This document shows positions 1-64,000 of a stretch of 64,000 nucleotides of DNA, piece after piece; positions within the stretch are counted from its first letter, which is position 1, and each line of letters begins with the position of its first letter. The translations under genes and the position numbers were made by a program. The DNA comes from an uncultured Marinilabiliaceae bacterium (lineage in GTDB: Bacteria; Bacteroidota; Bacteroidia; Bacteroidales; VadinHA17): assembly GCA_942491535.1 (NCBI GenBank), contig CALOBV010000007.1, positions 69,975 through 133,974 of the forward strand, written 5' to 3'. The notes under the pieces were generated by a model. That model was not told where the DNA came from. It worked only from the letters and a program-made list of their open reading frames with translations, and searched no databases.

Positions 1-908
1 ATTTTTACAAAATGTCTTGCATTAGTAATAGATTCTATATTCTCGGTATCCACAGCTTTATACTTAGCAAATTTTGAAAGATCAGCCCTGGTCAGGATGT
101 TTTTTAATATTTCGTATTGTTCTCTGTCATTAAATCCAATGTCAAGCAATGATTCCAGAGTCTCTGAGCTTGTCATTTCAAGCGATGAAATTTTATATCT
201 CCTATCAATATAGGTTCTCAATATCTCGGTAAGCTGACTGTAAAATAGTTTGTGCTGTGATTTCTGCCATAGCTCTTTCTTCTCAAGCTTATCAAAATCT
301 CTCAGAGCAATAATATGAATCGGTTCCTCCGGAAGTTTTGATATTTCATCTACTTCCTGTTTTTTTCGTTTTCCAAAATATCTATAGGCAAATATTATAC
401 TGAGCGCAAGCACCAGAACCAGTAATACCCAGGGAAGTACTTCCATAAGGGTGATACTGGCCTTTCTTGGTCCGACTATATCGAATATTACATCGGTAGA
501 ATCTGCAGGCGCAATATCAGTGCGTATAACTTCCAGGGCAGTGTAATCAGAGTAGTATCTTAATACACCATTGGTGGTATGAGATTCTGCAAAGACTGGT
601 GCTATCTCATAAAATCCTGTGTCGAAACTGGTTATGAGATACTCGAGCTTAACCAGTATGTTTTCATCCTTCACTGACAGGGTGTCCGGCCCCTGTGACC
701 TTAATATTTCAATTCCACCTACCAGGGTATCACTAAAGGCGGGATATATAATATTCATATCCTGCGGATGTTCCACTTCAATATTAAAGTATACCTGGTC
801 GCCAATAAGAATTCTTGTGGAATCGAACCAGGCCCTGACATGCGCCTCCTGTGCCTGGGTAAAGAGGGTTGTCAGAATAAACAGACCTATGTAGTACAGC
901 TTCTTCAT
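1..908 (-). CDS. BatD-like Bat-operon membrane protein (3' end cut by window edge)
   Basis: Absent from the ORF track because no stop lies in the window. I checked every minus-strand codon from ATG (906-908) down to base 3 and found no stop. The product starts MKKLYYIGLFILTTLFTQAQEAHVRAWFDSTRILIGDQVYFNIEVEHP (signal peptide plus BatD-type beta domain). A TM helix (VLPWVLLVLVLALSIIFAY) follows. It lies 1 nt downstream of the DUF58 gene, as in Bacteroidota aerotolerance operons. Confidence 0.7.
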   Translation of the reverse strand, partial: MKKLYYIGLFILTTLFTQAQEAHVRAWFDSTRILIGDQVYFNIEVEHPQDMNIIYPAFSDTLVGGIEILRSQGPDTLSVKDENILVKLEYLITSFDTGFYEIAPVFAESHTTNGVLRYYSDYTALEVIRTDIAPADSTDVIFDIVGPRKASITLMEVLPWVLLVLVLALSIIFAYRYFGKRKKQEVDEISKLPEEPIHIIALRDFDKLEKKELWQKSQHKLFYSQLTEILRTYIDRRYKISSLEMTSSETLESLLDIGFNDREQYEILKNILTRADLSKFAKYKAVDTENIESITNARHFVK

Positions 909-909
909 A

Positions 910-1773
910 CTATCTCATTTTAAATAGTTTAATTAGCGGCATCACATAATCTTCTCCTGTACTTATGCTTACATTATCAACACCACACCTTTTCAGGATG
1001 GATTCTGTATTCTGCTGTTGATTATTCCACCAGTTCTCGTATAACTTTCTTATATATTTGGAAGAGGTATCTATCCACCTCTCTGTGTTTGTTTCAGGAT
1101 CGAAACCCTTTATCAGGCCTATTCCCGGAAGAGATCTTTCTGATTTATCATATACCCGCAGGGCAACCAGATCGTGCTTGCTTGATGCTATCCTCATAGC
1201 CTGTTCAAAATCAGGAGAAACAAAGTCTGAAATTACAAATGCTGTACACCTTTTCTTTATTCCATTAGTAAGAAAGCGAAGTGGCTCATCAAGGGATGTC
1301 TTTTTACTTGCGGGGTTAAACTCTAAAAGATCCTTAATAATCCTCAGTATATGCTTTCTTCCCTTCTGTGGAGTAATGAACTTTTCAACCCTGTCTGAAA
1401 ATAGCATAACCCCTATCTTATCATTATTGTGGATAGCCGAGAATGCCAGGAGAGCAGCAATTTCTGTAATTCTTTCTCTCTTATAAGCCACTTCTGTCCC
1501 GAAATTTCCGGAAGCTGAAACATCAACCAGAAGCATTACAGTTAGCTCTCTTTCCTCTTCAAATATTTTAACATAGGGATGATTATACCTGGCTGTGACA
1601 TTCCAGTCGATAGTCCTTATATCATCACCATACTGATATTCTCTTACCTCACTGAAGGACATACCCCTACCCTTAAAGGCACTATGATACTCTCCGGCAA
1701 AAACCTGCCTGGTAAGACCCCTTGTCCTAATTTCAATATTCCTTATTTTCTTTATTAGATCTGTTGTTTCCAC
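910..1773 (-). CDS. DUF58 domain protein (vWA-like partner of MoxR)
   Basis: 287 aa. Carries the DUF58 hallmark EYQYGDDIRTIDWNVTAR followed by a vWA-like LLVDVSASG. Operonic with the MoxR ATPase. Confidence 0.9.
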   Translation of the reverse strand: METTDLIKKIRNIEIRTRGLTRQVFAGEYHSAFKGRGMSFSEVREYQYGDDIRTIDWNVTARYNHPYVKIFEEERELTVMLLVDVSASGNFGTEVAYKRERITEIAALLAFSAIHNNDKIGVMLFSDRVEKFITPQKGRKHILRIIKDLLEFNPASKKTSLDEPLRFLTNGIKKRCTAFVISDFVSPDFEQAMRIASSKHDLVALRVYDKSERSLPGIGLIKGFDPETNTERWIDTSSKYIRKLYENWWNNQQQNTESILKRCGVDNVSISTGEDYVMPLIKLFKMR

Positions 1774-1785
1774 TTTTCCTTTTTC

Positions 1786-2193
1786 TTACTCAGCCTTATA
1801 GTTTACAGTAATAAACCATTCTTCTTTCTTGTAGTATATATTTACTTTCCCGACACTATTCTCATCTATCCACATGTTTCTTTTTGTCTTTACATACTTA
1901 CTGTTTAACTCTTCAATAATTTCTTCCTCCATACTTAAATCATATATAAATCTTACCAAAAAGCAATGTCCACCATGGTCCATAAAAACAAGGGCTGTAA
2001 CAAGATTGCTGTTTATATCGCTATATTTCAGGTAGCTGTAAGTATCATTCCTGACATTTGGTTCAAGAATGAGATCAGGATAGTTTGATTTGAAATAGGA
2101 TTTTACTTCAGCATCAGAAAAACCCAGAACATTCTGGCTTTGAGCAAATGAAGCAATACCCAGCAATATAAGAACAATCATTGCCTGTCTCAT
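1786..2193 (-). CDS. small secreted protein of unknown function
   Basis: The ORF track gives 1786..2214. I prefer the ATG at 2191-2193, which yields MRQAMIVLILLGIASFAQSQ, a signal peptide. That start lies 1 nt after the MoxR stop (2195-2197). Confidence 0.5.
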   Translation of the reverse strand: MRQAMIVLILLGIASFAQSQNVLGFSDAEVKSYFKSNYPDLILEPNVRNDTYSYLKYSDINSNLVTALVFMDHGGHCFLVRFIYDLSMEEEIIEELNSKYVKTKRNMWIDENSVGKVNIYYKKEEWFITVNYKAE

Positions 2194-2194
2194 A

Positions 2195-3190
2195 CTATGG
2201 CACCTCAACAACATTTAGTATATCAGCAATAATATTCTCCTGAGTTATGTTCTCTGCTTCAGCTTCATAAGTCAATCCTATCCTATGTCTCATTACATCC
2301 CCACAAACAGCACGTACATCCTCGGGCACAACATAGCCTCTTCTTTTTATAAAGGCATAAGCTTTTGCCGCTTTAGCAAGATTAATACTTGCTCTCGGCG
2401 AAGCACCATATGCTATATGGTTATTATACTTTGCCAGTTTAGATTCACCTGGATTTCTTGTAGCAAAGACTATATCCAGGATGTAGTTCTCAATCTTTTC
2501 ATCCATGTATACATCTTTCACAACTTCCCTTGCTTTAATTATATCTTTGGGTTTAAGCACCATGTTTGCGACAGGGAATGATTTGCCCAGGTTTTCGCGA
2601 ACGATAAGCTTCTCTTCCTCCTTTTCAGGGTAATCTATCAATACCTTGAGCATAAACCTGTCGACCTGCGCTTCGGGTAGTGGATAGGTTCCCTCCTGCT
2701 CTATCGGGTTCTGTGTTGCCATAACCAGGAAGGGTTCATCAAGCGAATATGTTTCTTCACCTATTGTAACCTGTCTTTCCTGCATGGCTTCGAGAAGCGC
2801 GCTTTGAACCTTTGCTGGAGAACGATTTATCTCGTCGGCCAATATAAAATTTGCAAAAAGAGGTCCCTTTTTAACAAAAAACTCCTCCTTCTTCTGACTG
2901 TATATAAGAGTTCCGATCAGATCGGCAGGCAGGAGGTCGGGTGTAAACTGTATCCTGCTAAATTTGGCGTCTATTATTGAGGCCAATGTTTTTATAGCAA
3001 GTGTTTTAGCAAGTCCCGGAACTCCTTCAAGCAGTATATGACCATCGCTCATCAACCCTATTAAAAGGCTATCAATAAGCTTCTTCTGACCAACAATAAC
3101 CTTGCTCATCTCAAGGCTTATTGCATCAATAAAGCCACTTTCCTTCTCAATCCTCTCGTTTAATTCCTTGATATCAACATTTGAATTCAT
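2195..3190 (-). CDS. MoxR-family AAA+ ATPase
   Basis: 331 aa. Walker A GVPGLAKT and Walker B ILADEINR. Typical MoxR length and DUF58 context. Confidence 0.95.
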   Translation of the reverse strand: MNSNVDIKELNERIEKESGFIDAISLEMSKVIVGQKKLIDSLLIGLMSDGHILLEGVPGLAKTLAIKTLASIIDAKFSRIQFTPDLLPADLIGTLIYSQKKEEFFVKKGPLFANFILADEINRSPAKVQSALLEAMQERQVTIGEETYSLDEPFLVMATQNPIEQEGTYPLPEAQVDRFMLKVLIDYPEKEEEKLIVRENLGKSFPVANMVLKPKDIIKAREVVKDVYMDEKIENYILDIVFATRNPGESKLAKYNNHIAYGASPRASINLAKAAKAYAFIKRRGYVVPEDVRAVCGDVMRHRIGLTYEAEAENITQENIIADILNVVEVP

Positions 3191-3509
3191 GAATGAATAT
3201 TTTAAATTTTCCTTCGTAAGATTCAGATTATTTTGTGCATAATTAATTGCTCTACAAAATAAATTATCCTTTTGCTATAGTCTTGTTAAAGAGTGTTAAA
3301 ATTTAGTTAAATATATTATTGTTCTAAAAATGAATCTGCTGTGATACTTATAAGTAAGTTCTATTCAATTCATGCCTTACTGGTAATATTTGAAAATATG
3401 GTAAAAATGAAGTGTTAAAAATAATAAAAACCAACAGATAGATTAATTTTCATGAACCAGAAATAATTTTGATTATTACTTTTACATATAATAATTAAGA
3501 AAAAGCTTT

Positions 3510-6500
3510 ATGAAAAAGAGACTATTATGCCTTAGCCTGACTCTATTAGTCATTTTAACGACTACCATTTCTGCCTCTGCACAGAAGAGGAATAAAAAAA
3601 ATACAGAGCCTGAAATATCACAAGAGCTATATTCAAATATTGAATATCGACTTGTTGGTCCATTCAGGGGTGGCAGGTCTGCTGCTGTAACAGGTATCCC
3701 CGGGAATGATCAGGTTTACTTTATGGGATCAACCGGAGGTGGTGTTTGGAAAACCGAGAATACCGGAAACACATGGGTAAATATAAGCGACGGTTTTTTT
3801 GGCGGCACTATTGGAGCCGTTGAGGTAGCCCAGTCTGATAATAATATAATATATGTTGCCGGTGGAGAAAAAACAGTTAGGGGAAATGTCTCTCATGGAT
3901 ATGGAATATGGAAATCTTTAGACGGAGGAGAAACATGGAATTATAAGGGTCTGAAGGAGGGGCAGTATATGCCCAGGCTAAGGGTGCATCCTAAAAATGC
4001 AGATCTTGTATATGTTGCAGTACTTGGTCATCTCTTTGGCCAGAACGAGGAAAGAGGCATTTACAGGTCTCAGAATGGCGGTGAAAGCTGGGAGAAGATA
4101 CTATATATTGACGATAAGACTGGTGGGATAGACCTGATCCTGGATCCGGTAAACCCCAGGATAATTTATGCCTCTACCTGGCAGGTAAAAAGAACAGCAT
4201 ACAGTCTTGAAAGTGGCGGACCGGGATCGGCATTGTGGAAAAGTACCGATGGTGGTGATACATGGACTAATCTGAATAAATCTAATGGAATGCCGGATGG
4301 ACCGCTTGGAATTATTGGGGTTTCCCTTTCTGCAGATAATCCTAAGAAATTATATGCACTTATAGAAGCAAAAGAGGGCGGATTATTTGTAAGTGATGAC
4401 CGTGGGAAAAACTGGCATAAAGTAAATAGCGACAGGAATCTGAGGCAAAGGGCATGGTATTACACACGTCTATATGTTGATCCGAATGATGCTGAAACGG
4501 TTTATGTCTTGAATGTAGCCTTCCATAAATCAACTGATGGGGGAAGAACATTCGAAAGGATCAATACACCCCATGGCGACCATCACGATCTTTGGATAGA
4601 CCCGGAGAATAGCAGCAATATTATTATTGGTGATGATGGCGGAGCCCAGATAACACATAATGGAGGTAAGGAATGGTCGTCACTATTGAATCAACCTACC
4701 GGACAATTCTACCGGGTAGTTACCGATAATCACTTTCCATACAGAATATACGGTGGACAGCAGGATAATTCTACTGTCAGAATAGAATCGAGATCCTTAA
4801 GTGGGTCAATAAGCGAAAGCAACTGGGAAAGCACTGCCGGTGGCGAAAGTGCATGGATAGCCCCTGACCCTATTGACAGTGACATAGTTTACGGTGGTTC
4901 ATATGGAGGCTACATTATAAGGATAAATCACAGAACAGGTGAAAGTCGCAGGATTGATATCTGGCCCGATAATCCTATGGGTTGGGGAGCAGACAGCTTA
5001 AAGGAAAGATTCCAATGGAATTTCCCAATTCTATTCTCCAAACATGATAAATCAACACTTTATGCCGCATCTAACAGGCTTTTTAAAACAAGCAATGAAG
5101 GACAGAGCTGGACAGCAATAAGTCCTGACCTTACAAGGAATGATATTTCAAAAATGGGCCCTTCAGGTGGCCCTATTACTAAAGACAATACAAGTGTTGA
5201 GTATTACGGAACCATATTCGCTGTTACAGAATCAGATATTGAAGAAGGAGTAATCTGGTGTGGCTCTGATGATGGTATGATACATCTTACGAGGGATGGT
5301 GGCTCTAACTGGGAAGATGTTACACCGGGAAGTGATCTAATACCTGAATGGGCAATGATTAATAGTATTGAGGCAGATCCTTTTAATGCAGGAGGCCTCT
5401 ATGTTGCAGCAAGCAGCTATAAGTATGATGATTTCTCTCCCTACCTCCTGCATTCAACAGACTATGGCAGGACATGGAATAAAATTGTTTCAGGTATAGA
5501 TAATTCACACTTTACACGGGTTATCAGAGCAGACCACAAGAGGAAAGGACTTTTATTTGCAGGTACAGAGTCGGGAATGTACATATCCTTCAACGATGGT
5601 GCTTCGTGGAATACATTCCAGTTAAATCTGCCAATAGTGCCGATTACAGATCTCGAGATCAGAGATAGCGATCTGGTTGTTGCCACACAGGGGAGAGCTT
5701 TCTGGGTGTTCGACTATATGGATATATTAAGAGTTGCAGATAATAAACTGCTTGCAGGTGATTTTAAATTATTAGCCCCTGCTCCAGCCTACAGGTTAGG
5801 TGGAAGATCATATGATAGAGAAAGTTTAACTGCCGGGAAAAACCCTCCAAATGGAACAGTGTTCAATATTTATCTGAATAATAAGTCAGACCTTAAGGAT
5901 ATAAAACTGGAAATATTCGACCTTCAGGGAAGGCTTATCAAATCCTTTCAAAGCAATACCAAAGGATTAGATATTGCTTCACACCTTCCATATGAATCAT
6001 TTAAACCACATAAAGGTTTAAACCAGATAGTATGGGATATGAACTACCCTGGAGCATTGCAGGTTGAGAAAATGATTCTCTGGTCAGGATCGCTTGGCGG
6101 GCCCAAATCGGTCCCAGGCACTTTTAAGGCTATTCTAACCGTAGGAGAACAAACACAGGAGACCAATTTTGAGATTCTAAAAAGCCCCCTTTCATCAAGC
6201 TCAGTTGAGGACCTTCAGAAGCAGTTTGATTTTCTGATTACTGTACGGGATAAGTTAACAGAGACCCATCAGGCCATACTTGATATAAGAAAGATACGGG
6301 AGAGAATAAACGGAATAGCAACTATAGTAAAAGATACTGGTAATGAGGATATAAGTGATAAAGTAAGTGAAATAAGCAAGACACTTGATGAGATTGAAAA
6401 CGCACTCTATCAGACAAAGAACAGGTCTAACCAGGACCCGTTGAATTTTCCGATCAAGCTAAATAATAAGCTTGCAGCCTTAAATGGTATTGCAGCAACC

Positions 6501-6662
6501 GGCGATTATAAGCCAACAGACCAGGTTTACATGGTAAGGGATGAGCTAATTGCAAAAATAGATAAGCAGCTACAGAAATTTGCAGTTGTACTTGATACTG
6601 ATATTAGCGAATTAAATAAAATCTTACACGATAATAATATTCCATATATTGGCATAAAGTAA
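3510..6662 (+). CDS. secreted BNR/Asp-box (sortilin/VPS10-like) repeat protein, glycosyl-hydrolase-like
   Basis: 1050 aa with an N-terminal signal peptide. Asp-box-like S/T-x-D-G-G-x-T-W motifs recur: SLDGGETW, SQNGGESW, STDGGDTW, STDGGRTF, THNGGKEW, TRDGGSNW, STDYGRTW. Confidence 0.8.
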   Translation: MKKRLLCLSLTLLVILTTTISASAQKRNKKNTEPEISQELYSNIEYRLVGPFRGGRSAAVTGIPGNDQVYFMGSTGGGVWKTENTGNTWVNISDGFFGGTIGAVEVAQSDNNIIYVAGGEKTVRGNVSHGYGIWKSLDGGETWNYKGLKEGQYMPRLRVHPKNADLVYVAVLGHLFGQNEERGIYRSQNGGESWEKILYIDDKTGGIDLILDPVNPRIIYASTWQVKRTAYSLESGGPGSALWKSTDGGDTWTNLNKSNGMPDGPLGIIGVSLSADNPKKLYALIEAKEGGLFVSDDRGKNWHKVNSDRNLRQRAWYYTRLYVDPNDAETVYVLNVAFHKSTDGGRTFERINTPHGDHHDLWIDPENSSNIIIGDDGGAQITHNGGKEWSSLLNQPTGQFYRVVTDNHFPYRIYGGQQDNSTVRIESRSLSGSISESNWESTAGGESAWIAPDPIDSDIVYGGSYGGYIIRINHRTGESRRIDIWPDNPMGWGADSLKERFQWNFPILFSKHDKSTLYAASNRLFKTSNEGQSWTAISPDLTRNDISKMGPSGGPITKDNTSVEYYGTIFAVTESDIEEGVIWCGSDDGMIHLTRDGGSNWEDVTPGSDLIPEWAMINSIEADPFNAGGLYVAASSYKYDDFSPYLLHSTDYGRTWNKIVSGIDNSHFTRVIRADHKRKGLLFAGTESGMYISFNDGASWNTFQLNLPIVPITDLEIRDSDLVVATQGRAFWVFDYMDILRVADNKLLAGDFKLLAPAPAYRLGGRSYDRESLTAGKNPPNGTVFNIYLNNKSDLKDIKLEIFDLQGRLIKSFQSNTKGLDIASHLPYESFKPHKGLNQIVWDMNYPGALQVEKMILWSGSLGGPKSVPGTFKAILTVGEQTQETNFEILKSPLSSSSVEDLQKQFDFLITVRDKLTETHQAILDIRKIRERINGIATIVKDTGNEDISDKVSEISKTLDEIENALYQTKNRSNQDPLNFPIKLNNKLAALNGIAATGDYKPTDQVYMVRDELIAKIDKQLQKFAVVLDTDISELNKILHDNNIPYIGIK

Positions 6663-6738
6663 TAGATATTATAATGAATTAATATTGCACAATCGGAATA
6701 TTGGTACTAATTTTGCACCCGGAAAATATTCCGGAACA

Positions 6739-6811
6739 GGTTCAGTAGCTCAGTGGATAGAGCAACGGCCTTCTAAGCCGTAGGTCGAAGGTTCGAATCC
6801 TTCCTGAATCA
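6739..6811 (+). tRNA. tRNA-Arg (anticodon UCU)
   Basis: Hand-folded cloverleaf. Acceptor GGTTCAG/CTGAATC, D arm GCTC-AGTGGATA-GAGC, anticodon arm ACGGC-CTTCTAA-GCCGT (TCT), variable AGGTC, T arm GAAGG-TTCGAAT-CCTTC, discriminator A. CCA is not encoded. Confidence 0.95.
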
Positions 6812-6815
6812 CAAT

Positions 6816-6850
6816 AAAAGCCATGCACAACAGTGCCTGGCTTTTATATT
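6816..6850 (+). terminator. intrinsic terminator after the tRNA
   Basis: AAAAGCCA (6816-6823) pairs with TGGCTTTT (6838-6845), with an inner GCAC/GTGC pairing. A T-rich tail follows (ATATTTTT). Confidence 0.5.
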
Positions 6851-6893
6851 TTTAACCGTCAGAAGCGTGCTTCTGTAAGGGGAAAATAAAAAT

Positions 6894-6926
6894 GCCAGAT
6901 GCAATGAGAATCATTGCATGGCTTTT
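6894..6926 (+). terminator. second hairpin plus T-tract
   Basis: ATGCAATGA (6899-6907) pairs with TCATTGCAT (6911-6919). It is extended by GCC/GGC and followed by TTTT. Confidence 0.45.
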
Positions 6927-7050
6927 ATTGTAAGACTCCCCTAATTGGAAAAAGCCGAAAGAATTGAGGAATTGAGGCTTAATCCTTTTTCCCCTTTAAT
7001 TTTTCTTCGCTATTTTTGTAATTATTGTAATATTTATAAACCAGGCAAAA

Positions 7051-8286
7051 ATGAGTTCTACTCCTGTAATAAATAGCGAACGTCTTAGCAGAAGAATTGA
7101 GCAAATGGGTAAAATTGGCGCCCTTCCCGGTGGTGGAGTATGTCGCACAGCACTTAGCGATGCTGACAGGGATGCACGCGATCTGCTTAAGCTCTGGATG
7201 CAGCAGCTTGATCTTGAAATTGAGGTGGATAAAATAGGTAATATGTTCGGGATATACCCCGGTGGCAAAGATGCAGCAGCAGTAATGATAGGCTCGCATC
7301 TCGATACAGTTACCACAGGTGGCCTGTACGATGGCAGTCTTGGAGTACTTGCTGCACTTGAAGTTATTCAGACTATCAGTGAAGCCGGGATTAAAACATC
7401 CCATCCTGTAATACTGGCAAACTTCACCAATGAGGAAGGTGTTCGCTTTGTACCTGATATGATGGGGAGCCTTGCATACAGTGGTAAGGAAAAGATTGAA
7501 TTACTGCATAGTTCTATCTCCCTTGATGGCTCATCAGCAAGTGTTAAAGATGAACTTGAGAGGATAGGATACCTTGGCACAAAAGATTGCGGCGGGTATA
7601 AAGCCAAGGCTTTTATCGAGCTTCATATTGAGCAGGGACCGGTTCTTGAATCAGGGAACATTGATATAGGAGTTGTTGAAAAAGTACAGGGAATCTTCTG
7701 GACTGAATACATCTTTGAAGGAAGGGCCAGTCATGCCGGGACTACTCCAATGACAGCCAGGTCTGATGCAGGTTACGTAGCCTCTGCTATAGCTACATAT
7801 ATCAGGAAACTTGTGCTTGATACAGGAAATATGCAGGTAGGTACGGTTGGCAATATAGAACTATTTCCGAACCTGATTAATGTTACTGCAGAGAGATCAA
7901 AGATTGTTGTTGATCTAAGAAATCCTGACTTAAATATTCTTGCAAAAACTCAGCATAATTTAGACCATTATATTGATAGACTGGTAGCTGATGAAGGTCT
8001 TAAAGTACAAAAAAAGGAGCTTGTCAGGCTGGAACCGGTAAGTTTCAATCAGGATATAATAAATACTATTAATGAAGCATCAAAATCACTGGGCTATACC
8101 TCCTTGCATTTAACAAGTGGAGCAGGTCATGATGCTCAACTACTTTCTTCAGTAATACCATCTGCAATGATCTTTGTCCCGAGCAAGGATGGAATCAGTC
8201 ATAATGTTAATGAATTCTCCTCAATAAAAGATATTGAAATGGGAGCTAATGTATTATTGCACAGCGTATTGAACTTAGCGCTTTAG
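7051..8286 (+). CDS. M20-family Zn amidohydrolase (allantoate amidohydrolase / N-carbamoyl-L-amino-acid hydrolase type)
   Basis: 411 aa. N-terminal GALPGGGVCRTALSDADRDARD, GSHLDTV metal site, IELHIEQGPVLE and SGAGHDA motifs typical of this M20 subgroup. Confidence 0.85.
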   Translation: MSSTPVINSERLSRRIEQMGKIGALPGGGVCRTALSDADRDARDLLKLWMQQLDLEIEVDKIGNMFGIYPGGKDAAAVMIGSHLDTVTTGGLYDGSLGVLAALEVIQTISEAGIKTSHPVILANFTNEEGVRFVPDMMGSLAYSGKEKIELLHSSISLDGSSASVKDELERIGYLGTKDCGGYKAKAFIELHIEQGPVLESGNIDIGVVEKVQGIFWTEYIFEGRASHAGTTPMTARSDAGYVASAIATYIRKLVLDTGNMQVGTVGNIELFPNLINVTAERSKIVVDLRNPDLNILAKTQHNLDHYIDRLVADEGLKVQKKELVRLEPVSFNQDIINTINEASKSLGYTSLHLTSGAGHDAQLLSSVIPSAMIFVPSKDGISHNVNEFSSIKDIEMGANVLLHSVLNLAL

Positions 8287-8324
8287 ATTAAGAGCTTATA
8301 AGTTAAAAGTATGCTTACCTTGAA

Positions 8325-10103
8325 TTATGAACCTTGAGAGATCCAGTTTACCAGGCCCTTGCTTTTTATTATCTCATTAAGTTTATCAGGCAGAGGTTCA
8401 AACTTAATTTTCTTCTCTCCTACCCTTACGTAACCCTCCTCAAAATTAAGTTCTATTTTATCGCCTGATTTGTAGGCATCTACAGCTTCAGGAAGAACAA
8501 TAAGTGCCAGTCCCTGGTTAATTGATGATCTGTAAAATATTCTGTTTACAGATTTTACGATAACAGCCCTTATTCCGATATGTGCAAGGCCAACTGCCGG
8601 ATGTTCTCTTGAACTTCCGCATCCAAAATTATCACCTGCAACAATTATCTGGCCTTCTGATGCTTTTTCTGTAAAACTCTCATCGAAGCCCTTGAATAGA
8701 TGAGGAATAATTGCCTCCGGATCTGAACTTAGCACATTATAAGTGAGATTACCTGCAAACATCTGGTCGGTATTAAGATTATCTACATCAGAATAATCCC
8801 ATACATTATTCACTAACCTGTTTTCTTTTATTTCATTCACTGAATCCTTATTACCCGCCTCTCTTTGAGGGAAAACATCGCTATGCTTTTCTTTACGGGG
8901 ATCACTTATTTTTCCCGTAATAGCAGAATTTGCTACAGTTGCCGGTGAGGCAAGGTAGATCTCAGATTCTTTATTACCCATTCTACCCAAAAAATTCCTG
9001 TTTGCGGTGGATATCACCCTGACACCATCTGCAGGGATACCCTGGCCTGTTCCGAGGCAGGGACCGCAGCTTGGAGCCAGCACATTGGCCCCCGACTCCA
9101 TAAATGTTTTGATCAGCCCCTCTTCCATCGCTTCAAGGTAGATTTTTTGTGAGGCCGGGATAATCAATAACTGGAAGCCTTCCTTAACATTATTATTTTC
9201 AAGCACAGCAGCTGCCTCCCTGAGATCTTCAATCCTGCCATTTGTACATGTACCTATTAATCCCTGGTGTACTTCCAGCCCTTCTACCTCGCTTAAGGCT
9301 TTCACATTATCAACATGATGCGGAGCAGCTACAAGAGGAAAAACATCATTGAGATCAATATCAATTATCGTCGCATAGTCAGCATTCTCGTCAGCCCAAA
9401 CTCCATCATCGTTGCAGCCAAGGAATTCCTTAAGAGCATTATCGCATGGAAAAACTGCATTCTTTGCACCCATTTCGGATGCAAGATTGGCCATGGTCAT
9501 TCGCTCTGATATTCCAAGGGTGGCTACACCTTCTCCATGATATTCGATCGACATATAATTAGCACCATCGGAGCCAATCATACCTATTATCCATAAAGAA
9601 AGATCCTTTGCAAAAACACCTTCCTTCAATTTTCCACGAAGATTTATCTTTATTGATTCAGGTACTCTGAACCAGGTTTCGCCTCTCTTCCATATTCCTG
9701 CAGATTCGGTACGGTCTATGCCGGCAGCCATTGCATTAAATGCTCCTGCCGTGCAGGTATGGCTATCCGACCCTACTATTATCATACCCGGTCTGGCATG
9801 ATAAGACATAATCTGGTGACATATTCCCTTACCCACGTCATAGAATTTCTTAATGCCCTGCTGACTTACAATATTCCTGATATCCTGATACTGTGTTGCC
9901 AGCTTTGCATTTGTAGGAGGAGCATTATGATCGAGTACTATAAGCATCTGGTCGGGGTCTGCAACACCGGAGCCTCCCATTTTTTGAAATGTCTTATAAA
10001 TACTGGCAGTATTATCATGAGTAAGAATAATATCAGGTTTTCTGAATACAATACTTCCTGCCTGAGCATTGAATATTTTTTCTACAAAGGTCTTTTTTGA
10101 CAT
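8325..10103 (-). CDS. fused aconitase-family dehydratase (LeuC-like large domain plus LeuD-like swivel domain)
   Basis: 592 aa. Fe-S and substrate motifs GSDSHTCT, IGTCTNGRIEDL and PSCGPCLG. C-terminal small-subunit motif GDNFGCGSSREH. Confidence 0.8.
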   Translation of the reverse strand: MSKKTFVEKIFNAQAGSIVFRKPDIILTHDNTASIYKTFQKMGGSGVADPDQMLIVLDHNAPPTNAKLATQYQDIRNIVSQQGIKKFYDVGKGICHQIMSYHARPGMIIVGSDSHTCTAGAFNAMAAGIDRTESAGIWKRGETWFRVPESIKINLRGKLKEGVFAKDLSLWIIGMIGSDGANYMSIEYHGEGVATLGISERMTMANLASEMGAKNAVFPCDNALKEFLGCNDDGVWADENADYATIIDIDLNDVFPLVAAPHHVDNVKALSEVEGLEVHQGLIGTCTNGRIEDLREAAAVLENNNVKEGFQLLIIPASQKIYLEAMEEGLIKTFMESGANVLAPSCGPCLGTGQGIPADGVRVISTANRNFLGRMGNKESEIYLASPATVANSAITGKISDPRKEKHSDVFPQREAGNKDSVNEIKENRLVNNVWDYSDVDNLNTDQMFAGNLTYNVLSSDPEAIIPHLFKGFDESFTEKASEGQIIVAGDNFGCGSSREHPAVGLAHIGIRAVIVKSVNRIFYRSSINQGLALIVLPEAVDAYKSGDKIELNFEEGYVRVGEKKIKFEPLPDKLNEIIKSKGLVNWISQGS

Positions 10104-10122
10104 AACTGGGTTAGATAGTTTA

Positions 10123-10178
10123 GGGTTTTGGGTATTGGGTATTGTGTATTGGGTATTGGGTATTGGGTTTAGGGTTTA
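10123..10178. repeat. tandem heptanucleotide array GGGT(A/T)T(T/A), about 8 units
   Basis: Read directly: gggtttt gggtatt gggtatt gtgtatt gggtatt gggtatt gggttta gggttta. It fills nearly the whole 77-nt spacer between the two aconitase-family genes. Confidence 0.9.
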
Positions 10179-10180
10179 GC

Positions 10181-11980
10181 TTATAACAGGCCTCCTCTTT
10201 TGTATATTTCCATTTGCACATCACTGAAAGGATTTATGCTGGTGGAAGATCCATTCTCCATATTGCTAAGTTTGCCACTTTTTAGATTAATTTTTACTTT
10301 ATCCCCGTCTTTGATTCCAAGTTTATCAATGCTATTGTAAGTAAGAATAGCAAATGCAGCATTAATGGCGTTTCTTTCATAAATTGCACCGAAAGATTCT
10401 GCTATAATTGCCTGTACGCCAAGAGATTTAAAACAATCAACTGCTTGTTGTCTTGAGCTACCGGATCCAAAGTTCTTACCTGTAATTATGATATCTCCCT
10501 TTTTGCATTTACTGGCAAAGTCCTCATAACCCTTAAGGTTGTCGAATGCATACTGGCCCATTTCATTTATATCGGTAATTGCCAGGTACCTGTTATGAAA
10601 TATCATATCAGTATCTATATTATCTTCACTTATTACCCAGCATCTGCCGCTCAGCTCTTCTGACTCTTCAGTTCTTCTATGTTCAGGTGGTCGACTATAC
10701 TCCTTATCTGTATTTGGAATTATAATATCTGCCGGAATTTCAGGGATCTGGTTTGTCAGGGTGATCATTCCGGCCACTGCCGAAGCCGCTACTATGGCAG
10801 GCGATCCCAGGTATACTTCACCCTTCCCCTGTTTCCCGGGGAAATTTCTGTTTCCGGTACTTATAGTGACTTCGCCGGGGCCATTTTGTCCAACCTGTCC
10901 GGCAGCACATCCGGCACATCCGGCATTAGAGACAAGGGCTCCCGCCCTTTTAAATGTTTCAATAAGGCCTTCAGCCAGGCACTTATTCCATACCTCATCT
11001 GTTGCCGGTACTATCTTAAGTACTACACCCGGAGCAACCTTCCTGCCTTTTAATATTTCAGCTGCCATGCGCATATCTTCTATTCGTCCATTGGTACAGC
11101 TCCCAATAAATGCTGAATCAATCTTCTGGCCCATAATAGTTTTAATATCAACTGTATCGTGGGGTTTACCCGGCCTTGAAATCATTGGAACAAAACTGGT
11201 AGCGTCAATATCGATAGTCCTGTTGTATTTAGCATTTTCGTCGGCAAAGACTGGTTCAAAATCCACGCTTGATCTTTCTCCGCAATAACTTATAACTTCT
11301 TCGTTTGGAGGGAACAGCAGTATTATTGCACCCATCTCTGTTGCCATTGATGCAACTGTTATTCTATCATCCAGGCCAAGCTTATCAATAGCCTCTCCAT
11401 ATACTTCGATAGAATATCCCAGAAGGGTATTTGCGCCAAATTTATTCAACATATTAAGAACAATATCCTTGGCAGATACTCCCTCCGGAAACTCACCTTT
11501 AAATACAAGTTTTATGCTATCCTTAACTTAAAACCAGACAATCCCTATGTTCCACGCAGCTGAAATATCCATATCTCCCATGCCCTGACCAAAAGCACCT
11601 ACTGCTCCCAATATATTAGCATGAGAATCTGTAGATATGGATGTAGCACCCGGATACACATATCCTTCATCGATTAATATATGGGTTCCGATACCGGCAT
11701 TGATATCGTAGATTTTTATATTGTGCTCGCGTGCATATAATCTACATATATGTTGATTTACAGCATATTTCTGATCAGATCCGGTTGGGTTACAATCGAA
11801 GGTAAAGAAGGTTTTTGCCGGATTTTCCAGGTTCAATCCATGCTCCCTGAGATTTTTTACTACGTTGGCTCCACCAAAATCCCTGGCGACACGGGCATCA
11901 ATCTCAACATCCACAATCTGACCGGGCTTTACTATATCATGGATGGAATGATTCGCAAGTATTTTTTCGATTATAGTCAT
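10181..11980 (-). pseudogene. second fused LeuCD-like aconitase-family gene interrupted by one in-frame TAA
   Basis: ORFs 11528..11980 and 10181..11452 share one frame (11980-11452=528). I translated the gap as ...NIGIVWF*VKDSIKLVFKGEFPEGVSAKDIVLNMLNKF..., continuous apart from the TAA at 11528-11530. This aligns with ...ETWFRVPESIKINLRGKLKEG... of the neighbouring paralog. Read through, it gives about 599 aa with IGSCTNGRIEDM, GCAGCAAG and GKNFGSGSSRQ motifs. Confidence 0.8.
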
Positions 11981-12121
11981 AATTTATTAGCTGGTTATCA
12001 TATTCAGACAAAGTTAATATTAGATAATAATTCATTATCATGCTTTCTATCAATTTTGCAAAAAACAGAAATATTTTATGTTAAATGCAATCAATTTACA
12101 GTCTTGTTAGCATATATTTAA

Positions 12122-12153
12122 TTTGTTTTCTAAAGATGTATGTCATAAATTTG
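12122..12153 (+). promoter_or_regulatory. Bacteroidota-type promoter (-33 TTTG, -7 TAAATTTG)
   Basis: TTTG at 12122-12125 and TAAATTTG at 12146-12153 match the TAnnTTTG consensus. The spacer is 20 nt. The motif lies about 24 nt upstream of the structured RNA helix. Confidence 0.4.
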
Positions 12154-12176
12154 CTATGAGGCTTTTAATTAAGCTT

Positions 12177-12350
12177 AGAGGAGTAGATATAATGGTTGAG
12201 TGAGAGGCAGGATTGTATTGCAGACATTGACTTTCACATAAGGCCAGGCAATTAGCCAAAGCGCCTTTCTATTATCAGACAGTAGATTCCGGGTCTAAGA
12301 CATTAGTACCCGTCCCCTGTCGCACCAACCATATCTTCTCCTCTTTTTTT
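12177..12350 (+). ncRNA. structured small RNA candidate, 6S-like architecture
   Basis: The island is GC-richer than its AT-rich flanks. The 5' segment AGAGGAG-T-AGATAT-AAT-GGTTG (12177-) pairs with the 3' segment CAACC-ATATCT-T-CTCCTCT (-12344), closing about 170 nt. Internal hairpins are AAGGC..GCCTT (with nested GGC-AATTA-GCC) and CGGGT..ACCCG. T7 runs immediately follow the closing helix. No ORF is present. Confidence 0.5.
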
Positions 12351-12422
12351 ATGCAATTATTTTCATTAACTCGATTCTCACTTAAATGTGATTATATTTG
12401 TTCTCAATTAGACTAAGGGTGA

Positions 12423-13103
12423 ATGAAGACGTATATCAGGCGCAGGGAAGCAAATTCAGAACTTATCATTGTATTCGGGGGATGGGGAACCGACCAAAAT
12501 GCCTTTCTGCCTCTATTTTGCGAAGATCAGGACCTGATTCTGTATTATAATTATTCTGCAGACGAGCCACTTATATTACCCGATCCAAAAATATATAAGA
12601 GTGTTACAATGATAGGATGGTCGCTTGGTATTTGGGCAGCCGAGCATCTTGCAGGAAAAATGGATCTGAAACCAGACCTGTCAATAGCAGTAAACGGGAC
12701 TCCCTACCCGGCTAATGACCTCTATGGTATTCCGCTTGATATTTTTGAGGGAACGCTTAATAAACTATCCGACAAGGCCTGGGAAAAATTCAATCTCAGA
12801 ATATTCGGAGATAAGAAAACACTGGACATGTATCGTGACCGAACATCCCAAAGATCACTCGAGTCGCTACGTGAGGAGTTGCGATGGATGTACAACAGGA
12901 TTATGGAGACTCATGAACTAAATTATAATTGGACCATTGCGGTTGCTTCGCCTGAGGACAGGATTTTTCCATATAAAAACGTTCATGAATTCTGGTCTAA
13001 AAGAAGTAATACAAAACTGCTTACAATTGATATGCCGCATTATCCATTTTTCAAATGGGATAATTTCAGGCAAATGATAGATGAGTTAAAGAAAAGCTCC
13101 TGA
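12423..13103 (+). CDS. bioG: pimeloyl-ACP methyl ester esterase BioG (DUF452)
   Basis: 226 aa. Blocks LIIVFGGWGT, IGWSLGIWAAE (GxSxG nucleophile), AVNGTPYPANDLYGIPLDIFEGTL and SPEDRIFPYKNVHEFW match, from memory, the order and spacing of the Haemophilus BioG family. Confidence 0.8.
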   Translation: MKTYIRRREANSELIIVFGGWGTDQNAFLPLFCEDQDLILYYNYSADEPLILPDPKIYKSVTMIGWSLGIWAAEHLAGKMDLKPDLSIAVNGTPYPANDLYGIPLDIFEGTLNKLSDKAWEKFNLRIFGDKKTLDMYRDRTSQRSLESLREELRWMYNRIMETHELNYNWTIAVASPEDRIFPYKNVHEFWSKRSNTKLLTIDMPHYPFFKWDNFRQMIDELKKSS

Positions 13104-13110
13104 TCTGGCA

Positions 13111-14460
13111 TCAAATCTCTGCAATTAAAATATTTTCTTCCGATGTTTTTATTTTCTCAGATGCTGTCTTCATTATTTTTTCTATGCTTTTATATTCAGC
13201 ATTCTTAAGAACAGGCAAATCACCGGTACTGATCTGATCCATTTTTGATAAAACGAAATAAAGAGTAAGCCTTGCCGGATCGATACCTGGCTGATATGCT
13301 CTTTCTCTTTTAGAGTCTGTAGTAATCTCAGTTAAGATACCTGCCTCAGACATATTATATACGATCTCTCTTGATATCCTGACAGGTAATTTAAGATGTT
13401 CGGCCAGTTGAGATGATGATAAGGGTGGTTCACCATTTATAAACCTTTTTACAATGATATTCAAAATAACCAACATCAGGATTCGTTGCTGATTAGGGCT
13501 TATTTTAAGTGATTCCGATTCAAACTCGTATTTTCCCACATTCTGATTTGCGAAAGAAACCTCTGCACCAAGAAGTACAATCAACCAGCTTAGCTGCATC
13601 CATATTATAAAAAGAGGGAAGGCTGCAAAACTTCCGTAAATGGCATTGTATTTTGTTACACCTAACTGAAAATCAATATACAGGATCTGAACAACCTGAA
13701 ACATTGTTCCAGCAATCAGGCCGGCAACAAGTGCAGACCTGAACTTCACCTTTGTATTTGGCATTACCAGGTACAGCAATGTAAAAACTACCCACATTAT
13801 GAAAAACTGACTGAACTTAAGCAGGAAAATAATGGCTGGCTTTAAACTATTTAGCACGACAACCTTTTCGGAGACAGATTCGACCATGGTTGTAATCATC
13901 ACTGTCAGACTACCTGATAAAATAAGAAAAACCGGAGCAATAATCATTATGGAAAGATAATCAGCAAATTTTCTCCCCCAGTGCCGTGCTTTTTTGATCT
14001 GCCAAATATGATTAAATGATTTTTCTATATGACTGAGAACCTGCATTACCGACCAAATTAATATTGAAAGCCCTACAATAGCCATTAAACCGGGTTCTAT
14101 ATTCTCAAAAAAGCCTCTGGCCAGGTCAAGTACATAAAGCATTACAGTTTCGTGGCCCTGGAAATTATTGATAATCTCTGTTTCCAGTCTTTTATCAAAT
14201 CCAAATCCCTGGGCAATACCGAAAGCAAGTGCTACTATAGGAACTATTGAAAGTAGAGTATTAAATGTTAATGCAGAGGCACGTAATTGAACTTTATCTT
14301 CAGCAAAGCCCCTGAATGCCAGTACAATGATTCGTATCTCCCTAATCAGAAAAGACTTTCTCTTTGGTAGATCTCCCAGCGGTATATGCCATATATCTTC
14401 TGTTAGATATTTGACCTTTCCTTTAATCCAGCTAATGATTTTATTCATCTTTGAAGGCAT
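13111..14460 (-). CDS. YihY/BrkB-family membrane protein with C-terminal winged-helix-like extension
   Basis: 449 aa. Polytopic membrane core typical of YihY (the old ribonuclease BN annotation). A soluble tail follows: ...SSSQLAEHLKLPVRISREIVYNMSEAGIL. Confidence 0.7.
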   Translation of the reverse strand: MPSKMNKIISWIKGKVKYLTEDIWHIPLGDLPKRKSFLIREIRIIVLAFRGFAEDKVQLRASALTFNTLLSIVPIVALAFGIAQGFGFDKRLETEIINNFQGHETVMLYVLDLARGFFENIEPGLMAIVGLSILIWSVMQVLSHIEKSFNHIWQIKKARHWGRKFADYLSIMIIAPVFLILSGSLTVMITTMVESVSEKVVVLNSLKPAIIFLLKFSQFFIMWVVFTLLYLVMPNTKVKFRSALVAGLIAGTMFQVVQILYIDFQLGVTKYNAIYGSFAAFPLFIIWMQLSWLIVLLGAEVSFANQNVGKYEFESESLKISPNQQRILMLVILNIIVKRFINGEPPLSSSQLAEHLKLPVRISREIVYNMSEAGILTEITTDSKRERAYQPGIDPARLTLYFVLSKMDQISTGDLPVLKNAEYKSIEKIMKTASEKIKTSEENILIAEI

Positions 14461-14541
14461 TTATTACTCAACAAAGATACAAAGAGTATGGATATTATTG
14501 TAAGATCAAAAAATGTGTAATTTTACTTAAAATACATAGCA

Positions 14542-15630
14542 ATGATCTTAAGTAATATCTGTACTCCTACCCTGGTACTTAATAAAGAAAAAACTGTTTC
14601 AAATATTAAAAGAATAATAAGTAAGTGCAATAAACAGTCTTTAAGTCTCCGGCCTCATTTCAAAACCCACCAATCTCATGGAGTTGGAAGATGGTTCAAA
14701 GCATTTGGAATTAGTAAAATAACTGTCTCCTCGGTAGATATGGCAGCCTATTTTGCAGCTGATGGCTGGGATGATATACTGATTGCCTTCCCCTTCAATC
14801 CACGAGAATACAGTAAGATAGAAAAGCTTACAACCAGAGCAAAGATTACTCTCACTATCCCCTGTATTGAATCGGCTAAGATCCTCTCAGAAATTGCTAC
14901 CACCAGGGTAGATGTAATGATAAAAATTGATGCAGGATATGGCAGATCAGGCATATATTATGAGGAAACAGAATCAATTATTAATATAATAAAAGCACTT
15001 GAGTCAAACGAGAACATTAAGGTTTCAGGACTTCTTACACATTCAGGAAATACATATTCAGCTGGAGGTATTGATAAAATTATCACTATATATAATGAGA
15101 CTGTAGAAAGGCTAAATAAGTGCAGGGAAATAACAGGAAAGAAGGATTTATTGATTTCTGTAGGAGATACTCCCTCTGCAAGTGTCCTAAGTGAATTTGG
15201 TGAGGTAGATGAGCTTCGGCCAGGCAACTTTGTCTTCTATGATTTAATGCAATTCTTTATTGGTTCGTGCCGGCTTGAGGAAATCAGCATTGTTGCAGCA
15301 TGTCCGGTTGTGGATATTCAGAACAATAGAAAAAAAGTTACTATCTATGGTGGTGGTGTCCACCTCTCAAAAGAATTTATTATTCACAATAATATGCCTG
15401 TTTACGGAATGGCAGTTAAAATGACCGGGGATGGGTGGGAATTTTTCGACAGGGAAATTTATATCAGCGGTCTTTCACAGGAGCACGGGATAATATCATC
15501 TGATATCTCATTGCCCGAAGAATTCAATATTGGAAATATAATAGGTATCCTCCCTGTTCACTCATGCCTTACAGCAAACCTGCTTGGTTCATATACACTT
15601 ATTGATGGCAGTGTAATCGACCATATGTAA
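14542..15630 (+). CDS. PLP-dependent alanine-racemase-fold enzyme (D-threonine aldolase / D-serine dehydratase-like)
   Basis: 362 aa. LRPHFKTHQS (PLP lysine context), an alanine-racemase N-terminal barrel pattern, and a C-terminal HSC motif. Confidence 0.6.
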   Translation: MILSNICTPTLVLNKEKTVSNIKRIISKCNKQSLSLRPHFKTHQSHGVGRWFKAFGISKITVSSVDMAAYFAADGWDDILIAFPFNPREYSKIEKLTTRAKITLTIPCIESAKILSEIATTRVDVMIKIDAGYGRSGIYYEETESIINIIKALESNENIKVSGLLTHSGNTYSAGGIDKIITIYNETVERLNKCREITGKKDLLISVGDTPSASVLSEFGEVDELRPGNFVFYDLMQFFIGSCRLEEISIVAACPVVDIQNNRKKVTIYGGGVHLSKEFIIHNNMPVYGMAVKMTGDGWEFFDREIYISGLSQEHGIISSDISLPEEFNIGNIIGILPVHSCLTANLLGSYTLIDGSVIDHM

Positions 15631-15637
15631 TTATTTA

Positions 15638-16549
15638 TCAGGTATTCTTATACCGGAAATAGCAAAACATGCTTAACTTATAGAGAGAAAATGTTTTCAA
15701 TGAGGCTTTATGTGTGCGAAGCTTGATTTCAATCTTTTTCTTTCTCCTGATATAAAACCGAGCCAGCAGTCTGGTCATACCAATCATCTTCAATCTCTTA
15801 TATTTCTTCAAAAGTTTTACCGACGATGAAAATCCTTTACGATCTGTAACCTTATCATATAATAAACTAAGGTTTTGCATCCCTTCCTCTGTTTTTTGTA
15901 GAAATTCCAGGTTTGATTCCAAACCTTCATGTATAAGAGAATTATCGATATGAATGATAGTAACCCTGGCCTTCATTAACTGGTAGGCAAACAGTGTGTC
16001 TTCATGACCGTATTTCTTCAGATCAGAATTAAACTTTATCCGCGAAAAAATCTCTTTCTCAATAATAAAGTTAAATCCCGAGAATGAAGCATAAGGGTTC
16101 TTATTGCGCTTATTTGCATCCTGTCTCTCACGGTAATAACCGTAATGCCAGCGAAGGTATTTATCGGGATCGTCGGGAGGTATCTCCCTGTACGATGTAC
16201 CACCACATATTACCGGGGCTGAGTTGAGATAATCTACATATTTAGACAGATAGTCTTTTACATTTGGCTCTGCCAGGGCATCTGCATCGATATAAAGTAA
16301 ATGTGAACCCTCGGCTATCTCTCCAATTTCATTTCGTATCGATGCCCTTCCAATATTTTCTTCACTGATGTGCAGCTTTACTTTCGCCAGTTCTGTAAGT
16401 TTTTTATACGAATCAACATAAGTATCAGCACAGCCATCAGCTCCTATTATAATCTCACTGTACAACTCAGAATCTTCAATAGCGCCACTAAGGCAATTGA
16501 CAAGAGAGGTCAGATCATAATTATAGGCTGGTATTAATATGGAAATCAT
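15638..16549 (-). CDS. family 2 glycosyltransferase
   Basis: 303 aa. N-terminal ISILIPAYNY and a DAD acidic motif (YIDADAL). Confidence 0.75.
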   Translation of the reverse strand: MISILIPAYNYDLTSLVNCLSGAIEDSELYSEIIIGADGCADTYVDSYKKLTELAKVKLHISEENIGRASIRNEIGEIAEGSHLLYIDADALAEPNVKDYLSKYVDYLNSAPVICGGTSYREIPPDDPDKYLRWHYGYYRERQDANKRNKNPYASFSGFNFIIEKEIFSRIKFNSDLKKYGHEDTLFAYQLMKARVTIIHIDNSLIHEGLESNLEFLQKTEEGMQNLSLLYDKVTDRKGFSSSVKLLKKYKRLKMIGMTRLLARFYIRRKKKIEIKLRTHKASLKTFSLYKLSMFCYFRYKNT

Positions 16550-16661
16550 AGAGCAGTAAAATTTAGCACACCAAAGATATGAATATTTGCCAAATCAAAT
16601 CAGGAGTTTTGGCAATGTATTTGATTAGACTATTTTTGTTAAATAAACAATTTATTAAACA

Positions 16662-18086
16662 ATGAACAGGTTTTCTTTTGTGATAGCTGCTTTACTTTAC
16701 TGTTTTACAATTGCAAGCGGGCAGACTGATAGCGATAAATTCAACATTTCCATTACAGTTAAAGGGCTCGAAGATAGTTTTATTACGATTGGATATCATC
16801 TTGGAGACAAGCAATACATCAAAGATACTATTACCACCGACAGCAAGGGACATGGGGTCTACAAGGGTGATGTGGCTCTTGAGAAGGGTTTATATATTGC
16901 TTTACTTCCGGATAACAGGTATTTTGATTTTATCGTTGATACAGACCAGCATTTTGAGCTATCATGCTCAAGGGAAGATATTGTTGGCACTATGGTAGTT
17001 AAAGGAAATGGTGAGAACCAGGATTTCATAGAGTACCAGAGAAAATGGATGGATCTTCAGAACAAATCAAGGGAGCTAAGAGAGAAAATGCAGACTGAGT
17101 CTAAGTCCGGCAATCAAAATGACTCACTTAGAAAGTCAATCACTGATCATGAAGCCAGGATGCTTAATTTCCTTAAATCAACAGCCAATAATAAACCCGG
17201 ATCCTTCCTTTCCATACTTGTTAAAGCTCTTATTCCAGTAGAAGTTCCTGACTTCGATATACCAGAAACAGGAGCTAACATAGATTCTTTGAGGTGGATC
17301 GCTGGATATAATTACAATAGGGATCATTTTTTTGATAATATTGATCTAAGTGACTCAAGGCTAATCAGAACACCCATCCTGCACAGCAGGCTTAGCACCT
17401 ATTTTTCTAAAGTGCTAATACAGCATCCCGACTCTCTTAACAGGATTATACCAACTATTGTTAACAAGAGTGAAGGAGACTCGGTGATGTTCAGGTACCT
17501 GGTAGTGTTTATATTCAATCATTTCAGGGAAAGTCCGATAATGGGACATGATGGAGTTACAGTAAAAATAATCGACGACTATTACCTGTCAGGTAAGGCA
17601 AACTGGATTACAGAAGAAACATATAACAGCCTTAGCGAGGATGCTAATCGCCTGCGACCAAATCTGATTGGAAAAAAAGCAGTCGATCTGGTGATGGAAA
17701 CCTATAGCGGGCAGCATCAGTCAATTTATGACATAACAAAGGATTATACAATACTTTACTTCTGGGAGCCTAACTGTGGACATTGCAAAACCACAACTCC
17801 GAAATTGAAAGAGTTATATAAGAAGTTCAGAACGAGTGATGTAGAGGTGTTCGCTGTATGTACTCAGGATAAGCGTGATGAATGGGAGGCTTACATTGCA
17901 GAGAATGAGCTGGAATGGATAAATGGTTGGGATCCTGCAAGATCGACTCATTTCGATTTTTTCTATAATGTAAATGCCACTCCCTTAATCTATATACTTG
18001 ATAAGGAAAAAACTATTATAGCCAAAAAGATAGGTGTAGAGAATATCGAGAATTTCCTTAACGACTACCGTAAGCATAATCACTAA
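16662..18086 (+). CDS. secreted thioredoxin-fold (TlpA/AhpC-like) protein with large N-terminal domain
   Basis: 474 aa with a signal peptide. The C-terminal thioredoxin fold carries WEPNCGHCK (CxxC). Confidence 0.8.
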   Translation: MNRFSFVIAALLYCFTIASGQTDSDKFNISITVKGLEDSFITIGYHLGDKQYIKDTITTDSKGHGVYKGDVALEKGLYIALLPDNRYFDFIVDTDQHFELSCSREDIVGTMVVKGNGENQDFIEYQRKWMDLQNKSRELREKMQTESKSGNQNDSLRKSITDHEARMLNFLKSTANNKPGSFLSILVKALIPVEVPDFDIPETGANIDSLRWIAGYNYNRDHFFDNIDLSDSRLIRTPILHSRLSTYFSKVLIQHPDSLNRIIPTIVNKSEGDSVMFRYLVVFIFNHFRESPIMGHDGVTVKIIDDYYLSGKANWITEETYNSLSEDANRLRPNLIGKKAVDLVMETYSGQHQSIYDITKDYTILYFWEPNCGHCKTTTPKLKELYKKFRTSDVEVFAVCTQDKRDEWEAYIAENELEWINGWDPARSTHFDFFYNVNATPLIYILDKEKTIIAKKIGVENIENFLNDYRKHNH

Positions 18087-19098
18087 ACAGATCTCCTTTA
18101 AGGAAATTAGATAAATTATAGATATCAGTGAATCGGGCGATTTCCCTGCCATCGACAATGATTTTCCATTCAGCCTTACTGTAATCTCCCCGTACTTTGA
18201 TTATTGGCAGATCGCTTTCTGATCCCAATTCAATTTTTAACCTCAGAATAGCTCTCATTGTAAGCTTTTCAAGTTTTTGGTTTGCGTCAATCGCAATTTT
18301 GCCAATTATTTTTGAAGGATATATATATAAGCCCGACTCGTCTGCAAACTCCAGCTTGCTATCCTCAAATAAATTCACAAATCGGCCTTCCCTCATCAGG
18401 TCTTCGGGAGATCCTTCATAAAGCTTGTTTTTACCAAGCAACCATATTTTGTCGGATTCTCCTATAGCGATATGAAGATCATGGGTTGTATAGATTACCG
18501 TTTTCCCCTCCCTTTCAACAATTTCCCGCAGTAGAGCGATCAATTCATATTTATTTGGAAGATCGAGGTAGGCAGTAGGCTCATCCAATACAATGAACTG
18601 AGTATCCTGGGCCAGTGCCCGGGCAATCATTGCCCTCTGTCGTTCTCCGTCAGACATCTCACTTAACTTCCTGTTTCTGTACTGTTCAAGATCAACATTG
18701 GATATTGATGTGTCGATTATTCTTCTATCAAGATCCTTGATCCTGCCAATCCAGTTGGTATGAGGAAATCTTCCCAGGGCAACCAGCTCATACACGGTAA
18801 GATTGTTTGATACAGAGCTTGAAGCAGATACGTAACTATAGTAAACTGCCAATTCGGTTTGAGAATAATCAGCTATGTCTTTGCCTTTAAGTATGATTCT
18901 TCCTTTTAATTGTTCCTGAAGACCGATAAGCGATCTTAAGAGGGTAGATTTGCCAACTCCATTTGCACCAATAACTGCAATCATCTCACCACCCGAAGCC
19001 GAAGCACATATACCACCCATTATCTCTGAATGCCTGCCCTGTGACCTGTAGCCAACTGACAGATCTTCGAGTTCTAATATTTTTCCAACCAGGGCCAT
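18058..19098 (-). CDS. btuD: ABC transporter ATPase (BtuD/FepC type) with about 90-aa C-terminal extension
   Basis: 346 aa. Walker A GANGVGKST, signature LSDGERQR, Walker B VLDEPTAYLD. Last gene of the riboswitch-led operon, with a 1-nt overlap on the permease gene. Confidence 0.8.
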   Translation of the reverse strand: MALVGKILELEDLSVGYRSQGRHSEIMGGICASASGGEMIAVIGANGVGKSTLLRSLIGLQEQLKGRIILKGKDIADYSQTELAVYYSYVSASSSVSNNLTVYELVALGRFPHTNWIGRIKDLDRRIIDTSISNVDLEQYRNRKLSEMSDGERQRAMIARALAQDTQFIVLDEPTAYLDLPNKYELIALLREIVEREGKTVIYTTHDLHIAIGESDKIWLLGKNKLYEGSPEDLMREGRFVNLFEDSKLEFADESGLYIYPSKIIGKIAIDANQKLEKLTMRAILRLKIELGSESDLPIIKVRGDYSKAEWKIIVDGREIARFTDIYNLSNFLKGDLFSDYAYGSR

Positions 19099-20162
19099 CA
19101 GGTAACAGATATCATTTTATTTCTTCTGATTACTATCCATATCATAACCGGAATTCCAATAAGTGCAGTAACCGAATTTATTGGCAGAACCCTCTCACTT
19201 CCCGGCAACTGACTGACTATGTCTGATATAAGCAATAATATTGAACCAAGCAGAACAGTGCCTGGAATAAGATAATTATGTGATGATTTTCCTATTAATA
19301 ATCGCGTAATATGTGGAACAGCGATCCCAAGAAATGAAATTGGTCCGCAAAATGCTGTTACGCTTCCTGCCAGGATACTGGTTCCTGCGAAAATTAAAAA
19401 TCTGGTTGATATTATATTTAATCCCATTGTTTTGGCGTAATCTTCGCCCAGCATCAATGCATCCAGCCTCTTTATTGAGAAAATTGAAATTAACAGACCA
19501 GCGATTACACATATTATCAGAACATTTATCTGGCTCCAGGAAAGATTTCCCAGGCTACCCATAGTCCATATTACAAAGGCTTTTAGCATGGATTCATTAC
19601 TGAAGTACTGAAGGATGGATACAAATGCTGATATAGCACTGCCAATCATTATCCCTAGTATTAAAACAGTCATAATATCCCTCACACGAGACGATACAAG
19701 CATTATCAATAACATTACCAAACCTGCACCGGTCCATGATGCAATTGCAAGTATCCAGTTTCCTCCCAGTGAGATTCCTGAAAATGTTAACACTGACGAC
19801 ATTCCCAGTATTAAAATAGCTACTCCCAGGCTTGCTCCTGAACTTATTCCAAGAACATAGGGGCCTGCAAGCGGGTTTCTGAAAACTGTCTGCATCTGCA
19901 AACCACTAACTGATAAAGCAATACCTGCAAATATTGCCGTAATCGCCCTTGGTAGCCTGAAAGTAATTAATATTGTACGGTCGATTTCACTTCCACCTCC
20001 CATAAGCATATTAAGCAGCTCTTTAAAAGAATACACCTCAGAACCAACAGTAATATCTATAATAAATAAGAGAAGCAATAGTACTACCAGGACAGGAAAA
20101 ACCAGGGCCGGATTTGTACGGTATTTTTTTGAGAACCTTATATTACCTGGATTTACCTGCAT
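19098..20162 (-). CDS. btuC: FecCD-family ABC permease (BtuC type)
   Basis: 354 aa. Polytopic membrane protein with FecCD-type glycine-rich helices. Operonic. Confidence 0.8.
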   Translation of the reverse strand: MQVNPGNIRFSKKYRTNPALVFPVLVVLLLLLFIIDITVGSEVYSFKELLNMLMGGGSEIDRTILITFRLPRAITAIFAGIALSVSGLQMQTVFRNPLAGPYVLGISSGASLGVAILILGMSSVLTFSGISLGGNWILAIASWTGAGLVMLLIMLVSSRVRDIMTVLILGIMIGSAISAFVSILQYFSNESMLKAFVIWTMGSLGNLSWSQINVLIICVIAGLLISIFSIKRLDALMLGEDYAKTMGLNIISTRFLIFAGTSILAGSVTAFCGPISFLGIAVPHITRLLIGKSSHNYLIPGTVLLGSILLLISDIVSQLPGSERVLPINSVTALIGIPVMIWIVIRRNKMISVT

Positions 20163-20164
20163 TT

Positions 20165-21301
20165 TTATTCAACTTTCAGATAATAATACAATTCGTGATT
20201 CTGAATAATATCCGGATGGAGTATTGAAGCAATATCCATAAGAATCAAATCTGGTCTTATAGCCCCTGATTCCCAGTAATCATTACCTCCACTTCGGGAT
20301 AACCTGGCTACATTATTATAAAGATTGCCTGACTGTACGGAAGGTAGCCCGGCGAATCTTCTGTCAAAGGCAAGGAGCTCCTTCTTCGTAGTTAGATTAC
20401 CAATATTTAGCCAATATTCGCTTCGCAAAGCTTCCCTGAACACAGACTCAATGCTTAATGGCATCGACTTATCAGATTTATGATCGGCCCATATATATTC
20501 ACCCCCTGCATCTTCTATCATTGTACTTATATAGGAATTACCCGGGGAAATAAACCACTTATCTTTATATGGCAATCCGAGCATTACTCCTGGTGTGTTA
20601 GTTATTGTCGTTTCAATTGAATCCCTTATGCTTTCATAATTGAGCCTGACTTTTGAAAACAACATATTAACCTCTTCTTCTGCGCCAAATAAAAGGCCAA
20701 ATAACTTTATCCACTCTGTTTTAGCAAGTGGATGCACCTCCAGGTAATCACCTATATAAAGTGCTGGGATATTTACTGTTTCAAGTTTTGAAATATAACC
20801 GGCAGATTCAGGACCAATACCATAAACAAAGACAATATCAGGATCAAGAGTTGTAATTAGTTCTGTATTCAGATTGCTGTCGTACCCAACATCTTTTACA
20901 TAACCTTTTTCTATGCGTTCTCTTACCCTGGTGTTAGATACATAGTTTGTCCCTGAAACACCTATTATACTTTCAAGCGATCCGACAGCATCTATCATGG
21001 CAATGTGGGTGGTAGACAGGCATATGCATTTTTCAACAGGCAGCTTTATCTTTCGGCTTTCCTTGATATCCGGAGGTATACTGTTTATATTTTCAGACAG
21101 ATAATAAGAAATTACAATATCATCTGCACCCTGCCAGGGAGAGAATATATCGAGTCGAACATAATTTCCGGAATCGCTTAATGAAAATAGTTTAGCATAT
21201 TCATTACTACTTGCTATACCGGGCTTATTATCAACTCTACGATCTGACCCGCAGGAGCTCAGTGCAACCAATAGTATATAGACGACAAAATAGAATTTCA
21301 T
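20165..21301 (-). CDS. btuF: periplasmic-binding lipoprotein (BtuF-like, class 8 PBP)
   Basis: 378 aa. Lipoprotein signal LVALSSC. Its position upstream of the FecCD permease and ATPase fits this role. A 4-nt ATGA overlap links it to the upstream protease gene. Confidence 0.65.
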   Translation of the reverse strand: MKFYFVVYILLVALSSCGSDRRVDNKPGIASSNEYAKLFSLSDSGNYVRLDIFSPWQGADDIVISYYLSENINSIPPDIKESRKIKLPVEKCICLSTTHIAMIDAVGSLESIIGVSGTNYVSNTRVRERIEKGYVKDVGYDSNLNTELITTLDPDIVFVYGIGPESAGYISKLETVNIPALYIGDYLEVHPLAKTEWIKLFGLLFGAEEEVNMLFSKVRLNYESIRDSIETTITNTPGVMLGLPYKDKWFISPGNSYISTMIEDAGGEYIWADHKSDKSMPLSIESVFREALRSEYWLNIGNLTTKKELLAFDRRFAGLPSVQSGNLYNNVARLSRSGGNDYWESGAIRPDLILMDIASILHPDIIQNHELYYYLKVE

Positions 21302-23478
21302 CGTACTCCTCCCTTAATAATCTTATATACCTGGGACTGTCCTGAAACAACGACTTCAATAAAGTATATACCTGCTTTAAGATTTTGCAGATTGTCTATG
21401 CTAAAATGATGATTATTGATGTTGCTATATTTTCTAAGGGTTTTCCCGGAAATATCTAAAATCGCTACAGACTGAATCATTTTCTCGTCAGAGAGAGACT
21501 CAATATTCAAAACATTACTAATCGGATTCGGATAAATATTAATTTTATAAGGCTCCAAATATTCATTTTGAACCGATACAACAGTACTATTTTCTACAAC
21601 AACGGTTTTTATATACAGGGTATTCTCTCCGGGATCAAAGGGATGCTGGCTAAAGGGATGCCATCCATTTTGATCCATATACCAGGCAAAATCAGAACCT
21701 GGAAGTGATGCAGAACCGTGATAAACAGCAAATTGCCTGATTTCTGAGTCGGCACTTTCCCTGTACCAGTTACGGTAGGCAACATAGAATGTTCCATTAA
21801 CTAAAACAGGATTGGAAAAATCGACACGCAATAAGTAATCGTCAGTGGTTTCCTTTATAAAAACTTTTTCAGAAGCAATTACATTTCCCGGACCGCTGTT
21901 ATCGTCGAGAATATATATAGAAACCGAATCATAGTTAGTAACATAATTGGTGGAACCCAGATAAAGGAAGACATCTGTTATTTCCTTTGGAGAGTCTGTA
22001 TAGAATTTCTCTGCATAGGAAATAAGGCTATCTATATTAAATCCTGTACTTAAACCGGTAGTTCCTTCAGAATATTCAGTAAGAAAATATTCACCACTTA
22101 CTCCGTTAAACAAAGTGTCTGAAGATTGATAGTTAATTTCATATGGATCTCTGCCACTCAGTATTTCTGTTCCGATATTATTATTATCAAGCCATGGTTT
22201 AAGGCTGTACTGGCTATTTACTGATATATCAAAAGAAATATCAAGTCTTGCATAGTAATCATTTACACTATTTCCACATCTTGCTTCTCCCCCGGTTAAA
22301 GTGCCTATTATTTTATGATTATTATTAAATAGAGGTGATCCTGAAGAACCTCCCTCCGTTGTTCCAAGATCCCATTGAAGGATCTGCCAGAATCCATCTT
22401 CATACTTATCTTCGAATCTAGCTATTATTGGCTCATCAAAATCTACAGAGATCTTCTTTACATCTCCCGACGGATGATGAATACATGTCTGATAAGGAGT
22501 AATATTACCGCTTACGTCCCATCCTGCCATATAGGGTTTATATAATATAGGAGGAAATTCCGACAGCTCGAGTAAAGTAACATCTATAATATCGTTAGTT
22601 GAAACAAGATAGGCCCCTGAAATAGATTTTGATACTCTGCCATCAGGACCGTCACACCACGGACTTTCATAATTAAATATCGCAATTGTCTGATTGGCCT
22701 CCAAAGAATTCCCAACTACATGCTGGGCAGTTAGTATATAGGGAATATTATCATTCGCGGTATTATTTACAAGGGTACCCGTTCCCAGGTAGGTATTGTC
22801 TATCAGGAGTTTTACCACGGCTCTTTTTTCATCACCCCAGGCCATGCCTTCATCGCAATTTATATCAATATTGCATATCCCTGACGAACCATAGTCTACA
22901 TCTTTGTCGCTTAGTTTTCCAAATATACCAAGGGCATCGTGACTAAGCTGTCCTATCTCAAGATCCCCTCCTCCTTCCTTCCTGAAACTGTATTCTATTA
23001 TTAGCTGACTACCTTCAAGGGGTATAACAGGAAGTATGCCGGATTCCTTATTATTTTTGTATGTAAAAGGTCCGAGAACGTTCAACTGACCGGGATCATA
23101 AATAAATATTTTCTCTCCTTCAACAAGCTTAAATTTTGAAAAAATAACTCCAAGTGCTGCAGCATCACCTGACGAGATAAAGATATGCCATGTATTGAAC
23201 TCACCCTTTTGTTCGGTAATGATTCCTGAATTAGCCGTATTTAAATTAAGCTCTACGGGTATCGCAAAACGAAGTAAACCCTTATCCTCCCCGGCTTCAC
23301 TCCTGATCTGATCTATCTCACTCGGCTGGACAGACAGATAGACCCATTCAATGCTTTTATCAGCAAAATCAAATCCCATCGGAGATCCAGTCTCGTGAAC
23401 TATCTGGGATCTTGTACTTATTGCACAAGCAATAAGGATCAGAGATAAGTATAATTTTCGCATCATTCTATAATTCAT
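21298..23478 (-). CDS. T9SS-secreted trypsin-fold (S1, lysyl-endopeptidase-like) serine peptidase
   Basis: 726 aa with a signal peptide. Triad contexts LTAQHVV (His), DVTLLEL (Asp) and TEGGSSGSPLF (Ser). The C-terminal Por/T9SS sorting domain reads IYPNPISNVLNIE...GIYFIEVV...YKIIK. Confidence 0.75.
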   Translation of the reverse strand: MNYRMMRKLYLSLILIACAISTRSQIVHETGSPMGFDFADKSIEWVYLSVQPSEIDQIRSEAGEDKGLLRFAIPVELNLNTANSGIITEQKGEFNTWHIFISSGDAAALGVIFSKFKLVEGEKIFIYDPGQLNVLGPFTYKNNKESGILPVIPLEGSQLIIEYSFRKEGGGDLEIGQLSHDALGIFGKLSDKDVDYGSSGICNIDINCDEGMAWGDEKRAVVKLLIDNTYLGTGTLVNNTANDNIPYILTAQHVVGNSLEANQTIAIFNYESPWCDGPDGRVSKSISGAYLVSTNDIIDVTLLELSEFPPILYKPYMAGWDVSGNITPYQTCIHHPSGDVKKISVDFDEPIIARFEDKYEDGFWQILQWDLGTTEGGSSGSPLFNNNHKIIGTLTGGEARCGNSVNDYYARLDISFDISVNSQYSLKPWLDNNNIGTEILSGRDPYEINYQSSDTLFNGVSGEYFLTEYSEGTTGLSTGFNIDSLISYAEKFYTDSPKEITDVFLYLGSTNYVTNYDSVSIYILDDNSGPGNVIASEKVFIKETTDDYLLRVDFSNPVLVNGTFYVAYRNWYRESADSEIRQFAVYHGSASLPGSDFAWYMDQNGWHPFSQHPFDPGENTLYIKTVVVENSTVVSVQNEYLEPYKINIYPNPISNVLNIESLSDEKMIQSVAILDISGKTLRKYSNINNHHFSIDNLQNLKAGIYFIEVVVSGQSQVYKIIKGGVR

Positions 23479-23577
23479 TTTACCGGGAATAATAGCTGCA
23501 GATACCTGCCAGTAGCTTTGTAAGACAGATCATAACTGTAAATATAGGCTTTCTGTATTAATCGAATGCATCGCATA

Positions 23578-25515
23578 TTATGATAGTTTTTTTGAGCCGA
23601 ACTTAATTGAAAGGGAAAGCATATAAGATCTCCAGGGCATAGGATAATTAATTACACTCTGATAATCTGTACCAAAAATGTTATTGACTTTAAATCGTGC
23701 TCCCAGGATGGTTGACTTAATATTAAATAACTCTTCAATAGATGCACTATTTAGCCAGTATGAAGGAAGATTTTCAGAATTGTCATCAGTAATATATCGT
23801 TTCCCTGTGTATGATGTCATCCATGTAAACATGAGCTTATTATACCTGTAAATCAGTGAAAATGAAGCCATATTTGAAGGCACATAAATTAACTGTTTTC
23901 CTACTGTATTATCATCTACTGTCAGCCCCTTATCTCGGCTAACATCTGTAAAATAATAACTTCCTATAAATTTTATGCCTTGATTACCTGAAGAATAACT
24001 AATCTGTTGATCTATCTCCACTCCATTCGAAATTACACTTGCTATATTCTCTGGTTTCCAGACATATTCTGAAACCGGGACCCATAATATCATATTATCA
24101 ATCAATGACCTATAAGCCGTGATGCTGCCATCAATAGTTAAAGTTTTCAGCAACCTGTCTTTGTAGGAAACGGTAATTTCAAAATTGCTTGCCTTTTCAG
24201 TCTTCAGGTCGGCGTTACCTCCCGGTAACCAATATAAATCATTTAAGGTAGGCAGATGATTTGACAGGCCTATACTTCCTTTCAGGTGATAATCGCCTTT
24301 GTTAAAAAATCTGATATCGAATCCGGTTGAGGGTGATAATCGAAGGAATTCTCCATTCATCAATTCCTGATTTAAAGATGAAAACAGCCCGAGTCTATCA
24401 TTAACCAGTAATGAATAGCTTAGCTCCACTTCCAGCTGATTACGCTGAATAAGATCTTCATAGTTATTTGTATTAACTCCCGTCGTCCTATAATCAAATC
24501 CAAGCTTAAGCTTTGAATTTTCCGTAAATTTATATATACCAGCCAGCCTGGCATTTACAGCATTTACCTGGTTCCGGGAGGCAATAAAAAACGATTCATT
24601 CGTATAGTGCATCCAATCTGAAATATATCCCACCTGACCCTCTAAATCTGCTTTCGTCTTATATGTATGGAATGAGATCACGGCGCGTATTGATTCATCA
24701 GTTTGCCTTTCATTTCCCGGTGTCGTTGGATATGCTGTTGACCCAGGCAAATCCCTGTCAGAAAAATTATACCAGAACCTTCCTCCAAAAACAGTGCTCT
24801 TATTCTTCAGGTTAATTTCATGAAGCATACCTCTTGTCTTATACGCTGCTCCTTCCCTTTTTAGTATTTCCTCTGTATTGCTCAAGGGGTCAAAATACTC
24901 ATGATTATTTTCAGCATTTTGAAGATATGCCCTGAGTCTGTAATTTATATTCTTCTTTCCCACACTCAAATCGATTGTTTCAAGTAAATTCGAAAAGCTC
25001 CCTATATTCTGCCGATATTCTATATTGATATTATCTTTCCATTCCGGTATGCTTTGAATAGCCACGGTGCCTCCCGGCCCCCTGTTTCCAAAACCCATAG
25101 GTGTCCCTCCATTATATATTGTAATATCTCCGGTAAGATAAGTCATTATTGTAGACAGGTCGCTTTGACCGGTCATGGGATTATCAATCCTCATTCCTTC
25201 CCATACTATCTGTGTGTGATTGGCTCCCATCCCCCTGAAAGAAGATGTAGCAGTTCCACCCAGTCCATACGACTTTATATACAATGGTGTATTAATATTA
25301 AGAGCATCTGCAATTGAATTGCTAAAAGCAGACCTTAATAAGTCGTTATCTATGTATAAAACCTTATATCCCTTCGCCCCGTCCGGAATGGATGGGACTA
25401 TAAGCACTTCACCAAGACTGACCGTATCGCCTTCAAAAAGAATGTTTTCCTGGGCAATAGCAGCATTAAACAAAAAGCCATGCATAAGGATTAATATGAA
25501 TATTGATTTTTTCAT
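23578..25515 (-). CDS. btuB: TonB-dependent outer-membrane receptor, cobalamin-riboswitch controlled
   Basis: 645 aa. Signal peptide, plug-domain region (ADALNINTPLYIKSYGLGGTATSSFRGMGANHTQIVWEGM) and a beta-barrel. First gene after the riboswitch. Confidence 0.85.
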   Translation of the reverse strand: MKKSIFILILMHGFLFNAAIAQENILFEGDTVSLGEVLIVPSIPDGAKGYKVLYIDNDLLRSAFSNSIADALNINTPLYIKSYGLGGTATSSFRGMGANHTQIVWEGMRIDNPMTGQSDLSTIMTYLTGDITIYNGGTPMGFGNRGPGGTVAIQSIPEWKDNINIEYRQNIGSFSNLLETIDLSVGKKNINYRLRAYLQNAENNHEYFDPLSNTEEILKREGAAYKTRGMLHEINLKNKSTVFGGRFWYNFSDRDLPGSTAYPTTPGNERQTDESIRAVISFHTYKTKADLEGQVGYISDWMHYTNESFFIASRNQVNAVNARLAGIYKFTENSKLKLGFDYRTTGVNTNNYEDLIQRNQLEVELSYSLLVNDRLGLFSSLNQELMNGEFLRLSPSTGFDIRFFNKGDYHLKGSIGLSNHLPTLNDLYWLPGGNADLKTEKASNFEITVSYKDRLLKTLTIDGSITAYRSLIDNMILWVPVSEYVWKPENIASVISNGVEIDQQISYSSGNQGIKFIGSYYFTDVSRDKGLTVDDNTVGKQLIYVPSNMASFSLIYRYNKLMFTWMTSYTGKRYITDDNSENLPSYWLNSASIEELFNIKSTILGARFKVNNIFGTDYQSVINYPMPWRSYMLSLSIKFGSKKLS

Positions 25516-25689
25516 ATCTACCTTTATTTATGGGCCTTGCAATCAAATAAAGAAATTTTGGAATTTACTTTATTCCAGGAATAAAGCATAGCAAATGACA
25601 CAGCAGTCATCAAATTGATAATCTTCTTCATTTTGATTTGTTTTTGTTTAACACTACTTTATCGCAAGCAGGAAACAAAGTGAGGTTAT

Positions 25690-25885
25690 AAACCAACGCC
25701 TTTATCCCGAAAGCTTAGGATTTCTCCTGTCACAGGCAGGTCTTCTGACTTATCCCAATCCACAGCGCCTTCCCATCGAATTAATTTTGACAGTGGCTAA
25801 AGTGCTCTGGATCATTGTTGCAATTTGCAACCGGGCTTCACAGCAGCGGGTACTGTTACGGATTCAGACCGTATTCCCTCTTATC
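25690..25885 (-). promoter_or_regulatory. cobalamin (B12) riboswitch
   Basis: The minus strand reads GAGGGAATACGGTCTGAATCCGTAACAGTACCCGCTGCTGTGAAGCCCGG...GCCACTGTCAAAATTAATTCGATGGGAAGGCGCTG...AAGTCAGAAGACCTGCC. These are the conserved core blocks plus the B12 box (plus-strand 25735-25750). It sits upstream of the TonB receptor. Confidence 0.9.
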
Positions 25886-25959
25886 GATATATTGAAAAAT
25901 AAATCGATACCTGATCAATACAAATGTAAGAGATAAAGTTAGTAATATCAATATTGAAG

Positions 25960-28614
25960 TCAATTTTTCTGAGCATTGATTAATGCCAGAATTTGATCGA
26001 TCAGACCAATCTGATATCCTTCGGACTTAAAAATAATTTCATTTTCAGGGTTTACGAATATCAGCACAGGCAAAGAAACATCTCTGGGGTCAATCTCCGG
26101 AAATAGATCATTTAAAAGTCTGCTATTTGTATCAAAACCTAGGAGGCAATTTTTTGGCAGATTACTTTGAACATCCAGGTTGAAAGATTGCGTAAGCAAT
26201 GTTGAATCTGTTATTAATACTAATCTTTCCACCCCAATCATCCAGCTGATCTGAGTTATTCACAAGCTCACTCAGGAAGTGTTTGGTGGGTTCTTTTTCA
26301 TGGTTTATCCAGGCAATAACAGAGCCATTACCATGTGCATTGTAAAGTGAAATATATTTATCGCCACTATAAATTTTATCAGCAGGACTAATATACTGAA
26401 GAACGGGTCTTTCCAGCTTATTATCTCTGAGTGAAAATTCTATTTCCCTGCATTCGTTTTCACCTAGTTCAAAAAATAATATTTCTGATAAAACTTCATT
26501 TTCATTTACCCTGTTGCCACTTACCAGCATATACTCACCGGCGTCTAATTTGACAGGCCAGTCGAAGTCATTAATATTCTTGCCATAATCGTAACCAAGA
26601 GTTTTATATTTTCCATCAGCCCTGTATGCAAGTGTGAAATGGGTATAGTAATCTGCTCTTCCAGGATTATCTGCTATTCTCAATGTAAGTTCAGCACAGG
26701 CCTTATTTTCACTTTCTTCATCAGCAAACTTAATTTCTTCCAGTTTCCGTTCTGCATAATACTGAGGTATATCTCTTTCTTCTTCTATACGAGCCGGTAT
26801 TCCGTAGCTCCTGCAGAGGGCTACAAATAAAATACCTCTTGAATGGTAGTCGGTATATGCAAGTTCAATGCTTCCCCGGGGGGATATAGGTACATTATAA
26901 TAATTTCTTTCCTCGTCTATACTCACATTATCATCAATCCACTCTACTAATCCGGATGGGTTTTCTCTGAATGATATTATTGCATCGTAATCATTCAAAT
27001 CCTGTAAATATCCCCTCCATGGTTTAATAATCTCGTTTGCTATCCGGGGATTCAATACATATTTATTAAAGATATCATCAGGCTATGTTGCCAGAATAGA
27101 ATTTCCGTGCATTTACAAGGTGATCTATCAGTATATCTTCAGGAGTATCTCTTAAATCCTTATCAGTCAATACATTCAATATGGAAATAGCATCATCCCT
27201 TAAATCAGTATCTATTTGCTCGAGAAATCTGATAACAGACCGATAGTTCCCCATGCTTCTTTTGATAGGCGAACTGATTTCGCTCCACCTGTATCCTGAT
27301 CTGGCAGCAAACTCAATTATTCCTGTTGAATCTATCCATGTGGCTATGTAATTTTCACGAATACTATCCTCTCTTTTCAGTCTAGAGCTATTATCATTTA
27401 TTTGAACATCACTCAGTACAGGATTATTCCTTGTTGGATCAGGAGCACTCAGGTTAAATTTATAAAGATCACCATCATCTATTCCCGCTCCTAAAATTAT
27501 CTCCAGGGTGTCTGTTTCTGCGACAGACACAAGGTCAAAGCCAGAGTTTCCGTTCTTTGAGCACCATACTAAAAGATTGCCCAGTCCGGTTACAAAGGAT
27601 GTATAACCGCTAGAATCAGTTATAGTTTCTGCTATTGGATAAAACTCTGCATAATTATATAGGCCATATTGAACTTCAGCATCCTCCACTGGATTATTAT
27701 CATTGTCAAGAACCCTGACTATTAATGTCCTGGTGTCTGCATACATGGCCAGGTTATTAATCTCAGCATAGTATTCATTTCTTCTGACCAGGATCTTCCT
27801 TCCCATAATACTTTCCAAAAGACTTTGTATGAATAAGCATAGCCCTTGAGGCTGCTTCAGTAAACCACCCATGGTTTAGGATTGGTTCGGGCTCACAGGC
27901 CCCCATATATTTCCATTCTCCGTTTATCCAGACTTCAACCCAGGCATGATTATCATCACTATGGGCCCACCTGGGTACATATACCTGTCTGGCAGGTATA
28001 CCTGCTGTTCGGAGTGCTGCAACAGTAAGTGTAGATTCCTCACCACAGCGTCCACGGGTTGATAATATTGTTGCCATTGGTGCAGATGTTCTAATATCGG
28101 CACCCTGGTAGCTTACTTTTTCGTGGCACCAGTGATTAATCTCGAGTGCTGCTGCTTCAATATCATCAAAACCCCTGAGCCGATCTGCAAGTTCATCATA
28201 GTACTTAATTCGAAAAGAATCGAGGTTCTCATTATTCACACGAACAGGAAGCACATAATGAAGGTAAATGTGGTCTGGGATACCAGGTACCCAGGGGAAA
28301 TAACTCCTGGCTTTAATAGATTCCCTTATATTTTCAAGGAAGAAACGAGAATCATAATCTGCCAGGTCATTTAAGGGCATTGATGCCAAATAAAATTTCA
28401 ATCCTTCTTCTTCTGCCCTGCTCAGTCTGCTATCAGAAAAAACCTGAAACAATTGATCTGAGCGGTTATCTGCAAATTTTCTTACCAGCTCAAATCTTGA
28501 ATTTATATCCTCCCTCAAATATTTGTCTTTGATCAACTTATTACTATTGCACGATGTAAGAGTGAAAAGGATAACAACAAGGTGTACCAGTATTGAGCTA
28601 ATCTTATTATTCAT
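25960..28614 (-). pseudogene. transglutaminase-like lipoprotein (about 885 aa) broken by three frameshifts
   Basis: Four consecutive ORF fragments read as one protein. The N-terminus is the lipoprotein signal MNNKISSILVHLVVILFTLTSC. The transglutaminase core is GRCGEES...HAWVEVW. Junctions are ...YYGKED|LVRRNEYY (~27790), ...FYSGNI|PDDIFNKYVLNPRI (~27076) and ...DDWGGK|LVLITDST (~26225). Each needs a 1-nt shift. Confidence 0.75.
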
Positions 28615-28621
28615 AGTTATA

Positions 28622-29653
28622 CTACAATCTACCACACGACCTTCCAATAACCAGGTCGGGGGCGATTTTTACGGTTCTTTTATATTTACTTTTTCCGCTG
28701 TTTTTAATTTCAGACCAGAGCATTGACACAACTTTTGACGACATACCCGGGATATTTCTTTCCAGATAAGTTATTGGCGTCGTTAAGATGTTAAATGCGG
28801 TGCCGCTTTCAAGAGATACCAGGGCTATATCTGCAGGAACCCTTATTTTTAATCTCTCAAGGCTTTCTAAGATCGGATATACCAATAATGCTTCACAAAC
28901 TACAAGTACGTCGGTACTAATAGGTTTTCTGATAAAGGGAATTAACTGTTCGTCTTTTATACTGTTTAAAATATCAACATCAAGCTTGCAATCGTCAATA
29001 ACAGGTTCATTCAGATATTCCTTAAGGCTGGATTTAACACTATTCACTTTTTCATCAAGGTATATTGAGTTTGCCGATGACCTTATTATTGTATATTTCT
29101 TATAGCCAAATTCGTTCAGGTGCTTAATAAGTTTTTTTGTCCCTGCCTCACAATCGCTAACAACCTCATTTAACCTGAGGTTAACTCCAGCCCTTTCGAG
29201 AAGGAGAAAGGGGAAACCGGATGCTTTCAGAGATCTTATTATTTCTTCGTCTGCCGAATCACCAGTAAGTATAACAGCACTATACATTCGTTTTATATTG
29301 GTAACAAATTTCCCATATCTGGCATCTTCCATATTGAGAGTAAGTATTGAAAATCCAAATCCTATACTGGCAAACGCTCTCCTGAGGTGTTCCGAAATTT
29401 CGATCACAAAAGGATCCTTAAGAGATGATACTATCATTCCAACTATACCCGGGCTCAAAACAAGCGACTCAGGTTTATGTAAAACGTCACCAGATTCAAA
29501 ATAACCCATCGAATGTGCCATAGCAATTACTTTCTCCTGGGTTTGCGCTTTAATACCATGCTGGTTTGCCTTATTATTTAAAACCAACGACACCAGAGTA
29601 CTTGAAAGACCGAGCCTTGCGGCAATATCCTTTATCCTAACCTTCTTAGACAT
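28622..29653 (-). CDS. LacI-family transcriptional regulator
   Basis: 343 aa. N-terminal HTH IKDIAARLGLSSTLVSLVLNNK plus a periplasmic-binding-fold effector domain. Confidence 0.9.
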   Translation of the reverse strand: MSKKVRIKDIAARLGLSSTLVSLVLNNKANQHGIKAQTQEKVIAMAHSMGYFESGDVLHKPESLVLSPGIVGMIVSSLKDPFVIEISEHLRRAFASIGFGFSILTLNMEDARYGKFVTNIKRMYSAVILTGDSADEEIIRSLKASGFPFLLLERAGVNLRLNEVVSDCEAGTKKLIKHLNEFGYKKYTIIRSSANSIYLDEKVNSVKSSLKEYLNEPVIDDCKLDVDILNSIKDEQLIPFIRKPISTDVLVVCEALLVYPILESLERLKIRVPADIALVSLESGTAFNILTTPITYLERNIPGMSSKVVSMLWSEIKNSGKSKYKRTVKIAPDLVIGRSCGRL

Positions 29654-29751
29654 GACGGTAATTATTTAGAATTTAAGCAGTGACTTGCACTGCCTGCTAA
29701 TACTTACTTACACCACAACCGGCAAATTGTGATATTCTTATTTTTTAGCGA

Positions 29752-31734
29752 CTATTTTTTTTTAGGCTTATAGCCCTTTTGTTTTGCAGCTTCTTCCAGT
29801 CGCTTTTGAAATTTGGATTTACTTGGTGCCTTTTTCTTGTTTGCTTCAAGCTTACTCAGAACTGCATCTTCATCTATAAACCTTTTAGCAATCAGGTTCT
29901 GTCCAAAGGTTATAATATTAGCAAGAAAGTAATAATATGTCAATCCTGATGAGAAGTTATTCAAAATTAACATAAACATTACCGGCATCATATACATCAT
30001 TGCTTTCATACCCGGTACTCCCTCCTGCCCTGATTGCGGACTGTTAATCTTCATCGTAATTATCGTTGAAGCAGTCATTAATAGAGTAAAGAGACTAACA
30101 TGGTCTCCATACATAGGGATTGTAAATGGAAGGTTCAGTATTGAATCATATGTAGACAGGTCAGTAGCCCATAGGAAAGACTCCTGGCGAAGCTCAATTG
30201 AGGCTGGGAAAAATCTGAACATTGCAAACAGGATAGGCATCTGTAGGGCCATTGGCAGACAACCTCCCATCGGGCTGACACCAGCTTTTTTATAAAGATC
30301 CATCGTAGCCTGTTGCTTCTTCATTGCATCTTCCTTCTTAGGAAACTTTTTCCCTATCTCATCTACCAATGGCTTTAATACCTTCATCTTAGCCTGCGAC
30401 TGGTATGACTTGAAGGTAAGAGGGAAGAGCACAGTTTTAATTAAAACAGTAAGAATCAGTATAATCAGACCATAGTTTGTGAAATACTTACTCAGCCAGT
30501 TAAAAAGGTTCACGATTACATACTGATTAATCCACCTTATTATGCTTTTACCAAGCATTACCAATTCCTGCAATTCGTGGCCATACGACTGTAGGGTCTT
30601 AAAATGATTGGGGCCGATATAAATCTTCATATTATACGAAGACTCAGCGCTTGGATTAAATGGAACTCCCAGTTCGGCTGTGCAGTAACGAGTGTATTTA
30701 CTGTCTTCAGGGAGTTTAGTGTACTCAACTATACCATTACTAAAGGCACTTTCATTAATAAGAACTCTGGAGAAGAACTGATCTTTAAAACCGACCCACT
30801 CAATCCGGGTTGTAATATCTGCCACATCGGTATCTTTTTGTGACCTGTCTCTGAATCCGTCAACATCATCTCCAAGAGGTCTGTATTTTATATTTGAATA
30901 CATATCCTCATTTTGCCTGCCTTTCTCCTGTTGTTTAATATAGGTCTTCCAATCGAAGGAAAGTGGATTTATGTTTGTTGCTATCTTATCATTCATGCCA
31001 ACGAGAGAGACATCAAACTTGAGCATATAGGAGTCAGGGTCAAGAGTATATATATACTCGATATATGAATCATCGTCAAAAGGAAGTCTTAGTTTAACTG
31101 ATCCTGGCGTACTGCTTGCATCAACCAGTTCGGATTTATTTACAAAGTCAAAGAAGAGGTCATTGGTCTTAACCGGTACGTTATCAACTGTGAAGAATTT
31201 AAACCCAAAAACTGTCGAATCACCGTCTACGATTACGAGTGGTTTTCCATCGTAAGTTTTATATTTTAGTAACTCAGCCCTGTAAACCCTTCCTCCCCTG
31301 TTAGATATCTTAAGATCCAAATTACTGTTTTTCAGGGTAATAAAAGACAACTCCCTATTTTCTGAGCCAGGCAAATCTGCTGTACTCCCGGGTACTACTT
31401 CAGCTCTTACTTGCTGATTACCCATATTAGTCGCCTGTGAATTATTTTCAGTCTCGCTACCTGTTCCTGATATTGCAGTATCTGTTATTTCTGCAGGATT
31501 AATAGTAAGATTTATAGCATTAACCTTCTCAACAATGCTTGCTTCACCAGGCTTATATTGAAGTGCCTTAAGGTATTCACTCCTTGCATCTTCAATATTT
31601 CCGACTTCGTAGAGCGAATCGGCAACTGCAACTATCGAGTCGAATGATTTATCTCTTTTATGATTATTGAAAAGACTTGCACCTATAAATATTGCAAAAA
31701 TCAGGACCAGTCCCGTTATAGTATTCCTATCCAT
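29752..31734 (-). CDS. yidC: membrane protein insertase YidC (long Bacteroidota form)
   Basis: 660 aa. N-terminal TM, a large periplasmic domain, and a conserved C-terminal core (...MKVLKPLVDEIGKKF...GGCLPMALQMPILFAMF...) with a basic tail. Confidence 0.9.
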   Translation of the reverse strand: MDRNTITGLVLIFAIFIGASLFNNHKRDKSFDSIVAVADSLYEVGNIEDARSEYLKALQYKPGEASIVEKVNAINLTINPAEITDTAISGTGSETENNSQATNMGNQQVRAEVVPGSTADLPGSENRELSFITLKNSNLDLKISNRGGRVYRAELLKYKTYDGKPLVIVDGDSTVFGFKFFTVDNVPVKTNDLFFDFVNKSELVDASSTPGSVKLRLPFDDDSYIEYIYTLDPDSYMLKFDVSLVGMNDKIATNINPLSFDWKTYIKQQEKGRQNEDMYSNIKYRPLGDDVDGFRDRSQKDTDVADITTRIEWVGFKDQFFSRVLINESAFSNGIVEYTKLPEDSKYTRYCTAELGVPFNPSAESSYNMKIYIGPNHFKTLQSYGHELQELVMLGKSIIRWINQYVIVNLFNWLSKYFTNYGLIILILTVLIKTVLFPLTFKSYQSQAKMKVLKPLVDEIGKKFPKKEDAMKKQQATMDLYKKAGVSPMGGCLPMALQMPILFAMFRFFPASIELRQESFLWATDLSTYDSILNLPFTIPMYGDHVSLFTLLMTASTIITMKINSPQSGQEGVPGMKAMMYMMPVMFMLILNNFSSGLTYYYFLANIITFGQNLIAKRFIDEDAVLSKLEANKKKAPSKSKFQKRLEEAAKQKGYKPKKK

Positions 31735-31771
31735 TTATTTCAAATTATTTTTTACCATTCCTATTCTCTGG

Positions 31772-33376
31772 TTATTTCCAGCAGCATGCTTTCACAAATT
31801 CCTTAAACAGAGGATGTGGATTAATCACCGTGCTGCTATATTCAGGGTGAAACTGAACACCAACAAACCATCTATGTTCAGGAATTTCAATTATTTCAAC
31901 AAGGTTTGATTCAGGGTTATATCCGGTCGGGATCATACCTGCCTTTATAAATTCCTGAGTAAACTCATTATTAAATTCATACCTGTGTCGATGTCTTTCA
32001 ATTACATCGGTACTATTATATGCCTTGTAAACTCTTGAATCTTTGCTTATGGTACACTTATATCCTCCAAGCCTCATCGTACCTCCCTTATTGGTAATCT
32101 TCTTCTGTTCTTCCATTAAATCAATCACCGGGTACTTCGTATTTTCATTCATTTCAGTAGAATCTGCGCCTGCATAGTTCAATACATTTCGTGCAAATTC
32201 GATAACAGCACACTGCATGCCAAGGCAAATGCCAAAAAACGGAACATTATTTTCCCTTGCATACTTTGCTGCCAGAATTTTACCTTCAATGCCCCTCGAA
32301 CCAAAACCAGGTGCAACGAGGATCCCATCAAGATGCTCTAACTGAATAATGGCATTCTCTTCTATAATTTCTTCTGAATGAATTAGTTCCAGATCTACCT
32401 TACATTCATTTGCTGAGCCGGCATGGATAAATGATTCTGTAATAGATTTATATGCGTCTGGCAGCTCAACATATTTTCCTACAAGTCCTATCGTTACAGA
32501 TTTGCGTGGGTTCTTATGATTATGTAAAAAATCATTCCACTTGATCATTGCCGGTTCCTCTTTTAGATCAAGTTTCAACTTTTTAAGCACAATAACGTCC
32601 AGGTTTTCATCGCGCATTTTTAATGGAACCTCGTAAATAGTAGGAACGTCTACTGATTGCACTACGGCTTCCTTTTCTACGTTACAGAAGAGAGCAACTT
32701 TATCTTTTACTTCCTGGGAGAGTTCCATTTCAGTTCTGAGAACCAGGATATCAGGCTGAACCCCTGCTTCAAGGAGTGCCTTTACAGAGTGCTGTGTAGG
32801 TTTAGTCTTATGTTCGCCTGATGCAGACAGAAATGGAACGAGAGTAAGATGAATAACCAGACAATTATTTGGCCCCAGGTCCCACTTAAGCTGTCTGACA
32901 GCTTCAATATATGGCAAAGACTCAATATCGCCTACGGTACCACCTATTTCTGTTATTACAATCTCGAATTCGTCCTTCTTTGCAACTTCTTTTATACAGC
33001 GCTGTATTTCATCTGTAATATGAGGTATAACCTGGACTGTTTTACCCAGGTAATCACCTCTTCTCTCTTTCTCGATTACAGATTTATAGATTCTTCCTGT
33101 AGTAACGTTATTAGCCTGCGTGGTCGGCAAATTAAGAAATCTCTCATAATGTCCCAGGTCCAAATCCGTTTCTGCGCCATCAATTGTCACATAACACTCA
33201 CCATGTTCATAAGGATTGAGGGTACCGGGATCAACATTAATATAGGGATCCAGCTTTTGTATTGTTACCTTATACCCTCTTGCCTGCAATAATTTTGCCA
33301 GTGAGGAAGAGATAATACCTTTACCCAGAGAGGAGGTTACTCCTCCGGTTACAAAAATGTATTTTACTTCAGCCAA
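31772..33376 (-). CDS. pyrG: CTP synthase
   Basis: 534 aa. N-terminal [17 protein letters not shown] and glutaminase site GICLGMQ...HRHRYE. Confidence 0.97.
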
Positions 33377-33412
33377 AAAAAAATGTTTTTATATTATTAT
33401 TAGAGATATTCC

Positions 33413-35526
33413 TTAATCATCGAAGCCTGACTGATCTATCATTCTAACCTTCTCTTCAAGCATTTCTAAAGTTTTCTTTGCATCTTCAATTTTGCTTTCC
33501 ACTTCTTTTATCATCGGCTCTGCATTGCTGGATTTCGAAAAGAAACCTATATTATTTTCCCACAGCACGATATCACCTTCGAGTTGTTTTATTCTATTAA
33601 TAAAACGTTCTCTTTCAGTGCGAATCTTCCTCGATGTATTGGGGTTCTCAGCAAGATTATCAAGTTTAGTCTTATATTTTATTATAGCCTTTTGATCGTC
33701 GTCAATATTTAATTTATCAAACTGCTTATTCAATGCAGTGCGATAGCTAGCTGCAATTTCATCCTTCATTTTGAATGGAACAAATCCGATATTGTTCCAT
33801 TCTTCCTGTATATTTCTTAATTCTGCAACTGCATTTTCGAGGTCATCACCCGAATCGAAGGCAACGAGTCTCTTGATAATTTCCTCCTTTAGTTTCAGGT
33901 TTGTTTCGTAAGAATTATCGACATCTGAGAAATGCTCAGACTTGGCATCGAAGAAGGCATCACAAGCTTTTCTAAACCTCTTCCATATCTTATCAGAATT
34001 TTTCCGTGGAACAGTTCCAATCTCCTTCCATTGTTTCTGAAGAGTAATAAAAGCCTCGGTAGTTTCTTTCCAATCGGTACTATTCTTAAGTTCTTCAGCT
34101 TTTTCGCAAAGCTCTGTTTTAAGCTGCAGGTTCTGAAGCTGTTCTTCCTTATTTGAAGAATAAAATTTGCGTTTCTCCTGGAAGAAAATATCACAGGCTT
34201 CCCTGAACCTGGTATAGATTGAAGTATTGTATTTTTTTGGAGCAAAACCAATGGTTCTCCACACTCTTTGCAATTCAATAACCTCCCTGGCCCTGGTCTC
34301 CCATTCTTTAAAAGATTTGGGTACATTACTGTTAATATCCTCTATCTTCTCACATAGAGCCATCTTATTTTCAAGATTCTTTTTTTGATCTTCTTTCTGC
34401 CCCTCAAAGTATTCGTGGTGCCTCTTGTTAATTTTAGAAGTCGCTTCTTTAAACCTTTCCCACAGAGCATTTCTTTCTTCTCTTGGGACCGGCCCAATCT
34501 CCCTCCACCTCTGATGATATTCCTGGAGGGTTCTGAATGTAGCTACCGGGCTTTGGTCTTTAAGAAGCTCCTCGGCCTTATCACAGAGAGAGTAACCTTT
34601 AATTCATAGTTCTTTTTAAAATCAAGGTCGCGCAGTTCTTTATTAATCTTAATATAGTCATAAAATATTTCCACATTATGATTATATGTTTCCCACAGGT
34701 TCTTAAGTGAGCTCTGAGGTACTGCCCCAAGAGAATACCACTCATTCTGCAAATCCCTGAATTCCTGAAAAGTTTTATTGATAGATTCTTCCCTGTTCAC
34801 CAGGTCTTTTATCTTATCAATAATTTCATACTTCTTTTTAAGGTTTTCCTGTTTTTCTATTTCAAATTGCTTACTGTGCTCATTTTTCTTACCCCTGTAA
34901 TTTGCAAGAAGCCTTTTCATTATGCTTTCGTGCTCATCCCTGGGTGGTGTAAAATCCTCTTCTGATCCACCTTCCGATATAAACCTGGTCTTAATCTCAT
35001 CTACTTCAGCCTTATATTTCTTATAGAAGAGAACCTTTATTTTGTCAACATCCTCCCTGATTTCATTTGGAGGTCTGTTCTCAACAAGTAATTCAAGAGT
35101 TTCAACCAGATCAGCTCGAGATCTTTGTGAATAGTCTACTTCAGGAAGATCTTCAGCCGGTTCGGTGGCTACATTAAGCTCGACTATGGATTCAGATGGC
35201 TCTTCTTCAGTAATGTCTTCATTAGCGTCGCCTGCACTGTCTTCAGTACTTATATTACTAACAGTTTTGCCGGGTTTTGAAGATTCTGCTTTTTCTTTTA
35301 CGGCCTTATCTGGTTTTATTGAAGACTCCGGCTCAATCACCCTGGACTCTTTTTCAGAGTCTGACTTAGCTTCTGGCAGGCTACCATCTTTTTCAGGGGA
35401 TATTGGCTTATCCTTCTCTTTTTTTTCAGCCTGGATGCTCTTTTTTTCTTCCTTATTATCGATTCCAGCATCAGTTGGATCGAGCTGTTCATTTTGAACA
35501 GAGGCGTTCGGATTCTCGACAGTCAT
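33413..35526 (-). pseudogene. DUF349 repeat protein (about 704 aa) with frameshift in a CT/AG dinucleotide run
   Basis: ORFs 34543..35583 and 33413..34363 carry the same DUF349 repeats (W..IG.vP......lW.rF). Shifting frame at minus-strand ACTCTCTCTGTGAT (plus 34585-34592 = AGAGAGAG) restores ...ELKVTLCDKAEELLKDQSPVATFRTLQEYHQRWREIGPVPREERNALWERFKEA...MALCEKIED. The likely true start is the ATG at 35524-35526 (MTVENPN). Confidence 0.75.
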
Positions 35527-35758
35527 AATCAATCCTTTTAAGTTCAGCACATTATCAGAATAATATAAATTATATTCCGACACAATTCACGGCTACGAAA
35601 ATATCGAAATTATTAGAAAACTCAAAGATTATAGGGATTAATCAAACTGCCGTCTTTTGCTGGTTACCAATTAAGTATAGATATGAGCTGAATAATAAAA
35701 AATTAGTTATTAATTTCAAGGCTTATATTATTGTGGTTTTTTAATAAAAACAGATTCA

Positions 35759-36997
35759 ATGAAAATCATTGAAAGAGCCAGAGCAATTGGTCCTGCGGCC
35801 CTTGTTGCTGCAGCATTTATTGGACCGGGCACTATCACCACCTGTACCCTGGCCGGTGCAGGTTTTGGTTATACACTTCTATGGGCACTGCTTTTCTCAA
35901 TTATAGCAACAATGGTTCTCCAGGAAATGTCGGCTCGTCTTGGCCTGATTGGACAAATTGGCCTTGGTGAAGCACTACGAAAAGAATTCAAGACACCACT
36001 GGGTAAATTTATTACGGTCCTTCTGGTACTTATTGCTATAGCTCTTGGTAATGCAGCCTATGAAACTGGAAATATTTTAGGAGGAGCAATGGGGCTGGCA
36101 ACAATGACAGGTCGTGAATATATTAGCATTGGCAACCGGGATATTAATATATGGGGTCCGGTAATTGGCATTATTGCCTTTATTCTTTTATTCTCCGGAA
36201 GTTATAAAATAATTGAAAAGGGGCTGATAAGCCTGGTAATATTAATGAGTATTACATTTGTTACTACTGCCATACTGATTAAACCAGATATTTCTGCTGT
36301 GCTAAGAGGTGTTTTTATACCACATATTACTAAGGGATCGACACTTACAATAGTTGGTCTTATTGGAACAACGGTGGTTCCTTACAACCTGTTTCTTCAT
36401 GCTTCCCTGGTTAAGCAAAAATGGAAAGATACTACAATGATAGGAGCTGTCAGAACCGATAATCTTATCTCAATCGGTGCCGGCGGACTGATCTCAATGA
36501 CAGTAGTAATAACTGCTGCTGCTGCATTCTATGGCTCTGGTACAACGATTACAGGTGCATCTGATATGGCAGAACAGTTGGGTCCCCTGCTTGGAGGTGC
36601 TTCTTCATTTTTCCTGTCGCTGGGCTTGTTGTCTGCAGGTATTTCAAGTGCAATAACCGCGCCTCTTGCAGCTGCCTATGCAACTTCTGAGATCCTGGGC
36701 TGGAGTTCTGATATGAAATCGAGTAAATTCAGGTTAATATGGGTACTGGTATTATTAAGCGGCACCATATTCTCTGCAATAGGGTTCAAACCTGTAAGTG
36801 CGATATTTGTTGCTCAAATAGCAAATGGAATAATGCTTCCGTTTGTTGCAATTTTCCTACTTAAGGTTATGAATAATGGCAATATATTGGGCAAGATGAA
36901 AAATGGCTTAATAGCAAATACACTTGGCTCAATTGTAATTCTTGTTGCCCTGCTATTGGGAGTAAAGAGTATTATAACTGTATTCGGCATGATTTAA
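35759..36997 (+). CDS. NRAMP-family divalent metal transporter (YcsG-like context)
   Basis: 412 aa. Polytopic membrane protein with N-terminal GPAALVAAAFIGPGTITT and NRAMP-type helices. Immediately upstream of pxpABC. Confidence 0.8.
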   Translation: MKIIERARAIGPAALVAAAFIGPGTITTCTLAGAGFGYTLLWALLFSIIATMVLQEMSARLGLIGQIGLGEALRKEFKTPLGKFITVLLVLIAIALGNAAYETGNILGGAMGLATMTGREYISIGNRDINIWGPVIGIIAFILLFSGSYKIIEKGLISLVILMSITFVTTAILIKPDISAVLRGVFIPHITKGSTLTIVGLIGTTVVPYNLFLHASLVKQKWKDTTMIGAVRTDNLISIGAGGLISMTVVITAAAAFYGSGTTITGASDMAEQLGPLLGGASSFFLSLGLLSAGISSAITAPLAAAYATSEILGWSSDMKSSKFRLIWVLVLLSGTIFSAIGFKPVSAIFVAQIANGIMLPFVAIFLLKVMNNGNILGKMKNGLIANTLGSIVILVALLLGVKSIITVFGMI

Positions 36998-37007
36998 TAA
37001 TTATAAA

Positions 37008-37760
37008 ATGAAATACATAGACTTAAATGCTGACCTCGGTGAAGGTTGTGGTAACGACAGTGAAATACTGAAATATGTTAGTTCGGCTAATATTGCCTGC
37101 GGATTGCATGCCGGATCGCCGGGGATCATGAGAGATACTGTTAAGCTCTCCATAGAAAACGGTGTCTCTATCGGGGCCCATCCGGGTTATCCTGACCGCC
37201 CAGGTTTTGGCAGAAATAATATGAATTTTAACTACCACGAGTTAAAAGCTATACTTCTCTACCAGATAGGTGCTCTTGATGCCATAGTAAGATCAGAAGG
37301 AGCCAGACTAATTCATGTAAAGGCACATGGAGCACTTTATAATAGTGCGGCAAAAGATCCTGAAATAGCCAGGGCAGTTGTTCATGCAATAAAAGAAATC
37401 GACCCCGGACTAATTATTTTTGGTCCCTGTAGTTCGCAAATTGAGTTTGAATCAAAAAAAGAAAACATGGCCTTTTGCTCAGAGGTTTTTGCCGACCGTG
37501 CATATATGAACGATGGGGCCCTTGTACCAAGATCTCTTCCCGGGGCTATAATTAAGGATAAAGAATTATGCGCCAGCAGGACGCTCTCGATGATAAACGA
37601 CGGCTTTGTAATATCTCACAGCGGAGATACTGTAAAAATTGTTGCCGAAACAGTTTGCCTGCACGGAGATAATGACAAAGCCCTGGAATTTGCTAAACAT
37701 CTATATAACAGTCTGATAAACGACGGCATTAACATTGGTGTAAATAAGATAAAAGATTGA
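37008..37760 (+). CDS. pxpA: 5-oxoprolinase subunit A (LamB/YcsF family)
   Basis: 250 aa. IDLNADLGEG...ANIACGLHAG...GAHPGYPD motifs. Confidence 0.9.
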   Translation: MKYIDLNADLGEGCGNDSEILKYVSSANIACGLHAGSPGIMRDTVKLSIENGVSIGAHPGYPDRPGFGRNNMNFNYHELKAILLYQIGALDAIVRSEGARLIHVKAHGALYNSAAKDPEIARAVVHAIKEIDPGLIIFGPCSSQIEFESKKENMAFCSEVFADRAYMNDGALVPRSLPGAIIKDKELCASRTLSMINDGFVISHSGDTVKIVAETVCLHGDNDKALEFAKHLYNSLINDGINIGVNKIKD

Positions 37761-38503
37761 CCGAGCTAAAATTCATACCTGCTGGTAATTCTGCCCTGTT
37801 TTGCAGTATTGCAAAAGATATCAAACCTTCTGTTTCACAAAAGATTGTGACAATCCATAAGCTTATCGGTCAAAGCGGTATCAGGGGAGTAATAGAATCT
37901 GTACCTTCCTATACCGGCCTGATGATCTATTTTGACCCGCTTAAAATAGATTTTAAAGCGCTCGAAGAATTAGTTACAAAATTATACAATAAGGTTATTT
38001 CTGGTAATTCTAAAGTACTGAGCAGATTAATCAGAGTCCCGGTTTGTTACGAAAAAGAGTTTGGGCTGGATATAGAGATTGTGGCCAATCAATCAGGTTT
38101 AAGTAATGAAGAAGTTATCGAACTACACACCAGGCCTGAGTACCTGGTACATATGATCGGATTCACTCCCGGGTTTCCATATCTCGGAGGGCTCAGTAAA
38201 AAGCTTGAAACCCCTCGTAAGGCTGATCCACGCTTAAAAGTAAAGGCTGGCAGTGTTGGTATCGCAGGTATACAGACTGGTATATATCCAATAGAATCAC
38301 CTGGTGGGTGGCAAATAATTGGCAGAACACCTCTTGTTTTATTTAAGCCGGAAGCAAAAGAACCATTTCTCTTTAAAGCAGGTGATTACGTTATTTTCAA
38401 ATCTATTACGCTAACAGATTATTTTAATATTGGAGAAGCTGTCAGAAAAGGAATTTATAAACCTGAAATCTTGCTCGATTATGAAGGGAATCAGAATAGT
38501 TAA
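37757..38503 (+). CDS. pxpB: 5-oxoprolinase subunit B (KipI / allophanate hydrolase subunit 1 family)
   Basis: 248 aa with GFTPGFPYLGGL...AGSVGIAG motifs. 4-nt overlap with pxpA. The track start is non-ATG (TTG). Confidence 0.85.
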   Translation: MTELKFIPAGNSALFCSIAKDIKPSVSQKIVTIHKLIGQSGIRGVIESVPSYTGLMIYFDPLKIDFKALEELVTKLYNKVISGNSKVLSRLIRVPVCYEKEFGLDIEIVANQSGLSNEEVIELHTRPEYLVHMIGFTPGFPYLGGLSKKLETPRKADPRLKVKAGSVGIAGIQTGIYPIESPGGWQIIGRTPLVLFKPEAKEPFLFKAGDYVIFKSITLTDYFNIGEAVRKGIYKPEILLDYEGNQNS

Positions 38504-39458
38504 TCCGGGAATGCATTCCACTATCCAGGATAGTGGAAGAACAGGATTCAGGGAATATGGGCTGCCAGTTTCGGGGGTTATGGATATTAGATCATTCCAC
38601 CTTGCTAACTGGCTGGTTAGAAATGATAGGAATGAAGCATTAATAGAAACAACTTTCCCGGGTATTGTGATAGAGTTTCTCTCTACTACTATTTTCGCTA
38701 TTGCAGGAGGTGACATGTCACCGGAATTAAACGGGAAAAAAATACAGAACTGGAAATCATACAGGGCAAAATCTGGTATGCGCCTTGAATTAACCAGGCT
38801 GGGAAGCGGGTCAAGAGCATATATTAGTTTTTCAGGCGGATTCAGAATCGATCCTCAGCTTAATAGTATGTCGACCTATGTAAAAGGAAAACTTGGAGGA
38901 TATCGCGGAAGAGAACTCCGTAAGGATGACATTATTCCTCTATACCCATCAATACCATATTTATATAAGAGCCGAAAAGTACCTGATAGTATGATTCCGG
39001 AATATAAGACAGATGTGGATCTGAAAGTTGTTCCAGGAGTAAATTACGATTTATTCAGCCAGTATTCGATCGAAGAATTTCTAAAAGGAAAATTCACTGT
39101 TTCTAGCAGAAGTGACAGAATGGGACTGAGACTTGAAGGGAAAGAGATTATGCCCGAAACTGATAAACAAATACTTTCATACGGCATTCATCCCGGGACA
39201 ATCCAGGTTCCCGGCGATGGGAATCCAATTATTATGGGTATGGACTGCCAGACTATTGGAGGCTATCCTCAGATTGCAAACATAATAAGTACTGATTTAC
39301 CCAGGGTTGGGCAGCTTAAACCAGGTGATCAGATCAGTTTCAGAATGGTAACTCAGACAGAAGCTCTGGAGTTGCTGAAAATATATGATTTATCCAGTAA
39401 TAAATTATTTGGGATCTCCAGATCAGTTTGCACTGATTGCATTGAAAAACGCCGCTAA
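38481..39458 (+). CDS. pxpC: 5-oxoprolinase subunit C (KipA / allophanate hydrolase subunit 2 family)
   Basis: The track gives 38430. I prefer the ATG at 38481 (MKGIRIVNPGMHSTIQDSGR, the typical N-terminus). Also ...GTIQVPGDGNPIIMGMDCQTIGGYPQIA. Confidence 0.85.
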   Translation: MKGIRIVNPGMHSTIQDSGRTGFREYGLPVSGVMDIRSFHLANWLVRNDRNEALIETTFPGIVIEFLSTTIFAIAGGDMSPELNGKKIQNWKSYRAKSGMRLELTRLGSGSRAYISFSGGFRIDPQLNSMSTYVKGKLGGYRGRELRKDDIIPLYPSIPYLYKSRKVPDSMIPEYKTDVDLKVVPGVNYDLFSQYSIEEFLKGKFTVSSRSDRMGLRLEGKEIMPETDKQILSYGIHPGTIQVPGDGNPIIMGMDCQTIGGYPQIANIISTDLPRVGQLKPGDQISFRMVTQTEALELLKIYDLSSNKLFGISRSVCTDCIEKRR

Positions 39459-40772
39459 TTGTTTTTTAGCAGTTTATTCTTTTCGATCAGATATCTGAAA
39501 GGATAAATAATCCTTTCTATAAGACGCATATCCTGAGTGATGATCTCGGCTGTTCCAGACATATTCTGATTAAACTGCAGCTCTTTATCATAGTTTGTTA
39601 CAAGACCTCCTGGCAGGCTTACATCTACTACATAAACATCGTTGGTTGCAAGCTGTGAAATAGACTCCACAACGCCTTCTACAATTCCATACTCAAGGAA
39701 TGGATAAGCGCCGAGCTTTATCAGTACTTTCTGGCCGGCTTCAACTTCACCTGAGCGTCTCATAGAAAGTTCAACCTTGCCTATAATATGATTTTCTCCA
39801 TCGGGCACCACTGTCAGAACGATATCACCTTCCTGAACAAGCTGGTTTTTACCCCAGAAATTCGAAAATGTCACCCTGCCATCTATTGGTGATTTAATTA
39901 AATGCTTCATATACCAGAGTTCAAGTTCACCCTGAAGCTTTATACTCTCATTTTGAAAAAGGGTATAAAGTTTTCTTCTTTCCTCTTCTCTTGCTGCCTT
40001 AAAGTCCTCAAGGCTCTGGTACCTTGAAGCACGATCAATTAACCTTGATCTCCTATCCAGTCTAACCTGCTCTAAGAGGATCTTCTCATCATAGAATGAT
40101 CTTTTGGTATGTTCGAGTTCCTGCAATGACCTTACATCACTGGCGAATAGGGAGGAATCGCGTAAATATTCAGCCTCAACCAATTTTAGTTTTTCGATAT
40201 AAAGGGCTTCCTTATTCGCAAGTTGCTCCAGGTAATCATTGATGCCTGTAATTTCATCCTGGACTGCATTAATTTTCTTTCCGTAATAGTCGACTGTTAC
40301 ATGGTTGATATAGTTATCAAGACATGTTTTATAAAAAGAATAGTTTGCCCTTAGTTCACCCAGCTGAGGATTTTCAGGCCCGTGGCATTTCAGGACTCTC
40401 TTTATCCACCGAATTAATACCACCAATATTTTCTTCGAGCATATTACTTAACCATAGCACGCTTTCCAGATCGGCGGTAGTTTCGATTAATGCAAGATAT
40501 TCATCTTTATGTACCTGCTGGCCTTCTACCACGAACAAATTGTTAATCTGCCCTGAGATATGTGCCATCATAGAGGCCGGAGGATTGGAGGTGCTTATAA
40601 CTATTTTTCCACTTACAATATATGGATAACTTATTATCCAGGATGCAATCACAGCCATAACAAAAACAATTGCAACAGCACTTATCCCCCACCTCACAAC
40701 AGAGGAAGGCGGATTGCCAATAACTTCCTCTACCGGTGATGATTCTCTTATATCGTGTATTGCTTTGTTCAT
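39455..40772 (-). pseudogene. HlyD-family membrane-fusion protein (about 439 aa), frameshifted
   Basis: ORFs 40374..40772 (N-terminal TM plus lipoyl-like ...VSGKIVISTSNPPASMMAHISGQINNLFVVEGQQVHKDEYLALIE) and 39455..40426 (coiled coil plus beta-barrel) overlap in different frames. Both frames are open between about 40374 and 40445. A 3-nt gap separates it from the upstream ABC exporter gene. Confidence 0.75.
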
Positions 40773-40774
40773 AT

Positions 40775-42961
40775 CTAATTTCCCAGTTCAAGCTGGTTTT
40801 TTACCAGATTATAATAATGCCCCTTTAAAGATATTAGTTGATCATGTGATCCTGTTTCTACTATTCTGCCTTCATCAAGAACAATAATATTGTCGGCATT
40901 TTTAACTGTACTTAGCCTGTGTGCTACTATCAGTACAGTCTTTCCCCTATAAAATCTGATCAGGTTATCATTGATAAGCTTTTCATTATTTGCATCGAGC
41001 GAATTTGTTGCTTCATCAAAAAACAGAAACTCTGGATCTTTGTAAACAGACCTGGCAATTAATATTCTCTGTTTTTGACCCTGGCTCAGACCCTTCCCAT
41101 CAACTCCTATTTTACTGTTATATCCAAGTGGAAGAGATTCGAGGAACTTCCTGATATTAGCTACGTCAACGGATTTGATAAGTTTCTCCTGGTCGATGGT
41201 TTCAATTCCCGGGGCAATATTATACGCTATTGAATCAGGAAAGATAAACCCATCCTGCATAACCACACCGCATTTCTTCCTCCAGAGTTTCAGGCTAAGG
41301 TTACTTAGCATAGTATCACCAATCAATATTTCACCAGTTACCGGTTTATAAAATCCCAGAATCATTTTTAAGAGCGTAGTCTTGCCACTGCCGCTTGGTC
41401 CGACAATGGCAGTTACTTTATGGTGTGGAATATGCATATTGATATCCTTCAGCACCATAGGTGATCTCGGACCTTCATATTGAAACGAAAGGTTATTTAT
41501 ATAAATATCCTTCTCTGCAGGCAAATTTCTTACCTTCATATCCAGATCACTTTCTTCTTCATCCCTGGTATGAACCTCTGCAAGCCGGTTAAGACTCATC
41601 CTGGCATCCTGGGCAGTCCTGAAGAAACTAATTATCTGACCTACAGGCATATTAAGCTGACCTATAATAAACTGAACTGCCAACATCATACCAAGAGTAA
41701 TATCACCATTAATCACGGCGGTAGCAGCAATTACTGTAATAAGTAGATTGCTAACCTCAAGAATAAATTTTCCGCCAGCCTGCTGGTATTGAAAAAGGCT
41801 AAGCGATTTGACCTTGGTCTTAAACAACAGTGCCTGTAAATTTTCCCAGTCCCATCTCTTACTCATCTCACTCTGGGTCAACTTAATCTCCTGCATTCCA
41901 TTAATAATTTCGATCAGCTTGCTGTTGGTTGCAGATTGCTGGCTAAAGCGTTTATGATCGAGCCTGGCTCTCGATTTCATAAATACTGATACCCAGATTA
42001 TATAAAGCAAGGTGCCAGTAACAAAAAGCAAGAGTATCCTGTAATCGTAGATGGCCAGAACTATGCTGAATATTATTATATTAAAAAATGAGAAGAGGAC
42101 ATTTAAGGTAGAAGTGGTCATAAATGATTCAATCCTGTTATTATCCTCAATTCTTTGAAGTAAATCTCCAGTTAATTTGGTATCAAAGAATGAAACGGGC
42201 AAGGACATAAGCTTTGTCAGAAATCCGGATACAACCGAAATATTGACCCTGGTTCCGATATGCAGAAGCAGCCAGCTCCTTATAAAATCAACCGACATTC
42301 TGCCTATTATAAGGGCTAACTGGGCAAACAATATTACATATATAAAGCCAATATCACTGGTATTGATTCCTATATCAATAATAGACTGAGTAAGGAAGGG
42401 CAGGATGAGTTGAATAAAACTTCCAATAAGTAGCCCCAGAATCAACTGAAAAAAATATTTCCTGTAGATTTTTATGTACTTATACAAAAACTTAAAACCA
42501 TGCTTCTCGCTTTTATCATCATCACTGTCATAAAATTCGGGAGTAGGCTGGAGAATCAGAACAAGGCCCTGCTTTTCTCCTTCAAGCGATGTACTTGCCC
42601 AATCCTTTTCAAATTCCTGGCGCGAAATAGTAATCCTTCCAAGAGCAGGATCTGCAATAAAAACCTTATCGGATTTAATTTTATAAACTACAATAAAGTG
42701 CTTTTGCCTCCAGTGGACAATACATGGCAGCGGGCTTTCTTTGCTGAGCTTATCGAAGGGGATCCTTACTCCTATTGTTCTGAAGCCAATTTTCTCTGCA
42801 GCCTCTGACAATCCAAGAAAAGAAACTCCCTCCCTGGTTATATAGCTATATTCTCTCAGCTTATCAATCGAAATACTCCGGCCATAATATGCCGAAACCA
42901 TCTTTAGGCACGATGGTCCGCAATCCATTGCATCAGCCTGCTGAATAAAAGGAAAGGACAT
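40775..42961 (-). CDS. C39-peptidase-domain ABC exporter (double-glycine leader processing/export)
   Basis: The track gives 797 aa. I prefer the ATG at 42959-42961 (MSFPFIQQADAMDCGPSCLK...), giving 728 aa. C39 Cys context is DCGPSC and His context KHFIVVY. Six-TM domain, Walker A GPSGSGKTT, signature LSQGQKQR, Walker B LFFDEATN. Confidence 0.9.
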   Translation of the reverse strand: MSFPFIQQADAMDCGPSCLKMVSAYYGRSISIDKLREYSYITREGVSFLGLSEAAEKIGFRTIGVRIPFDKLSKESPLPCIVHWRQKHFIVVYKIKSDKVFIADPALGRITISRQEFEKDWASTSLEGEKQGLVLILQPTPEFYDSDDDKSEKHGFKFLYKYIKIYRKYFFQLILGLLIGSFIQLILPFLTQSIIDIGINTSDIGFIYVILFAQLALIIGRMSVDFIRSWLLLHIGTRVNISVVSGFLTKLMSLPVSFFDTKLTGDLLQRIEDNNRIESFMTTSTLNVLFSFFNIIIFSIVLAIYDYRILLLFVTGTLLYIIWVSVFMKSRARLDHKRFSQQSATNSKLIEIINGMQEIKLTQSEMSKRWDWENLQALLFKTKVKSLSLFQYQQAGGKFILEVSNLLITVIAATAVINGDITLGMMLAVQFIIGQLNMPVGQIISFFRTAQDARMSLNRLAEVHTRDEEESDLDMKVRNLPAEKDIYINNLSFQYEGPRSPMVLKDINMHIPHHKVTAIVGPSGSGKTTLLKMILGFYKPVTGEILIGDTMLSNLSLKLWRKKCGVVMQDGFIFPDSIAYNIAPGIETIDQEKLIKSVDVANIRKFLESLPLGYNSKIGVDGKGLSQGQKQRILIARSVYKDPEFLFFDEATNSLDANNEKLINDNLIRFYRGKTVLIVAHRLSTVKNADNIIVLDEGRIVETGSHDQLISLKGHYYNLVKNQLELGN

Positions 42962-43081
42962 AAATGAAAATATAGTAATATTATAATTAAGGTAAAGATA
43001 TTTATTATTTAAATCTAAGCAAGCCTGCAACCATAGGGAATGTAATCCGTAGACAAATGAATAGTATTTAGATGGAAATAG

Positions 43082-43089
43082 TATATTTG
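43082..43089 (+). promoter_or_regulatory. candidate -7 box TATATTTG for the sigma-factor gene
   Basis: Matches TAnnTTTG, 21 nt upstream of the GTG at 43110. I saw no clear -33 TTTG. Confidence 0.25.
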
Positions 43090-43109
43090 TTGAATAATCT
43101 TCATTAAAA

Positions 43110-43679
43110 GTGTTTAAAAAGCACTCAGATAAAATGCTGGTTGAGGGATTAAGAAAGGGGGATGACAAAACTCTTAACTACCTCTATAGTAATTATTTCA
43201 GTACTGTTAAATCGTATATTGTAAAGAATAGCGGTACTGAAGATGATGCCTATGATATATTCCAGGATGCCCTGATGGTCGTCTATAAGAAGTTCCAGCA
43301 TAATGGGGTTGAATTGACTTCTGACCTTAAAGCATATGTATTTGGTGTTGCCAGGAAGCTATGGAGTAACCAGCTAAGAACCAAGAAAGAAATTCCAATT
43401 CATGATTATAATGATATAATTGATGATTTCGAACTTGAAAAGCTTCTTGATATTCCGATAGAACAAATAGTACAAAGATCCTTCCTCAAACTACCTGAAG
43501 ACTATCAAAAGGTTCTTACCATGCACCTTGAGGGCTGTGATTATGAAGAAATCGCCAGGAAAATGTCTTACAAGAGTGCTACCTATGCCAGGAGAAAGAA
43601 GTACCTGTGTAAGGAGGAACTAATCAGAATAATCAAATCCGACCCCGATTATAAGGATTATGAAGATTTTGGTCTGTAG
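43110..43679 (+). CDS. ECF-like sigma-70 family RNA polymerase sigma factor
   Basis: 189 aa (GTG start; an alternative ATG lies at 43134). Region 2 is DAYDIFQDALMVVYKK...AYVFGVARKLW. Region 4 HTH is LPEDYQKVLTMHLEGCDYEEIARKMSYKSATYARRKKY. Confidence 0.8.
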   Translation: MFKKHSDKMLVEGLRKGDDKTLNYLYSNYFSTVKSYIVKNSGTEDDAYDIFQDALMVVYKKFQHNGVELTSDLKAYVFGVARKLWSNQLRTKKEIPIHDYNDIIDDFELEKLLDIPIEQIVQRSFLKLPEDYQKVLTMHLEGCDYEEIARKMSYKSATYARRKKYLCKEELIRIIKSDPDYKDYEDFGL

Positions 43680-46600
43680 TACCTTCTCCTTACATATATC
43701 AACGAAAGTATCACCAGTATGGTAAGTCCTATTGTATGCCTCTTATAAAAAATTGGCTCATCCTCGCCTAAAATTACCAGGGCACACCAGAAATAAGGGT
43801 GAGACCTTAGTTGATCGGCAGATCTGAGATATTTTTTCCTCGATTTTTTTAAGGCTCCGCTCTTTGAGTAACCTTGCTTTAAATTACTATAAAACGACTT
43901 AATAATCTCACTTGCTGAATAATCATCAACTTCCCATAAAGACATTACCACTGATGGTGAACCTGCATACATAAAACCCCTTGCCAGGCTAATAATTCCT
44001 TCTCCCGATTGTAGATATCCCGCCCCTGTATTACATGAGCTTAAGACTACCATCTTTGCGTTAAGATCAAGATTATAAATCTCATATGTATTGAGTAAGC
44101 CGTTTTCTATTGTGTCATTATTTTGAGCAAATACCATCTTGGATAGCATCGGTTGCCTGTCGTTAAGCAATGTGTGCATGGCGAGGTGAATAATCTTTTC
44201 ACTTGATGCCTCACTAACAAACCTTTGCTCGCTGGCCTGATTTTCAAGATAAAGCTGGCCACCAAGCAGGCTACTGATATATATAGCCTCCTCTTTTGCT
44301 CCCGGAATATTATTAAGAAGACCTCTTTCCATTTGCCTGGACAGAAGCAATGAATCTGAATCCAGTGTTGAAGAATATGTAGGTGCAAATACCAGGGCGG
44401 GGTTAAAGAAGCTTTTCCCCTTTCCTTCTGATTCTATAAGGAGAGAAGCTGAATAGGTGTAAATAATTTCAAATTCCTTAAAGAGATAATTAATATCACG
44501 ATAATTTATTGGCCTAACCCCTATTGTATCGCTAATCAAAGCCTCAAACGGAATATATGAAAGTATATCATCTGCTGCAATTACGAGATTTTTTGAAATC
44601 AGATACGGTTTAATCGGCTCGATAAGAAGCTTATATAAATAATGCCCATTTTTCACTATTCTTTTAAATTGTGATCGTGCACCAGTCTCAATTGCCGGGT
44701 TTGTAATATCTGAGCGAAACTCTCTGACTATATCCCTGGTAACAGAATCGATAGAAGTATTTAGGAACTCGCAACCTTTCCTGTTGAAAATAAATGTATA
44801 TAGTATTGAATCTGACAGAAAGAATTCAACAAAATTTCTATCCCGTCCAAGATAATTCCTAACATCCTTGCAGTATGCAACTTTATCCTCATGTTTTAAA
44901 CTGTAATACCTGGGATAATCTCTCTCGAATAGATGAATCAATGAATCGCGCTTAATTACGGCCCCGGTACGTTCCTCTTCATATAAATTTACAAGTGTTG
45001 CATCAGCATTACCCGAATTTGTCTCGTTGTATAATTTGTCAGTTAATTCCTTTATATAGTGATCCAGTTCTTTTTCAATGCCTACAAGGTTTTCAGGTAC
45101 ATGAAACTCCATAGCCTGTACTTCCCTTGTTGAAGAGAGTAAGGTTGAAGCCTTGCTCTTCTCAGAGTACCTGAATGCCATATTAAGATAGGCGGGGTCA
45201 TTATCATATTTGTATTTTTCGGATGCCAGCCATATGGCATTGTCCCACAAGAAGTCGAATCGTCCGGTAATCTGCAAGCGGCTTTCTTCACCGGAAAGAT
45301 CAATCTTAACAGAATCAAGAATAGAAATCGCTGCATCAATATCCTTAAGTGCTTTATCGAGATATTCGATTGATTTATCCTGCAAATATTTCTCTCTATA
45401 TATATTACTTCTGAAATCATAAATAAATAATAACCTCGGGGGGCTAAAATATTCTCCGGATCCAAGAACTTCGTTATACAAACTCAGGGCTGCATCAAAT
45501 TCTCCCTTCTCAACCAGCACATTAGCGAGACCTCGCTTTATGTCATTGACTAATACAATTCCATACCGGCCCTCGTTTGTTTTATTATATAAGTCTGAAT
45601 AAATATTGTAAGCGGAACTGATATCATTTATATATAATCTATAGTAAGAAGCAAGATTTTCCCTGGCGCTGAGGTATCTTTCGGAATCTGTACCATAATT
45701 GTCGTAACAGTACTTAACAGCTTTTTTAAATATTTCTAACGATTCTTCATATCTTCCAATCTTGGCCAGGAAGTGACCGTAATTTGTATAATATACATCT
45801 CCATCGTCAGGACTATCTTTCATAGACTCCAGCACCTCAATCATTTTTTCATAGCTTTTTATTGCATTCAGGGTATCGCCTGTCATTGCATTTGCTACAC
45901 TAAGACCATTGGTAATATATAGAAGCATAATCATATCATTATGATCATATTCTATCTGCCTGGTTTCCGCTACCTGGTACATTGACCTTGCATTATTATA
46001 ATCACCCCTGGCGCCATAATAAACGCCAAGATTATAATATAGCAGCCCCAGCGAACTAAATTCTCTGCTTGATTTTCCTACTATTTCAATTGCTCTCAGG
46101 GCCGACTCCCTTGCATTATTATATTCGCCCATATCAATATATACCGCCGACAAATTGGCAAGTGGCTTAATTAGATAGTGAGAGCTATCCCCGTAATATA
46201 TCTCTCGTAACTTAATGCTTCTTTTCAAAAAATCGGCCCCTTCAATGTACCTGTCGAGCCCATATATGGATAAACCGAGTTGAGATATAACAGTGCATAA
46301 GCCTGCCGTATCGGGCTTTTCTGATAGCTGGTAGGATTCTATAGCCCTACTATAGTATCGTTCGGCTTCAATATATTCTCGATGATTATAACTATATCCA
46401 CCCAGATACCTGTTAATCCTTGCAAATAGATCAGGAGATAATCCCGGCCTCGTCTCAACAAAATCGAGGAGGTAATTATACATCTCAGTAGACCGATCAG
46501 AGTAAGCATCCCTGTTAAGTTCACTTGCAAACAAATCAAGTAAAAGATTGATGTCGATATCGCCGGTATCTGAGTATACCATTATATCGTTACTTATACT

Positions 46601-46687
46601 ATTATTTACTTCCAATGCATATGCATTATCACTTATAGGTAAAATAAAGAATAATGCCCCTGCTATTAACTTAAAATACTTTTCCAT
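43658..46687 (-). CDS. exported, C-terminally anchored TPR-CHAT (caspase-fold) protease
   Basis: 1009 aa. Signal peptide MEKYFKLIAGALFFILPISDNAYA. About 450 aa of TPR-like repeats. The C-terminal CHAT domain has His context IIHLAMHT and Cys context VVLSSCNTGAGY. A terminal TM (TIGLTILVILSLIYV) is followed by a basic RRRYYRPK tail. Confidence 0.85.
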   Translation of the reverse strand: MEKYFKLIAGALFFILPISDNAYALEVNNSISNDIMVYSDTGDIDINLLLDLFASELNRDAYSDRSTEMYNYLLDFVETRPGLSPDLFARINRYLGGYSYNHREYIEAERYYSRAIESYQLSEKPDTAGLCTVISQLGLSIYGLDRYIEGADFLKRSIKLREIYYGDSSHYLIKPLANLSAVYIDMGEYNNARESALRAIEIVGKSSREFSSLGLLYYNLGVYYGARGDYNNARSMYQVAETRQIEYDHNDMIMLLYITNGLSVANAMTGDTLNAIKSYEKMIEVLESMKDSPDDGDVYYTNYGHFLAKIGRYEESLEIFKKAVKYCYDNYGTDSERYLSARENLASYYRLYINDISSAYNIYSDLYNKTNEGRYGIVLVNDIKRGLANVLVEKGEFDAALSLYNEVLGSGEYFSPPRLLFIYDFRSNIYREKYLQDKSIEYLDKALKDIDAAISILDSVKIDLSGEESRLQITGRFDFLWDNAIWLASEKYKYDNDPAYLNMAFRYSEKSKASTLLSSTREVQAMEFHVPENLVGIEKELDHYIKELTDKLYNETNSGNADATLVNLYEEERTGAVIKRDSLIHLFERDYPRYYSLKHEDKVAYCKDVRNYLGRDRNFVEFFLSDSILYTFIFNRKGCEFLNTSIDSVTRDIVREFRSDITNPAIETGARSQFKRIVKNGHYLYKLLIEPIKPYLISKNLVIAADDILSYIPFEALISDTIGVRPINYRDINYLFKEFEIIYTYSASLLIESEGKGKSFFNPALVFAPTYSSTLDSDSLLLSRQMERGLLNNIPGAKEEAIYISSLLGGQLYLENQASEQRFVSEASSEKIIHLAMHTLLNDRQPMLSKMVFAQNNDTIENGLLNTYEIYNLDLNAKMVVLSSCNTGAGYLQSGEGIISLARGFMYAGSPSVVMSLWEVDDYSASEIIKSFYSNLKQGYSKSGALKKSRKKYLRSADQLRSHPYFWCALVILGEDEPIFYKRHTIGLTILVILSLIYVRRRYYRPKSS

Positions 46688-46952
46688 ATTTTATCTTCCC
46701 TTCCCTGCATGTGTAAGATCCATACCTGTCACAAAGTAAAAAAAATAATAATAAGTTCTATCCGATAGGAATTTATTAAATAATTCATAAAAAAAAACAT
46801 GATCGTATTGCTTTAATTAACAAGTATTTAACTTGAAGGCAAATTTTTTTTATAAAAAAACATTCTTTTTCGTTGTCACAAATAAGGTTTTCATTACATG
46901 TACTTATGTAACATAATAAACAACCCGATTTAACAAACAAAAATTTAAAACG

Positions 46953-47105
46953 ATGAAAAACCTGAATCAAGAAATCAAATTTGAAAACTTCAACGAATTT
47001 TTACTGGCAGACGAAGAACTTATTAACGTACGCGGAGGCGACGGAAATGAAGCAGGAGAAAAAGGAACTGTTGTTCCTCCTGTTGTAGCTGATCCTGAAA
47101 TCTAG
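46953..47105 (+). CDS. double-glycine-leader precursor peptide (50 aa)
   Basis: Translated by hand: MKNLNQEIKFENFNEFLLADEELINVRGG / DGNEAGEKGTVVPPVVADPEI, with stop TAG at 47103-47105. The leader fits L(-12) E(-8) L(-7) V(-4) G(-2) G(-1). It is too short for the ORF track. It lies in a 594-nt gap between CHAT-locus genes. Confidence 0.65.
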   Translation: MKNLNQEIKFENFNEFLLADEELINVRGGDGNEAGEKGTVVPPVVADPEI

Positions 47106-47302
47106 ATTTTTTTAAAGAAGTATTCCTGCTTTAGTGGAATTATTGATGTATTGTAGTGCTTAAGCTATAAGAAGCTTGTTATGCACGAACGAATTACGCC
47201 CTGGAAATATTTTCAGGAATAAATTCGCACGAACTTCGGAATATCGAAAGACTAATTTAGTCTAAAAGACATTGAATATAATTGCGTGAAATACATATAG
47301 TT

Positions 47303-48049
47303 ATGGAAAATATTGAATTTACCAGGTTTATTGAGCGCTACCTGGACAACAAAATGCAAGCATCTGAAAGAAGATGGTTCGAAAAAGAGATGGAAGGTAA
47401 TCTCTGGCTCAAAAAAGAACTGGAACTGAGGCGTAAGGCAAACGAAATAGCTTCTAATTTCGATGCTGTTAAGATCAGGGAAAAGCTACAGAGAGCTGAA
47501 ATGCTACATAGGAAAGAATCTTCTATTAGTAAGGCTGTTAAGAAAGTACCGGTTAACTATGCTGCCATCTTTCTTGGTCTTATAATTATCAGCACTCTGA
47601 TTATTCTCTCAGGCAACAGTTTTGATCTGAGATCATATACAAGTGATTCTGTAGATAATTATACAGCCCTTACAATACACAGATCCGGAGATGTAAATGT
47701 TCCCCGTCAACTATCAATGGGAATGCAACTCTACCGGGAAGGAAAATATAATGAAGCTATTCAGCAATTTGAATTATTGGTTGATGGCAATCAATCTACC
47801 ATACAGTCTAACTTCCTCAATGGTATGGCGAATATGCAAATAAGCGAATACAACAAGGCTATTAAATCGTTTGACGTGGTAATTGAACATAACGATAATA
47901 TGTTCATCGAAGACGCATCATATTACCTGGGCCTCTGCTACGTAAATATTGAAGAAAATGAGAGGGCAAAGGCAATATTGGAGGGTATAATATCCAGTGA
48001 AAGCCGCTACAGGAAGGATGCAAAAAAATTATTAAAAAGCATAGACTAA
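47303..48049 (+). CDS. single-pass membrane TPR protein, anti-sigma-factor-like
   Basis: The track start 47282 is TTG. I prefer the ATG at 47303 (MENIEFTRFIERYLDNKMQASERRWFEKEMEGN, a pattern resembling anti-sigma N-domains but lacking the zinc ligands). One TM (YAAIFLGLIIISTLIILSG) is followed by an extracytoplasmic TPR region. Confidence 0.5.
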   Translation: MENIEFTRFIERYLDNKMQASERRWFEKEMEGNLWLKKELELRRKANEIASNFDAVKIREKLQRAEMLHRKESSISKAVKKVPVNYAAIFLGLIIISTLIILSGNSFDLRSYTSDSVDNYTALTIHRSGDVNVPRQLSMGMQLYREGKYNEAIQQFELLVDGNQSTIQSNFLNGMANMQISEYNKAIKSFDVVIEHNDNMFIEDASYYLGLCYVNIEENERAKAILEGIISSESRYRKDAKKLLKSID

Positions 48050-48091
48050 TACTAGTTACTACTACTTAAACTACTACTATCCAGACAGAAA

Positions 48092-48931
48092 ATGTTTGAT
48101 TCTGAAAACAAATACAGAGAACAAATAAGTAACAATTCCGGCAAAGGGGATGTTATAGGTAGTGAAAGTATTTCATGCACAGATTCAAATATTTTGTCTT
48201 GCCCGAAAATTTTGACGGGCCTATCACATGAGGTGAGAACCTATATGAATTCTATAGTGGCTTTCTCATTTCTCCAGAATTCAGACAATTGCAATATAAA
48301 TGACAGACAGGAATACACTGATCATATTTTAAATTCATGTGACCAGCTAATTACACTGTTTGATAATTTTCTTGATTCAGCTTTAATCGACGCTGAGAAA
48401 CCCAGCAGTAATCTCAAAAAAAGAGAACTGACGGATATTCTTCAGCACCTTGCTATTGAATTGAACAGTTCACTGGCAAAATTTGACAAAAGTAATGTTT
48501 CACTCGTCCTGGAAGAACAAACATACAGGGACGAAGTATTTATTGATGAGGAAAAGATATTTCGGGTTATCAAAAACCTCTTCCATAACGCTGTGGAGCA
48601 TACAACATCGGGTTACATTAAATTAGGTTACAAAAAGGTAGATAGCCAGGTTGTTTTTTATGTTATAGATTCAGGAAATGGCTATCACCTGAACAAGGAA
48701 TTGCTGGAGGCTGATAACCTCACCTCCTACCTTGTTAAGAACAACAGCACATTTACAACAGTAGGTTTAATCCTGGCCAACAAGCTTATCGAGAGTATGA
48801 ACGGAAAGTTCTGGATTGAACCTAATGGAGTTAATGGTACGGGCATGTATTTTTCAATTCACTACCGTAAAGCCTTTGATCCCCAGGAAAATGAGGATAT
48901 AAATAAGTTCAAATCCAGAATCGCTATATGA
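48092..48931 (+). CDS. cytoplasmic histidine kinase without sensor or TM domain
   Basis: 279 aa. H-box LSHEVRTYMNSI appears after only about 40 residues. N-box NLFHNAVEHT, G1 DSGNG, G2 GVNGTG. No response regulator is adjacent. Confidence 0.8.
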   Translation: MFDSENKYREQISNNSGKGDVIGSESISCTDSNILSCPKILTGLSHEVRTYMNSIVAFSFLQNSDNCNINDRQEYTDHILNSCDQLITLFDNFLDSALIDAEKPSSNLKKRELTDILQHLAIELNSSLAKFDKSNVSLVLEEQTYRDEVFIDEEKIFRVIKNLFHNAVEHTTSGYIKLGYKKVDSQVVFYVIDSGNGYHLNKELLEADNLTSYLVKNNSTFTTVGLILANKLIESMNGKFWIEPNGVNGTGMYFSIHYRKAFDPQENEDINKFKSRIAI

Positions 48932-48982
48932 TAACTACTCCTACCTACCTGTTTTAAGAGTCTGCTATTGAAATAGGTCTAC

Positions 48983-49015
48983 AAAGAGTGCCCGAGCGGC
49001 ACTCTTTTCTTTTAT
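48983..49015. terminator. bidirectional intrinsic terminator
   Basis: A perfect 10-bp stem AAAGAGTGCC (48983-48992) / GGCACTCTTT (48998-49007) with loop CGAGC. It is T-rich on the plus side (TTCTTTTAT) and lies between convergent genes. Confidence 0.75.
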
Positions 49016-50956
49016 GGCAATTTAACAGTTCCCGTAATCCGTATCTCTGTCCTTCTATTTCTTCTCATACCTTCCCGGGTATTATTATCAGAAACAGGCA
49101 TTGTAGCACCAAAACCCTTATAGTTTATCCTCCCCGAATCAATCCCTTTTGAAATAAGAAAGTCTTTAACCGATTCGGCCCTGTTTTGAGAAAGGATCTG
49201 GTTATGGCTATCAGATCCGGAAGAATCAGTATGGCCCCCAATCTCAATTATAATAGTTTCATTTTTTACCAGGAGGTCGTACAACTTATTAAGCTCAATA
49301 AGTGATTCGCTTAGCAGCTCCCATGAATCTGTTTCGAAGAAAACATTATATAGCGTCATCATTTCTCCAACCCTTATAGGGCTCAATCCAACCCGCACAA
49401 TAAAAGGTTCGGCAACACTGTGCTCTCCTTCAAGAAAAAAGCTTTCAGAAAAAAACAAATATTTGTCTTTATTTACATTAAGCCCGTAGTTTTTGCCTGG
49501 CGGTAAGACAGATAAGAAATTCACCATTATCATTTGTTGATGATATCAGAACGGTCTTTTTATTAATTAGATCGGTTAATTCATAACGTGCCTTTAATTT
49601 TCTTCCGGAAATCTTATCATATACTGTTCCCTTTATATACGATACAGGATCTGGTCTAAGTTGATCCGGGAGATTAAAATAGTAAAGATCCCTGCCCTTT
49701 CCCGGGTTTATCTCCGACGAATAATAAGCTCTATCGCCTGAACCATTAATAATCAACCCCATTTCATCTGTCTGAGTATTAATAGGATATCCAAGATTCT
49801 CGACCTCTGTCCATGTAGTATCATCAATCATCCTCGACATATACAGATCCAGACCACCCATAGAAGGTCTTCCATTTGATGAAAAATACAATGTCAATCC
49901 ATCAAAATGTATAAAGGGCGACATCTCATCCCCAGCTGTGTTGATATCGCCACCCAGGTTTACCGGTTCTGTCCAGTTTCCGGATTCTGACTTCTTGCTA
50001 TACCAGATATCCATTCCGCCATATCCACCTGGCCTGTTACTGACGAAAAACAACTTTTGACCGTCTGATGCCAGTGATGGCTGCGACTCCCAGTACTTTG
50101 TATTAATTGGATTACCGATATTCATTCCTGATATCCACCCCCTTGATGTTGAGGCAGAATAATATATATCACATCCACCCTTGCCATCCTCCCTGTTACA
50201 GGCAGTAAAGTACATATACTGACCTCCGGCAGCAAGTGACAGGGCACCTTCGTTGTAAGGGGTGTTCAGCGGGTACCCGATATTTTTGGCTGGCAAAAGC
50301 ACATTATCTTTCATCTCGCTGAAATAAAAATCCTCCTGGTACCTTATGCCATCAATATTTCTGGCTCCTTCAGCTATCTGTCGCGTAAAAAAGAAAAGGC
50401 TATTATCAACTGTAATAGCAGGCCAGTACTCATCGTACTCGGTATTAATCGAATCGCCCAGGGATACCGGAAAAAACGTAACGGGATGTTGTTTTGCCTC
50501 TATTGCAAATTCACAGTTTATCAGGTACTTCCGCGATTTCTTTATCAGCTTATCTGATTCTGGTCCGGTTTCCAGGAAAGACCTGAAAAACCTGGCAGCC
50601 CTGCTATAATCTCCAAGCATAAATTCAACCTCTCCAAGGCTGTACATTGCCGGAACAAAAAACAGAGAGTCGATCTCGATAACTCTTCTGAAATTATTGG
50701 CCGACTCATTATATTTTTTTTGATCCTTATATAGCTCTGCAAGTAGAAGAAAGGCCTCAATAAAATCATTATCCCTGCCCGTAGCTTCAAGGAGATGATC
50801 TTCGGCAGTTTTGTAATCGACAAAATCGTAAGCTCTTTTCCCTTCTGTATATGATTTAAGTGCACGATTCGATCTGGTATGCAGATTCTGTCCCGAAGCC
50901 TGGAGTGAAAAAACTGAAACTATTAATAATACAAATATTGTTCTTATACCCCTCAT
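49012..50956 (-). pseudogene. TPR / TolB-like (PD40) beta-propeller / OmpA-domain protein (about 648 aa), frameshifted
   Basis: ORFs 49478..51001 and 49012..49533 overlap in different frames. The junction ...NDNGEFLICL|PPGKNYGLNVNK lies at minus-strand CTTACCGCC (plus 49499-49507). The C-terminal OmpA motif is GHTDSSGSDSHNQILSQNRAESV...NRRTEI. The likely start MRGIRTIF (ATG 50954-50956) overlaps the queE stop (TAATG). Confidence 0.75.
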
Positions 50957-51579
50957 TACGGTATTTTCATATACTTGTGGCTCTGTAAAGATATCCTCCA
51001 CTTATTATTTTTCAGAATATAATCAACTATCGTGCCTATTATACTATCAAACCGGCTCCATTCGGCTTGCAGAAATAATTCACATGAATCTTGCACTCTT
51101 AAACTCATCTTTTCTGCCCAAATAAAATCTTCACTCTTCAGTATTATGACCTTAAGTTCACTTGCCCTTAGTTCAATATTTCCAACAGGTGGAGCATTTA
51201 TTTTGGGCGACAAGCAAATCCAGTCCCATTCTCCGGATAAATGATAGGCCCCTGAAGTTTCCAGATAAGTTTTAACCTTATGCTCCTTTAATAATCTACA
51301 CAGGGGGTTCATATCCCACATTAATGGTTCTCCCCCTGTAATAACTACAGAGTCTGCTCCGGCATCAAGAACATGCTGAACTATTTCCCTTACCTCAACA
51401 AGGGGATGAATATCAGGATTCCATGTGTATCTTGAATCACACCAGCTACACCCTACATCACATCCTCCTATCCTAAGGAAATAAGCAGCTCTGCCGGTAT
51501 GATAGCCTTCTCCCTGGAGGGTATAGAAATGTTCAACCAGCGGAAGCTTTTCTCCATTTTTTATTACTGTTTCCTTCAT
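50956..51579 (-). CDS. queE: 7-carboxy-7-deazaguanine synthase (radical SAM)
   Basis: 207 aa. EHFYTLQGEGYHTGRAAYFLRIGGCDVGCSWCDSRYTW is a QueE-type cluster motif and N-terminus. Confidence 0.8.
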   Translation of the reverse strand: MKETVIKNGEKLPLVEHFYTLQGEGYHTGRAAYFLRIGGCDVGCSWCDSRYTWNPDIHPLVEVREIVQHVLDAGADSVVITGGEPLMWDMNPLCRLLKEHKVKTYLETSGAYHLSGEWDWICLSPKINAPPVGNIELRASELKVIILKSEDFIWAEKMSLRVQDSCELFLQAEWSRFDSIIGTIVDYILKNNKWRISLQSHKYMKIP

Positions 51580-52493
51580 TACTTCTTACCTGGTAAAATT
51601 ATTTTATATACTGTCTGGGCTGAAATGGTTCGTTCAGATGCAAGATAAACAAGATTTTCTTTAACAAATATAGATTCTACCTGTGTATATTTAAGTTCAG
51701 GAATTATATATGTAGTATATTCACCTGAAAAGTCAATATATTCTCCCGTTGAGAGAACAGTTAAATATGTATTTCCTCCTTCGTAACCACAGAGGTAAGT
51801 TTTTCCGGCAACATCATCATTAAAAGCACCTGTTACAAGGTATTTAAGGTTTAGCGAATCAATTGCTCTGAGGCTTACTTTGCTTCGGGGCTGATTTTCC
51901 AATTTATAGAGGCGACAGGTTCGATCGCGCCAATCTTTTGAAAATAGCCATATACCCTGTCGGTTAATTACCATTGCCTCACAATCCCATGAATGCTTTC
52001 TATATTCCCTTAGATTAAATGATTCCTGTAATTCATATTTAAATTCAATAATTTCGGGCTTTGATTTTTTGAAATAGATACTGTCTGGTAAAATTTTATA
52101 AATTTTAAGATCTTTCCTGTTACCGGCATTATTACCGAAATCTCCAATATACAGGGTATTATTATAAGAACTAATTTCCTCCCAGTCGATATTTTTTGTC
52201 CCGTAGATTTCCTGTGATGAAACAATATCAAAGGTATTCTGGTCAAGGATATAAACCTCATTCTTATTTCCACTATCGTTTATAGCATAAATCTTACCAT
52301 TTGAAAATGTAATTCCTGAAATCTCCGATAGCTTTGAATCGAGTTTATAACTCTTATTAACAGATAGAGAAGGATATTCCTGGGCTATCGATACAGCAGA
52401 AATGAGCAGTAAGGATATTATAAGAGTAAAAACCCGGGAAATCGTAAAAACACCCGGGCTCAATCTAGCTGCTTTTACCAATTCTGATATCAC
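51579..52493 (-). CDS. secreted beta-propeller-like protein, function unknown
   Basis: 304 aa with a signal peptide. Repeated strand-rich segments (ISGITFSNGKIYAINDSGN..., LYIGDFGNNAGNRKDLKIY). Overlaps both neighbours, so it is operonic. Confidence 0.4.
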   Translation of the reverse strand: MISELVKAARLSPGVFTISRVFTLIISLLLISAVSIAQEYPSLSVNKSYKLDSKLSEISGITFSNGKIYAINDSGNKNEVYILDQNTFDIVSSQEIYGTKNIDWEEISSYNNTLYIGDFGNNAGNRKDLKIYKILPDSIYFKKSKPEIIEFKYELQESFNLREYRKHSWDCEAMVINRQGIWLFSKDWRDRTCRLYKLENQPRSKVSLRAIDSLNLKYLVTGAFNDDVAGKTYLCGYEGGNTYLTVLSTGEYIDFSGEYTTYIIPELKYTQVESIFVKENLVYLASERTISAQTVYKIILPGKK

Positions 52494-53584
52494 TTTTGTG
52501 TAAGTATTTTCCTTATTTTCTTAAACAGCTCTGTGTTATCATAAATACCTGTAAACTCATAACTTTGAGGTCCGAAGGCATAAATAGGCACAGGTGTTCC
52601 GGTATGTCCGCTCACTGAATAACTGGCAGAAAGACTTCTTCTTTGCAGATCACCGTCTATCAGTGTCATACCCCCTGTTTCATGGTCGGCAGTCAAAAGC
52701 ACTAATGTCTCACCTACATTATCGGCATAATCAAGAACTACTCCCAGGGTTCTGTCAAGATCTATTGTCTCCTCAAGTATATATTTTGTATCATGGTTGT
52801 GTGCAGCCCAGTCGATCTGAGATCCTTCAATCATTAAAAAGAAACCCTTATCATTATTTTGCAGCGTTTCAAGAGCTTTCAGTGCTGAATATGCCAGCAT
52901 ATCTCCCCTGCCCTCAGCATAAGTTGGTAAATGCACATCGGCAAGTAATCCGGCAAGTTTAGTGCTACCCTCTACCTCAAGCAGTTCTTCAACAGACAAT
53001 ACTACGTCGTAACCCTCTGACTTAAGTTCCTCGATAAGGTCTTTGCCATCGTTCCTTTTTGAAAAGTGATCTCTGCCCCCACCGATAAATACATCTGGTT
53101 GAGTTTTCAAAAAGTCCAGGGCAATTTCTTCATAATTATTCCTGCTAATATTATGAGCTACAAAACTTGCTGGTGTTGCATGAGTTACTGCACTGGTACT
53201 AACAACCCCTGCAACTATATTATTTCTGTGTGCAATTTCTATCAGATTGGTTAATGTAAGGCTATCCGGTGTAAGACCAAGCATTCCATTCTTGGTTTTC
53301 TTTCCGGTTGCCATGGCTGTACCGCTTGCAGCAGAATCGGTAACATAGTTATCAAAAGAATGTGTTTTTACCATACCAATATTCTTTACCCTTTCGACAT
53401 TCATATTCCCTGAATAAACAGTCATAGCCCCATATAGATGCGATAGTCCCATACCATCACCTATAATAAGTATTACATTCTTTGCTTTTCCTGATGAATT
53501 AACATATGCATTACTGTTACAACCTGTAGAATAAACAAGTACAAGCACAAACAATAATGTAAAATATTTCTTATAAATCTTCAT
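52490..53584 (-). CDS. alkaline phosphatase (PhoA family)
   Basis: 364 aa. Motifs IIGDGMG, TDSAASGTA (nucleophile Ser context), DWAAHNHD and TADHETGG. Confidence 0.85.
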   Translation of the reverse strand: MKIYKKYFTLLFVLVLVYSTGCNSNAYVNSSGKAKNVILIIGDGMGLSHLYGAMTVYSGNMNVERVKNIGMVKTHSFDNYVTDSAASGTAMATGKKTKNGMLGLTPDSLTLTNLIEIAHRNNIVAGVVSTSAVTHATPASFVAHNISRNNYEEIALDFLKTQPDVFIGGGRDHFSKRNDGKDLIEELKSEGYDVVLSVEELLEVEGSTKLAGLLADVHLPTYAEGRGDMLAYSALKALETLQNNDKGFFLMIEGSQIDWAAHNHDTKYILEETIDLDRTLGVVLDYADNVGETLVLLTADHETGGMTLIDGDLQRRSLSASYSVSGHTGTPVPIYAFGPQSYEFTGIYDNTELFKKIRKILTQK

Positions 53585-53590
53585 AGTATT

Positions 53591-55360
53591 TTACTCCCTG
53601 CTAAATAATCCGACAATTTCTGCCTCCACCATACCATCAATAACCTTCTCTGGGATAAGCTTCCAGTTTTTGTCAGTTTCAATTCTTAATGTATCAATAT
53701 CTTCTATCCACTTCATCATATAATATCTCAGATCCTTAACTGTTGATCTGACTATTCTTTTATTAATTTCTTCCTTGCTAAGATTACACCCGTTCTCAAG
53801 GTGACCTCCTCCCCCATTTCCGCGGTAGGAATTCATAGCTACATTGTATATTGAATCAGCATAGAAAGCTCTCCCATCCGAAAACCCGCTGATTTGAACC
53901 TTCTTCCCGTCTTCATTTCGAAGGTCAACAGTATAGTCGATGCCGGCAGCAGAATCAAAATTATAATACCGGTTCAATAGCATATTATTACTCCCATCCT
54001 GGTATTTTAAAATTCGATTTTTTCCTTCGGTCAATGTACTAAACCACATACTGCTTGAGTATTCAAGATATTTATCGATTTCCTGACCGCTTAACCGGAC
54101 AGTATAGAGCATATTCTCAAACCTGTATAGATCAAACATATCATCCACCCGAAGTTCTCCTGAGTCAATCTTTACATCGAACGACAGTGGAGCTGCAAAA
54201 GAAATATCCGCACCTGATGTCTCCATCTGAATCTGATGAATCAAATCCATAAAATCTGAATCACCAAAATATGATTCTCTCGATGAAATTGTTTTGTCTA
54301 AATAGCCAATCGGCCTGCTGATATAATCAGATATTATACTGTAATCATTCTTAAACTGATCTTCAAAGTCCTTACTTACCGCCAGTGTATCGGTCCTGAT
54401 ATGACTTCCCTTAATTGATATTATTTTGGGGTCCTTTTTGCCTGAGAACTCTATTTCAGCCAGAGAGATAAACCTGGCATGACTGCCGCCATCCAGTATA
54501 AGGACACTGTCTCCTTTCTCCGTAACAAGAAAATCATTCATAAGATCGTGATCATGTCCAATGAAAATCAGATCAAACCCAGGAACTTCACGGGCAACAG
54601 CTAATGAAGCATTTTCATTCTTGAACGAACCAATATCCCCTCCACCATATTTTTCATTCCATCCTGCATGAAACAGACCAATAACCATATCAGGATTTTG
54701 CTCCAGAATAACAGGCATCCACTTGCGTGCCGAAACCACCATGTCTTCAAATTCGATCCCGCTGTACAAAATTTCAGGAAGCCAACCCGGGACACCAGGA
54801 GTAATTAGTCCAAGTACCGCAATCTTATAGCCATTCTGTCGAACTATCGTATAAGGTGTAAAGTAGGGTTCTCCATTCTGAGTATTAACAGCATTTGCTG
54901 CGAGCATAGGAGCATTGTATTCTGTTCTTATTCTGTCATAAACACTATGTCCGGCTTCAATATCATGATTCCCAACAGTAATAGCATCGTAATTGAGATA
55001 ATTTAATACCCTGGGCCATAAATGGCTTGTGCTCGTATCCTCAAAATTGTAATAATAGACCGAGGGAGTGCCCTGGAGATTATCGCCATTATCGAGTAAT
55101 AATAATTCTTTAGAGCTAAAATTACTCAGATAACTTGCCACTTTCGACATCGAATACCTGGCTTCGTTCCCCGTAGCAGGATCATGTCCAAAAATAACAC
55201 CGTGTAAGTCAGTCGTTGCAGCCACATATATTTTATTATCTGTATTTCTACTACACGATAATAATAAGATAAGTAGAAAGAATATGGATATCGTTCTAAT
55301 CAAGTTTACAGGTTTTTGTGAAGTATGATGCAAAATTAATTTCTTAAATAACAAAATCAC
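53591..55360 (-). CDS. bifunctional metallophosphatase / 5'-nucleotidase lipoprotein
   Basis: 589 aa. Lipoprotein signal LLLSC. Metallophosphoesterase motifs TTDLHG, DNGDNLQG, GNHD and IGHDHD, plus a C-terminal nucleotidase domain. Confidence 0.8.
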   Translation of the reverse strand: MILLFKKLILHHTSQKPVNLIRTISIFFLLILLLSCSRNTDNKIYVAATTDLHGVIFGHDPATGNEARYSMSKVASYLSNFSSKELLLLDNGDNLQGTPSVYYYNFEDTSTSHLWPRVLNYLNYDAITVGNHDIEAGHSVYDRIRTEYNAPMLAANAVNTQNGEPYFTPYTIVRQNGYKIAVLGLITPGVPGWLPEILYSGIEFEDMVVSARKWMPVILEQNPDMVIGLFHAGWNEKYGGGDIGSFKNENASLAVAREVPGFDLIFIGHDHDLMNDFLVTEKGDSVLILDGGSHARFISLAEIEFSGKKDPKIISIKGSHIRTDTLAVSKDFEDQFKNDYSIISDYISRPIGYLDKTISSRESYFGDSDFMDLIHQIQMETSGADISFAAPLSFDVKIDSGELRVDDMFDLYRFENMLYTVRLSGQEIDKYLEYSSSMWFSTLTEGKNRILKYQDGSNNMLLNRYYNFDSAAGIDYTVDLRNEDGKKVQISGFSDGRAFYADSIYNVAMNSYRGNGGGGHLENGCNLSKEEINKRIVRSTVKDLRYYMMKWIEDIDTLRIETDKNWKLIPEKVIDGMVEAEIVGLFSRE

Positions 55361-55457
55361 TAAATAATAGTAATTTTGGCATCAAAATATGCTATTAAAC
55401 TAACAATGTGCTATTGTTTTTGTTTATTTAGCCATTTCGAAATACTTAATAGTGATT

Positions 55458-56624
55458 ATGGTTCAAACAGGATTCGATATTATTTCAAAAAAATTACCTG
55501 AAAAACTTATCGGAAAAAGCGCTGCTGTACTATGTCACTCTCCCAGTATTAACGGAAAATATCAGCATATTATTGATTTCCTTGAGAGCAATAATCAGAT
55601 CAGGATAAGTGCTATCTTCGGACCACAGCATGGTCTCTTTGGTGAGACACAGGATAATATGATAGAATGGGAAGGTTATACTCACCCCGTGTATGATATT
55701 CCCGTATATAGCCTTTACGGTAAATTCAGAGAGCCCCTGCCTGATATGCTTACAAACATAGAGGCTTTTATTATAGATCTTCAGGATATTGGTGCCAGGC
55801 CATATACATATATATGGACAATGAAGCACTGTATGGAAGTTTGCGGTAAACTGGGAATCCCTGTTTGGATACTCGACCGACCCAACCCTGTAAGCAGGCT
55901 AGGTTTTGATGGTCCCCTGTTAAAGCGTGATTTTTTCACTTTTGTCGGTGAAGCAGAAATACCATTATGTCATAATATGACCATAGGTGAAATAGCCCTC
56001 TGGATAAACAATTTCGAATCCACCGGATGTGATCTGAACATAGTATGGATGACTGGTTGGGAAAGAGGTATGTCGTTCGAACAAACAGGCCTGCCATGGG
56101 TACCACCTTCGCCGAATATGCCAGGTGTTAATACATCTGTAGTATATCCCGGGACTGTACTCACCGAGGCCCTGAATCTTTCCGAGGGAAGGGGTACTAC
56201 TACTCCATTTGAATTATTTGGGGCGCCGGAACTAAATTCAATAAGTCTTCTTAAAAACCTGAATTCCAGATCTCTTCCTGGATGTAGGTTCAGACCACAT
56301 GATTATATTCCAACCTTCCACAAATACAGTCAGAAATATTGTAAAGGCATCTTTATACATGTTATTGATCAGGATAAATATAAACCGGTATATACGGCGG
56401 TTAACATTTATGAGGCAATTATAGAGTCTACACCTGGTTATCTCTCATTTAATGATCCACCCTATGAATATGAAGACAGCCTGATACCCTTCGATATTCT
56501 TATCGGAGACAGCAGTATAAGAAAGGTTCTGGAAAACGGAGGAAGTATTAAAATAGAACAAGAAAAGTGGCTTGATGAAATAGAATCATTCAGGGCAGAG
56601 TTAAAACAAATAAGCTATTATTAA
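55458..56624 (+). CDS. DUF1343 protein (NamZ-like exo-beta-N-acetylmuramidase family)
   Basis: The track start 55452 is GTG; an ATG lies at 55458. Typical DUF1343 N-terminus (GFDIISKKLPEKLIGKSAAVLCHSPSIN), and ...FGPQHG...DLQDIGARPYTYIWT. Confidence 0.7.
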   Translation: MVQTGFDIISKKLPEKLIGKSAAVLCHSPSINGKYQHIIDFLESNNQIRISAIFGPQHGLFGETQDNMIEWEGYTHPVYDIPVYSLYGKFREPLPDMLTNIEAFIIDLQDIGARPYTYIWTMKHCMEVCGKLGIPVWILDRPNPVSRLGFDGPLLKRDFFTFVGEAEIPLCHNMTIGEIALWINNFESTGCDLNIVWMTGWERGMSFEQTGLPWVPPSPNMPGVNTSVVYPGTVLTEALNLSEGRGTTTPFELFGAPELNSISLLKNLNSRSLPGCRFRPHDYIPTFHKYSQKYCKGIFIHVIDQDKYKPVYTAVNIYEAIIESTPGYLSFNDPPYEYEDSLIPFDILIGDSSIRKVLENGGSIKIEQEKWLDEIESFRAELKQISYY

Positions 56625-56631
56625 GTCATAA

Positions 56632-57375
56632 ATGGATCCAATTCTAACATATGCCTTACTGGCCATTATTATTCTTTTCGCGAGTTTTGTACGTGGCACA
56701 GCCGGATTTGGACTTGCAATGACTGCTATGCCCCTTCTTAACCTGTTTATGAATTATCTTGATACAGTGATCCTGGCAGTTTTCCTTAACCTGATGTTTT
56801 CTGTCGTTCACCTGATACGCTCAAGAGGAAGTATAAGCAAGCTGAATTTAATCCTGACTTTATTGTTTGGGATAATAGGGGTAACAACCGGAGTAATAAT
56901 ACTGAAAGGTGTGGATCAGAACCTGCTTAAGACAATTGCAGGTATAATAATAATAATGTTTGGTTTTTCTATACTATTTGGACTTGAGATAAGAATTAAA
57001 AATAAGTCGTTCGCATTTTCTGCTGCCGCACTTACCGGAGGTATACTTGCAGGCTGTGCCTCTGTTGGCGGACCGGCAGCTGCAATAATTCTCGGCGGAA
57101 CAAACATGAAACAGGATAAATTCAGATACGCAATGTCTGTATTTTTCCTTATTACCTATCTATATTCGGCGATAATGTACGGTGCTACAAGATTAGTAAG
57201 CCTGAACAATATAAAAATGATTCTCTTTTCTCTCCCCTTTATGGCGGCAGGTCTTGTTCTCGGGGATAAAATTTCAGGTAAGCTAAATAAAAATATTTTC
57301 CGGAGGATGGTTCTTGTACTGCTAATTATTACCGGATCAATTATTACCTACCAGGGTTTTAAAGCAATTATTTAG
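56632..57375 (+). CDS. TauE/SafE (TSUP) family anion exporter
   Basis: 247 aa. Eight predicted TM segments and a glycine-rich GTAGFGLAM motif. Confidence 0.75.
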   Translation: MDPILTYALLAIIILFASFVRGTAGFGLAMTAMPLLNLFMNYLDTVILAVFLNLMFSVVHLIRSRGSISKLNLILTLLFGIIGVTTGVIILKGVDQNLLKTIAGIIIIMFGFSILFGLEIRIKNKSFAFSAAALTGGILAGCASVGGPAAAIILGGTNMKQDKFRYAMSVFFLITYLYSAIMYGATRLVSLNNIKMILFSLPFMAAGLVLGDKISGKLNKNIFRRMVLVLLIITGSIITYQGFKAII

Positions 57376-59773
57376 TCTCAGCTCTGATAGCCAGGAGCAT
57401 ATTATTAAACCTCTGCAGCTGGTCGTCTCCAAACAAATCACTACTAATTGCATCTTCAAGTATTTTCTGGGCCCTGGCAGTATTTCCGGATTTTATCTCA
57501 AGATCAGAAAGCAATAAATATGCATCTGAATAAAGCGGATGCAAATTAATTAATTCCTTCAGGACGATTCTTGCTTTATCGAAATCACCATATTTTACAA
57601 GGTAAAATGCGTAGGTATAAGAATACCTGGGGTTATTCTTATCGAGCATCCGTGCCTTTTCAATTAACTGCAATGATTCAAGCTCATTCTCTTCGGCCAG
57701 TAATACACTTAGATTAAAGGCGGCTGTAGCATTATCTTCCGAAACGACAAGTAACCTTCTAAGGAAGGAAATCGCACGGTCTTCTCTTCCGCTCTCACCA
57801 TATAATAGTGCCAGATTCAGGAGTGCCGCCTCGTTATCCGGGGAATAACTGAGTGCAAGTTCAAACATCTTTTCTGCATTAATAATATCGCCAGATAATG
57901 AGTAGAGATAACCTGCATTAATCATAGGCATGATAGCTTTCGGATAAACCTTCAATGAGTTAAGGTATGCCTCAAGCGCTTTTGAATTATCGCCCATGTT
58001 ACTGTAGAAATTACCCAGGTTATAGTACGCAGTCCAGTCATCATTCCTCGAAATAAGTGAGTTCTTATACTCTGTAAGAGCTTCATTCATATGCTTATTC
58101 TCATTCAATAAACTCAATGCATAAGGATTATTGCTCAATGCAAATGCTGCATTTAATCTCACCAACCTGTAATCATCTTCCGTCATTTGGGCAAGTAAAT
58201 CAAATGATTCCTGTCCATAATTATTAAATAATGCATGGGCAGCTGCAGATCTTACCAGAGGTGAAACATGAGTAGTCTTCTTATATATTGCATCCCATTT
58301 AAGATCATTGTCACAATTTTCCAAAAGCCTGATAAATGAAGTTGTGAATACAACATCAAAGCTGTCATTGTTAAGTCCATTGATTATTTCATCTAGACTT
58401 TCCCAGTTAGCTGCCCTGGCATCAGCTATTAATTTACCATCATAAATAGTAGTCTCCTGGTAATTACTTCTATGTTTTGATTTAACATCCTTATTAGCCC
58501 ATTCGAAACTTTTATCATTATGACATATATTGCAGGCGTTTGGAGATCCAAATTCAATACTTGCTTCAGGCATTGGAGGTCTGAACGAATGGTCGCTCCT
58601 GTCCATTTTAGCAAAGGTAGTTTTTGGCATATGACAGGAGATACAAATACTCCCTTCGCCATCTTCCTTATGAAATGTATGCGCCCCCGGATTATCAACC
58701 TTGTCGTTATGACATGGTGTACATGCTTCGTTGGGCTTATTTCCGGCAAACCTGTATCTTCCACTTGATGTATGACAGCTTACACAGTCAAGCTGGCCGC
58801 CGGATTTACACTTATTCATTTCCCAGGTAGTCATTGTGTAATTTTCTCCCAGATCCCGTCCGTCGGGGTAAAAATCCTGATTTTCTAATGTAATAAGATT
58901 GAAATAGTCGTAATACCTTTCGCCAGGATTAAAACCGGCAGCTATTACCGATGATTTACCATGACATGATCCACAAGATGAGTTATTCTGCTGCTGGCTA
59001 AACTTACTGGTCTGAATAATCTTTAAGTCATCAGGTATTTTGTTTTTGCCTGCTTTAACACATGCCCTGATATGTTCGAGGCTTGGGCCATGACATGTCT
59101 CACAGTTAATTCCCGGTTCACTCCAGCTTGTTGTGTACTCAAGAGTTTCGAGATCAAAATTAGACTCGAGCTGACTAACATGGCAATTATAGCACGAAGT
59201 ATTAAATGTATAAAGATGATTTTTCCAGTCAAGTGGCTCATCTTCCATATTTTCAAAATGTCTGACACCGCTTTCGGGATTGTTATACCACATTTCTTTA
59301 TCACAATCATAAGCTAATGGCAGCACGTGAAGTATGCCTCTCTCGAATTCAGTAAGAAAATAAAAAACATACTTCCCTCCCATAACATGAATTGCTTTAT
59401 AGGTATTTGTATCTCCTACCGCTGAGATTTCTTTAAAAATCAATTCATTATTATTTCCATTTATCTCAAACCTTGACTCACCAACATCCTCTTTTGCATT
59501 TAGAACAGATATATTTGAATTGATAAAATCAGCGTTTACAGGTTGCATGGCAAGTCCGTGAAATGAGGTGGCCCACAGCTGGTAAAACTTTTCGTGGCAT
59601 GGCAGGCAACTTTCTGATCCGGCATAACGGGCTACTTGCCTGTTTAGCTTCCAGTAATTAGTACCCCTAATCGTGAAATAGGCTGAAATTGATAATATAA
59701 TCAAAGCAATAAAAGCAACAGGATAAATGACTCTCAATTTCATTCGCAAAGTTTTAAGCCGGTCATACATCAC
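57368..59773 (-). CDS. membrane-anchored octaheme c-type cytochrome fused to a TPR domain
   Basis: 801 aa with an N-terminal TM anchor. Eight CxxCH motifs counted in the translation: CLPCH, CYNCH, CETCH, CGSCH, CVSCH, CTPCH, CISCH, CNICH. The C-terminal ~330 aa are TPR-like repeats. Confidence 0.85.
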   Translation of the reverse strand: MMYDRLKTLRMKLRVIYPVAFIALIILSISAYFTIRGTNYWKLNRQVARYAGSESCLPCHEKFYQLWATSFHGLAMQPVNADFINSNISVLNAKEDVGESRFEINGNNNELIFKEISAVGDTNTYKAIHVMGGKYVFYFLTEFERGILHVLPLAYDCDKEMWYNNPESGVRHFENMEDEPLDWKNHLYTFNTSCYNCHVSQLESNFDLETLEYTTSWSEPGINCETCHGPSLEHIRACVKAGKNKIPDDLKIIQTSKFSQQQNNSSCGSCHGKSSVIAAGFNPGERYYDYFNLITLENQDFYPDGRDLGENYTMTTWEMNKCKSGGQLDCVSCHTSSGRYRFAGNKPNEACTPCHNDKVDNPGAHTFHKEDGEGSICISCHMPKTTFAKMDRSDHSFRPPMPEASIEFGSPNACNICHNDKSFEWANKDVKSKHRSNYQETTIYDGKLIADARAANWESLDEIINGLNNDSFDVVFTTSFIRLLENCDNDLKWDAIYKKTTHVSPLVRSAAAHALFNNYGQESFDLLAQMTEDDYRLVRLNAAFALSNNPYALSLLNENKHMNEALTEYKNSLISRNDDWTAYYNLGNFYSNMGDNSKALEAYLNSLKVYPKAIMPMINAGYLYSLSGDIINAEKMFELALSYSPDNEAALLNLALLYGESGREDRAISFLRRLLVVSEDNATAAFNLSVLLAEENELESLQLIEKARMLDKNNPRYSYTYAFYLVKYGDFDKARIVLKELINLHPLYSDAYLLLSDLEIKSGNTARAQKILEDAISSDLFGDDQLQRFNNMLLAIRAETK

Positions 59774-59792
59774 ATGGTCTAGAATTTTTTAA

Positions 59793-60176
59793 CTACTCAA
59801 ATAAACCATCATCTCTCATTAACAATAGCAGAGATGTCTGTGATACTACAACATATTTTTCTTTATTAAATTCTATTTCTATTGCACTATTCTGCATATA
59901 TACAGCAAGATCACCTTCTTTTGGCTGGAGGGGAACATATTTTGGTTCCTGTCCTCCTGGCTTCCATGGTTCATCCACATCGGCCATGGCAGGAATTGGA
60001 TACCCCGGGCCAACCTTTACTACATATCCAATTTGCACTTTTTCCTTTTCCTGAACGCCGGGGGGAAGATAAAGACCTGATTTAGTTTTTGACTGTGGGG
60101 TTTTAGGTTTAATTAATATCCTGTCGCCCACAACAATCAGCTTGGATAAATCCTTCTCGTCAAGATGAACACTCAT
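59793..60176 (-). CDS. GroES/Cpn10-fold protein (long, stand-alone)
   Basis: 127 aa. GDRILIKPKTPQSKTKSGLYLP is a mobile-loop-like segment. ...GYVVKVGPG...EGDLAVY matches the Cpn10 pattern with an insertion. No groEL is adjacent. It lies 19 nt upstream of the cytochrome gene. Confidence 0.55.
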   Translation of the reverse strand: MSVHLDEKDLSKLIVVGDRILIKPKTPQSKTKSGLYLPPGVQEKEKVQIGYVVKVGPGYPIPAMADVDEPWKPGGQEPKYVPLQPKEGDLAVYMQNSAIEIEFNKEKYVVVSQTSLLLLMRDDGLFE

Positions 60177-60261
60177 TATTTCTCTGTTTTACTCTATACA
60201 AATCTATATATATTTTTTACATTCAGGATTTTTTGAGAATATTTGTACTCTATTTGCAATC

Positions 60262-60960
60262 ATGGAATACAGCTTTATACTTGTCGAACCAAAAGTGCCT
60301 GAAAATATAGGTGCAAGTGCCAGGGCCCTTAAAACAATGGGTTTTAGTTCTCTTATCTTAGTTAAGCCCTGTGAAGATCCTGAAGGCAGAGCCAGGTGGC
60401 TTGCACATGGTTCAAACGAAATACTTGATAATGCCAGGATATATAAATCGCTTAATGAAGCAATAAGCGGTTTTGATCTTGTAATTTCGACAACGACAAG
60501 AAAGAGAAATGTTCAGAGTGATTTAATACCTCTTTCAGAGCTATCTGATTTTATTGGAAATAAAGGACTTGCCATTAAGAAAGTAGCAATAGTTTTTGGC
60601 AATGAAGAATCAGGCCTTTCAAATACAGACTTATCGCTCTGCCATATTTCTTCAACAATACCTCTGGTTAATGATTTTCCTTCCTTAAACCTCTCGCAGT
60701 CGCTAATGCTATTTGCATATGAGCTTTCAGCAGGAAAAAGAAATATTAACATACCAGGCGAAAGACAGATTGCAGGAGAAGAATCGCTAAGCGCAGTTAG
60801 GGAGAAGGTAGAAAAGATTCTTGAAGCAACAGAACTCAATGAAAATCCGTCTCTTTCCGGAAAAATTATCGAAAGAATATCACATGCCGATGGAAAAGAT
60901 TTAAACCTGATCCATAGTATAGCAGGCAAGGTGCTGGAAATAATTAATAACAGAAAGTAA
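60262..60960 (+). CDS. SpoU/TrmH-family RNA 2'-O-methyltransferase (TrmJ-like)
   Basis: 232 aa. N-terminal ILVEPKVPENIGASARALKTMG, then VFGNEESGLSN and PSLNLSQS motifs. Confidence 0.75.
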   Translation: MEYSFILVEPKVPENIGASARALKTMGFSSLILVKPCEDPEGRARWLAHGSNEILDNARIYKSLNEAISGFDLVISTTTRKRNVQSDLIPLSELSDFIGNKGLAIKKVAIVFGNEESGLSNTDLSLCHISSTIPLVNDFPSLNLSQSLMLFAYELSAGKRNINIPGERQIAGEESLSAVREKVEKILEATELNENPSLSGKIIERISHADGKDLNLIHSIAGKVLEIINNRK

Positions 60961-60967
60961 AGAATCA

Positions 60968-61831
60968 ATGATTTACCTCGTACTTTGCATACTCTCATCT
61001 TCCTTCTTAATGGTAGTTTTCAAGATAGCAGGAAGACGCAATCTTGATACATATAGTGTTATAGTTATTAATTATATAGTGGCCTCATTACTTGGTTTCC
61101 TTATTTCTGGATTCCCTACCCGGGAAACCTTTACAAGTAAATGGCTTCTTTTTGCCATAATTATTGGTATTCTGTTTATTGTTGTATTTCTCCTTATTGC
61201 CTATTCAACAAAAGTATCCGGGATAGCACTGACAACCGTTGCCGTTAAGATGTCTGTTATTATTCCCATTTTGTTCTCAATATTATATTTCAGCGAAAAT
61301 ATTTCCCCGCTTAAAGTAATTGGGATAATTCTTGCCATGGTCGCGGTTTATCTGACAGTTCACAAAAAACAGGATCATAACATAACAAAGCGGATTGCAA
61401 TTATTCTGCCCGTTTTACTTTTTATTGGCTCGGGTACTATTGATACACTGATTAAGTATACTCAGGCCACATATCTTGAGGAAGACACTACCATAATGTT
61501 CACCTCGGTATTATTTATGATTGCAGCTATATGTGGCATTTTATATTCACCCGTAAGGAAAGAGCCTCTCAAAGGATATCTCAGAGCTGATATCCTGATT
61601 GGCGGATTGATACTTGGTATTATAAACTTCGGTTCTCTTTATGGCATCGTTATGGCCCTTGAAAGTAATGTCTTCGATAGTTCAATTATTTTTGGCATTA
61701 ATAATATTGGGATTGTAGTTCTTTCTGTAGTCCTTGCCCTGCTACTATTCAGGGAAGAGTTAACCATGAGGAACAAGGCTGGGATTGTATTATCTGTTAT
61801 AACAATTGTACTTCTTAGCCTTGTAAAATGA
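60968..61831 (+). CDS. EamA/DMT-superfamily transporter
   Basis: 287 aa. About ten TM helices arranged as two similar halves. Confidence 0.65.
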   Translation: MIYLVLCILSSSFLMVVFKIAGRRNLDTYSVIVINYIVASLLGFLISGFPTRETFTSKWLLFAIIIGILFIVVFLLIAYSTKVSGIALTTVAVKMSVIIPILFSILYFSENISPLKVIGIILAMVAVYLTVHKKQDHNITKRIAIILPVLLFIGSGTIDTLIKYTQATYLEEDTTIMFTSVLFMIAAICGILYSPVRKEPLKGYLRADILIGGLILGIINFGSLYGIVMALESNVFDSSIIFGINNIGIVVLSVVLALLLFREELTMRNKAGIVLSVITIVLLSLVK

Positions 61832-62442
61832 TCACCCAGGATACATTCAAAACAGTAAAATCTACATCAAAGGGACTGTATAAAGACAGGGGCAGCAAGT
61901 TTATCGGCCTTGCATACAGGGTTAACACTGTTGAAGAGGTTCAGCAGATCCTTGATAACATAAAGAAAGATGAATACAGGGATGCAAGACATCATTGTTA
62001 TGCATATAAGATAGGCTTAGATGATAATACATGGAGGCTAAATGATGATGGGGAGCCATCGGGAACAGCCGGCAAACCAATAATGGGTCAGATCAATTCT
62101 TTCAACCTGACAAATATACTTATTGTTGTTGTTAGATATTTCGGAGGCACACTGCTGGGTGTTGGAGGTCTTATTAACGCATACAGGAATGCGGCAAAAG
62201 ATGCCCTTTCAAACGCAAAGCTGATTACTGAAATTATACTGGTTGAATATGACCTGGCTTTTCCATATTCTTCAATGAACGATGTAATGACCCTTATTAA
62301 GGATGAGAACCTGAGACAGAGCAAGCAGGTTTTTGAGCTAAGTTGTTCTATCAGAATAGGTTTCCGCAAATCGGCTGAAGACAGGCTTACACAGAAATTA
62401 TCGTTTATCAAAGATCTAAGCTATAAACTGGTGACCGGTTAA
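61828..62442 (+). CDS. YigZ / IMPACT-family protein (UPF0029)
   Basis: 204 aa. KGSKFIG...ARHHCYAY...DDGEPSGTAGKPI...VVRYFGGTLLGVGGL motifs. Confidence 0.8.
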   Translation: MITQDTFKTVKSTSKGLYKDRGSKFIGLAYRVNTVEEVQQILDNIKKDEYRDARHHCYAYKIGLDDNTWRLNDDGEPSGTAGKPIMGQINSFNLTNILIVVVRYFGGTLLGVGGLINAYRNAAKDALSNAKLITEIILVEYDLAFPYSSMNDVMTLIKDENLRQSKQVFELSCSIRIGFRKSAEDRLTQKLSFIKDLSYKLVTG

Positions 62443-62537
62443 TTTGCAGCAAAGAATAGCTTTAAATCACATTAATAATTATGCTTTGTAATTATTAATT
62501 ACTTATTAACAACAAGAGTCATATATATATTAGTTCT

Positions 62538-62545
62538 TAACTTTG
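62538..62545 (+). promoter_or_regulatory. candidate -7 box TAACTTTG upstream of pyrB
   Basis: Matches TAnnTTTG, about 30 nt upstream of the pyrB ATG. Confidence 0.3.
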
Positions 62546-62575
62546 TCACCAGGTATAAACGCTAATTAATTATTG

Positions 62576-63484
62576 ATGAAGAACAGAAGCTTAGTATCAA
62601 TCGATGATTTCTCAACCGACGAAATCGGCAGAATTCTTGACCTGGCAGGTGAGTTTGAAAAGAATCCCTCCCAGAATATACTGCAGGACAAAGTTATCGC
62701 TTCCTTATTTTTTGAGCCCTCAACACGCACCAGGCTCAGCTTTGAGAGTGCTATATCAAGACTTGGAGGTAAGATAGTCGGTTTTACAGATGCATCGAGC
62801 TCGAGTGTTTCAAAGGGCGAAACCCTTAATGATACAATCAGGACTGTAAGTAACTACTCCGACCTTATTGTAATGCGTCATCCGATAGAAGGAAGTGCCA
62901 GATACGCCAGTGAAGTAGCCGGCATACCGGTTGTAAATGCAGGTGATGGAGCAAACCAGCATCCTACACAGACACTGCTCGACTTATATTCGATAAGAAA
63001 AACACAGGGTACTCTTGACAACCTGAATATTTTCCTTGTAGGTGACCTGAAATATGGAAGGACCGTTCATTCTCTTATGATGGCAATGTCGAGATGGAAC
63101 ACAACCTTTAATTTTATATCACCCAAAGAGCTAAGAATGCCAAATGAATATAAGTTATACCTTGATGATCTCGGATTAAAATACTATGAGCATACCGATT
63201 TTACTGAGATTATTTCAAAAGCCGATATAATTTATATGACAAGAGTTCAGAGAGAGAGATTTACCGATCCTATGGAATACGAGAAAGTAAAGAATGTATA
63301 CGTACTGCAAAATTCTATGCTTAAAAATACCAAGGATAATATGAGAGTTCTCCACCCCTTACCAAGAGTAAATGAAATTGACCCGGATGTAGACTCCAAT
63401 GAAAAAGCTTATTATTTTGAACAGGCCCTGAACGGAGTTTTTACAAGACAGGCAATTATCTCTACCCTGCTGGGATTAAAATAG
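62576..63484 (+). CDS. pyrB: aspartate carbamoyltransferase catalytic subunit
   Basis: ATG at 62576 (the track starts at TTG 62573). Motifs [21 protein letters not shown] and HPLPRVNEI. Confidence 0.95.
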
Positions 63485-63499
63485 AAATATCTAATAGTA

Positions 63500-63958
63500 A
63501 TGAAAGAACCTAAACAATTAAGCGTTAGCGCAATAGAAAACGGGACAGTTATAGATCATATCCCTGCCAATAACTTATTCAAGGTAATTCAGATCCTGGG
63601 TCTTGATAAGATAGATACACAAACCACATTCGGGACAAATCTTGGAAGCAATAAACTCGGGAAAAAAGCAATTGTTAAGCTTGCTGATGTATTTTTCGAG
63701 GACGATGATATAAACAGGATCGCACTGGTTGCTCCCCAGGCAAAACTTAATATAATAAGAGATTATGAGGTTGTTGAAAAAAGTGTTGTAGAGGTCCCGG
63801 ATGAGATTATTGGTATTGCTAAGTGTGTAAACCCAAAGTGTATTACCAATTTCGAAAAGGTTAAAACAAAATTCAGGGTTGTATCAAAAGACAATGTCTC
63901 ACTCAAATGTCATTACTGCGAGAAGATTACCGACCAGGAGCACCTGGAGATAGTATAA
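63500..63958 (+). CDS. pyrI: aspartate carbamoyltransferase regulatory subunit
   Basis: 152 aa. N-terminal LSVSAIENGTVIDHIP and a C-terminal zinc site CVNPKCIT...CHYCE. Directly follows pyrB. Confidence 0.95.
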   Translation: MKEPKQLSVSAIENGTVIDHIPANNLFKVIQILGLDKIDTQTTFGTNLGSNKLGKKAIVKLADVFFEDDDINRIALVAPQAKLNIIRDYEVVEKSVVEVPDEIIGIAKCVNPKCITNFEKVKTKFRVVSKDNVSLKCHYCEKITDQEHLEIV

Positions 63959-64000
63959 TTATCTAATCCTGTCGTACGATTTAATCAGAAGCTCATCCTT

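Follow-up and report, generated by a model that had tools for sequence, protein, structure and literature searches.

Most microbes require vitamin B12 and related corrinoids but few can make them, and the scavenging of these compounds thus shapes microbial communities. To our knowledge, the accessory components of bacterial B12 uptake described so far are binders or transporters. In a 64,000-nt stretch of DNA from an uncultured Marinilabiliaceae bacterium (contig CALOBV010000007.1; this whole stretch is called the window, and positions are counted from its first letter), a gene for a predicted secreted protease stands between the genes of a B12 receptor and those of a B12 importer. What is a protease doing there? 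Its placement in the operon suggests that some bacteria may free B12 from proteins by proteolysis ahead of import. In the literature, we found no paper on a protease in bacterial B12 loci and none joining lysyl endopeptidase with a cobalamin riboswitch, and neither a 2026 review of the Bacteroides B12 systems nor the DUF4465 family paper mentions a peptidase. “Type IX secretion” and “cobalamin riboswitch” were found together in a single paper, which by its title and abstract is a general flavobacterial transcriptome study.

A protease gene within a cobalamin-uptake operon

All genes of the operon lie on the minus strand in the order riboswitch, btuB, protease gene, btuF, btuC and btuD, as a sequence-only reading of this DNA had described. 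The features are as follows.

25921..25928, minus strand: possible -7 box (TAcaTTTG) of a Bacteroidota promoter, located at the riboswitch's 5′ edge, read off the sequence
25929..25718 (25718..25929), minus strand: cobalamin riboswitch aptamer (Rfam RF00174, 86.5 bits, gathering score 31.5, E 6e-20, full model, 1-189 of 189)
25515..23578, minus strand: BtuB-type TonB-dependent corrinoid receptor, 645 aa (Plug and TonB_dep_Rec barrel domains)
23536..23577, minus strand: conserved block in the spacer between btuB and the peptidase gene, which includes CTATATTTACA (alignment with relatives)
23478..21298, minus strand: predicted lysyl-endopeptidase precursor with a type IX secretion system (T9SS) tail, 726 aa (Pfam Trypsin_2 and Por_Secre_tail; phmmer against PDB)
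21301..20165, minus strand: BtuF-like periplasmic binding lipoprotein, 378 aa (Peripla_BP_2, E 5e-21)
20162..19098, minus strand: BtuC-like permease, 354 aa (FecCD, E 2e-78)
19098..18058, minus strand: BtuD-like ATPase, 346 aa (ABC_tran, E 5e-28 over residues 35-176)

The junctions also agree with that reading: the protease gene overlaps btuF by 4 nt, a 2-nt gap separates btuF from btuC, and btuC overlaps btuD by 1 nt. Between the receptor and peptidase genes there is a spacer of 99 nt, which the earlier reading had left out.

The receptor matched the Bacteroides BtuB structures 8p98_A, 8p97_A and 8bmx_C over its full length (E 1e-65 to 5e-63), and its top NCBIfam family was TonB-B12, with a score under an equivalog cut-off that was built on proteobacterial BtuB. 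The BtuF-like protein has the lipobox LSSC followed by non-acidic residues. The top NCBIfam family of the permease was BtuC (199 bits, under the cut-off of 334), and the ATPase, which carries a C-terminal extension of about 90 aa, matched both corrinoid and iron-dicitrate ATPase families with scores under their cut-offs. All these NCBIfam matches fall under equivalog cut-offs; it is the riboswitch that points to a corrinoid as the substrate of BtuFCD. A tblastn search of the whole 64-kb window found no homologue of BtuG (DUF5074) or DUF4465. A 35-codon ORF between the riboswitch and btuB was considered as a split N-terminus of btuB and rejected, as the two are in different frames and btuB already encodes a signal peptide. 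Elsewhere in the window, the ORF at 3495-6662 matches the T9SS C-terminal domain (CTD) profile weakly (E 3.5e-4).

The box at 25921..25928 fits TAnnTTTG, the Bacteroidota promoter consensus, and is possibly a promoter element. The sequence-only reading had held the protease to be co-regulated by cobalamin. That a riboswitch heads the cluster is borne out, and from this arrangement we infer that the protease may be under cobalamin control; counting against it are the conserved spacer block and the relatives without a riboswitch described below. The block at 23536..23577 is kept in relatives whose proteases are 94%, 71% and 70% identical to that of the window while the remaining spacer diverges, and it is possibly an internal promoter or a processing site. 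A consensus scan found no terminator-like site in this spacer. Sites matching the sigma-70 and terminator consensus were no commoner than in shuffled sequence, the sigma-70 consensus used here not being of the Bacteroidota type; promoters in Bacteroidota are not sigma-70-type.

A predicted lysyl-endopeptidase precursor with a type IX sorting tail

Along the 726 residues of the protease, the following parts were assigned.

23407..23478, minus strand: putative signal peptide, residues 1-24 (hydrophobic N-terminus read from the translation, then the near-invariant Q25)
22903..23406, minus strand: N-terminal pro-domain, residues 25-192, modelled as a beta-sandwich that runs up to the conserved K192-D193 (AlphaFold2 model and alignment)
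22144..22902, minus strand: catalytic domain, residues 193-445, with H253, D299, S379 and the S1-pocket D407 (Foldseek and phmmer)
21571..22143, minus strand: beta-sandwich (jelly-roll-like) middle domain, residues 446-636 (model pLDDT mostly 85-97)
21301..21546, minus strand: type A T9SS C-terminal sorting domain, residues 645-726 (PF18962, TIGR04183)

The earlier assignment to the S1 peptidases stands and can be sharpened. Trypsin_2 spans residues 232-392 (E 7e-9), and in a phmmer search of the PDB residues 197-444 aligned to chain residues 1-262 of Lys-C (4nsv_A, E 4.6e-31) and Achromobacter protease I (1arb_A, E 1.6e-28). The intact His/Asp/Ser context noticed earlier corresponds to the triad His57-Asp113-Ser194, to which H253, D299 and S379 align, and D407 takes the place of Asp225 of Lys-C. 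The three triad residues are invariant in 22 homologues, and together with D407, C202, C208, C275 and C401 they are invariant in 134, which indicates that catalysis is under selection. When the protein was first modelled with AlphaFold2 on the 22-sequence alignment, the catalytic domain was poor (pLDDT 64.6), so that a fold search on this model was uninformative; remodelling with 134 sequences gave a pLDDT of 91 and a pTM of 0.82. In Foldseek, the catalytic domain of the new model superposed on 4nsv, 4nsy and 1arb with TM scores of 0.88-0.89 and an rmsd of 2.0-2.1 Å over 260 columns. By alignment and model, the protein is thus a predicted lysyl-endopeptidase precursor of the Achromobacter protease I/Lys-C type, with a complete catalytic apparatus and the aspartate of the lysine pocket, and it probably cuts after lysine.

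Homology to these S1 family enzymes, of which Lys-C is from Lysobacter enzymogenes, runs through the entire mature domain (E 5e-31, TM 0.88, with 33% identity in the structural alignment) and includes the triad, the equivalent of the S1-pocket Asp225 and two of the three disulfides. The disulfide beside the catalytic His is missing from the window protease, and His210 is replaced by Thr. Achromobacter protease I and Lys-C are made as precursors that begin with a long pro-region at the N-terminus and are extended at the C-terminus, as is predicted for the window protease, whereas the latter differs in its T9SS sorting tail and in having another kind of beta-sandwich extension. The known enzymes are general secreted proteases, while the window gene lies inside a B12-uptake operon.

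The signal peptide was predicted by eye. In Bacteroidota, Gln comes after the signal-peptidase I cleavage site, and the conservation of Q25 fits this rule, being invariant in the 22-sequence alignment and kept in at least 90% of the 134-sequence alignment. The pair K192/D193 is conserved to the same degree (invariant in 22 sequences, at least 90% in 134). In the model, the pro-domain strands at 72-181 have a pLDDT of 82-97 and the loop at 192-196 is below 50, and the alignment to the mature Lys-C chain begins at residue 197. We infer that the protease cleaves itself after K192.

At the other end, the Por-type sorting tail reported earlier was recovered above the cut-offs of both profiles: PF18962 spans residues 648-721 with 45.1 bits (cut-off 27, E 1.2e-11) and TIGR04183 scores 44.3 bits (cut-off 23). 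A T9SS CTD profile matched all 79 of the 79 homologous ORFs in related loci. Given this tail, which is of type A, and the predicted Sec signal peptide, the protease should end up at the cell surface or in the medium. A published parallel is PepK of P. gingivalis (PGN_1416/PG0553), which is T9SS-secreted, anchored to the surface by A-LPS, and acts as a serine endopeptidase with Lys specificity; it is grouped among virulence proteins, its activation needs Rgp gingipain, and no B12 link is drawn (PMC4674972). PepK and the window protease would be alike as T9SS-exported, Lys-type serine endopeptidases, a likeness taken from the published description rather than from sequence.

For the middle domain, the Foldseek matches were sandwich domains from GH2 enzymes and from Cwp84 that are sugar-binding or lectin-like. 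A known B12-binding module in the non-catalytic domains was rejected: these Foldseek matches are generic sandwiches, and hhalign of the middle (446-640) and N-terminal (25-190) domains against DUF4465, BtuG and a 324-aa T9SS protein of two related loci (L003 and L005) gave probabilities below 1%. The dN/dS ratio against a relative with a 94% identical protease was 0.21 for the protease gene and 0.17 for btuB; by this measure, the protease gene is under purifying selection.

Conservation of the protease-btuFCD linkage

The sequence-only reading had named absence of the gene from the B12 loci of relatives as a ground for refutation, but the gene clearly recurs there. Among 80 related loci, 36 have the protease gene followed directly by btuF-btuC-btuD, and an upstream riboswitch is present in 30 (six of them confirmed with Rfam). 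The operon of the window is found again in close relatives, whose proteases are 70-94% identical, and a cultured organism, Prolixibacter bellariivorans ATCC BAA-1284 (L031), has the protease-btuFCD unit. Many Bacteroidales and some Marinilabiliales keep the protease in this placement. As this adjacency recurs in dozens of distant relatives, it is not by chance.

The loci of Bacteroides thetaiotaomicron (riboswitch, BtuB, BtuG, BtuH/DUF4465, BtuJ and BtuFCD) are likewise headed by a riboswitch and encode a homologous BtuB (E 1e-65), and homologues of their BtuG, DUF4465 and BtuFCD proteins occur in many of the related protease loci. As had been stated earlier, the accessory proteins described in the published Bacteroides systems consulted are non-enzymatic binders, whereas in window-type loci the protease is a conserved member; the window operon differs further in having neither a BtuG nor a DUF4465 gene, as do at least seven other loci. 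That the protease stands for a different strategy from BtuG/BtuH did not hold, however. A BtuG gene shares the operon at 23 related loci (match to 8p97_B, E 6e-61), and DUF4465 (BtuH-type) proteins, some with T9SS tails, are encoded in others. The protease therefore comes on top of the binders and does not replace them.

Against a functional link, it could be argued that the protease serves general nutrition or housekeeping, was inherited as a block with the importer genes and has no role in B12 uptake. There is a precedent in btuE, which lies within btuCED of E. coli and has no transport role (PMC6143338); it is a caution about genes inside B12 operons, not a relative of the window protease. 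Gene order in these genomes is generally well conserved, with a convergent thioredoxin-like gene as neighbour in 34 loci, so that part of the recurrence reflects common descent. In L034 and in L001, which is the closest relative in the genome collection, the protease is kept at a site where riboswitch, btuB and btuFCD are absent, and about one third of the sampled family members, many paralogues among them, lie in unrelated contexts. Several observations speak against this explanation, which we regard as unlikely. The tight stop/start junction with btuF is kept in 26 loci whose proteases share no more than 35-48% identity with that of the window; the junction is the 4-nt overlap in the window and 15 other loci, and measures -1 to +5 nt in a further 10. 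The partner genes change from locus to locus (BtuB alone, BtuB with BtuG, DUF4465, or a convergent DUF4465) while the protease remains inside the operon. In Carboxylicivirga and Marinilabiliaceae loci, the protease is independently paired with DUF4465 genes in a different orientation. A 34-row clade (SH-aLRT 98) is made up of B12-linked proteases, which are found in other branches of the tree as well.

Proteolytic release of corrinoids as a proposed role

We propose that the protease frees corrinoids from proteins outside the cell, ahead of capture and import, a reading to which we assign a probability of about 0.5. Under B12 scarcity, the protease would be made together with the corrinoid importer, and its precursor would be activated by its own cut after K192. 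It would then cut extracellular corrinoid-carrying proteins after lysines, the candidate substrates being the corrinoid enzymes of dead cells and the high-affinity binders of other organisms. The freed corrinoid would pass to BtuB, with BtuG or DUF4465 binders where present, and on to BtuF and BtuCD, so that a proteolytic release step would precede the known relay of capture and import.

The Lys-specific, T9SS-exported gingipain Kgp frees haem for HmuY in P. gingivalis. In mammals, host (pancreatic) proteases release B12 from haptocorrin (Wexler 2018, PMC6143338). Both cases are functional analogies only, in which a carrier is degraded so that a binder or receptor takes the cofactor; Kgp is a cysteine protease unrelated in sequence to the window protease, and the window-type organisms are environmental, not host-associated.

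Some observations count against a role in release. Operon membership is no proof of function, and the importer in the inner membrane, not the surface receptor, has the tightest link to the protease, an odd arrangement for an extracellular enzyme. To these are added the two protease-only loci, the possible internal promoter, the family members in unrelated contexts, and six loci (L004, L007, L031, L043, L054 and L085) that have protease-btuFCD with no riboswitch within 10 kb.

Alternatively, the protease may act on the cell's own B12-capture proteins, maturing, shedding or turning over BtuG, DUF4465 or other T9SS-anchored binders, to yield diffusible scavengers or B12 freed for BtuB. The 23 operons with BtuG encode lipoproteins bearing acidic, surface-export-like residues, and the DUF4465 proteins of other operons, some of them T9SS-tailed, would also be at hand; a release step from such a binder is conceivable because BtuG2 binds B12 with femtomolar affinity (PMC6143338). 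We consider this improbable: the window operon and the others like it encode neither binder, with none in the 64 kb of the window, published work reports that BtuB-BtuG complexes are stable, and proteolysis is absent from the 2026 review of the Bacteroides system.

It is very improbable that the beta-sandwich domains bind corrinoid or dock on BtuB, with the protein mainly a capture and hand-off stand-in for BtuG and its proteolysis secondary: although both domains are confidently modelled, the gene directly follows btuB here, the position of BtuG in other loci, and Y488, Y572, A598 and F609 of the middle domain are enriched in B12-linked members, neither domain resembles DUF4465 or BtuG in hhalign, no B12 binder is among the best 50 Foldseek matches, unlinked paralogues have the same domains, the catalytic residues are invariant, and BtuG is itself present in most of the operons. 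The four residues belong to six that stand out in B12-linked proteases, with K192 and D193, and are a weak lead, since phylogeny confounds the comparison.

Release could also be read in a far bolder form, which we hold to be a long shot. Here the protease would be a required, B12-starvation-induced corrinoid pirate that destroys the femtomolar BtuG- and BtuH-type binders and corrinoid enzymes of others at the cell surface, its own beta-sandwich, where BtuG is lacking, holding the enzyme at BtuB or handing the corrinoid over. If so, proteolysis would be the first and indispensable step by which many environmental Bacteroidota scavenge B12, and that scavenging would hinge on type IX secretion.

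In the simpler form of corrinoid release that we prefer, the idea is directly testable, the catalytic domain belonging to a much-studied family of enzymes for which standard assays exist. With a conserved extracellular protease encoded in the operon, B12 uptake would gain a step of enzymatic release. Such a step, if true, would open the pool of protein-bound corrinoids, in the enzymes of dead cells and the binders of competitors, to uptake, and would link the way in which environmental Bacteroidales obtain B12 to type IX secretion.

The B12 uptake operon and its regulation

A T9SS-secreted S1 peptidase inside a riboswitch-controlled btuB-btuFCD operon had been proposed in a sequence-only reading, and this gene order was borne out by an Rfam riboswitch and by the Pfam assignments of the five open reading frames (ORFs) that follow it, in order:

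25929..25718, minus strand, full-length cobalamin riboswitch (Rfam, 86.5 bits, E 6e-20)
minus strand, 645-aa ORF, TonB-dependent receptor with Plug and barrel (btuB)
21298..23478, minus strand, 726-aa ORF, protease with Trypsin_2 and Por_Secre_tail
minus strand, 378-aa ORF, Peripla_BP_2 (btuF)
minus strand, 354-aa ORF, FecCD (btuC)
minus strand, 346-aa ORF, ABC_tran (btuD)

The 645-aa receptor matches solved Bacteroides BtuB structures end to end (8p98_A, E 1e-65), and the junctions 3' of the peptidase gene are exactly those described earlier, namely a 4-nt overlap, a 2-nt gap and a 1-nt overlap. The receptor and peptidase genes lie 99 nt apart, a spacer absent from the earlier description. 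Within this spacer, a 42-nt block including CTATATTTACA (23536-23577, minus strand) is conserved among relatives with proteases 70-94% identical, while the remainder diverges. An internal promoter is one possible function of the block, RNA processing another; because of the first possibility, B12 control of the protease is something that we infer.

The operon belongs to the Bacteroidota Btu loci and lacks BtuG. The published accounts consulted on B12 uptake in Bacteroides describe only binders; a 2026 review of this uptake and a paper on the DUF4465 family mention no peptidase, and a full-text literature search found no description of a protease in bacterial B12 loci.

Other features were seen in and around the operon. 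Between btuB and the riboswitch aptamer there is a 35-codon ORF (MKKIINLMTAVSF..., 25525-25631, minus strand) in a frame other than that of btuB; it may encode a leader peptide or have arisen by chance. Beyond its ABC core, the BtuD-like ATPase continues for about 90 further C-terminal residues (18058-18330, minus strand), an extension seemingly general in the family (cluster median 341 aa), and the last 29 nt of its gene overlap a convergent thioredoxin-like gene. Just upstream of the riboswitch, a transglutaminase-like gene (25960-28647, minus strand) is split into four ORFs of 93, 297, 264 and 290 aa, reflecting either a decaying gene or assembly frameshifts; it is unsplit (about 880 aa) in the related loci L086, L081 and L084, whose proteases are 94%, 71% and 70% identical to that of the window.

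A predicted lysyl endopeptidase

A phmmer search against the PDB aligned residues 197-444 of the protease with the entire mature chains of Lysobacter Lys-C (4nsv, E 4.6e-31) and Achromobacter protease I (1arb, E 1.6e-28). An initial AlphaFold2 model built from 22 sequences rendered the catalytic domain poorly; one built from 134 sequences reached pLDDT 91 and pTM 0.82, and Foldseek superposed it on Lys-C and protease I with TM 0.88-0.89 and rmsd 2.0 A. The His/Asp/Ser context, previously read as intact, proved to be so: H253, D299 and S379 align on the triad His57, Asp113 and Ser194, and D407 aligns on Asp225, the lysine-specificity residue of these enzymes. None of the four residues varies among the 134 sequences, and neither do C202, C208, C275 and C401, the counterparts in the alignment of two of the three protease I disulfides. 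The domain layout is as follows.

Domains of the 726-aa protease
Residues 1-24: signal peptide, followed by a conserved Q25
Residues 25-192: pro-domain, beta-sandwich
Residues 193-445: catalytic domain
Residues 446-636: second beta-sandwich
Residues 645-726: type A T9SS tail

The model has two low-confidence loops, 192-196 and 637-640, which are the expected processing sites, and the conserved K192-D193 is consistent with self-activation by a cut after lysine. Against a 94%-identical relative, dN/dS is 0.21 for the protease, close to the values of 0.17 for btuB and 0.12 for btuF. The protein agrees with the lysyl endopeptidase family in each sequence and structural feature tested, and we regard it as a new member of this known enzyme family with a predicted activity. 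The closest characterised T9SS example, by its published description, is PepK of P. gingivalis, a surface-anchored T9SS protein with Lys-specific serine endopeptidase activity (PMC4674972). Elsewhere in the window, an ORF of about 1050 aa (3495-6662, plus strand) weakly matches a T9SS CTD profile built from the protease family (E 3.5e-4) and may encode a second T9SS cargo protein.

Recurrence of the protease beside B12 genes

Relatives were scanned at one genome per species, and the best 80 loci, with proteases 29-49% identical to that of the window, were retained. In a tblastn search with the window's five proteins, the peptidase was followed directly by btuF, btuC and btuD homologues in 36 of the 80. 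A profile built from seven riboswitches found a same-strand upstream cobalamin riboswitch in 30 loci (E 1e-23 to 1e-57), six of which were confirmed with Rfam. A 4-nt overlap between peptidase stop and btuF start is present in 16 loci, the window among them, and a further 10 have a junction of -1 to +5 nt. Relatives with 70-94% identical proteases share the window's exact operon, riboswitch included. In a maximum-likelihood tree of 79 proteases, the genes adjoining B12-uptake genes fill a 34-row clade (SH-aLRT 98) that includes the window, and others of this kind are spread over at least four further branches. The comparative signal linking protease and B12 operon is strong. Clustering of all neighbouring ORFs gave the following gene orders.

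Gene orders at loci carrying the protease (L-numbers, related loci; for L081-L084 and L086 the order was taken from gene calls and the riboswitch found separately)
riboswitch-BtuB-BtuG-protease-BtuFCD: commonest order
riboswitch-BtuB-protease-BtuFCD: window, L002, L009, L010, L012, L015, L051, L081-L084, L086
riboswitch-DUF4465-protease-BtuFCD: L006, L033, L079
riboswitch-DUF4465-(T9SS protein)-BtuB-BtuG-protease-BtuFCD: L003

The 350-aa partner is a DUF5074 protein matching the BtuB-pairing chains of PDB 8p97 and 8bmx (E 6e-61) and is therefore BtuG, and DUF4465 is the B12-binding domain of BtuH (PMC8941943, PMC13398666). In Carboxylicivirga and a Marinilabiliaceae MAG (L065, L072, L077), a PKD-DUF4465 (BtuH-type) lipoprotein gene (~12120-13270, minus strand) is convergent to the protease and btuFCD is absent, a second, independent adjacency to B12-binding genes. 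In L035, a gene under riboswitch control that encodes a T9SS-tailed DUF4465 protein lies upstream of the protease at a distance of about 3.5 kb; an opposite-strand sensor kinase gene stands in between. The link is weakened by L004, L007, L031 (Prolixibacter bellariivorans ATCC BAA-1284), L043, L054 and L085, where protease-btuFCD is present and no riboswitch was found within 10 kb; the constant partner is thus the inner-membrane importer, not the receptor or riboswitch.

Some loci carry further genes. A T9SS-tailed protein of about 325 aa with no other Pfam domain (L003, 5904-6878; L005, 82-1065) lies between the DUF4465 gene and btuB in riboswitch-controlled operons and is a candidate for a further secreted component of B12 loci. 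In L045 (12241-15552), L073 (11999 onward) and L057 (4125 onward), the gene directly 3' of the protease encodes a protein of about 1100 aa with TPR repeats, and in L045 this gene separates the protease from btuFCD. In L085 (7931-14387 of a 4.27-Mb metagenomic contig), protease-btuFCD begins only 42 nt after a LacI-family regulator gene, with no receptor or riboswitch found nearby, which hints at another mode of regulation in some lineages.

Proposed corrinoid release and its alternatives

We propose as the likeliest reading, with a probability of about one half, that the protease releases corrinoids. Exported by the T9SS and self-activated, it would cleave corrinoid-carrying proteins outside the cell; the freed cofactor would be captured by BtuB, together with any BtuG or DUF4465 binders, and would enter the cell via BtuF-BtuCD. 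MAG titles suggest as habitats sediments, soils, aquifers, hydrothermal vents and salt flats, where the substrates are likely to be corrinoid enzymes of dead cells and binders of other microbes rather than host carriers.

It is unlikely that the gene is a passenger encoding a protease of general function. Gene order in the locus set is well conserved in general: 34 loci have a convergent thioredoxin-like gene next to the cluster, and LacI, transglutaminase-like and GH92 genes are frequent upstream, so shared ancestry explains part of the recurrence. Both L034 and L001, the closest relative of the window within the genome collection, have an intact protease at the equivalent site, and no riboswitch, btuB or btuFCD was found there; about one third of the sampled family members lie amid unrelated housekeeping genes. 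Operon membership has a precedent of this kind in E. coli btuE, which has no role in transport (PMC6143338). We consider it distinctly less probable that the protease processes or sheds the cell's own B12 binders, given that the window operon and several others hold no such binder gene. Least probable is that the beta-sandwich domains serve in capture or docking, an idea that gained no support from hhalign or Foldseek.

For corrinoid release, sequence and model provide the evidence on export, active site and operon membership; timing, substrates and benefit we infer. The functional role is a prediction, and the release hypothesis is directly testable. Judged by its genes, the system is a B12 uptake operon with a putative secreted protease built in, a new form of a known operon.

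Follow-up and report, generated by a model that had tools for sequence, protein, structure and literature searches.

A cluster of seven genes found in many uncultured Bacteroidales joins a small peptide and its pump to a sigma factor, an anti-sigma factor and a periplasmic protease; with it, cells probably detect a peptide that they themselves secrete. We interpret the cluster as a peptide-autoinduced circuit of an ECF sigma factor, built upon a split version of the DdvA-like triad, and give this reading a probability of roughly one half. If it holds, the peptide would be a candidate for what sets off a sigma pathway under protease control. The cluster was analysed in a 64-kb stretch of DNA from an uncultured Marinilabiliaceae bacterium (hereafter the window).

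Results

Table 1. Features of the seven-gene cluster, in window coordinates
Feature	Position	Strand	Basis
HlyD-family periplasmic adaptor	39455..40772	-	Pfam HlyD_3, Biotin_lipoyl_2; NCBIfam type_I_hlyD
Peptidase-containing ABC transporter (C39 peptidase, TMD, NBD)	40775..42964	-	Peptidase_C39 3e-40, ABC_membrane, ABC_tran
Divergent intergenic region, sigma/ABC	42965..43109	.	Housekeeping-type -7 boxes TAnnTTTG, 28-locus alignment
ECF-type sigma factor, 189 aa	43110..43679	+	Sigma70_r2, r4_2
TPR-CHAT caspase-fold protease, predicted periplasmic, 1009 aa	43658..46687	-	CHAT 3e-54 and TPRs
Bipartite promoter-like motif GTCACAAA-N13-ACATGTA	46875..46902	+	Near-invariant, 36-locus alignment
Double-glycine (GG) leader peptide, 50 aa	46953..47105	+	Homologous ORF in 37/37 genome loci and in metagenome loci
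Single-pass anti-sigma factor (very probable), 248 aa	47303..48049	+	AF2 model, family alignments, genomic context
Soluble histidine kinase, 279 aa, HisKA and HATPase_c	48092..48931	+	Pfam
Intrinsic terminator	48983..49007	+	10-bp stem with 5 GC pairs, then T-run

ORF, Pfam and NCBIfam analyses placed all seven genes where the original prediction had them, with the domains it named (Table 1); what needed correction was a frameshifted HlyD gene and two start codons. A 1-nt insertion near 40383, revealed by alignment with locus L001, breaks HlyD into two ORFs (40374-40772, 132 aa; 39455-40426, 323 aa), and the orthologs are intact at 438 aa. The ABC exporter, called as 40775-43168 on the minus strand, likely begins at Met69 (42964), which gives 729 aa against 728 aa in the orthologs. 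For the anti-sigma gene, the ATG at 47303 is a likelier start than the TTG at 47282, and its homologs are also 248 aa long. The coordinates agree with the predicted 22-nt tail-to-tail overlap of the sigma and TPR-CHAT genes, and the terminator that was expected to close the peptide/anti-sigma/kinase operon is present and probably active in both directions. A RiPP-modifying enzyme had been reported absent, and this was confirmed; the neighbouring radical-SAM gene (50956-51579) is QueE-like. Likewise, no immunity or modification gene and no outer-membrane channel gene was found in the cluster.

The gene arrangement recurs far beyond chance, since we recovered the module at 37 of 37 related genome loci and on about 30 metagenome contigs. 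The full order, with HlyD and the ABC exporter running leftward, sigma running rightward into the opposed CHAT gene, and peptide, anti-sigma and kinase running rightward, is kept at about 30 genome loci, across which anti-sigma identity falls as low as 25-29%. Much of this synteny is plain vertical inheritance, because the flanking genes (DUF349, OmpA-PD40, QueE and NamZ) are also syntenic in most main-clade loci (about 33). The module occurs, however, in at least three genomic contexts, in one of which the exporter is displaced: loci L035, L038, L042, L085 and L095 hold sigma, CHAT, peptide, anti-sigma and kinase together, with ABC-HlyD lying 3' of the kinase or absent nearby (L038). L003 and L049 retain the peptide, CHAT/TPR and anti-sigma genes in other arrangements and other surroundings. 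On these comparisons of sequence, the seven genes are a conserved unit and not a chance neighbourhood.

The sigma factor scores 52.5 bits against the ECF family model TIGR02937, above the cut-off of 42.9, and its whole length is matched by E. coli RpoE (PDB 1or7, 1.6e-8, residues 4-159). Its putative partner, the 248-aa TM-TPR protein, had been called anti-sigma-like, a label that is now well founded: because distant relatives carry operons that run from sigma through a homolog of this protein to CHAT, genomic context assigns it very probably as an anti-sigma factor. In 20 of 21 distant loci (GC 34-69%) the homolog directly follows an ECF sigma gene, at L110 with an 8-nt overlap of the two genes, and a CHAT gene adjoins it in 11 of the roughly 14 distant loci with enough sequence. 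In the AF2 model, three helices form a cytoplasmic module at the N-terminus; a TM helix (86-102) and a disordered linker lead from it to a periplasmic domain of three TPRs, for which YbgF, BamD, IpgC and SycD are structural matches. Family alignments place the best-conserved part at the N-terminus, and across 598 clusters this module is paired with varied periplasmic domains. Profile searches against Pfam and PDB gave no significant match of the window's N-terminus to a known anti-sigma domain, its hhalign comparison with a ZAS anti-sigma factor gave Prob 0.1, and the zinc ligands are absent. The high-GC relative at L121 carries the ZAS zinc motif H-x3-C-x2-C (HFFDCERC), and its periplasmic part is homologous to that of the window's protein (hhalign Prob 97%, E 5e-11). 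Arg127, in the disordered linker, is a conserved residue, and the linker arginine is found in L121 as well (EY.P....R[SG]).

The TPR-CHAT protein looks active and periplasmic by its sequence features: the location is predicted, and the catalytic residues His838 and Cys885 are both invariant in 34 of 34 homologs, which also conserve a signal peptide at the N-terminus and a TM anchor at the C-terminus. Its AF2 model (pLDDT 77.5) finds as best Foldseek matches in the PDB DdvA (8rw5/8rot, 1.6e-14), followed by craspase Csx29 and separase.

A homologous peptide ORF, with a GG leader of canonical type, accompanies the module at every locus, in genomes and metagenomes alike. In the window, the cleavage region reads ...LINVRGG, followed by the predicted mature 21-mer DGNEAGEKGTVVPPVVADPEI, which is acidic and Cys-free as first described (net charge -4, zero Cys). 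Leader positions L-12, R-3 and G-2 are invariant among 40 peptides from 40 loci, with E-8 kept in 39 and M-7 in 38. The cores, 39 of them distinct, span 9-22 aa with net charges of 0 to -6, contain 22% Pro, are mostly Cys-free and end in Ile in 33 cases; C-terminal motifs such as PPVTEPEI and PPIKI are kept within clades. Cleavage and export are presumably the work of the C39-ABC/HlyD pump, whose C39 domain has the catalytic cysteine of the 'DCG' motif. The exporter scores strongly against TIGR01193 and TIGR03796, yet under both cut-offs, and shares 53-91% identity among related loci.

As judged from the promoter alignments, boxes of housekeeping type stand before the sigma and exporter genes, and the promoter of the peptide operon is of a distinct type. 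The TAnnTTTG box stands 5' of sigma in 27 of 28 loci and 5' of ABC in 28 of 28, but 5' of the peptide in only 2 of 36. About 50 nt before the peptide start codon lies instead the bipartite motif, which occurs exactly once per locus in 33 loci, invariably 5' of the peptide ORF; in the 64-kb window, GTCACAAA-N13-ACATGT has a single match versus 0.08 expected. The divergent-sigma group carries a variant, GGTGACA...GGAAC, at the equivalent position. A dedicated motif of non-housekeeping type at the peptide/anti-sigma/kinase operon alone fits autoinduction, and the cluster's own sigma factor may be what reads it, although the motif might instead bind a transcription factor and be no ECF promoter.

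The kinase is sensorless, as had been proposed, with neither a TM segment nor a sensor domain. It follows the anti-sigma gene at 34 loci and is not universal in related modules, being missing from L003 and L049. Conservation covers its H-box, N-box and G1 box, and main-clade kinases have a degenerate G2 box. No partner response regulator was found within the 64-kb window.

Discussion

We envision an old triad at the core of the circuit: besides the ECF sigma factor, it has an anti-sigma factor that crosses the membrane once and bears a small TPR domain in the periplasm, and a TPR-CHAT caspase-like protease that is a periplasmic protein of its own. To this triad a Bacteroidales lineage would have added a self-made secreted peptide. 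Housekeeping-type promoters would supply sigma, the protease and the C39-ABC/HlyD exporter; the C39 domain would cut the 50-aa precursor after Gly-Gly, and the peptide would then be exported. As the short, acidic, Pro-rich peptide (with a conserved C-terminal ...PEI or ...PIKI) accumulates, one of the two TPR domains may bind it in the periplasm, and binding would activate or redirect the CHAT protease. By analogy with DdvA and with craspase acting on Csx30, CHAT would then make the site-1 cut in the disordered juxtamembrane linker of the anti-sigma factor, where Arg127 is a candidate site, and intramembrane proteolysis would follow. The freed sigma would transcribe the peptide/anti-sigma/kinase operon from the bipartite promoter, creating positive feedback via the peptide and negative feedback via the anti-sigma factor, and the sensorless kinase may carry the output to a response regulator encoded elsewhere.

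We found no GG peptide in the distant triads, which implies that the triad works without one; the peptide could then be what the circuit makes in response, not what it senses. The triad would sense another envelope or external cue, as its peptide-less counterparts in other phyla must, and switch on a secreted peptide that acts on other cells, in a bacteriocin-like or interference role, or on the environment. There would be no autoinduction, and both the special promoter of the peptide gene and an arms race behind the diversity of the cores would fit. We nevertheless consider this unlikely, as short, acidic, Pro-rich and mostly Cys-free cores with no immunity or modification gene are unlike known bacteriocins, co-transcription of the peptide with the anti-sigma factor speaks against it, and the clade-conserved C-termini suggest a conserved receptor. 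Even less probable is that CHAT is not the site-1 protease and serves as co-receptor, scaffold or protease for another substrate (it might, for instance, trim the exported peptide further), the anti-sigma factor being freed in a conventional way by a DegS- or Prc-type protease or by a conformational change when its own TPR domain binds the peptide. That domain is indeed of a peptide-binding type (IpgC-, SycD- and YbgF-like), and CHAT cleavage by DdvA is itself still a hypothesis; the adjacency of the anti-sigma and CHAT genes across phyla, the invariant catalytic dyad and the conserved linker arginine all weigh the other way.

The peptide might also restrain CHAT as a pseudosubstrate or inhibitor, or compete for the anti-sigma TPR domain, and so keep sigma off in a homeostatic negative feedback. 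Separase has the TPR-CHAT fold too and is kept inactive by securin (PMC11506125), and peptide and anti-sigma share a single operon, both products of which could be negative regulators. We find this distinctly improbable, since the peptide cores have no sequence likeness to the anti-sigma linker, and it would be uneconomical to dedicate an ATP-driven exporter to a peptide that inhibits a periplasmic protease of the same cell. To our knowledge, such an exported inhibitor has no precedent. We give very little credence to the idea of two unrelated neighbouring units, one an exporter plus the peptide it carries, the other a regulator made of sigma, anti-sigma, CHAT and kinase, held together by vertical inheritance alone within a single Bacteroidales clade. 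The syntenic housekeeping genes at about 33 loci would be expected under it, but the peptide ORF sits inside the anti-sigma operon, behind the special promoter, at every locus; L035, L085 and L095 keep all the parts though the exporter has moved, and at L003 and L049 the peptide stays with CHAT/TPR and anti-sigma genes in different surroundings.

The autoinduced circuit that we favour has parallels among known systems. Gram-positive GG pheromones (ComC/ComAB/ComDE, BlpC and plantaricin A) are cleaved from their precursors and exported by a C39-ABC transporter that works with an accessory protein, and the peptide gene is autoinduced. Their receptor is a membrane histidine kinase with a response regulator, whereas the window's kinase has no sensor, TM segment or linked regulator, and reception likely falls to a periplasmic TPR domain that acts on an ECF sigma/anti-sigma pair in a diderm. 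For the lantibiotics microbisporicin (MibX/MibW) and planosporicin (PspX/PspW), the secreted ribosomal peptide is thought to inactivate a membrane anti-sigma factor, and the ECF sigma so freed drives the gene cluster of the peptide itself. These actinomycete systems differ in phylum, have no CHAT protein, and make heavily modified antibiotics accompanied by immunity genes.

The original prediction knew of no characterised system of this design, which was partly wrong, as DdvA/DdvS (PMC11506125) and craspase Csx29 (PMC10028731) precede it. In Myxococcus, DdvA is a fused anti-sigma-TPR-CHAT protein, and its CHAT domain has been proposed to make the site-1 cut in the juxtamembrane linker before RseP acts (PMC11506125). 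It shares with the window's system an ECF sigma under a single-pass anti-sigma factor and a periplasmic TPR-CHAT of separase/craspase architecture. The window's version is split, with anti-sigma (ASD-TM-3 TPR) and TPR-CHAT as separate proteins; it lacks the zinc ligands, has no CBASS or CRISPR regulon near its genes, and adds the GG-leader peptide, the C39-ABC/HlyD exporter and the kinase. Reports of fused DdvA-like proteins are confined to Myxococcota and a single Comamonas species. In the craspase of type III-E CRISPR, the TPR-CHAT protease Csx29 cleaves Csx30 and thereby relieves inhibition of the ECF-type CASP-sigma, turning transcription on (PMC10028731); the folds are alike (Foldseek TM-score 0.5-0.58, normalised to target), but craspase is cytoplasmic and RNA-activated through Cas7-11, with no membrane, peptide or exporter involved. 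The E. coli DegS-RseA-RseP-sigmaE pathway is similar in that a site-1 protease, once its peptide-binding domain has recognised C-terminal peptide motifs, cuts a single-pass anti-sigma factor, and a site-2 intramembrane cut frees an RpoE-like sigma (PMC10028731). DegS has an HtrA/PDZ fold rather than the caspase-like CHAT/TPR of the window, and its activators are misfolded porin tails, as opposed to a dedicated gene product predicted to be exported.

Gene content of the module

All seven genes of the original prediction were recovered at their proposed positions by an ORF list combined with Pfam and NCBIfam scans; the 22-nt tail-to-tail overlap of the sigma factor and CHAT genes follows from their coordinates, and the strong terminator thought to close the operon is likewise in place. 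The gene models themselves needed three corrections. The HlyD gene is split by a 1-nt insertion (its orthologs are whole, at 438 aa). For the exporter, 42964 is the likeliest start position, which makes the protein 729 aa long, and for the TM-TPR gene comparison with homologs favours the ATG at 47303 and a predicted protein of 248 aa, the length of all its homologs.

Features of the window and the evidence for each (positions in nucleotides)
Feature	Position	Strand	Evidence or remark
DUF349-like split gene	33413-35583		Single-base indel
Nramp transporter and LamB_YcsF / CT_C_D / CT_A_B set	35759-39458		5-oxoprolinase-like
HlyD-type adaptor	39455-40772	-	HlyD_3, Biotin_lipoyl_2, type_I_hlyD
HlyD indel	40374-40426, near 40383		
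C39-peptidase ABC exporter	40775-43168	-	Peptidase_C39 3e-40, ABC_membrane 2.7e-27, ABC_tran 1.4e-30
ECF-type sigma factor, 189 aa	43110-43679	+	Sigma70_r2 and Sigma70_r4_2; TIGR02937 above cut-off; RpoE match 1.6e-8
TPR-CHAT protein, 1009 aa	43658-46687	-	CHAT 3e-54
Tail past the CHAT membrane anchor	43658-43700	-	Conserved; predicted cytoplasmic
GG-leader peptide, 50 aa	46953-47105	+	Leader pattern and homologous ORFs
TM-TPR protein	47282/47303-48049	+	TPR matches only
Kinase, 279 aa	48092-48931	+	HisKA and HATPase_c; without sensor or TM segment
Terminator	48983-49007		10-bp stem and T-run
TPR-PD40-OmpA gene	49012-51001		Converges on the kinase gene
OmpA-PD40 (CHU_0125/PorE-like) indel	49478-49533, near 49498		In an A-run

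Besides HlyD, the OmpA-PD40 (CHU_0125/PorE-like) and DUF349-like genes are broken by single-base indels where orthologs are intact; each of the three is either a real pseudogene or the product of an assembly error. The Nramp transporter and 5-oxoprolinase-like set form an insertion between the DUF349 gene and HlyD that occurs only in the window's own lineage and in one related locus (L008), and is missing from most related loci. On the other side, the TPR-PD40-OmpA gene is a conserved neighbour, syntenic in 32 loci as are other housekeeping neighbours, and the top matches of its product are the CHU_0125 and T9SS PorE families, each under its cut-off.

The sigma factor scores 52.5 bits against TIGR02937 (cut-off 42.9), carries both sigma regions and gives a full-length alignment with E. 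coli RpoE (1or7), placing it among ECF sigma factors. The exporter has the C39 peptidase, ABC_membrane and ABC_tran domains of a PCAT, with a visible AMDCGPSC motif; its NCBIfam TIGR01193 score (423 bits) falls below the cut-off of 524, so it does not rank as an equivalog of any named family. The HlyD gene adjoins it, and the GG-leader ORF, 4 kb off, is present in every locus.

A conserved, acidic peptide with a double-glycine leader

The predicted peptide ORF proved to be conserved: in 37/37 genome loci the TM-TPR gene is preceded, at a distance of 330-650 nt, by a small homologous ORF, and one of these loci has GS in place of GG at the cleavage site. A double-glycine leader is defined by a GG, GA or GS end, with positions -4, -7 and -12 hydrophobic and -8 and -9 acidic, a description that the peptides fit. 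Across 40 sequences, L-12, R-3 and G-2 are invariant, with M-7 in 38/40, E-8 in 39/40 and V or I at -4 in 40/40; judged by sequence, the leader is of the classic double-glycine pattern. The cores that follow are 9-22 aa long (median 17) and comprise 39 distinct sequences. They carry a net charge of 0 to -6, are rich in proline (22% of residues) and contain cysteine in only three cases; the C-terminal residue is Ile in 33/40, with clade-specific ends of ...PPVTEPEI versus ...PPIKI. No Pfam or NCBIfam model matches the peptide.

As had been claimed, no RiPP modification or immunity gene was found in a search of 39455-48931, and the nearby radical-SAM gene, two genes away, is QueE-like. RiPP clusters have cationic or Cys-rich cores, and a bacteriocin/RiPP reading was rejected on core composition together with the absent immunity and modification genes. 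The same features suit a ligand better than a bacteriocin, in keeping with the pheromone-like character first proposed.

Module synteny beyond vertical inheritance

The CHAT protein has just two close relatives in the database, and synteny at their loci (L001, L002) is uninformative, the flanking genes being conserved too. The TM-TPR family is richer, and a profile search with it returned 37 loci in GTDB species-representative genomes, all of them Bacteroidales MAGs labelled Rikenellaceae, Marinilabiliaceae or unclassified Bacteroidales. By tblastn with the window proteins, the same order (leftward HlyD and exporter; convergent sigma factor and CHAT; rightward peptide, TM-TPR and kinase) recurs in essentially every sufficiently long locus, at identities down to 25-29% for TM-TPR, 27-44% for CHAT, 31-77% for the sigma factor and 23-60% for the kinase. 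About 33 of these loci also share flanking genes (DUF349, OmpA-PD40/PorE-like, QueE and NamZ), which means that vertical inheritance alone accounts for much of the module synteny.

The informative loci are the exceptions that lie in other gene neighbourhoods. Three genome loci (L035, L038, L042) and three metagenome contigs (L085, L093, L095) have entirely different neighbours, yet the sigma factor, CHAT, peptide, TM-TPR and kinase genes stay together. The exporter is relocated to the far side of the kinase in L035, L085 and L095, and is absent nearby in L038. At a more diverged locus, L003, the CHAT protein is merely 28% identical and the TM-TPR gene converges on CHAT; a GG peptide, MRKEINWSALLDDKLTDEDMIMIRGG/DAEEDPNAPIIK (the slash marking the double-glycine site), is encoded divergently from CHAT. 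At L049, a GG peptide lies upstream of a 507-aa TM-TPR relative, opposite a signal-peptide-TPR gene.

A widespread triad of sigma factor, probable anti-sigma factor and TPR-CHAT protein

The TM-TPR protein is very probably an anti-sigma factor, a role already proposed for it and now favoured by distant operons and by a zinc motif in one homolog. Class I anti-sigma factors have an N-terminal helical domain recognisable in sequence (Pfam zf-HC2, H-x3-C-x2-C), which is absent from the window protein: profile searches of Pfam and PDB with its N-terminus gave no match, the H, C and C positions hold E, N and L, and an hhalign comparison with a ZAS anti-sigma factor was in register but not significant (Prob 0.1). 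Foldseek of the anti-sigma model likewise returned TPR matches only. The AF2 model has the single-pass topology, with three helices (6-14, 20-32 and 34-72), a TM helix (86-102), a disordered linker (103-135) and three TPRs (135-248).

In family alignments conservation is highest over the N-terminal ~50 residues, and an exhaustive profile search found this module in 598 protein clusters at 50% identity, with fusions to other periplasmic domains (P0226, P0230) and tandem-repeat forms; one related protein, P0180, passes Pfam zf-HC2 on the matching segment (26.8 bits, cut-off 22.2). In the distant metagenome loci L110-L131 (GC 34-69%), a sigma gene lies directly upstream of the TM-TPR homolog in 20/21 cases, the two genes overlapping by 8 nt in L110; in the window, the presumed anti-sigma gene lies 3.6 kb from the sigma gene, in a separate operon. 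A TPR-CHAT gene adjoins in 11 of the roughly 14 distant loci with enough sequence, and the L110 CHAT protein shares both the signal peptide and the C-terminal anchor. The L121 homolog carries a true zinc motif, KHFFDCERC (zf-HC2 E 0.0056), and hhalign pairs its periplasmic portion with the window family (Prob 97%, E 5e-11). Further distant CHAT homologs lie beside sigma/anti-sigma pairs in L004 (a Marinimicrobia contig), L044 (a Desulfococcaceae contig) and L047; three others (L045, L046, L048) have no sigma gene nearby. From these distant loci it follows that the triad of ECF sigma factor, TM-TPR anti-sigma factor and periplasmic TPR-CHAT protein is widespread, and the Bacteroidales module is a rearranged triad with an added peptide, exporter and kinase.

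Within the otherwise variable, disordered anti-sigma linker, one Arg (Arg127) is at least 90% conserved; it is retained in L121 as EY.P....R[SG] and is Met in L110. Relatives of ~500 aa (P0094, P0102, P0103 and similar) have 3-4 tandem N-terminal modules before the TM helix and the same TPR domain. The tandem-module relative of L049 (945-2468) has its own GG-leader peptide, …NEIKGG/YGRDADVLVDPDKR, with a GCGTCACATTTT element upstream.

For the CHAT protein, whose TPR region spans 45-600, His838 and Cys885 are invariant in 34/34 family members and also in distant homologs. Almost every Bacteroidales member begins with a signal sequence and ends in a TM helix with a K/R-rich tail behind it; the bulk of the protein is thus predicted to be periplasmic and tethered to the inner membrane. 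A sequence search of PDB returned TPR proteins only, and it was the fold search (Foldseek, AlphaFold model at pLDDT 77.5) that brought out the cryo-EM structures of DdvA as the best match (8rw5, 8rot; E 1.6e-14), ahead of craspase Csx29 and separase. The tail past the membrane anchor is conserved as RYYYR(S) or RKRRYS, depending on the clade, which hints at a cytoplasmic contact.

A candidate specialised promoter element upstream of the peptide

A bipartite motif, GTCACAAA-N13-ACATGTA, nearly invariant over the main clade, follows a T-rich stretch and precedes the peptide start codon by about 40-70 nt. It has one match in the 64-kb window (0.08 expected), and each of 33 loci holds a single copy, always upstream of the peptide; the group with the most divergent sigma factors (~37% identity) has a variant, GGTGACA...GGAAC, in the same place. 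The Bacteroidetes housekeeping -7 box, TAnnTTTG, is conserved upstream of the sigma gene in 27/28 loci and of the ABC exporter in 28/28, with only 2/36 upstream of the peptide; the CHAT promoter comparison is limited by uncertain ORF starts. This distribution points to constitutive expression of the sigma factor and exporter, and to specialised control of the peptide/anti-sigma/kinase operon, which we infer to be exerted by the module's own sigma factor. In the distant triads, the search for a shared -35 element upstream of the sigma gene yielded only sporadic GTGACA matches and, in L110, one bipartite site of similar form, too weak to serve as evidence. No attenuator is claimed in the peptide/anti-sigma spacer, as its RNA fold is not distinctive (z = -1.6).

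A model for peptide-gated sigma factor release

Of the models considered, a peptide-autoinduced ECF circuit has the most support. The precursor would be cut at the double glycine and then exported; the peptide, staying in or returning to the periplasm, would bind a TPR domain; CHAT would cleave the anti-sigma linker; intramembrane proteolysis would release the sigma factor; and this would in turn transcribe the peptide operon. The design resembles three known systems. C-terminal peptides activate the site-1 protease in DegS/RseA, CHAT has been proposed as the site-1 protease in DdvA (PMC11506125), and in craspase a TPR-CHAT protein cleaves a sigma inhibitor, Csx30 (PMC10028731). The window protein shares with DdvA the periplasmic TPR-CHAT, the separase/craspase architecture and the His-Cys dyad. 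Whereas DdvA holds ZASD, TM and TPR-CHAT in one polypeptide, the window divides them between two genes, one for ASD-TM-TPR and one for signal peptide-TPR-CHAT-TM.

Four less well supported readings compete with this autoinduced circuit. The peptide could be the output of the module rather than its input, and the main fact for this is that triads in other phyla lack a GG peptide; within Bacteroidales, the peptide accompanies the TM-TPR gene at every genome locus and shares its operon. The peptide could also inhibit the protease rather than activate it. A third reading is that CHAT is not the site-1 protease. Finally, the genes may be merely adjacent, as shared flanking genes would suggest for most loci, yet five of the module's genes remain together where all the neighbours differ.

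In the broadest form of the claim, this would be the first peptide-pheromone system, of quorum-sensing type, in Bacteroidota, in which an unmodified ribosomal peptide of 9-22 aa, exported by a PCAT, activates as its natural ligand a periplasmic, caspase-like TPR-CHAT protease for the site-1 cut of an ECF anti-sigma factor; it would be the peptide-gated branch of a multi-phylum split triad, with DdvA as the fused form. We hold this tentatively, at a probability of about 0.3. The original prediction named no characterised precedent for the design. Every part has one, but the combination and the split triad appear undescribed in the literature searched: in full text, "CHAT domain" occurs with sigma factor only in the DdvA and CRISPR-protease papers, besides two unrelated transcriptome studies; nothing was found that connects ECF sigma factors in Bacteroidetes with GG peptides or PCATs; and the main text of the ECF reclassification paper leaves CHAT unmentioned.

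DdvA is the one periplasmic TPR-CHAT anti-sigma system that has been studied, and its authors state that the site-1 role of CHAT can be tested only once the activating signal is found (PMC11506125). Here a candidate ligand shares an operon with the anti-sigma gene, and since this ligand is a short peptide without modifications, and so open to synthesis, the TPR-CHAT question becomes directly testable. Because the carriers to date are without exception uncultured MAGs, heterologous reconstitution would be needed. If the model is true, dedicated peptide signalling would extend to Bacteroidota, where we know of no characterised example.

The kinase as a possible output branch

The weakest part of the model is the kinase, which may form an output branch. 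It was described as sensorless, and indeed comprises HisKA and HATPase_c without a TM or sensor domain. This sets it apart from Gram-positive ComCDE/Agr systems, in which a membrane histidine-kinase receptor is paired with a response regulator; the module kinase has no linked regulator, and tblastn found no response regulator or receiver-domain gene in the 64-kb window. The H-box, N-box and G1 box are kept, while the G2 box (ATP lid) is degenerate in the main clade (TVGLILA) versus intact in the divergent L035 type (GLGLGLS). Kinase homologs share a conserved IL(S/N)CP ahead of HisKA and a C-terminal SRIAI.

Outside the window, the clade-B loci L026-L040 have a stand-alone receiver protein (~130 aa) beside a GroES-like gene, about 7-8 kb downstream of the kinase, which is a possible partner of the orphan kinase. 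A related receiver lies within the peptide operon of L003 (3060-3437). In the second genomic context, a multi-PAS membrane histidine kinase of 1080-1102 aa converges on the module (L035 15390-18698; L038 9717-12959).

Follow-up and report, generated by a model that had tools for sequence, protein, structure and literature searches.

A predicted periplasm-facing, membrane-anchored TPR-CHAT protease in a sigma/anti-sigma-like trio of Bacteroidota

What might a CHAT protease do beside a sigma factor gene if, as its sequence suggests, it faces the periplasm? The question is raised by an open reading frame at positions 43658..46687 (minus strand) of a 64,000-nucleotide stretch of DNA from an uncultured Marinilabiliaceae bacterium (GCA_942491535.1 CALOBV010000007.1:69975-133974), hereafter the window. 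The gene has no alternative start upstream and encodes a TPR-CHAT protein of 1009 aa, assigned from Pfam matches to CHAT and TPR families, an AF2 model and Foldseek. Our explanation as a whole, to which we give a probability of roughly 55%, is that a periplasm-facing CHAT protease anchored in the inner membrane forms the third member of a trio with a sigma factor and an anti-sigma-like protein, in a circuit whose localisation, protease activity, substrate and cue we infer from sequence features, conservation, fold and gene linkage.

The N-terminus of the protein, MEKYFK-LIAGALFFILPI-SDNAYA/LE, has a basic n-region, a 12-residue h-region, which is too short for a transmembrane (TM) helix, and A-x-A at -3/-1. 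The predicted Sec signal peptide covers residues 1-24 (MEKYFKLIAGALFFILPISDNAYA/LE; 46616..46687, minus strand) and is based on sequence, conservation and the AF2 model. The model shows a helix at residues 2-14, disorder at 15-41 and, as the sole TM-length helix of the protein, a C-terminal helix at 983-1003. Here TIGLTILVILSLIYV is followed by RRRYYRPKSS. The resulting C-terminal anchor (43661..43735, minus strand) comprises a hydrophobic core that is short, at 15 residues (985-999; 43691-43735), and the basic tail (43661-43690).

The original prediction had proposed the cleavable signal peptide, the hydrophobic C-terminal helix with its positive-inside RRRYYRPK tail, and a TPR-CHAT body facing the periplasm; sequence rules, family-wide conservation and the AF2 model agree with all three. 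Across 80 genomic loci, the anchor is present at all 79 complete 3' ends, and at least 63 of the 77 complete 5' ends encode a signal-like N-terminus by a strict test; most of the other 14 miss this test narrowly or have non-ATG starts. Every one of the 118 database homologs with 900 aa or more ends in a hydrophobic 15-mer with a K/R-rich tail behind it, 95 of them also have a hydrophobic N-terminus, and a signal-like N-terminus is found in 54 of 63 distant Bacteroidota homologs. The genome from which the window comes has 1388 open reading frames encoding 300 aa or more, and just 7 of them pair a signal-like N-terminus with a C-terminal TM segment and basic tail while lacking any TM segment in between. 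Judged by these sequence comparisons, the two terminal membrane features are not due to chance. Conservation and the AF2 model, taken together with hydropathy and the -3/-1 and positive-inside rules, strongly predict that the protease is exported and stays attached to the inner membrane on its outer side. The term "tail-anchored" had also been used and does not apply in its strict sense, since a cleavable signal peptide makes this a type I bitopic membrane protein.

Two other topologies deserve mention. A cytoplasmic body, with an N-terminal hydrophobic segment that does not work in export, we regard as extremely unlikely: 14 of 77 loci do fail the strict N-terminal test, but the n-region, 12-residue h-region and AxA, like the strongly basic extreme C-terminus, are conserved phylum-wide, and the partner proteins are periplasmic or exported. 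It is also very improbable that the C-terminal helix and basic tail constitute a cleavable sorting signal of the exosortase/rhombosortase type, with the mature protease released or transferred. Such signals do resemble the layout seen here, a helix followed by an Arg cluster, and the protein aligns, below threshold, with the models VPDSG-CTERM (E 0.022, 14.9 bits; cut-off 22) and GlyGly-CTERM (12.6 bits; cut-off 15.5). These alignments, however, cover the generic TM-plus-basic part only, with the signature motif absent. The conserved residues ahead of the helix form part of the final β-strand of the CHAT domain, and the module contains no sortase-like gene.

The exported part of the protein would consist of a helical/TPR array (residues 46-600; 44888..46552, minus strand) and a CHAT domain (residues 606-975; 43763..44872, minus strand), in line with the domain content first proposed. 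The array, about 550 aa long and all-helical in the AF2 model, matches TPR_12, TPR_2 and other Pfam TPR families, several of them between residues 100 and 410. Divergence within the protein is highest over residues 45-440 (mean p-distance 0.66, versus 0.43 for the protease domain). Weak similarities to RNPP_C, Rap and NprR were also noted. The Pfam CHAT match (PF12770, caspase-hemoglobinase fold) spans residues 681-974 and model positions 4-288 of 289, with E 3.2e-54 and 184.8 bits against a cut-off of 24; in the genome search, the same protein scored 188.7 bits to the CHAT model.

The predicted catalytic residues are His838 (codon 44174-44176, minus strand) in HLAMHT and Cys885 (codon 44033-44035, minus strand) in LSSCNTG. 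The dyad is intact: H834, H838, C885 and G888 do not vary among 117 homologs of about 35% overall identity; the catalytic His and Cys are also kept in 24 of 25 distant homologs that were aligned. The AF2 model (pLDDT 85.7, pTM 0.81) puts the His and Cys at the ends of β-strands 832-840 and 879-886. The modelled CHAT domain thus has a caspase-like fold with the two residues following adjacent β-strands. Foldseek returned DdvA, the Craspase TPR-CHAT protein (8d9f_A, 7y85_D) and separase as best matches of the model (E 1e-11 to 1e-14), with DdvA on top (8rw5, 8rot_A; E about 2e-14). This kinship is visible at the fold level only: sequence searches against solved structures matched only generic TPR proteins when the full protein and its profile were used, and gave zero matches with the CHAT domain alone. 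Invariance of the dyad and its surrounding motifs in 117 sequences argues for retained catalysis, and the protein is probably a catalytically competent caspase-fold cysteine protease.

The gene overlaps that of an ECF-type sigma factor (43110..43679, plus strand; Sigma70_r2/r4_2, TIGR02937), which has a TAnnTTTG-type -7 box at 43074-43089. The two genes are convergent and overlap by 22 nt in the window. The sigma gene is present in 79 of the 80 loci, and a convergent 3' overlap of 16-34 nt is kept in 77. The pairing with a sigma factor noted originally therefore stands, but that account overlooked the real partner. This is an anti-sigma-like protein (47303..48049, plus strand), recognised from a TM segment, matches to TPR families and an AF2 model. 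It is predicted to have a helical cytoplasmic N-domain of about 75 aa, a TM helix at about residues 85-102, a flexible linker and a periplasmic domain of three TPRs, the last with YbgF-like fold matches in the AF2 model. The N-domain has zero Pfam or NCBIfam matches and resembles no known anti-sigma family in them; a fold search with the whole model returned TPR matches alone.

The trio of ECF-type sigma factor, single-pass TM-TPR anti-sigma-like protein and membrane-anchored TPR-CHAT protein is Bacteroidota-wide. It recurs across the phylum in unrelated genomic contexts, and in distant triads the anti-sigma-like gene adjoins the sigma gene on the same strand; the architecture is common and not peculiar to this locus. 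A survey of distant CHAT homologs supports the association. Among 63 distant homologs, 28 of the 33 with a C-terminal anchor have such neighbours and 5 do not, counting sigma and/or anti-sigma-like genes nearby; the unanchored proteins show the reverse, 4 with and 26 without (Fisher p 8e-9, with no phylogenetic correction and with the anchor largely splitting two subfamilies). No other phylum has as many ECF sigma factors per genome as Bacteroidota (PMC7826278). We found no paper on a Bacteroidota sigma/anti-sigma/CHAT trio; CHAT proteins have been noted near ECF54, yet that group is described as having no anti-sigma factor.

A possible cleavage site lies in the linker of the anti-sigma-like protein. 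About 25 aa past the TM helix, in a segment of low pLDDT, the alignment reveals a near-invariant Arg127-Ser128 (47681-47686, plus strand), with R127 in 60 and S128 in 57 of 61 sequences. In most distant anti-sigma-like proteins the corresponding position holds x-R-[SG] or P-M-S; R-[SGA] was counted in 17 of 24 and the M-S form in 5. We also considered whether linker class (R-S or M-S) co-varies with the CHAT active-site loops, which read W-x-I-D-E in one class and W-x-[VA]-[NP]-D in the other, and rejected the idea as inseparable from subfamily phylogeny.

A first, signal-dependent site-1 cut is what licenses intramembrane proteolysis in the DegS/RseA and PrsW/RsiW systems. The CHAT protein would be exported via Sec, lose its 24-aa signal peptide and be retained at the inner membrane by its one C-terminal helix and short basic cytoplasmic tail, with the TPR-CHAT body in the periplasm. 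A periplasmic cue would then activate the protease, which would cut the juxtamembrane linker of the anti-sigma-like protein at Arg127-Ser128; intramembrane proteolysis would follow and set the sigma factor free. Support for our explanation as a whole comes from the partners being extracytoplasmic or membrane-bound, namely the periplasmic TPR domain of the anti-sigma-like protein, a GG-leader peptide and a PCAT/HlyD exporter. To this cue-activated mechanism we give odds clearly below even, and R127-S128 as the cut site is a guess drawn from conservation. DegS and PrsW are likewise membrane-associated, face the periplasm and act on a single-pass anti-sigma partner. They belong, however, to the serine proteases and the metalloproteases, whereas a CHAT enzyme would be a cysteine protease of caspase fold, and as a rule their genes do not accompany every sigma/anti-sigma pair as a dedicated partner.

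The closest precedent is DdvA/DdvS of Myxococcus xanthus (PDB 8rot, 8rw5; PMC11506125), which shares a TPR-CHAT with a His-Cys dyad, periplasmic in DdvA and predicted to be so here, and the link to an ECF sigma factor. The logic proposed for both is the same, in that the periplasmic CHAT of DdvA is proposed to make the site-1 cut in a flexible juxtamembrane linker, after which RseP cleaves (PMC11506125). DdvA, however, is a single polypeptide in which a TM helix connects the cytoplasmic zinc anti-sigma domain to the TPR-CHAT part. The protein described here, about 13% identical to DdvA, lacks both the N-terminal anti-sigma domain and a TM helix ahead of TPR-CHAT; it begins with a 24-aa signal peptide followed by TPRs and stands alone with its C-terminal anchor. 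The anti-sigma-like protein is separate, with a small periplasmic TPR domain of its own and no recognisable zinc anti-sigma domain. DdvA-like proteins were found by the DdvA authors only in Myxococcota and one Comamonas species (PMC11506125), and DdvA controls a CBASS/CRISPR defence island, whereas the present locus encodes a peptide, an exporter and a kinase. A periplasmic TPR-CHAT paired with a sigma factor is therefore only in part the new biological setting it was first taken to be (PMC11506125); with the fused relative already known, the split into stand-alone protease and separate anti-sigma-like protein is the variant found here.

DdvA also lends weight to a different role, in which the CHAT protein is mainly a non-catalytic co-receptor or steric shield on the anti-sigma TPR and blocks the site-2 protease until a signal displaces it. 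In DdvA, RseP is kept out by the bulky TPR-CHAT, whose active site is incomplete, and a catalytic requirement is so far undemonstrated (PMC11506125); TPR interaction modules are, moreover, present on both partners of our system. We nevertheless consider such a role distinctly unlikely here, given the His/Cys dyad and motifs that stay invariant in 117 sequences of about 35% overall identity.

In Craspase (Csx29, Cas7-11, Csx30 and CASP-sigma), the TPR-CHAT protein Csx29 cuts Csx30, an inhibitor of an ECF-like sigma factor, within a flexible loop close to M427, which sets the sigma free (PMC10028731). The likeness lies in the TPR-CHAT architecture, in the link to an ECF-like sigma and its known or candidate inhibitor, and in the structural match, but Craspase is a cytoplasmic, RNA-activated, type III-E CRISPR complex, whereas our protein carries export and anchor signals. 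No CRISPR genes, including Cas7-11 and an array, are found in the module, the neighbours being the genes for sigma, PCAT, HlyD, peptide, anti-sigma-like protein and kinase, and housekeeping genes. If the proposed cleavage is correct, caspase-fold enzymes would be a third protease class in anti-sigma site-1 cleavage, beside serine proteases and metalloproteases, and the TPR-CHAT/anti-sigma/ECF link would reach from Craspase defence and Myxococcus DdvA to ordinary envelope signalling. If topology or cleavage were disproved, the protein would be merely another uncharacterised exported protease. Experimental handles at the locus are H838 and C885, the C-terminal anchor, R127-S128 as the putative cut site and a promoter that may depend on the sigma factor.

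What the cue might be is suggested by the surrounding genes. A GG-leader peptide gene (46953..47105, plus strand; leader ending in ELINVRGG, mature peptide DGNEAGEKGTVVPPVVADPEI) directly adjoins the CHAT gene on the opposite strand, and an equivalent is found in 73 of 80 loci. The last gene of the peptide operon, present in 64 of 80 loci, encodes a cytoplasmic histidine kinase (48092..48931, plus strand; HisKA and HATPase_c) with no sensor domain and no TM segment. A C39-peptidase ABC exporter (PCAT; 40775..42961, minus strand; Peptidase_C39, ABC_membrane, ABC_tran), whose start is likely the Met at 42961, occurs in 78 of 80 loci at 64-91% identity. The HlyD-type membrane-fusion gene (39455..40772, minus strand; HlyD_3, Biotin_lipoyl_2) is split in the window into overlapping frames at 40374-40772 and 39455-40426; in relatives it is a single open reading frame of about 429 aa. 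Synteny of the module is strict across the 80 Bacteroidales loci and partly reflects vertical inheritance, as the flanking housekeeping genes queE, pyrG and yidC are syntenic too. As in ComC/ComAB-type pheromone systems, a double-glycine leader, a C39 ABC exporter and a HlyD-type partner are encoded in one locus. Those systems, however, signal through a membrane histidine kinase and a response regulator, whereas the GG-leader peptide here, a putative signal, has the sigma/anti-sigma pair, the predicted periplasmic protease and the sensor-less kinase as its neighbours.

In this lineage, the cue could plausibly be the 21-aa peptide, exported by the C39 ABC transporter encoded nearby and then bound by the periplasmic TPR domain of either the CHAT protein or the anti-sigma-like protein. 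Covariation does not favour either: in a Mantel test the peptide co-varied specifically with neither the CHAT TPR nor the anti-sigma TPR, and partial Mantel correlations with the CHAT-TPR, CHAT domain, anti-sigma halves, sigma and HlyD were about equal (partial r 0.23-0.51), so that no receptor is identified. Alternatively, the anchored periplasmic protease may leave the anti-sigma-like protein uncut and act on the GG-peptide or on other envelope proteins, trimming, maturing or destroying them as a processing or quenching enzyme. The position of the peptide gene beside the CHAT gene fits this, as do the conserved K/R one residue from the C-terminus of many mature peptides (PP[IV][KR]I), the tendency of TPR domains to bind short peptides and the weak RNPP_C, Rap and NprR similarities. 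We still think it unlikely, as the window's own peptide lacks the K/R motif, the Mantel tests gave no specific co-variation, and the trio extends across Bacteroidota to 60 distant loci in which a C39-type exporter is absent, apart from a few generic ABC-type matches. The core function thus seems independent of such a peptide. More tentatively, and with considerable doubt, we suggest that stand-alone periplasmic CHAT proteins anchored in the inner membrane may form a phylum-wide, dedicated class of site-1 proteases for ECF anti-sigmas, cutting the juxtamembrane linker at Arg-Ser or Met-Ser, and that in the present Bacteroidales lineage a self-made peptide exported by PCAT may have captured this switch into an autoinducing circuit.

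Such a circuit would be closed by the freed sigma factor transcribing the peptide/anti-sigma/kinase operon. A bipartite promoter-like motif, GTCACAAA-N12-TACATG, with a fixed span of 26 nt, lies 53 nt upstream of the peptide start codon (46875..46900, plus strand). It is found at the peptide-operon position in 74 of 81 loci, usually once per locus, and in the loci compared it never occurs upstream of the CHAT, sigma or exporter genes. AAAATATAAATATCTTTAC, which is conserved upstream of the exporter gene, was considered as the promoter of the module's sigma factor and rejected because it resembles the housekeeping TAnnTTTG -7 box and has many other occurrences in the loci. A TAnnTTTG box is also present upstream of 33 of 69 CHAT genes. 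The CHAT gene thus appears to be expressed from a housekeeping-type promoter, which suggests that the protease feeds into or regulates the circuit instead of being its output.

The TPR-CHAT protease gene (43658-46687, minus strand) is an uninterrupted ORF of 1009 aa, whose start codon is the earliest one available past the upstream stop, and it is the only CHAT gene in its own genome. Residues 681-974 match the Pfam CHAT family with an E-value of 3.2e-54 (184.8 bits; cut-off, 24), nearly the entire model being covered, and residues 100-410 match several TPR families. The two motifs of the catalytic dyad, HLAMHT and LSSCNTG, are both present, as originally predicted. The N-terminus (MEKYFK/LIAGALFFILPI/SDNAYA-LE) combines a basic n-region with a hydrophobic core of 12 residues and with alanines at -3 and -1, the textbook layout of a predicted Sec signal peptide with a core below membrane-spanning length. 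This stretch and the C-terminus (KRH-TIGLTILVILSLIYV-RRRYYRPKSS) are the two most hydrophobic 19-residue windows of the protein. Compared with CTERM sorting signals, the C-terminus shows sub-threshold similarity only and lacks the signature motif.

Hundreds of TPR-CHAT proteins, ~1000 aa long and derived from Bacteroidales and Bacteroidota metagenomes, came up in a database search. The 118 homologs with a length of 900 aa or more all carry a hydrophobic 15-mer near the C-terminus, with a K/R-rich tail behind it (commonly ...YFxKRKYS), and 95 have a hydrophobic N-terminal segment. When ORFs in 80 genomic loci were rebuilt without reliance on gene callers, the C-terminal anchor was found in 79/79 complete 3' ends, and 63 of the 77 complete 5' ends passed a strict signal-like test, the failures being mostly narrow misses or non-ATG starts. 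No substitution of His834, His838, Cys885 or Gly888 occurs among 117 aligned sequences, which are ~33-36% identical to the query overall. Of the 1388 ORFs in the window's own genome that encode 300 aa or more, only 7 share this layout of a signal-like N-terminus, a body free of TM segments, and a C-terminal TM segment with basic tail. The signal peptide and anchor, both kept across homologs, support the original prediction that the TPR-CHAT body faces the periplasm; we put the probability of this C-terminally anchored topology, a strong prediction from sequence, at about 0.85.

An AlphaFold2 model built on the 117-sequence alignment is confident (pLDDT 85.7, pTM 0.81). A helix (residues 2-14) and a disordered segment (15-41) are followed by an all-helical TPR-like array from residue 46 to ~600, an alpha/beta domain (606-975) and a terminal helix (983-1003). 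His838 and Cys885 each come after one of two neighbouring strands (832-840 and 879-886), the arrangement seen in caspase-fold enzymes. The top Foldseek match in the PDB is the Myxococcus anti-sigma factor DdvA (8rw5, 8rot_A; E ~2e-14), followed by the Craspase TPR-CHAT protein (8d9f_A and others) and separases; sequence-only searches detected none of these relationships.

DdvA is a single-pass anti-sigma factor, the ~900-residue periplasmic part of which is a TPR-CHAT protein with a His-Cys dyad (PMC11506125). Its authors propose that CHAT acts as a site-1 protease, cutting a flexible juxtamembrane linker in trans before RseP acts, and report DdvA-like proteins in Myxococcota and one Comamonas species only (PMC11506125). 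Csx29 of Craspase is a cytoplasmic TPR-CHAT protein with demonstrated cleavage of Csx30, an inhibitor of an ECF-like sigma factor, in a flexible loop near M427 (PMC10028731). Unlike DdvA, the protease in the window is a separate protein without a fused anti-sigma domain, and is predicted to be a type I membrane protein, its signal peptide lying in front and its anchor behind. It is thus not tail-anchored in the strict sense; the C-terminal helix and basic tail stand as described. Given the DdvA precedent, an extracytoplasmic TPR-CHAT protein beside a sigma factor is less novel than originally claimed, and the novelty narrows to the architecture. The trio of sigma factor, anti-sigma-like protein and CHAT protease is a variant of the periplasmic TPR-CHAT/ECF sigma systems of which DdvA is the type example. 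It occurs widely in Bacteroidota and is apparently undescribed there, as far as our literature search reached, which found no paper on such a trio in this phylum.

All 80 related loci are from Bacteroidales MAGs and share one gene order. With CHAT pointing to the right, genes for a kinase, the anti-sigma-like protein and a double-glycine-leader (GG) peptide point left, followed by CHAT (right), sigma (left), and the C39-peptidase exporter PCAT and its HlyD partner (both right). By tblastn, sigma was found in 79 loci, PCAT in 78, the anti-sigma-like protein in 74 and the kinase in 64. Synteny extends to the housekeeping genes around the module (queE, a TPR/TolB/OmpA gene, pyrG, yidC), so that conservation of the module in these loci is partly plain vertical inheritance. 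CHAT and sigma are convergent, their 3' ends overlapping by 16-34 nt in 77/80 loci and by 22 nt in the window (43658-43679), which leaves no space for each gene to have its own terminator and may link the expression of the two by antisense effects.

The kinase (48092-48931, plus strand; 279 aa) is a histidine kinase with an intact H-box and no TM or sensor domain, and in 64/80 loci its gene points the same way as those for the peptide and the anti-sigma; the module contains no response regulator. The HlyD-type partner (39455-40772, minus strand), a single ORF of ~429 aa in relatives, is split in the window into two overlapping frames (132 and 323 aa), which may mean that the gene has a frameshift, that the sequence contains an error or that the export route is disabled.

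A comparison independent of this synteny was made across the phylum, where a family profile matched CHAT domains in many of the 401 Bacteroidota genomes sampled. Scanning 60 distant loci with HMMs from the module proteins yielded 63 distant TPR-CHAT genes, 54 with a signal-like N-terminus. Among those encoding a C-terminal TM segment and basic tail, 28 have a sigma and/or anti-sigma-like gene within 2.5 kb and five do not; among those without an anchor, the numbers are four and 26 (Fisher p 8e-9, odds ratio ~36; the test ignores phylogeny and largely separates two subfamilies). In the distant trios, the sigma gene lies next to the TM-TPR gene in the same orientation, the arrangement of ordinary sigma/anti-sigma pairs, and the CHAT gene converges on the two or comes after them. 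From this layout and the neighbourhood counts we conclude that the TM-TPR protein is the cognate partner of the sigma factor, that the link of the protease to the pair is functional rather than accidental, and that the anchor is specific to the sigma-linked subfamily. The pairing with a sigma factor (43110-43679, plus strand) is thereby borne out, the anti-sigma-like TM-TPR partner (47303-48049, plus strand) having been missed in the original prediction. The CHAT protease is probably a regulatory partner of the pair. The HMM scan, which did not extend to peptides, revealed no C39-type exporter beside the distant trios, only generic ABC-type matches; the peptide and the PCAT exporter (40775-42961, minus strand) therefore look like an add-on in the Bacteroidales lineage of the window.

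The second Bacteroidota subfamily (numbered loci L113-L117, L120, L122, L123, L128, L132-L150) has a signal-like N-terminus and no anchor, its proteins stopping directly past the CHAT fold (...YWAPFVLIG). Mostly without sigma/anti-sigma neighbours, they presumably serve another role, as soluble proteases that are periplasmic or secreted.

The AlphaFold2 model of the anti-sigma-like protein (pLDDT 77) begins with four helices and a TM helix; a linker modelled with low confidence (pLDDT <50 at residues 103-105 and 126-130) and a YbgF-like periplasmic domain of three TPRs come next. Within the predicted flexible periplasmic linker, Arg127 is found in 60/61 and Ser128 in 57/61 sequences (47681-47686, plus strand), the rest being variable. 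Most distant trios have ...[IV]-x-R-[SG] at the same position, ~23-30 residues past the TM helix, and one subgroup has ...P-M-S instead of R-[SG]. A site-1 cleavage site would be expected to appear as just such a short conserved motif within a flexible linker next to the membrane, making this a candidate. CHAT enzymes of the separase type cleave after Arg. The cut made by Csx29 lies near a Met (PMC10028731). Differences in the CHAT active-site loop between R-S and M-S trios were inseparable from phylogeny. That the protease cuts the anti-sigma linker in response to a signal is a tentative proposal, less likely than not.

A bipartite motif, GTCACAAA-N12-[GT]ACATG, with a fixed span of 26 nt and usually one copy per locus, precedes the peptide gene in 74/81 loci and, in the loci scanned, is absent upstream of the CHAT, sigma and exporter genes. 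It looks like an ECF-type promoter; the copy in the window (GTCACAAA-N12-TACATG, 46875-46900, plus strand) is 53 nt before the peptide ATG. The sigma gene has a match to a TAnnTTTG -7 box (43074-43089, plus strand), and this box is found upstream of 33/69 CHAT genes. On the simplest reading, the protease, sigma factor and exporter would be made constitutively and the sigma factor would then drive the peptide/anti-sigma/kinase operon, which would make the protease an input component, not an output.

In the closest relatives only (loci L001, L005-L008), the bipartite motif overlaps a palindrome, TTACATGTA...TACATGTAA (window 46875-46911, plus strand), which could be an operator over the -10-like element. 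Many loci share a 5'-UTR block, GAATTACCCTGAATTAGTATCAA, downstream of the motif. Another block, AAAATATAAATATCTTTAC (42992-43009, minus strand), ~31 nt upstream of the exporter start, is very strongly conserved in nearly all loci, beyond a typical housekeeping promoter; copies of its core, allowing one mismatch, also occur elsewhere in the loci.

The GG-leader peptide was found by pattern search in 73/80 loci. Mature peptides are 12-21 aa long, acidic at the N-terminus and rich in proline at the C-terminus (...PP[IV]x[IL]); the gene in the window (46953-47105, plus strand; 50 codons) encodes the mature sequence DGNEAGEKGTVVPPVVADPEI. The divergence of the peptide correlates to about the same degree with each of the module proteins, so no TPR receptor can be assigned. 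One related locus (L054:8539-9451) contains five identical tandem copies of the peptide gene.

Follow-up and report, generated by a model that had tools for sequence, protein, structure and literature searches.

A short open reading frame (ORF) in the 64,000-nucleotide stretch of Bacteroidota DNA analysed here (the window) raises two questions: whether it is a gene and, if so, whether the peptide that it encodes is a toxin or a signal. Its translation is exactly the one quoted in the first-pass annotation (Table 1), and the double-glycine (GG) consensus described there was read again in the leader, with Leu at −12, Glu at −8, Leu at −7, Val at −4 and Gly at −2 and −1. The positions of a C39-type leader are present, namely hydrophobic residues at −4, −7 (Met in relatives) and −12, Glu at −8, and the GG end. 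Judged by these residues, the 50-codon ORF encodes a GG-leader precursor. One short ATG-started ORF in the window carries the GG-leader pattern, where 0.075 would be expected from a dinucleotide shuffle; at least one such ORF arose in 15 of 200 shuffles (about 7%), so the motif alone is suggestive at most. Its homologues settle the matter: this is a genuine gene, conserved in relatives, and its product is a small acidic peptide rich in proline.

Table 1. Features of the peptide locus, in order of their position in the window.
Feature	Position	Strand	Details
HlyD-type membrane-fusion protein	39455..40772	−	HlyD_3 and type_I_hlyD matches; split by a 1-nt insertion at 40382
Peptidase-containing ABC exporter (PCAT)	40775..42961	−	728 aa from the conserved MSFPFIQQADAMDCGP start; Peptidase_C39 (3e-40), ABC_membrane, ABC_tran
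ECF-type sigma factor	43110..43679	+	189 aa, conserved GTG start; Sigma70_r2/r4_2; TIGR02937 52.5 bits vs cut-off 42.9
TPR-CHAT protease	43658..46687	−	1009 aa; Pfam CHAT (3e-54) and TPR matches; N-terminal signal peptide, C-terminal membrane anchor
Promoter-like region of the peptide gene	46868..46930	+	T-tract, GTCACAAA (46875-46882), fixed 13-nt spacer, ACATGTA (46896-46902), 17-20 nt, AACCCGATT (46922-46930)
Peptide ORF	46953..47105	+	ATG to TAG, 50 codons, translating as MKNLNQEIKFENFNEFLLADEELINVRGG-DGNEAGEKGTVVPPVVADPEI
Leader	46953..47039	+	MKNLNQEIKFENFNEFLLADEELINVRGG; 29 codons; predicted C39 cleavage site after Gly29
Core and stop codon	47040..47105	+	DGNEAGEKGTVVPPVVADPEI; 21 aa at 47040-47102
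Single-pass membrane TPR protein	47303..48049	+	248 aa; TM helix 85-102; present in 75/76 loci
Soluble histidine kinase	48092..48931	+	279 aa; HisKA and HATPase_c; H-box SHEVRT; no TM segment

Homologues were identified at 85 distinct loci from metagenome-assembled genomes and metagenomes (the named ones being Bacteroidales), which together encode 76 distinct cores. The peptide had 10 close homologues, 42 HMM matches among 1.84 billion representative proteins, and counterparts in five species-representative genomes and 154 confirmed metagenome stretches. Its start codon is conserved across loci, and with dN/dS values of 0.30 for the leader and 0.45 for the core, both below 1, the gene is under purifying selection. 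The GG-leader positions were invariant or near-invariant in 77 distinct leaders, an invariance partly imposed by the search pattern that found the metagenome loci. Nearly invariant leaders accompanied by 76 distinct cores are what the first-pass annotation had expected of relatives. Each locus carries one to four copies of the peptide gene, and some genomes have two to four in tandem; in one locus with four tandem copies (L009), the cores are identical while the leaders differ.

The gene had been described as hidden. The GG-leader gene is real, but the exact peptide had already been called, unnamed, in a public protein collection. The family is without a model in Pfam, NCBIfam and PADLOC. A search with TIGR01847 at E≤1 returned no match for the window peptide, whose best scores, 14.8 bits for NF046113 (cut-off 40) and 14.5 bits for TIGR04149 (cut-off 25), were obtained with very short models. 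A full-text literature search found no paper on the peptide family or module. Rfam and terminator scans of positions 46600-47400 found nothing, and folding of the spacer between the peptide and TPR genes was not significant (z = −1.6).

As annotated, the core contains two Asp, three Glu and one Lys and lacks Cys and aromatic residues; its net charge is about −4, and its computed monoisotopic mass, unmodified, is 2092.03 Da. Three related types can be told apart among the 76 distinct cores, which are 12–21 residues long, carry net charges from 0 to −5, are never cationic, consist of 19% Pro and contain Cys in only 1 of 76 cases. They contain PP, end in a hydrophobic residue and have no amphipathic character. 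Class II bacteriocins are typically cationic or disulfide-containing peptides. The core had been judged unlike these and unsuited to thioether chemistry, and this assessment holds: the core is acidic, Pro-containing and Cys-free, a pattern common to the 76 distinct cores, and has no thiol on which thioether chemistry could act. Furthermore, no maturase gene lies nearby, so the core is probably unmodified.

The neighbourhood of the peptide gene is equally regular. Where the flanks suffice, gene order is constant: (HlyD), C39 ABC exporter, ECF sigma factor, TPR-CHAT protease, peptide (one to four copies), single-pass TPR protein and soluble histidine kinase. The peptide gene is accompanied by the CHAT gene in 47 of 48 loci, the TPR protein gene in 75 of 76, the kinase gene in 48 of 49, the sigma gene in 35 of 35, the C39 exporter gene in all 29 loci with enough flank, and the HlyD gene in 18 of 25. 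The exporter gene, about 4 kb from the peptide gene, is the only one of its C39/ABC kind in the window, as previously stated. Its C39 domain covers residues 1 to about 135, and the C39 motifs are readable, with Cys in DCGPSC, His in KHFIVVY and Asp in IADPA, which we take to be the catalytic triad. Since the exporter co-occurs in 29 of 29 loci, it should be the cognate exporter of the peptide and should cut and export the core. The HlyD gene, interrupted in the window, is intact in a close relative (L003, 438 aa). Elsewhere in the neighbourhood, a PorE-like gene shows an apparent frameshift at 49498, and a DUF349 gene appears to be split. A locus with a type C core (L078) has no HlyD gene, its exporter abutting the DUF349 gene, nor did any other type C locus yield a detectable homologue of HlyD; type C loci thus show no adaptor beside the exporter and keep all other module genes.

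Throughout a deep clade, the locus keeps its place on the chromosome. Synteny there extends to the entire neighbourhood and takes in unrelated genes (QueE-like, PorE-like and DUF349), and the co-occurrence therefore partly reflects vertical inheritance rather than functional coupling alone. For the same reason, an attempt to define the module boundaries through synteny failed. Within the clade, identity to the window is just 29–54% for the CHAT and TPR proteins, compared with about 45–70% for the flanking genes; the putative sensors thus appear to evolve fast alongside core diversification. Arg235 of the TPR protein and Arg161 of CHAT are basic whenever the −2 residue of the peptide is Glu. 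This co-variation between receptor and peptide is weak, being essentially one clade-level switch with one counter-example. A PADLOC search for defence systems returned no match for the CHAT, TPR, kinase, sigma or peptide genes and generic ATPase matches alone for the exporter. No Cas protein family matched the neighbouring genes scanned, and no CBASS or CRISPR genes were adjacent to the locus.

The CHAT gene is divergent from the peptide gene and starts 265 nt upstream of it. On the basis of its signal peptide and C-terminal anchor, the protease is predicted to be periplasmic; nearly all complete CHAT homologues listed share a signal-like N-terminus and, at the C-terminus, a hydrophobic helix with basic residues after it. 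Across 40 sequences, His838 and Cys885 do not vary. A single-sequence search of PDB sequences with CHAT returned TPR proteins only, and CHAT relatives surfaced through structural search: the closest solved folds to the AF2 model (pLDDT 85) are Csx29 (E 3e-11), DdvA (Foldseek E 7e-9) and separase. A functional link between the peptide and CHAT is plausible, because the two are co-inherited in 47 of 48 loci and CHAT is predicted to lie in the periplasm. The form of this link suggested in the first-pass annotation, recognition of a caspase-type VVAD-P site in the core, is rejected. The type A core motif, [DE]G..KG[TM]xxPP[VI]Tx[DE]PE[IL], is kept in relatives, and the cores of close relatives carry VV-DPEI, VTVHPEI, VTEPEI or ITEPEI; in the two other types, the final residues are PPIKI, PPIII or PPVIIEI, without any Asp-Pro. 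The Asp-Pro pair is thus not conserved. Moreover, TPR-CHAT proteases of known specificity do not cleave after Asp, the residue before the cut being Arg for separase and Met or Leu for craspases (PMC11506125). What is conserved in the family is the core C-terminus, types A and C ending in E-[ILF].

The sigma gene is convergent with the CHAT gene, and its 3′ end overlaps it by 22 nt. On the other side of the peptide gene, the TPR protein is predicted to consist of a cytoplasmic three-helix N-terminal domain, a TM helix, a low-confidence linker and, at residues 131-248, a periplasmic 3-TPR domain. The three-helix domain is conserved, and the linker carries a conserved YE.....RS motif. The TPR domain has YbgF and BamD as fold neighbours, along with TPRs whose solved structures include bound C-terminal peptides of Hsp70/Hsp90. 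By its topology, this protein is the anti-sigma-like candidate of the locus; its gene is not adjacent to the sigma gene. No anti-sigma match was obtained for the N-terminus in Pfam (whole protein, N-terminal 100 aa, and 20 N-terminal homologues at E≤10), NCBIfam or PDB profile searches, and Foldseek with the full model returned TPR folds only. The kinase gene lies 43 nt downstream of the TPR gene. A crude consensus probe detected no response-regulator receiver domain in the window.

A conserved region upstream of the peptide gene may function as its promoter. The motif is unique in the window (0.01 expected) and was present in 11 of the first 12 loci; a loose pattern recovered it ahead of the peptide gene at 67 of 75 loci, the remaining eight having close variants such as ACACGTA. 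The Bacteroidota sigma-A element TAnnTTTG is absent from this region. The usual ECF promoter pattern is AAC/CGT, which the motif does not resemble. It was not found before the sigma, CHAT or PCAT genes, and because each locus has a single copy, no regulon can be defined. The promoter of the sigma gene carries a sigma-A-type TAtaTTTG element; this housekeeping-type promoter gives no sign of sigma autoregulation.

Taken with this setting, the peptide looks more like a previously undescribed peptide signal than a toxin, because in one Bacteroidales lineage its constant neighbours are the CHAT protease, the ECF sigma factor, the kinase and the membrane TPR protein, and because its cores are non-cationic, short, Pro-rich and nearly free of Cys, without a nearby maturase gene and at a fixed chromosomal position. 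Our preferred reading, held with about even confidence, is that the peptide would act as an exported ligand in the envelope for the co-encoded TPR / CHAT / ECF-sigma / kinase circuit. By family rules, the C39 domain of the co-inherited exporter would cleave the precursor after Gly29, and the released 21-residue core would then be pumped across the inner membrane into the periplasm; with an intact HlyD adaptor, it may pass further through some outer-membrane channel. The periplasm is the likely meeting place because CHAT has a signal peptide and anchor, the TPR domain is predicted to lie outside, and type C loci without HlyD keep the rest of the module. Conserved context, topology and fold point to the peptide as a dedicated ligand of envelope sensors. 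The receptor might be the 3-TPR domain that the single-pass TPR protein is predicted to expose to the periplasm, the TPR arm of CHAT, or both; a TPR is proposed in view of the fold neighbours with bound Hsp70/Hsp90 peptides and the conserved C-terminus of the core. The single-pass TPR protein would pair with the soluble kinase, with output through the kinase and the ECF sigma factor.

The later steps are more speculative. Binding of the peptide may turn on CHAT, which would then cut the TPR protein in its juxtamembrane linker, in the way that DegS cleaves RseA and as has been proposed for DdvA. The logic of a CHAT–sigma pair is suggested by the closest folds, Csx29 and DdvA, both of which work with ECF sigma factors (PMC10028731, PMC11506125). 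The freed sigma factor might drive the special promoter of the peptide gene and so close an autoinduction loop; regulated expression is suggested by the conserved, fixed-spacing, non-sigma-A promoter-like motif before that gene. Several observations point against a signal circuit, namely the missing anti-sigma match, the distance of the TPR gene from the sigma gene, the lack of a response regulator detected nearby, the absence of any sign of sigma autoregulation, the unlikeness of the peptide promoter to the usual ECF pattern, the clade-wide synteny, the weakness of the co-variation and the frameshifted HlyD gene in the window. A self-contained peptide-gated, caspase-like cascade would go further still: the peptide C-terminus would dock to the periplasmic TPR and activate CHAT, and site-1 cleavage at the YE.....RS linker would free the ECF sigma factor, switch the kinase, or both, feeding back on the peptide promoter. 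We consider this complete scheme unlikely. If it were true, a TPR-CHAT / sigma switch of the DdvA or craspase kind would have a defined activating ligand encoded in the genome, and Bacteroidota would have quorum sensing by peptide.

GG peptide and PCAT signalling is best documented in Gram-positive bacteria, whereas Gram-negative PCATs are mostly seen as toxin exporters and a non-toxin role has been described as lacking evidence (PMC10986499). The Gram-positive GG pheromones ComC/CSP with ComAB, BlpC and PlnA have been reviewed (PMC7595303). The present locus shares with them a short GG precursor, a dedicated C39 ABC exporter, a small peptide without a nearby maturase gene, a linked histidine kinase and alternative sigma factor, and conserved leaders with diversifying cores, as in pherotypes. 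It differs in its diderm host, ECF sigma factor, periplasmic CHAT, anionic Pro-rich cores and periplasmic TPR domains as the likely sensors. Unlike the ComCDE and BlpRH cassettes, it has no polytopic membrane kinase, its kinase being of the soluble HisKA type, and the crude probe revealed no receiver domain in the window such as a LytTR response regulator would have. By analogy, and with the same even confidence, the locus may be seen as the Gram-negative equivalent of a GG-type pheromone system, connected to an ECF-sigma / TPR-CHAT module. A Gram-negative precedent for a regulatory role is HetC, a PCAT needed for heterocyst differentiation in Nostoc and proposed to export a regulatory peptide, not a toxin, to the periplasm (PMC10986499). 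HetC, like the exporter of type C loci, has no adjacent membrane-fusion gene; its substrate is not known and no GG peptide is encoded nearby, whereas here the substrate gene is evident. With its obvious pairing of substrate and exporter, the peptide family is a clear candidate for regulation by a GG peptide in a diderm lineage.

Known TPR-CHAT systems offer further parallels. The His838/Cys885 dyad and an ECF sigma factor occur in the same locus, as in these systems, but CHAT is neither fused to an anti-sigma factor nor bound to a CRISPR effector. DdvA is the sole characterised periplasmic TPR-CHAT with an ECF sigma factor, and no activating signal is known for it yet (PMC11506125). The likeness extends to the His/Cys dyad, the CHAT fold and the proposal, made for both, of signal-induced cleavage of a juxtamembrane linker. 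DdvA combines an anti-sigma domain, a TM helix and TPR-CHAT in a single polypeptide, whereas here CHAT is separate and C-terminally anchored, the anti-sigma-like candidate is a second TPR protein without a detectable anti-sigma domain, and the locus adds its own exported peptide, exporter and kinase. The craspase comprises Cas7-11, Csx29 (a TPR-CHAT), Csx30 and CASP-sigma (PMC10028731). Csx29 is the closest solved fold, and in the craspase a ligand-activated TPR-CHAT cleaves an inhibitor and relieves an ECF-like sigma factor. That system is cytoplasmic, RNA-guided and encoded in a CRISPR locus, whereas the present protease is predicted to be periplasmic and its candidate ligand is a secreted peptide. 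DegS is activated by C-terminal peptides of outer-membrane proteins. In the DegS-RseA-sigmaE system of E. coli, this periplasmic protease releases an ECF sigma factor by cutting its single-pass anti-sigma factor (summarised in PMC10028731), and the logic proposed here is the same. DegS, a serine protease with a PDZ domain, responds to the C-termini of misfolded porins, whereas the present locus has a TPR-CHAT cysteine protease and an encoded, exported peptide. Should the peptide be the ligand, the module would offer a tractable model for the switching on of caspase-fold proteases outside the cytoplasm and would show a coupling of secreted peptides to sigma-factor release in bacteria.

The foremost rival to the signal reading is an unmodified bacteriocin or microcin-like peptide exported through the PCAT and HlyD, with the sigma factor, kinase and TPR proteins serving only for regulation or immunity; we regard it as unlikely. 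A PCAT, an HlyD protein and a GG peptide are the classic bacteriocin export set, yet HlyD is absent from type C loci. Tandem copies in some genomes would suit a bacteriocin, but cores are identical among tandem copies. Diversifying cores behind fixed leaders also fit, although these cores, short, anionic to neutral, Pro-rich and without Cys or amphipathic character, are unlike those of bacteroidetocins, class II bacteriocins and microcins. Class II bacteriocin and microcin cores are cationic, amphipathic or disulfide-stabilised and roughly 30–60 residues long, compared with 21 residues, a charge of −4 and no Cys here. A membrane protein gene lies directly downstream; no immunity gene is obvious, the 198-nt spacer between the peptide and TPR genes having no ORF of at least 30 aa wholly inside it, and the downstream TPR protein could in principle serve. 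Additionally, the position of the locus is fixed throughout a deep clade, whereas bacteriocin loci tend to be strain-variable. Even if the peptide were a toxin, an anionic, 12–21-residue, Pro-rich class would be new.

Alternatively, the peptide could be mainly a partner of CHAT, either as a C-terminally trimmed substrate or as a securin-like pseudosubstrate restraining the periplasmic protease until conditions change. The strictly adjacent, divergent arrangement of the two genes (47/48) and the predicted arrival of both products in the periplasm speak for such a pairing, as does separase, a CHAT-domain fold relative held inactive by its inhibitor securin (PMC11506125). A conserved PP[VI] motif followed by a variable tail would also suit this reading, but the cores show no residue that could mark a conserved cleavage site, and the Asp-Pro pair is not conserved. 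This reading, which leaves the equally conserved membrane TPR protein and kinase unexplained, appears quite unlikely.

Very improbable, in our judgement, is a TIGR04149-type RiPP precursor modified by a radical-SAM enzyme before export. [quoted passage not shown] Both resemble the present locus in their Bacteroidota GG leader and nearby PCAT and HlyD genes, and differ from it in that no maturase gene lies near the window peptide and its core is anionic and Cys-free. The leader resembles TIGR04149, and one relative with a type C core (P0041) scores 25.8 bits, just over the cut-off of 25, but the window peptide stays below it at 14.5 bits and the similarity is confined to the GG-leader part of the model. 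A 207-aa radical-SAM gene does lie four genes downstream in every long locus; its product is short, has no SPASM-family match and best matches QueE models (122.6 bits). No maturase of the TIGR04148, TIGR04150 or TIGR04085 type was found among the neighbouring genes scanned (DUF349 to QueE), and the cores are without Cys. Finally, the probability of a chance ORF with a fortuitous GG-like motif, which the motif alone would allow in about 7% of shuffled windows, is practically nil, this reading being refuted by the 85 distinct syntenic loci, dN/dS below 1, and the conserved start codon and promoter motif.

The ORF proposed in the first-pass annotation is translated as MKNLNQEIKFENFNEFLLADEELINVRGGDGNEAGEKGTVVPPVVADPEI, a double-glycine (GG) leader followed by a core. 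V-4, L-7, E-8, and L-12 precede Gly-Gly in the leader, and the 21-residue core contains five acidic residues, one Lys, no Cys, and no aromatic residue, all as that annotation had stated; the net charge of the core is approximately -4 and its computed monoisotopic mass is 2092.03 Da. Among short ATG-started ORFs in the window, this was the single match to the GG-leader pattern. Because dinucleotide shuffles of the window also yielded such ORFs (mean, 0.075; at least one in 15 of 200 shuffles), the GG motif by itself is no more than suggestive. Word-indexed searching of 5.8 billion proteins returned 10 close homologs with 72–96% identity, and 42 family members were recovered by an exhaustive HMM search across 1.84 billion representative proteins. 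Five loci were identified in a one-genome-per-species scan, all in metagenome-assembled genomes labeled Rikenellaceae, Rikenella, Marinilabiliaceae, or Bacteroidales. Additionally, a metagenome scan confirmed 154 stretches, 80 of which were retrieved, and the overall set comprised 85 distinct loci and 76 distinct cores. By codon-level comparison, dN/dS is 0.30 in the leader and 0.45 in the core, and the identical peptide is already present, as an unnamed called protein, in a public collection. From these comparisons the ORF is judged to be a genuine gene, and the probability of a chance ORF is negligible.

The leader consensus, MK[TN]LN...F.[ED]F.L[ST][ND]EEMI.VRGG, is nearly invariant, which is partly a product of the search pattern used. 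The cores form three related types: A, the window's own ([DE]G..KG[TM]xxPP[VI]Tx[DE]PE[IL]), B ([DE]G[DE]P[IV]xx[PT]xxPP[IV][IKR][IV]), and C (NG....[DGN]PT[RK]PP[VI][IV]IE[ILF]). Across the 76 cores, length ranges from 12 to 21 residues and net charge from 0 to -5, with none positive; Pro and Ile make up 19% and 16% of residues, PP occurs in 74 cores, a C-terminal Ile in 60, and Cys in one. Tandem arrays of two to four peptide genes were also found, each array being preceded by one promoter motif. Locus L009 carries four genes (862–1607 of the locus) that encode identical cores, with leaders differing at several residues and a few silent changes, and L045, L059, and L087 carry two copies each. 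Within the arrays, leaders differ while cores are identical or, in L059, one or two residues apart. The peptide had no Pfam match, and in NCBIfam its leader reached only sub-threshold scores, 14.8 bits against NF046113 (cut-off 40) and 14.5 bits against TIGR04149 (cut-off 25); one type C relative narrowly exceeds the latter cut-off at 25.8 bits. The family thus far has no model of its own in Pfam, NCBIfam, or PADLOC.

Gene order is constant wherever the contig extends far enough, and the partner genes are listed in the table. The sole C39 domain of the window belongs, as previously claimed, to the peptidase-containing ABC exporter (PCAT), which retains the C39 motifs with Cys (DCGPSC), His (KHFIVVY), and Asp (IADPA). 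By sequence and context, the peptide has the features of a GG-leader PCAT substrate. The TPR-CHAT gene starts 265 nt upstream of the peptide gene on the opposite strand; its 3' end overlaps that of the convergent ECF sigma gene by 22 nt.

Features of the peptide locus in the window. Counts are loci with the gene / loci with enough flank, with the peptide gene as reference.
Feature	Position	Strand	Loci
DUF349 protein	33413-35583	-	
Nramp transporter and LamB_YcsF / CT_C_D / CT_A_B set	35759-39458	+	
HlyD adaptor	39455-40772	-	18/25
C39 ABC exporter (PCAT)	40775-42961	-	29/29
ECF sigma factor		+	35/35
ECF sigma / TPR-CHAT 3' overlap	43658-43679		
TPR-CHAT protease, 1009 aa	43658-46687	-	47/48
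Promoter-like motif	46868-46930		
Peptide gene, 50 codons	46953-47105	+	reference gene
Conserved stretch in peptide–TPR spacer	47170-47240	+	
TPR protein, 248 aa		+	75/76
YE.....RS motif of TPR protein	47660-47686		
Histidine kinase		+	48/49
PorE/CHU_0125-like protein	49012-51001	-	
Radical-SAM protein, 207 aa	50956-51579	-	

Nearly all complete CHAT homologs listed carry a signal-like N-terminal segment and, at the C-terminus, a hydrophobic helix followed by basic residues, and all 40 sequences compared keep His838 and Cys885. Because of these features, the CHAT protein is predicted to be an active protease that faces the periplasm and is tethered to the inner membrane. The AlphaFold2 model of the CHAT half (pLDDT 85, pTM 0.87) most resembles craspase Csx29 (E 3e-11), followed by the anti-sigma factor DdvA (7e-9) and separase (2e-8). 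The model of the TPR protein (pLDDT 72) comprises three N-terminal helices, a transmembrane helix (residues 85–102), a linker modeled with low confidence, and a compact domain of three TPRs on the periplasmic side. Fold neighbors of this domain are YbgF and BamD (E ~1e-3), together with structures solved with bound C-terminal peptides, namely Sec72–Ssa1 and FKBP51, RPAP3, and AIP with Hsp90 (E ~1e-3). A YE.....RS motif (residues 120–128), conserved family-wide in the linker just outside the membrane, is a candidate protease site. No anti-sigma signature was found in the TPR protein. The kinase has HisKA and HATPase_c domains with an intact H-box and no transmembrane segment; no response regulator lies near the module, and a crude receiver-domain probe gave no hit in the window.

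Upstream of every peptide gene checked lies a T-tract, GTCACAAA, exactly 13 nt, ACA[TC]GTA, 17–20 nt, and usually AACCC(T)GAWT. This promoter-like motif is present in a single copy per locus and is unique in the window, where 0.01 would be expected. The Bacteroidota housekeeping -7 element TAnnTTTG is missing from this region, which hints that an alternative sigma factor transcribes the gene or that a dedicated regulator controls it. The neighboring ECF sigma factor is a candidate driver; its own gene is preceded by a conserved TAnnTTTG and shows no sign of autoregulation. Close relatives share part of the spacer between the peptide and TPR genes, TATGCACGAACGAATTACGCCCTGGAAATATTTTCAGG, which includes a small hairpin; this stretch matched nothing in Rfam and did not fold with significant energy.

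Sequence and comparison show a conserved GG precursor and a PCAT in which the C39 active-site motifs are preserved, along with a CHAT protease of predicted periplasmic location and activity, a single-pass membrane protein whose TPRs face the periplasm, an ECF sigma factor, and a kinase that is soluble. We give about an even chance to the peptide being a signal or ligand in an envelope-signaling module. Counting against this reading are the missing anti-sigma signature in the TPR protein, the lack of a nearby response regulator, a sigma gene with no hint of autoregulation, and a receptor–peptide link limited to one clade-level co-switch. The PCAT would cut the precursor after Gly29 and export the 21-mer, which would bind one or both TPR modules, with output through the kinase and sigma factor. 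More speculatively, the peptide may switch on the CHAT protease, which would then clip the TPR protein linker. Such a step would resemble DegS/RseA, the model proposed for DdvA, whose activating signal is unknown (PMC11506125), and the cleavage of the sigma inhibitor Csx30 by Csx29 (PMC10028731).

Among the alternatives, an exported bacteriocin is unlikely; the peptide is dissimilar to both class II bacteriocins and microcins. That the peptide is a CHAT substrate or inhibitor is improbable. The caspase-type VVAD-P site once speculated for the core was rejected: Asp-Pro is not kept among relatives (VV-DPEI, VTVHPEI, VTEPEI, ITEPEI), and core types B and C lack any Asp-Pro. TPR-CHAT proteases of known specificity cleave after Arg, Met, or Leu (PMC11506125). 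The intuition behind that speculation, a link between peptide and CHAT protease, is backed by strict adjacency and a shared predicted compartment. A RiPP is very improbable; the peptide departs from TIGR04149 RiPPs in score, maturases, and Cys. The remaining probability falls to other explanations.

The module joins features of Gram-positive GG pheromone cassettes to a TPR-CHAT/ECF-sigma pair. To our knowledge, such pairs are known solely from DdvA–DdvS and craspase, and the present architecture differs from each. PADLOC assigned the module proteins to no known defense system, and no description of the family or module was found in the literature searches made.

In L078, which has a type C core (NG...PTRPPVIIEI), the exporter directly adjoins the DUF349 gene, without an intervening adaptor gene (3359–3747 of the locus), and tblastn found no HlyD homolog in other type C loci (L024, L027, L041, L071, L075, L080, and others); L078 and these loci retain all other module genes. 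Release into the periplasm by an adaptor-less PCAT has been argued for HetC (PMC10986499), and by analogy the same would be expected here. In the window, one extra base at 40382 breaks HlyD into two overlapping ORFs relative to L003, a locus 95% identical to the window with an intact 438-aa gene. The break reflects either an error in the assembly or a true pseudogene; in the second case, export in this organism may end at the periplasm. The PorE/CHU_0125-like protein (TPR/beta-propeller/OmpA) is split by a 1-nt insertion at 49498, with an unsplit 662-aa gene in L003; its scores of ~290–307 bits fall short of the 600–620 cut-offs set for the T9SS PorE and CHU_0125 models, and all long loci show it in synteny with the module. 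The DUF349 protein forms two ORFs (316 and 346 aa) versus a single gene of 634–794 aa in relatives. As this is the third apparent frameshift in 20 kb, indel errors in the window assembly are suggested.

The wider neighborhood is also syntenic across all of these loci, including genes for the DUF349 protein, the PorE/CHU_0125-like OmpA protein, a QueE-like radical-SAM protein, a phosphatase, a 5'-nucleotidase, and NamZ. As judged from these loci, the family is inherited vertically at one chromosomal site within one deep clade; therefore, co-occurrence by itself cannot define a functional module. Still informative are the biochemical logic of the parts, the periplasm as the predicted meeting place of peptide, CHAT protease, and TPR domain, the type C loci described above, and the rates of divergence. 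CHAT and the TPR protein diverge most rapidly (29–54% identity to the window's), in parallel with core diversification, and the kinase (36–63%) and sigma factor (42–77%) evolve somewhat more slowly; flanking genes show ~45–70% identity, near-identical L003 left out. Just one clade-level co-switch connects the putative receptors with the peptide: residues R235 of the TPR protein and R161 of CHAT are basic where peptide position -2 is Glu. The 207-aa radical-SAM gene, four genes downstream of the peptide, is kept in all long loci; its best match is to QueE models (122.6 bits, below all curated QueE cut-offs), and it is read as a probable QueE-like housekeeping protein. Between the DUF349 gene and HlyD, the 5-oxoprolinase-like set with its Nramp transporter is confined to the window's near relatives L003, L005, and L017, and is thus a lineage-specific insertion beside the module.
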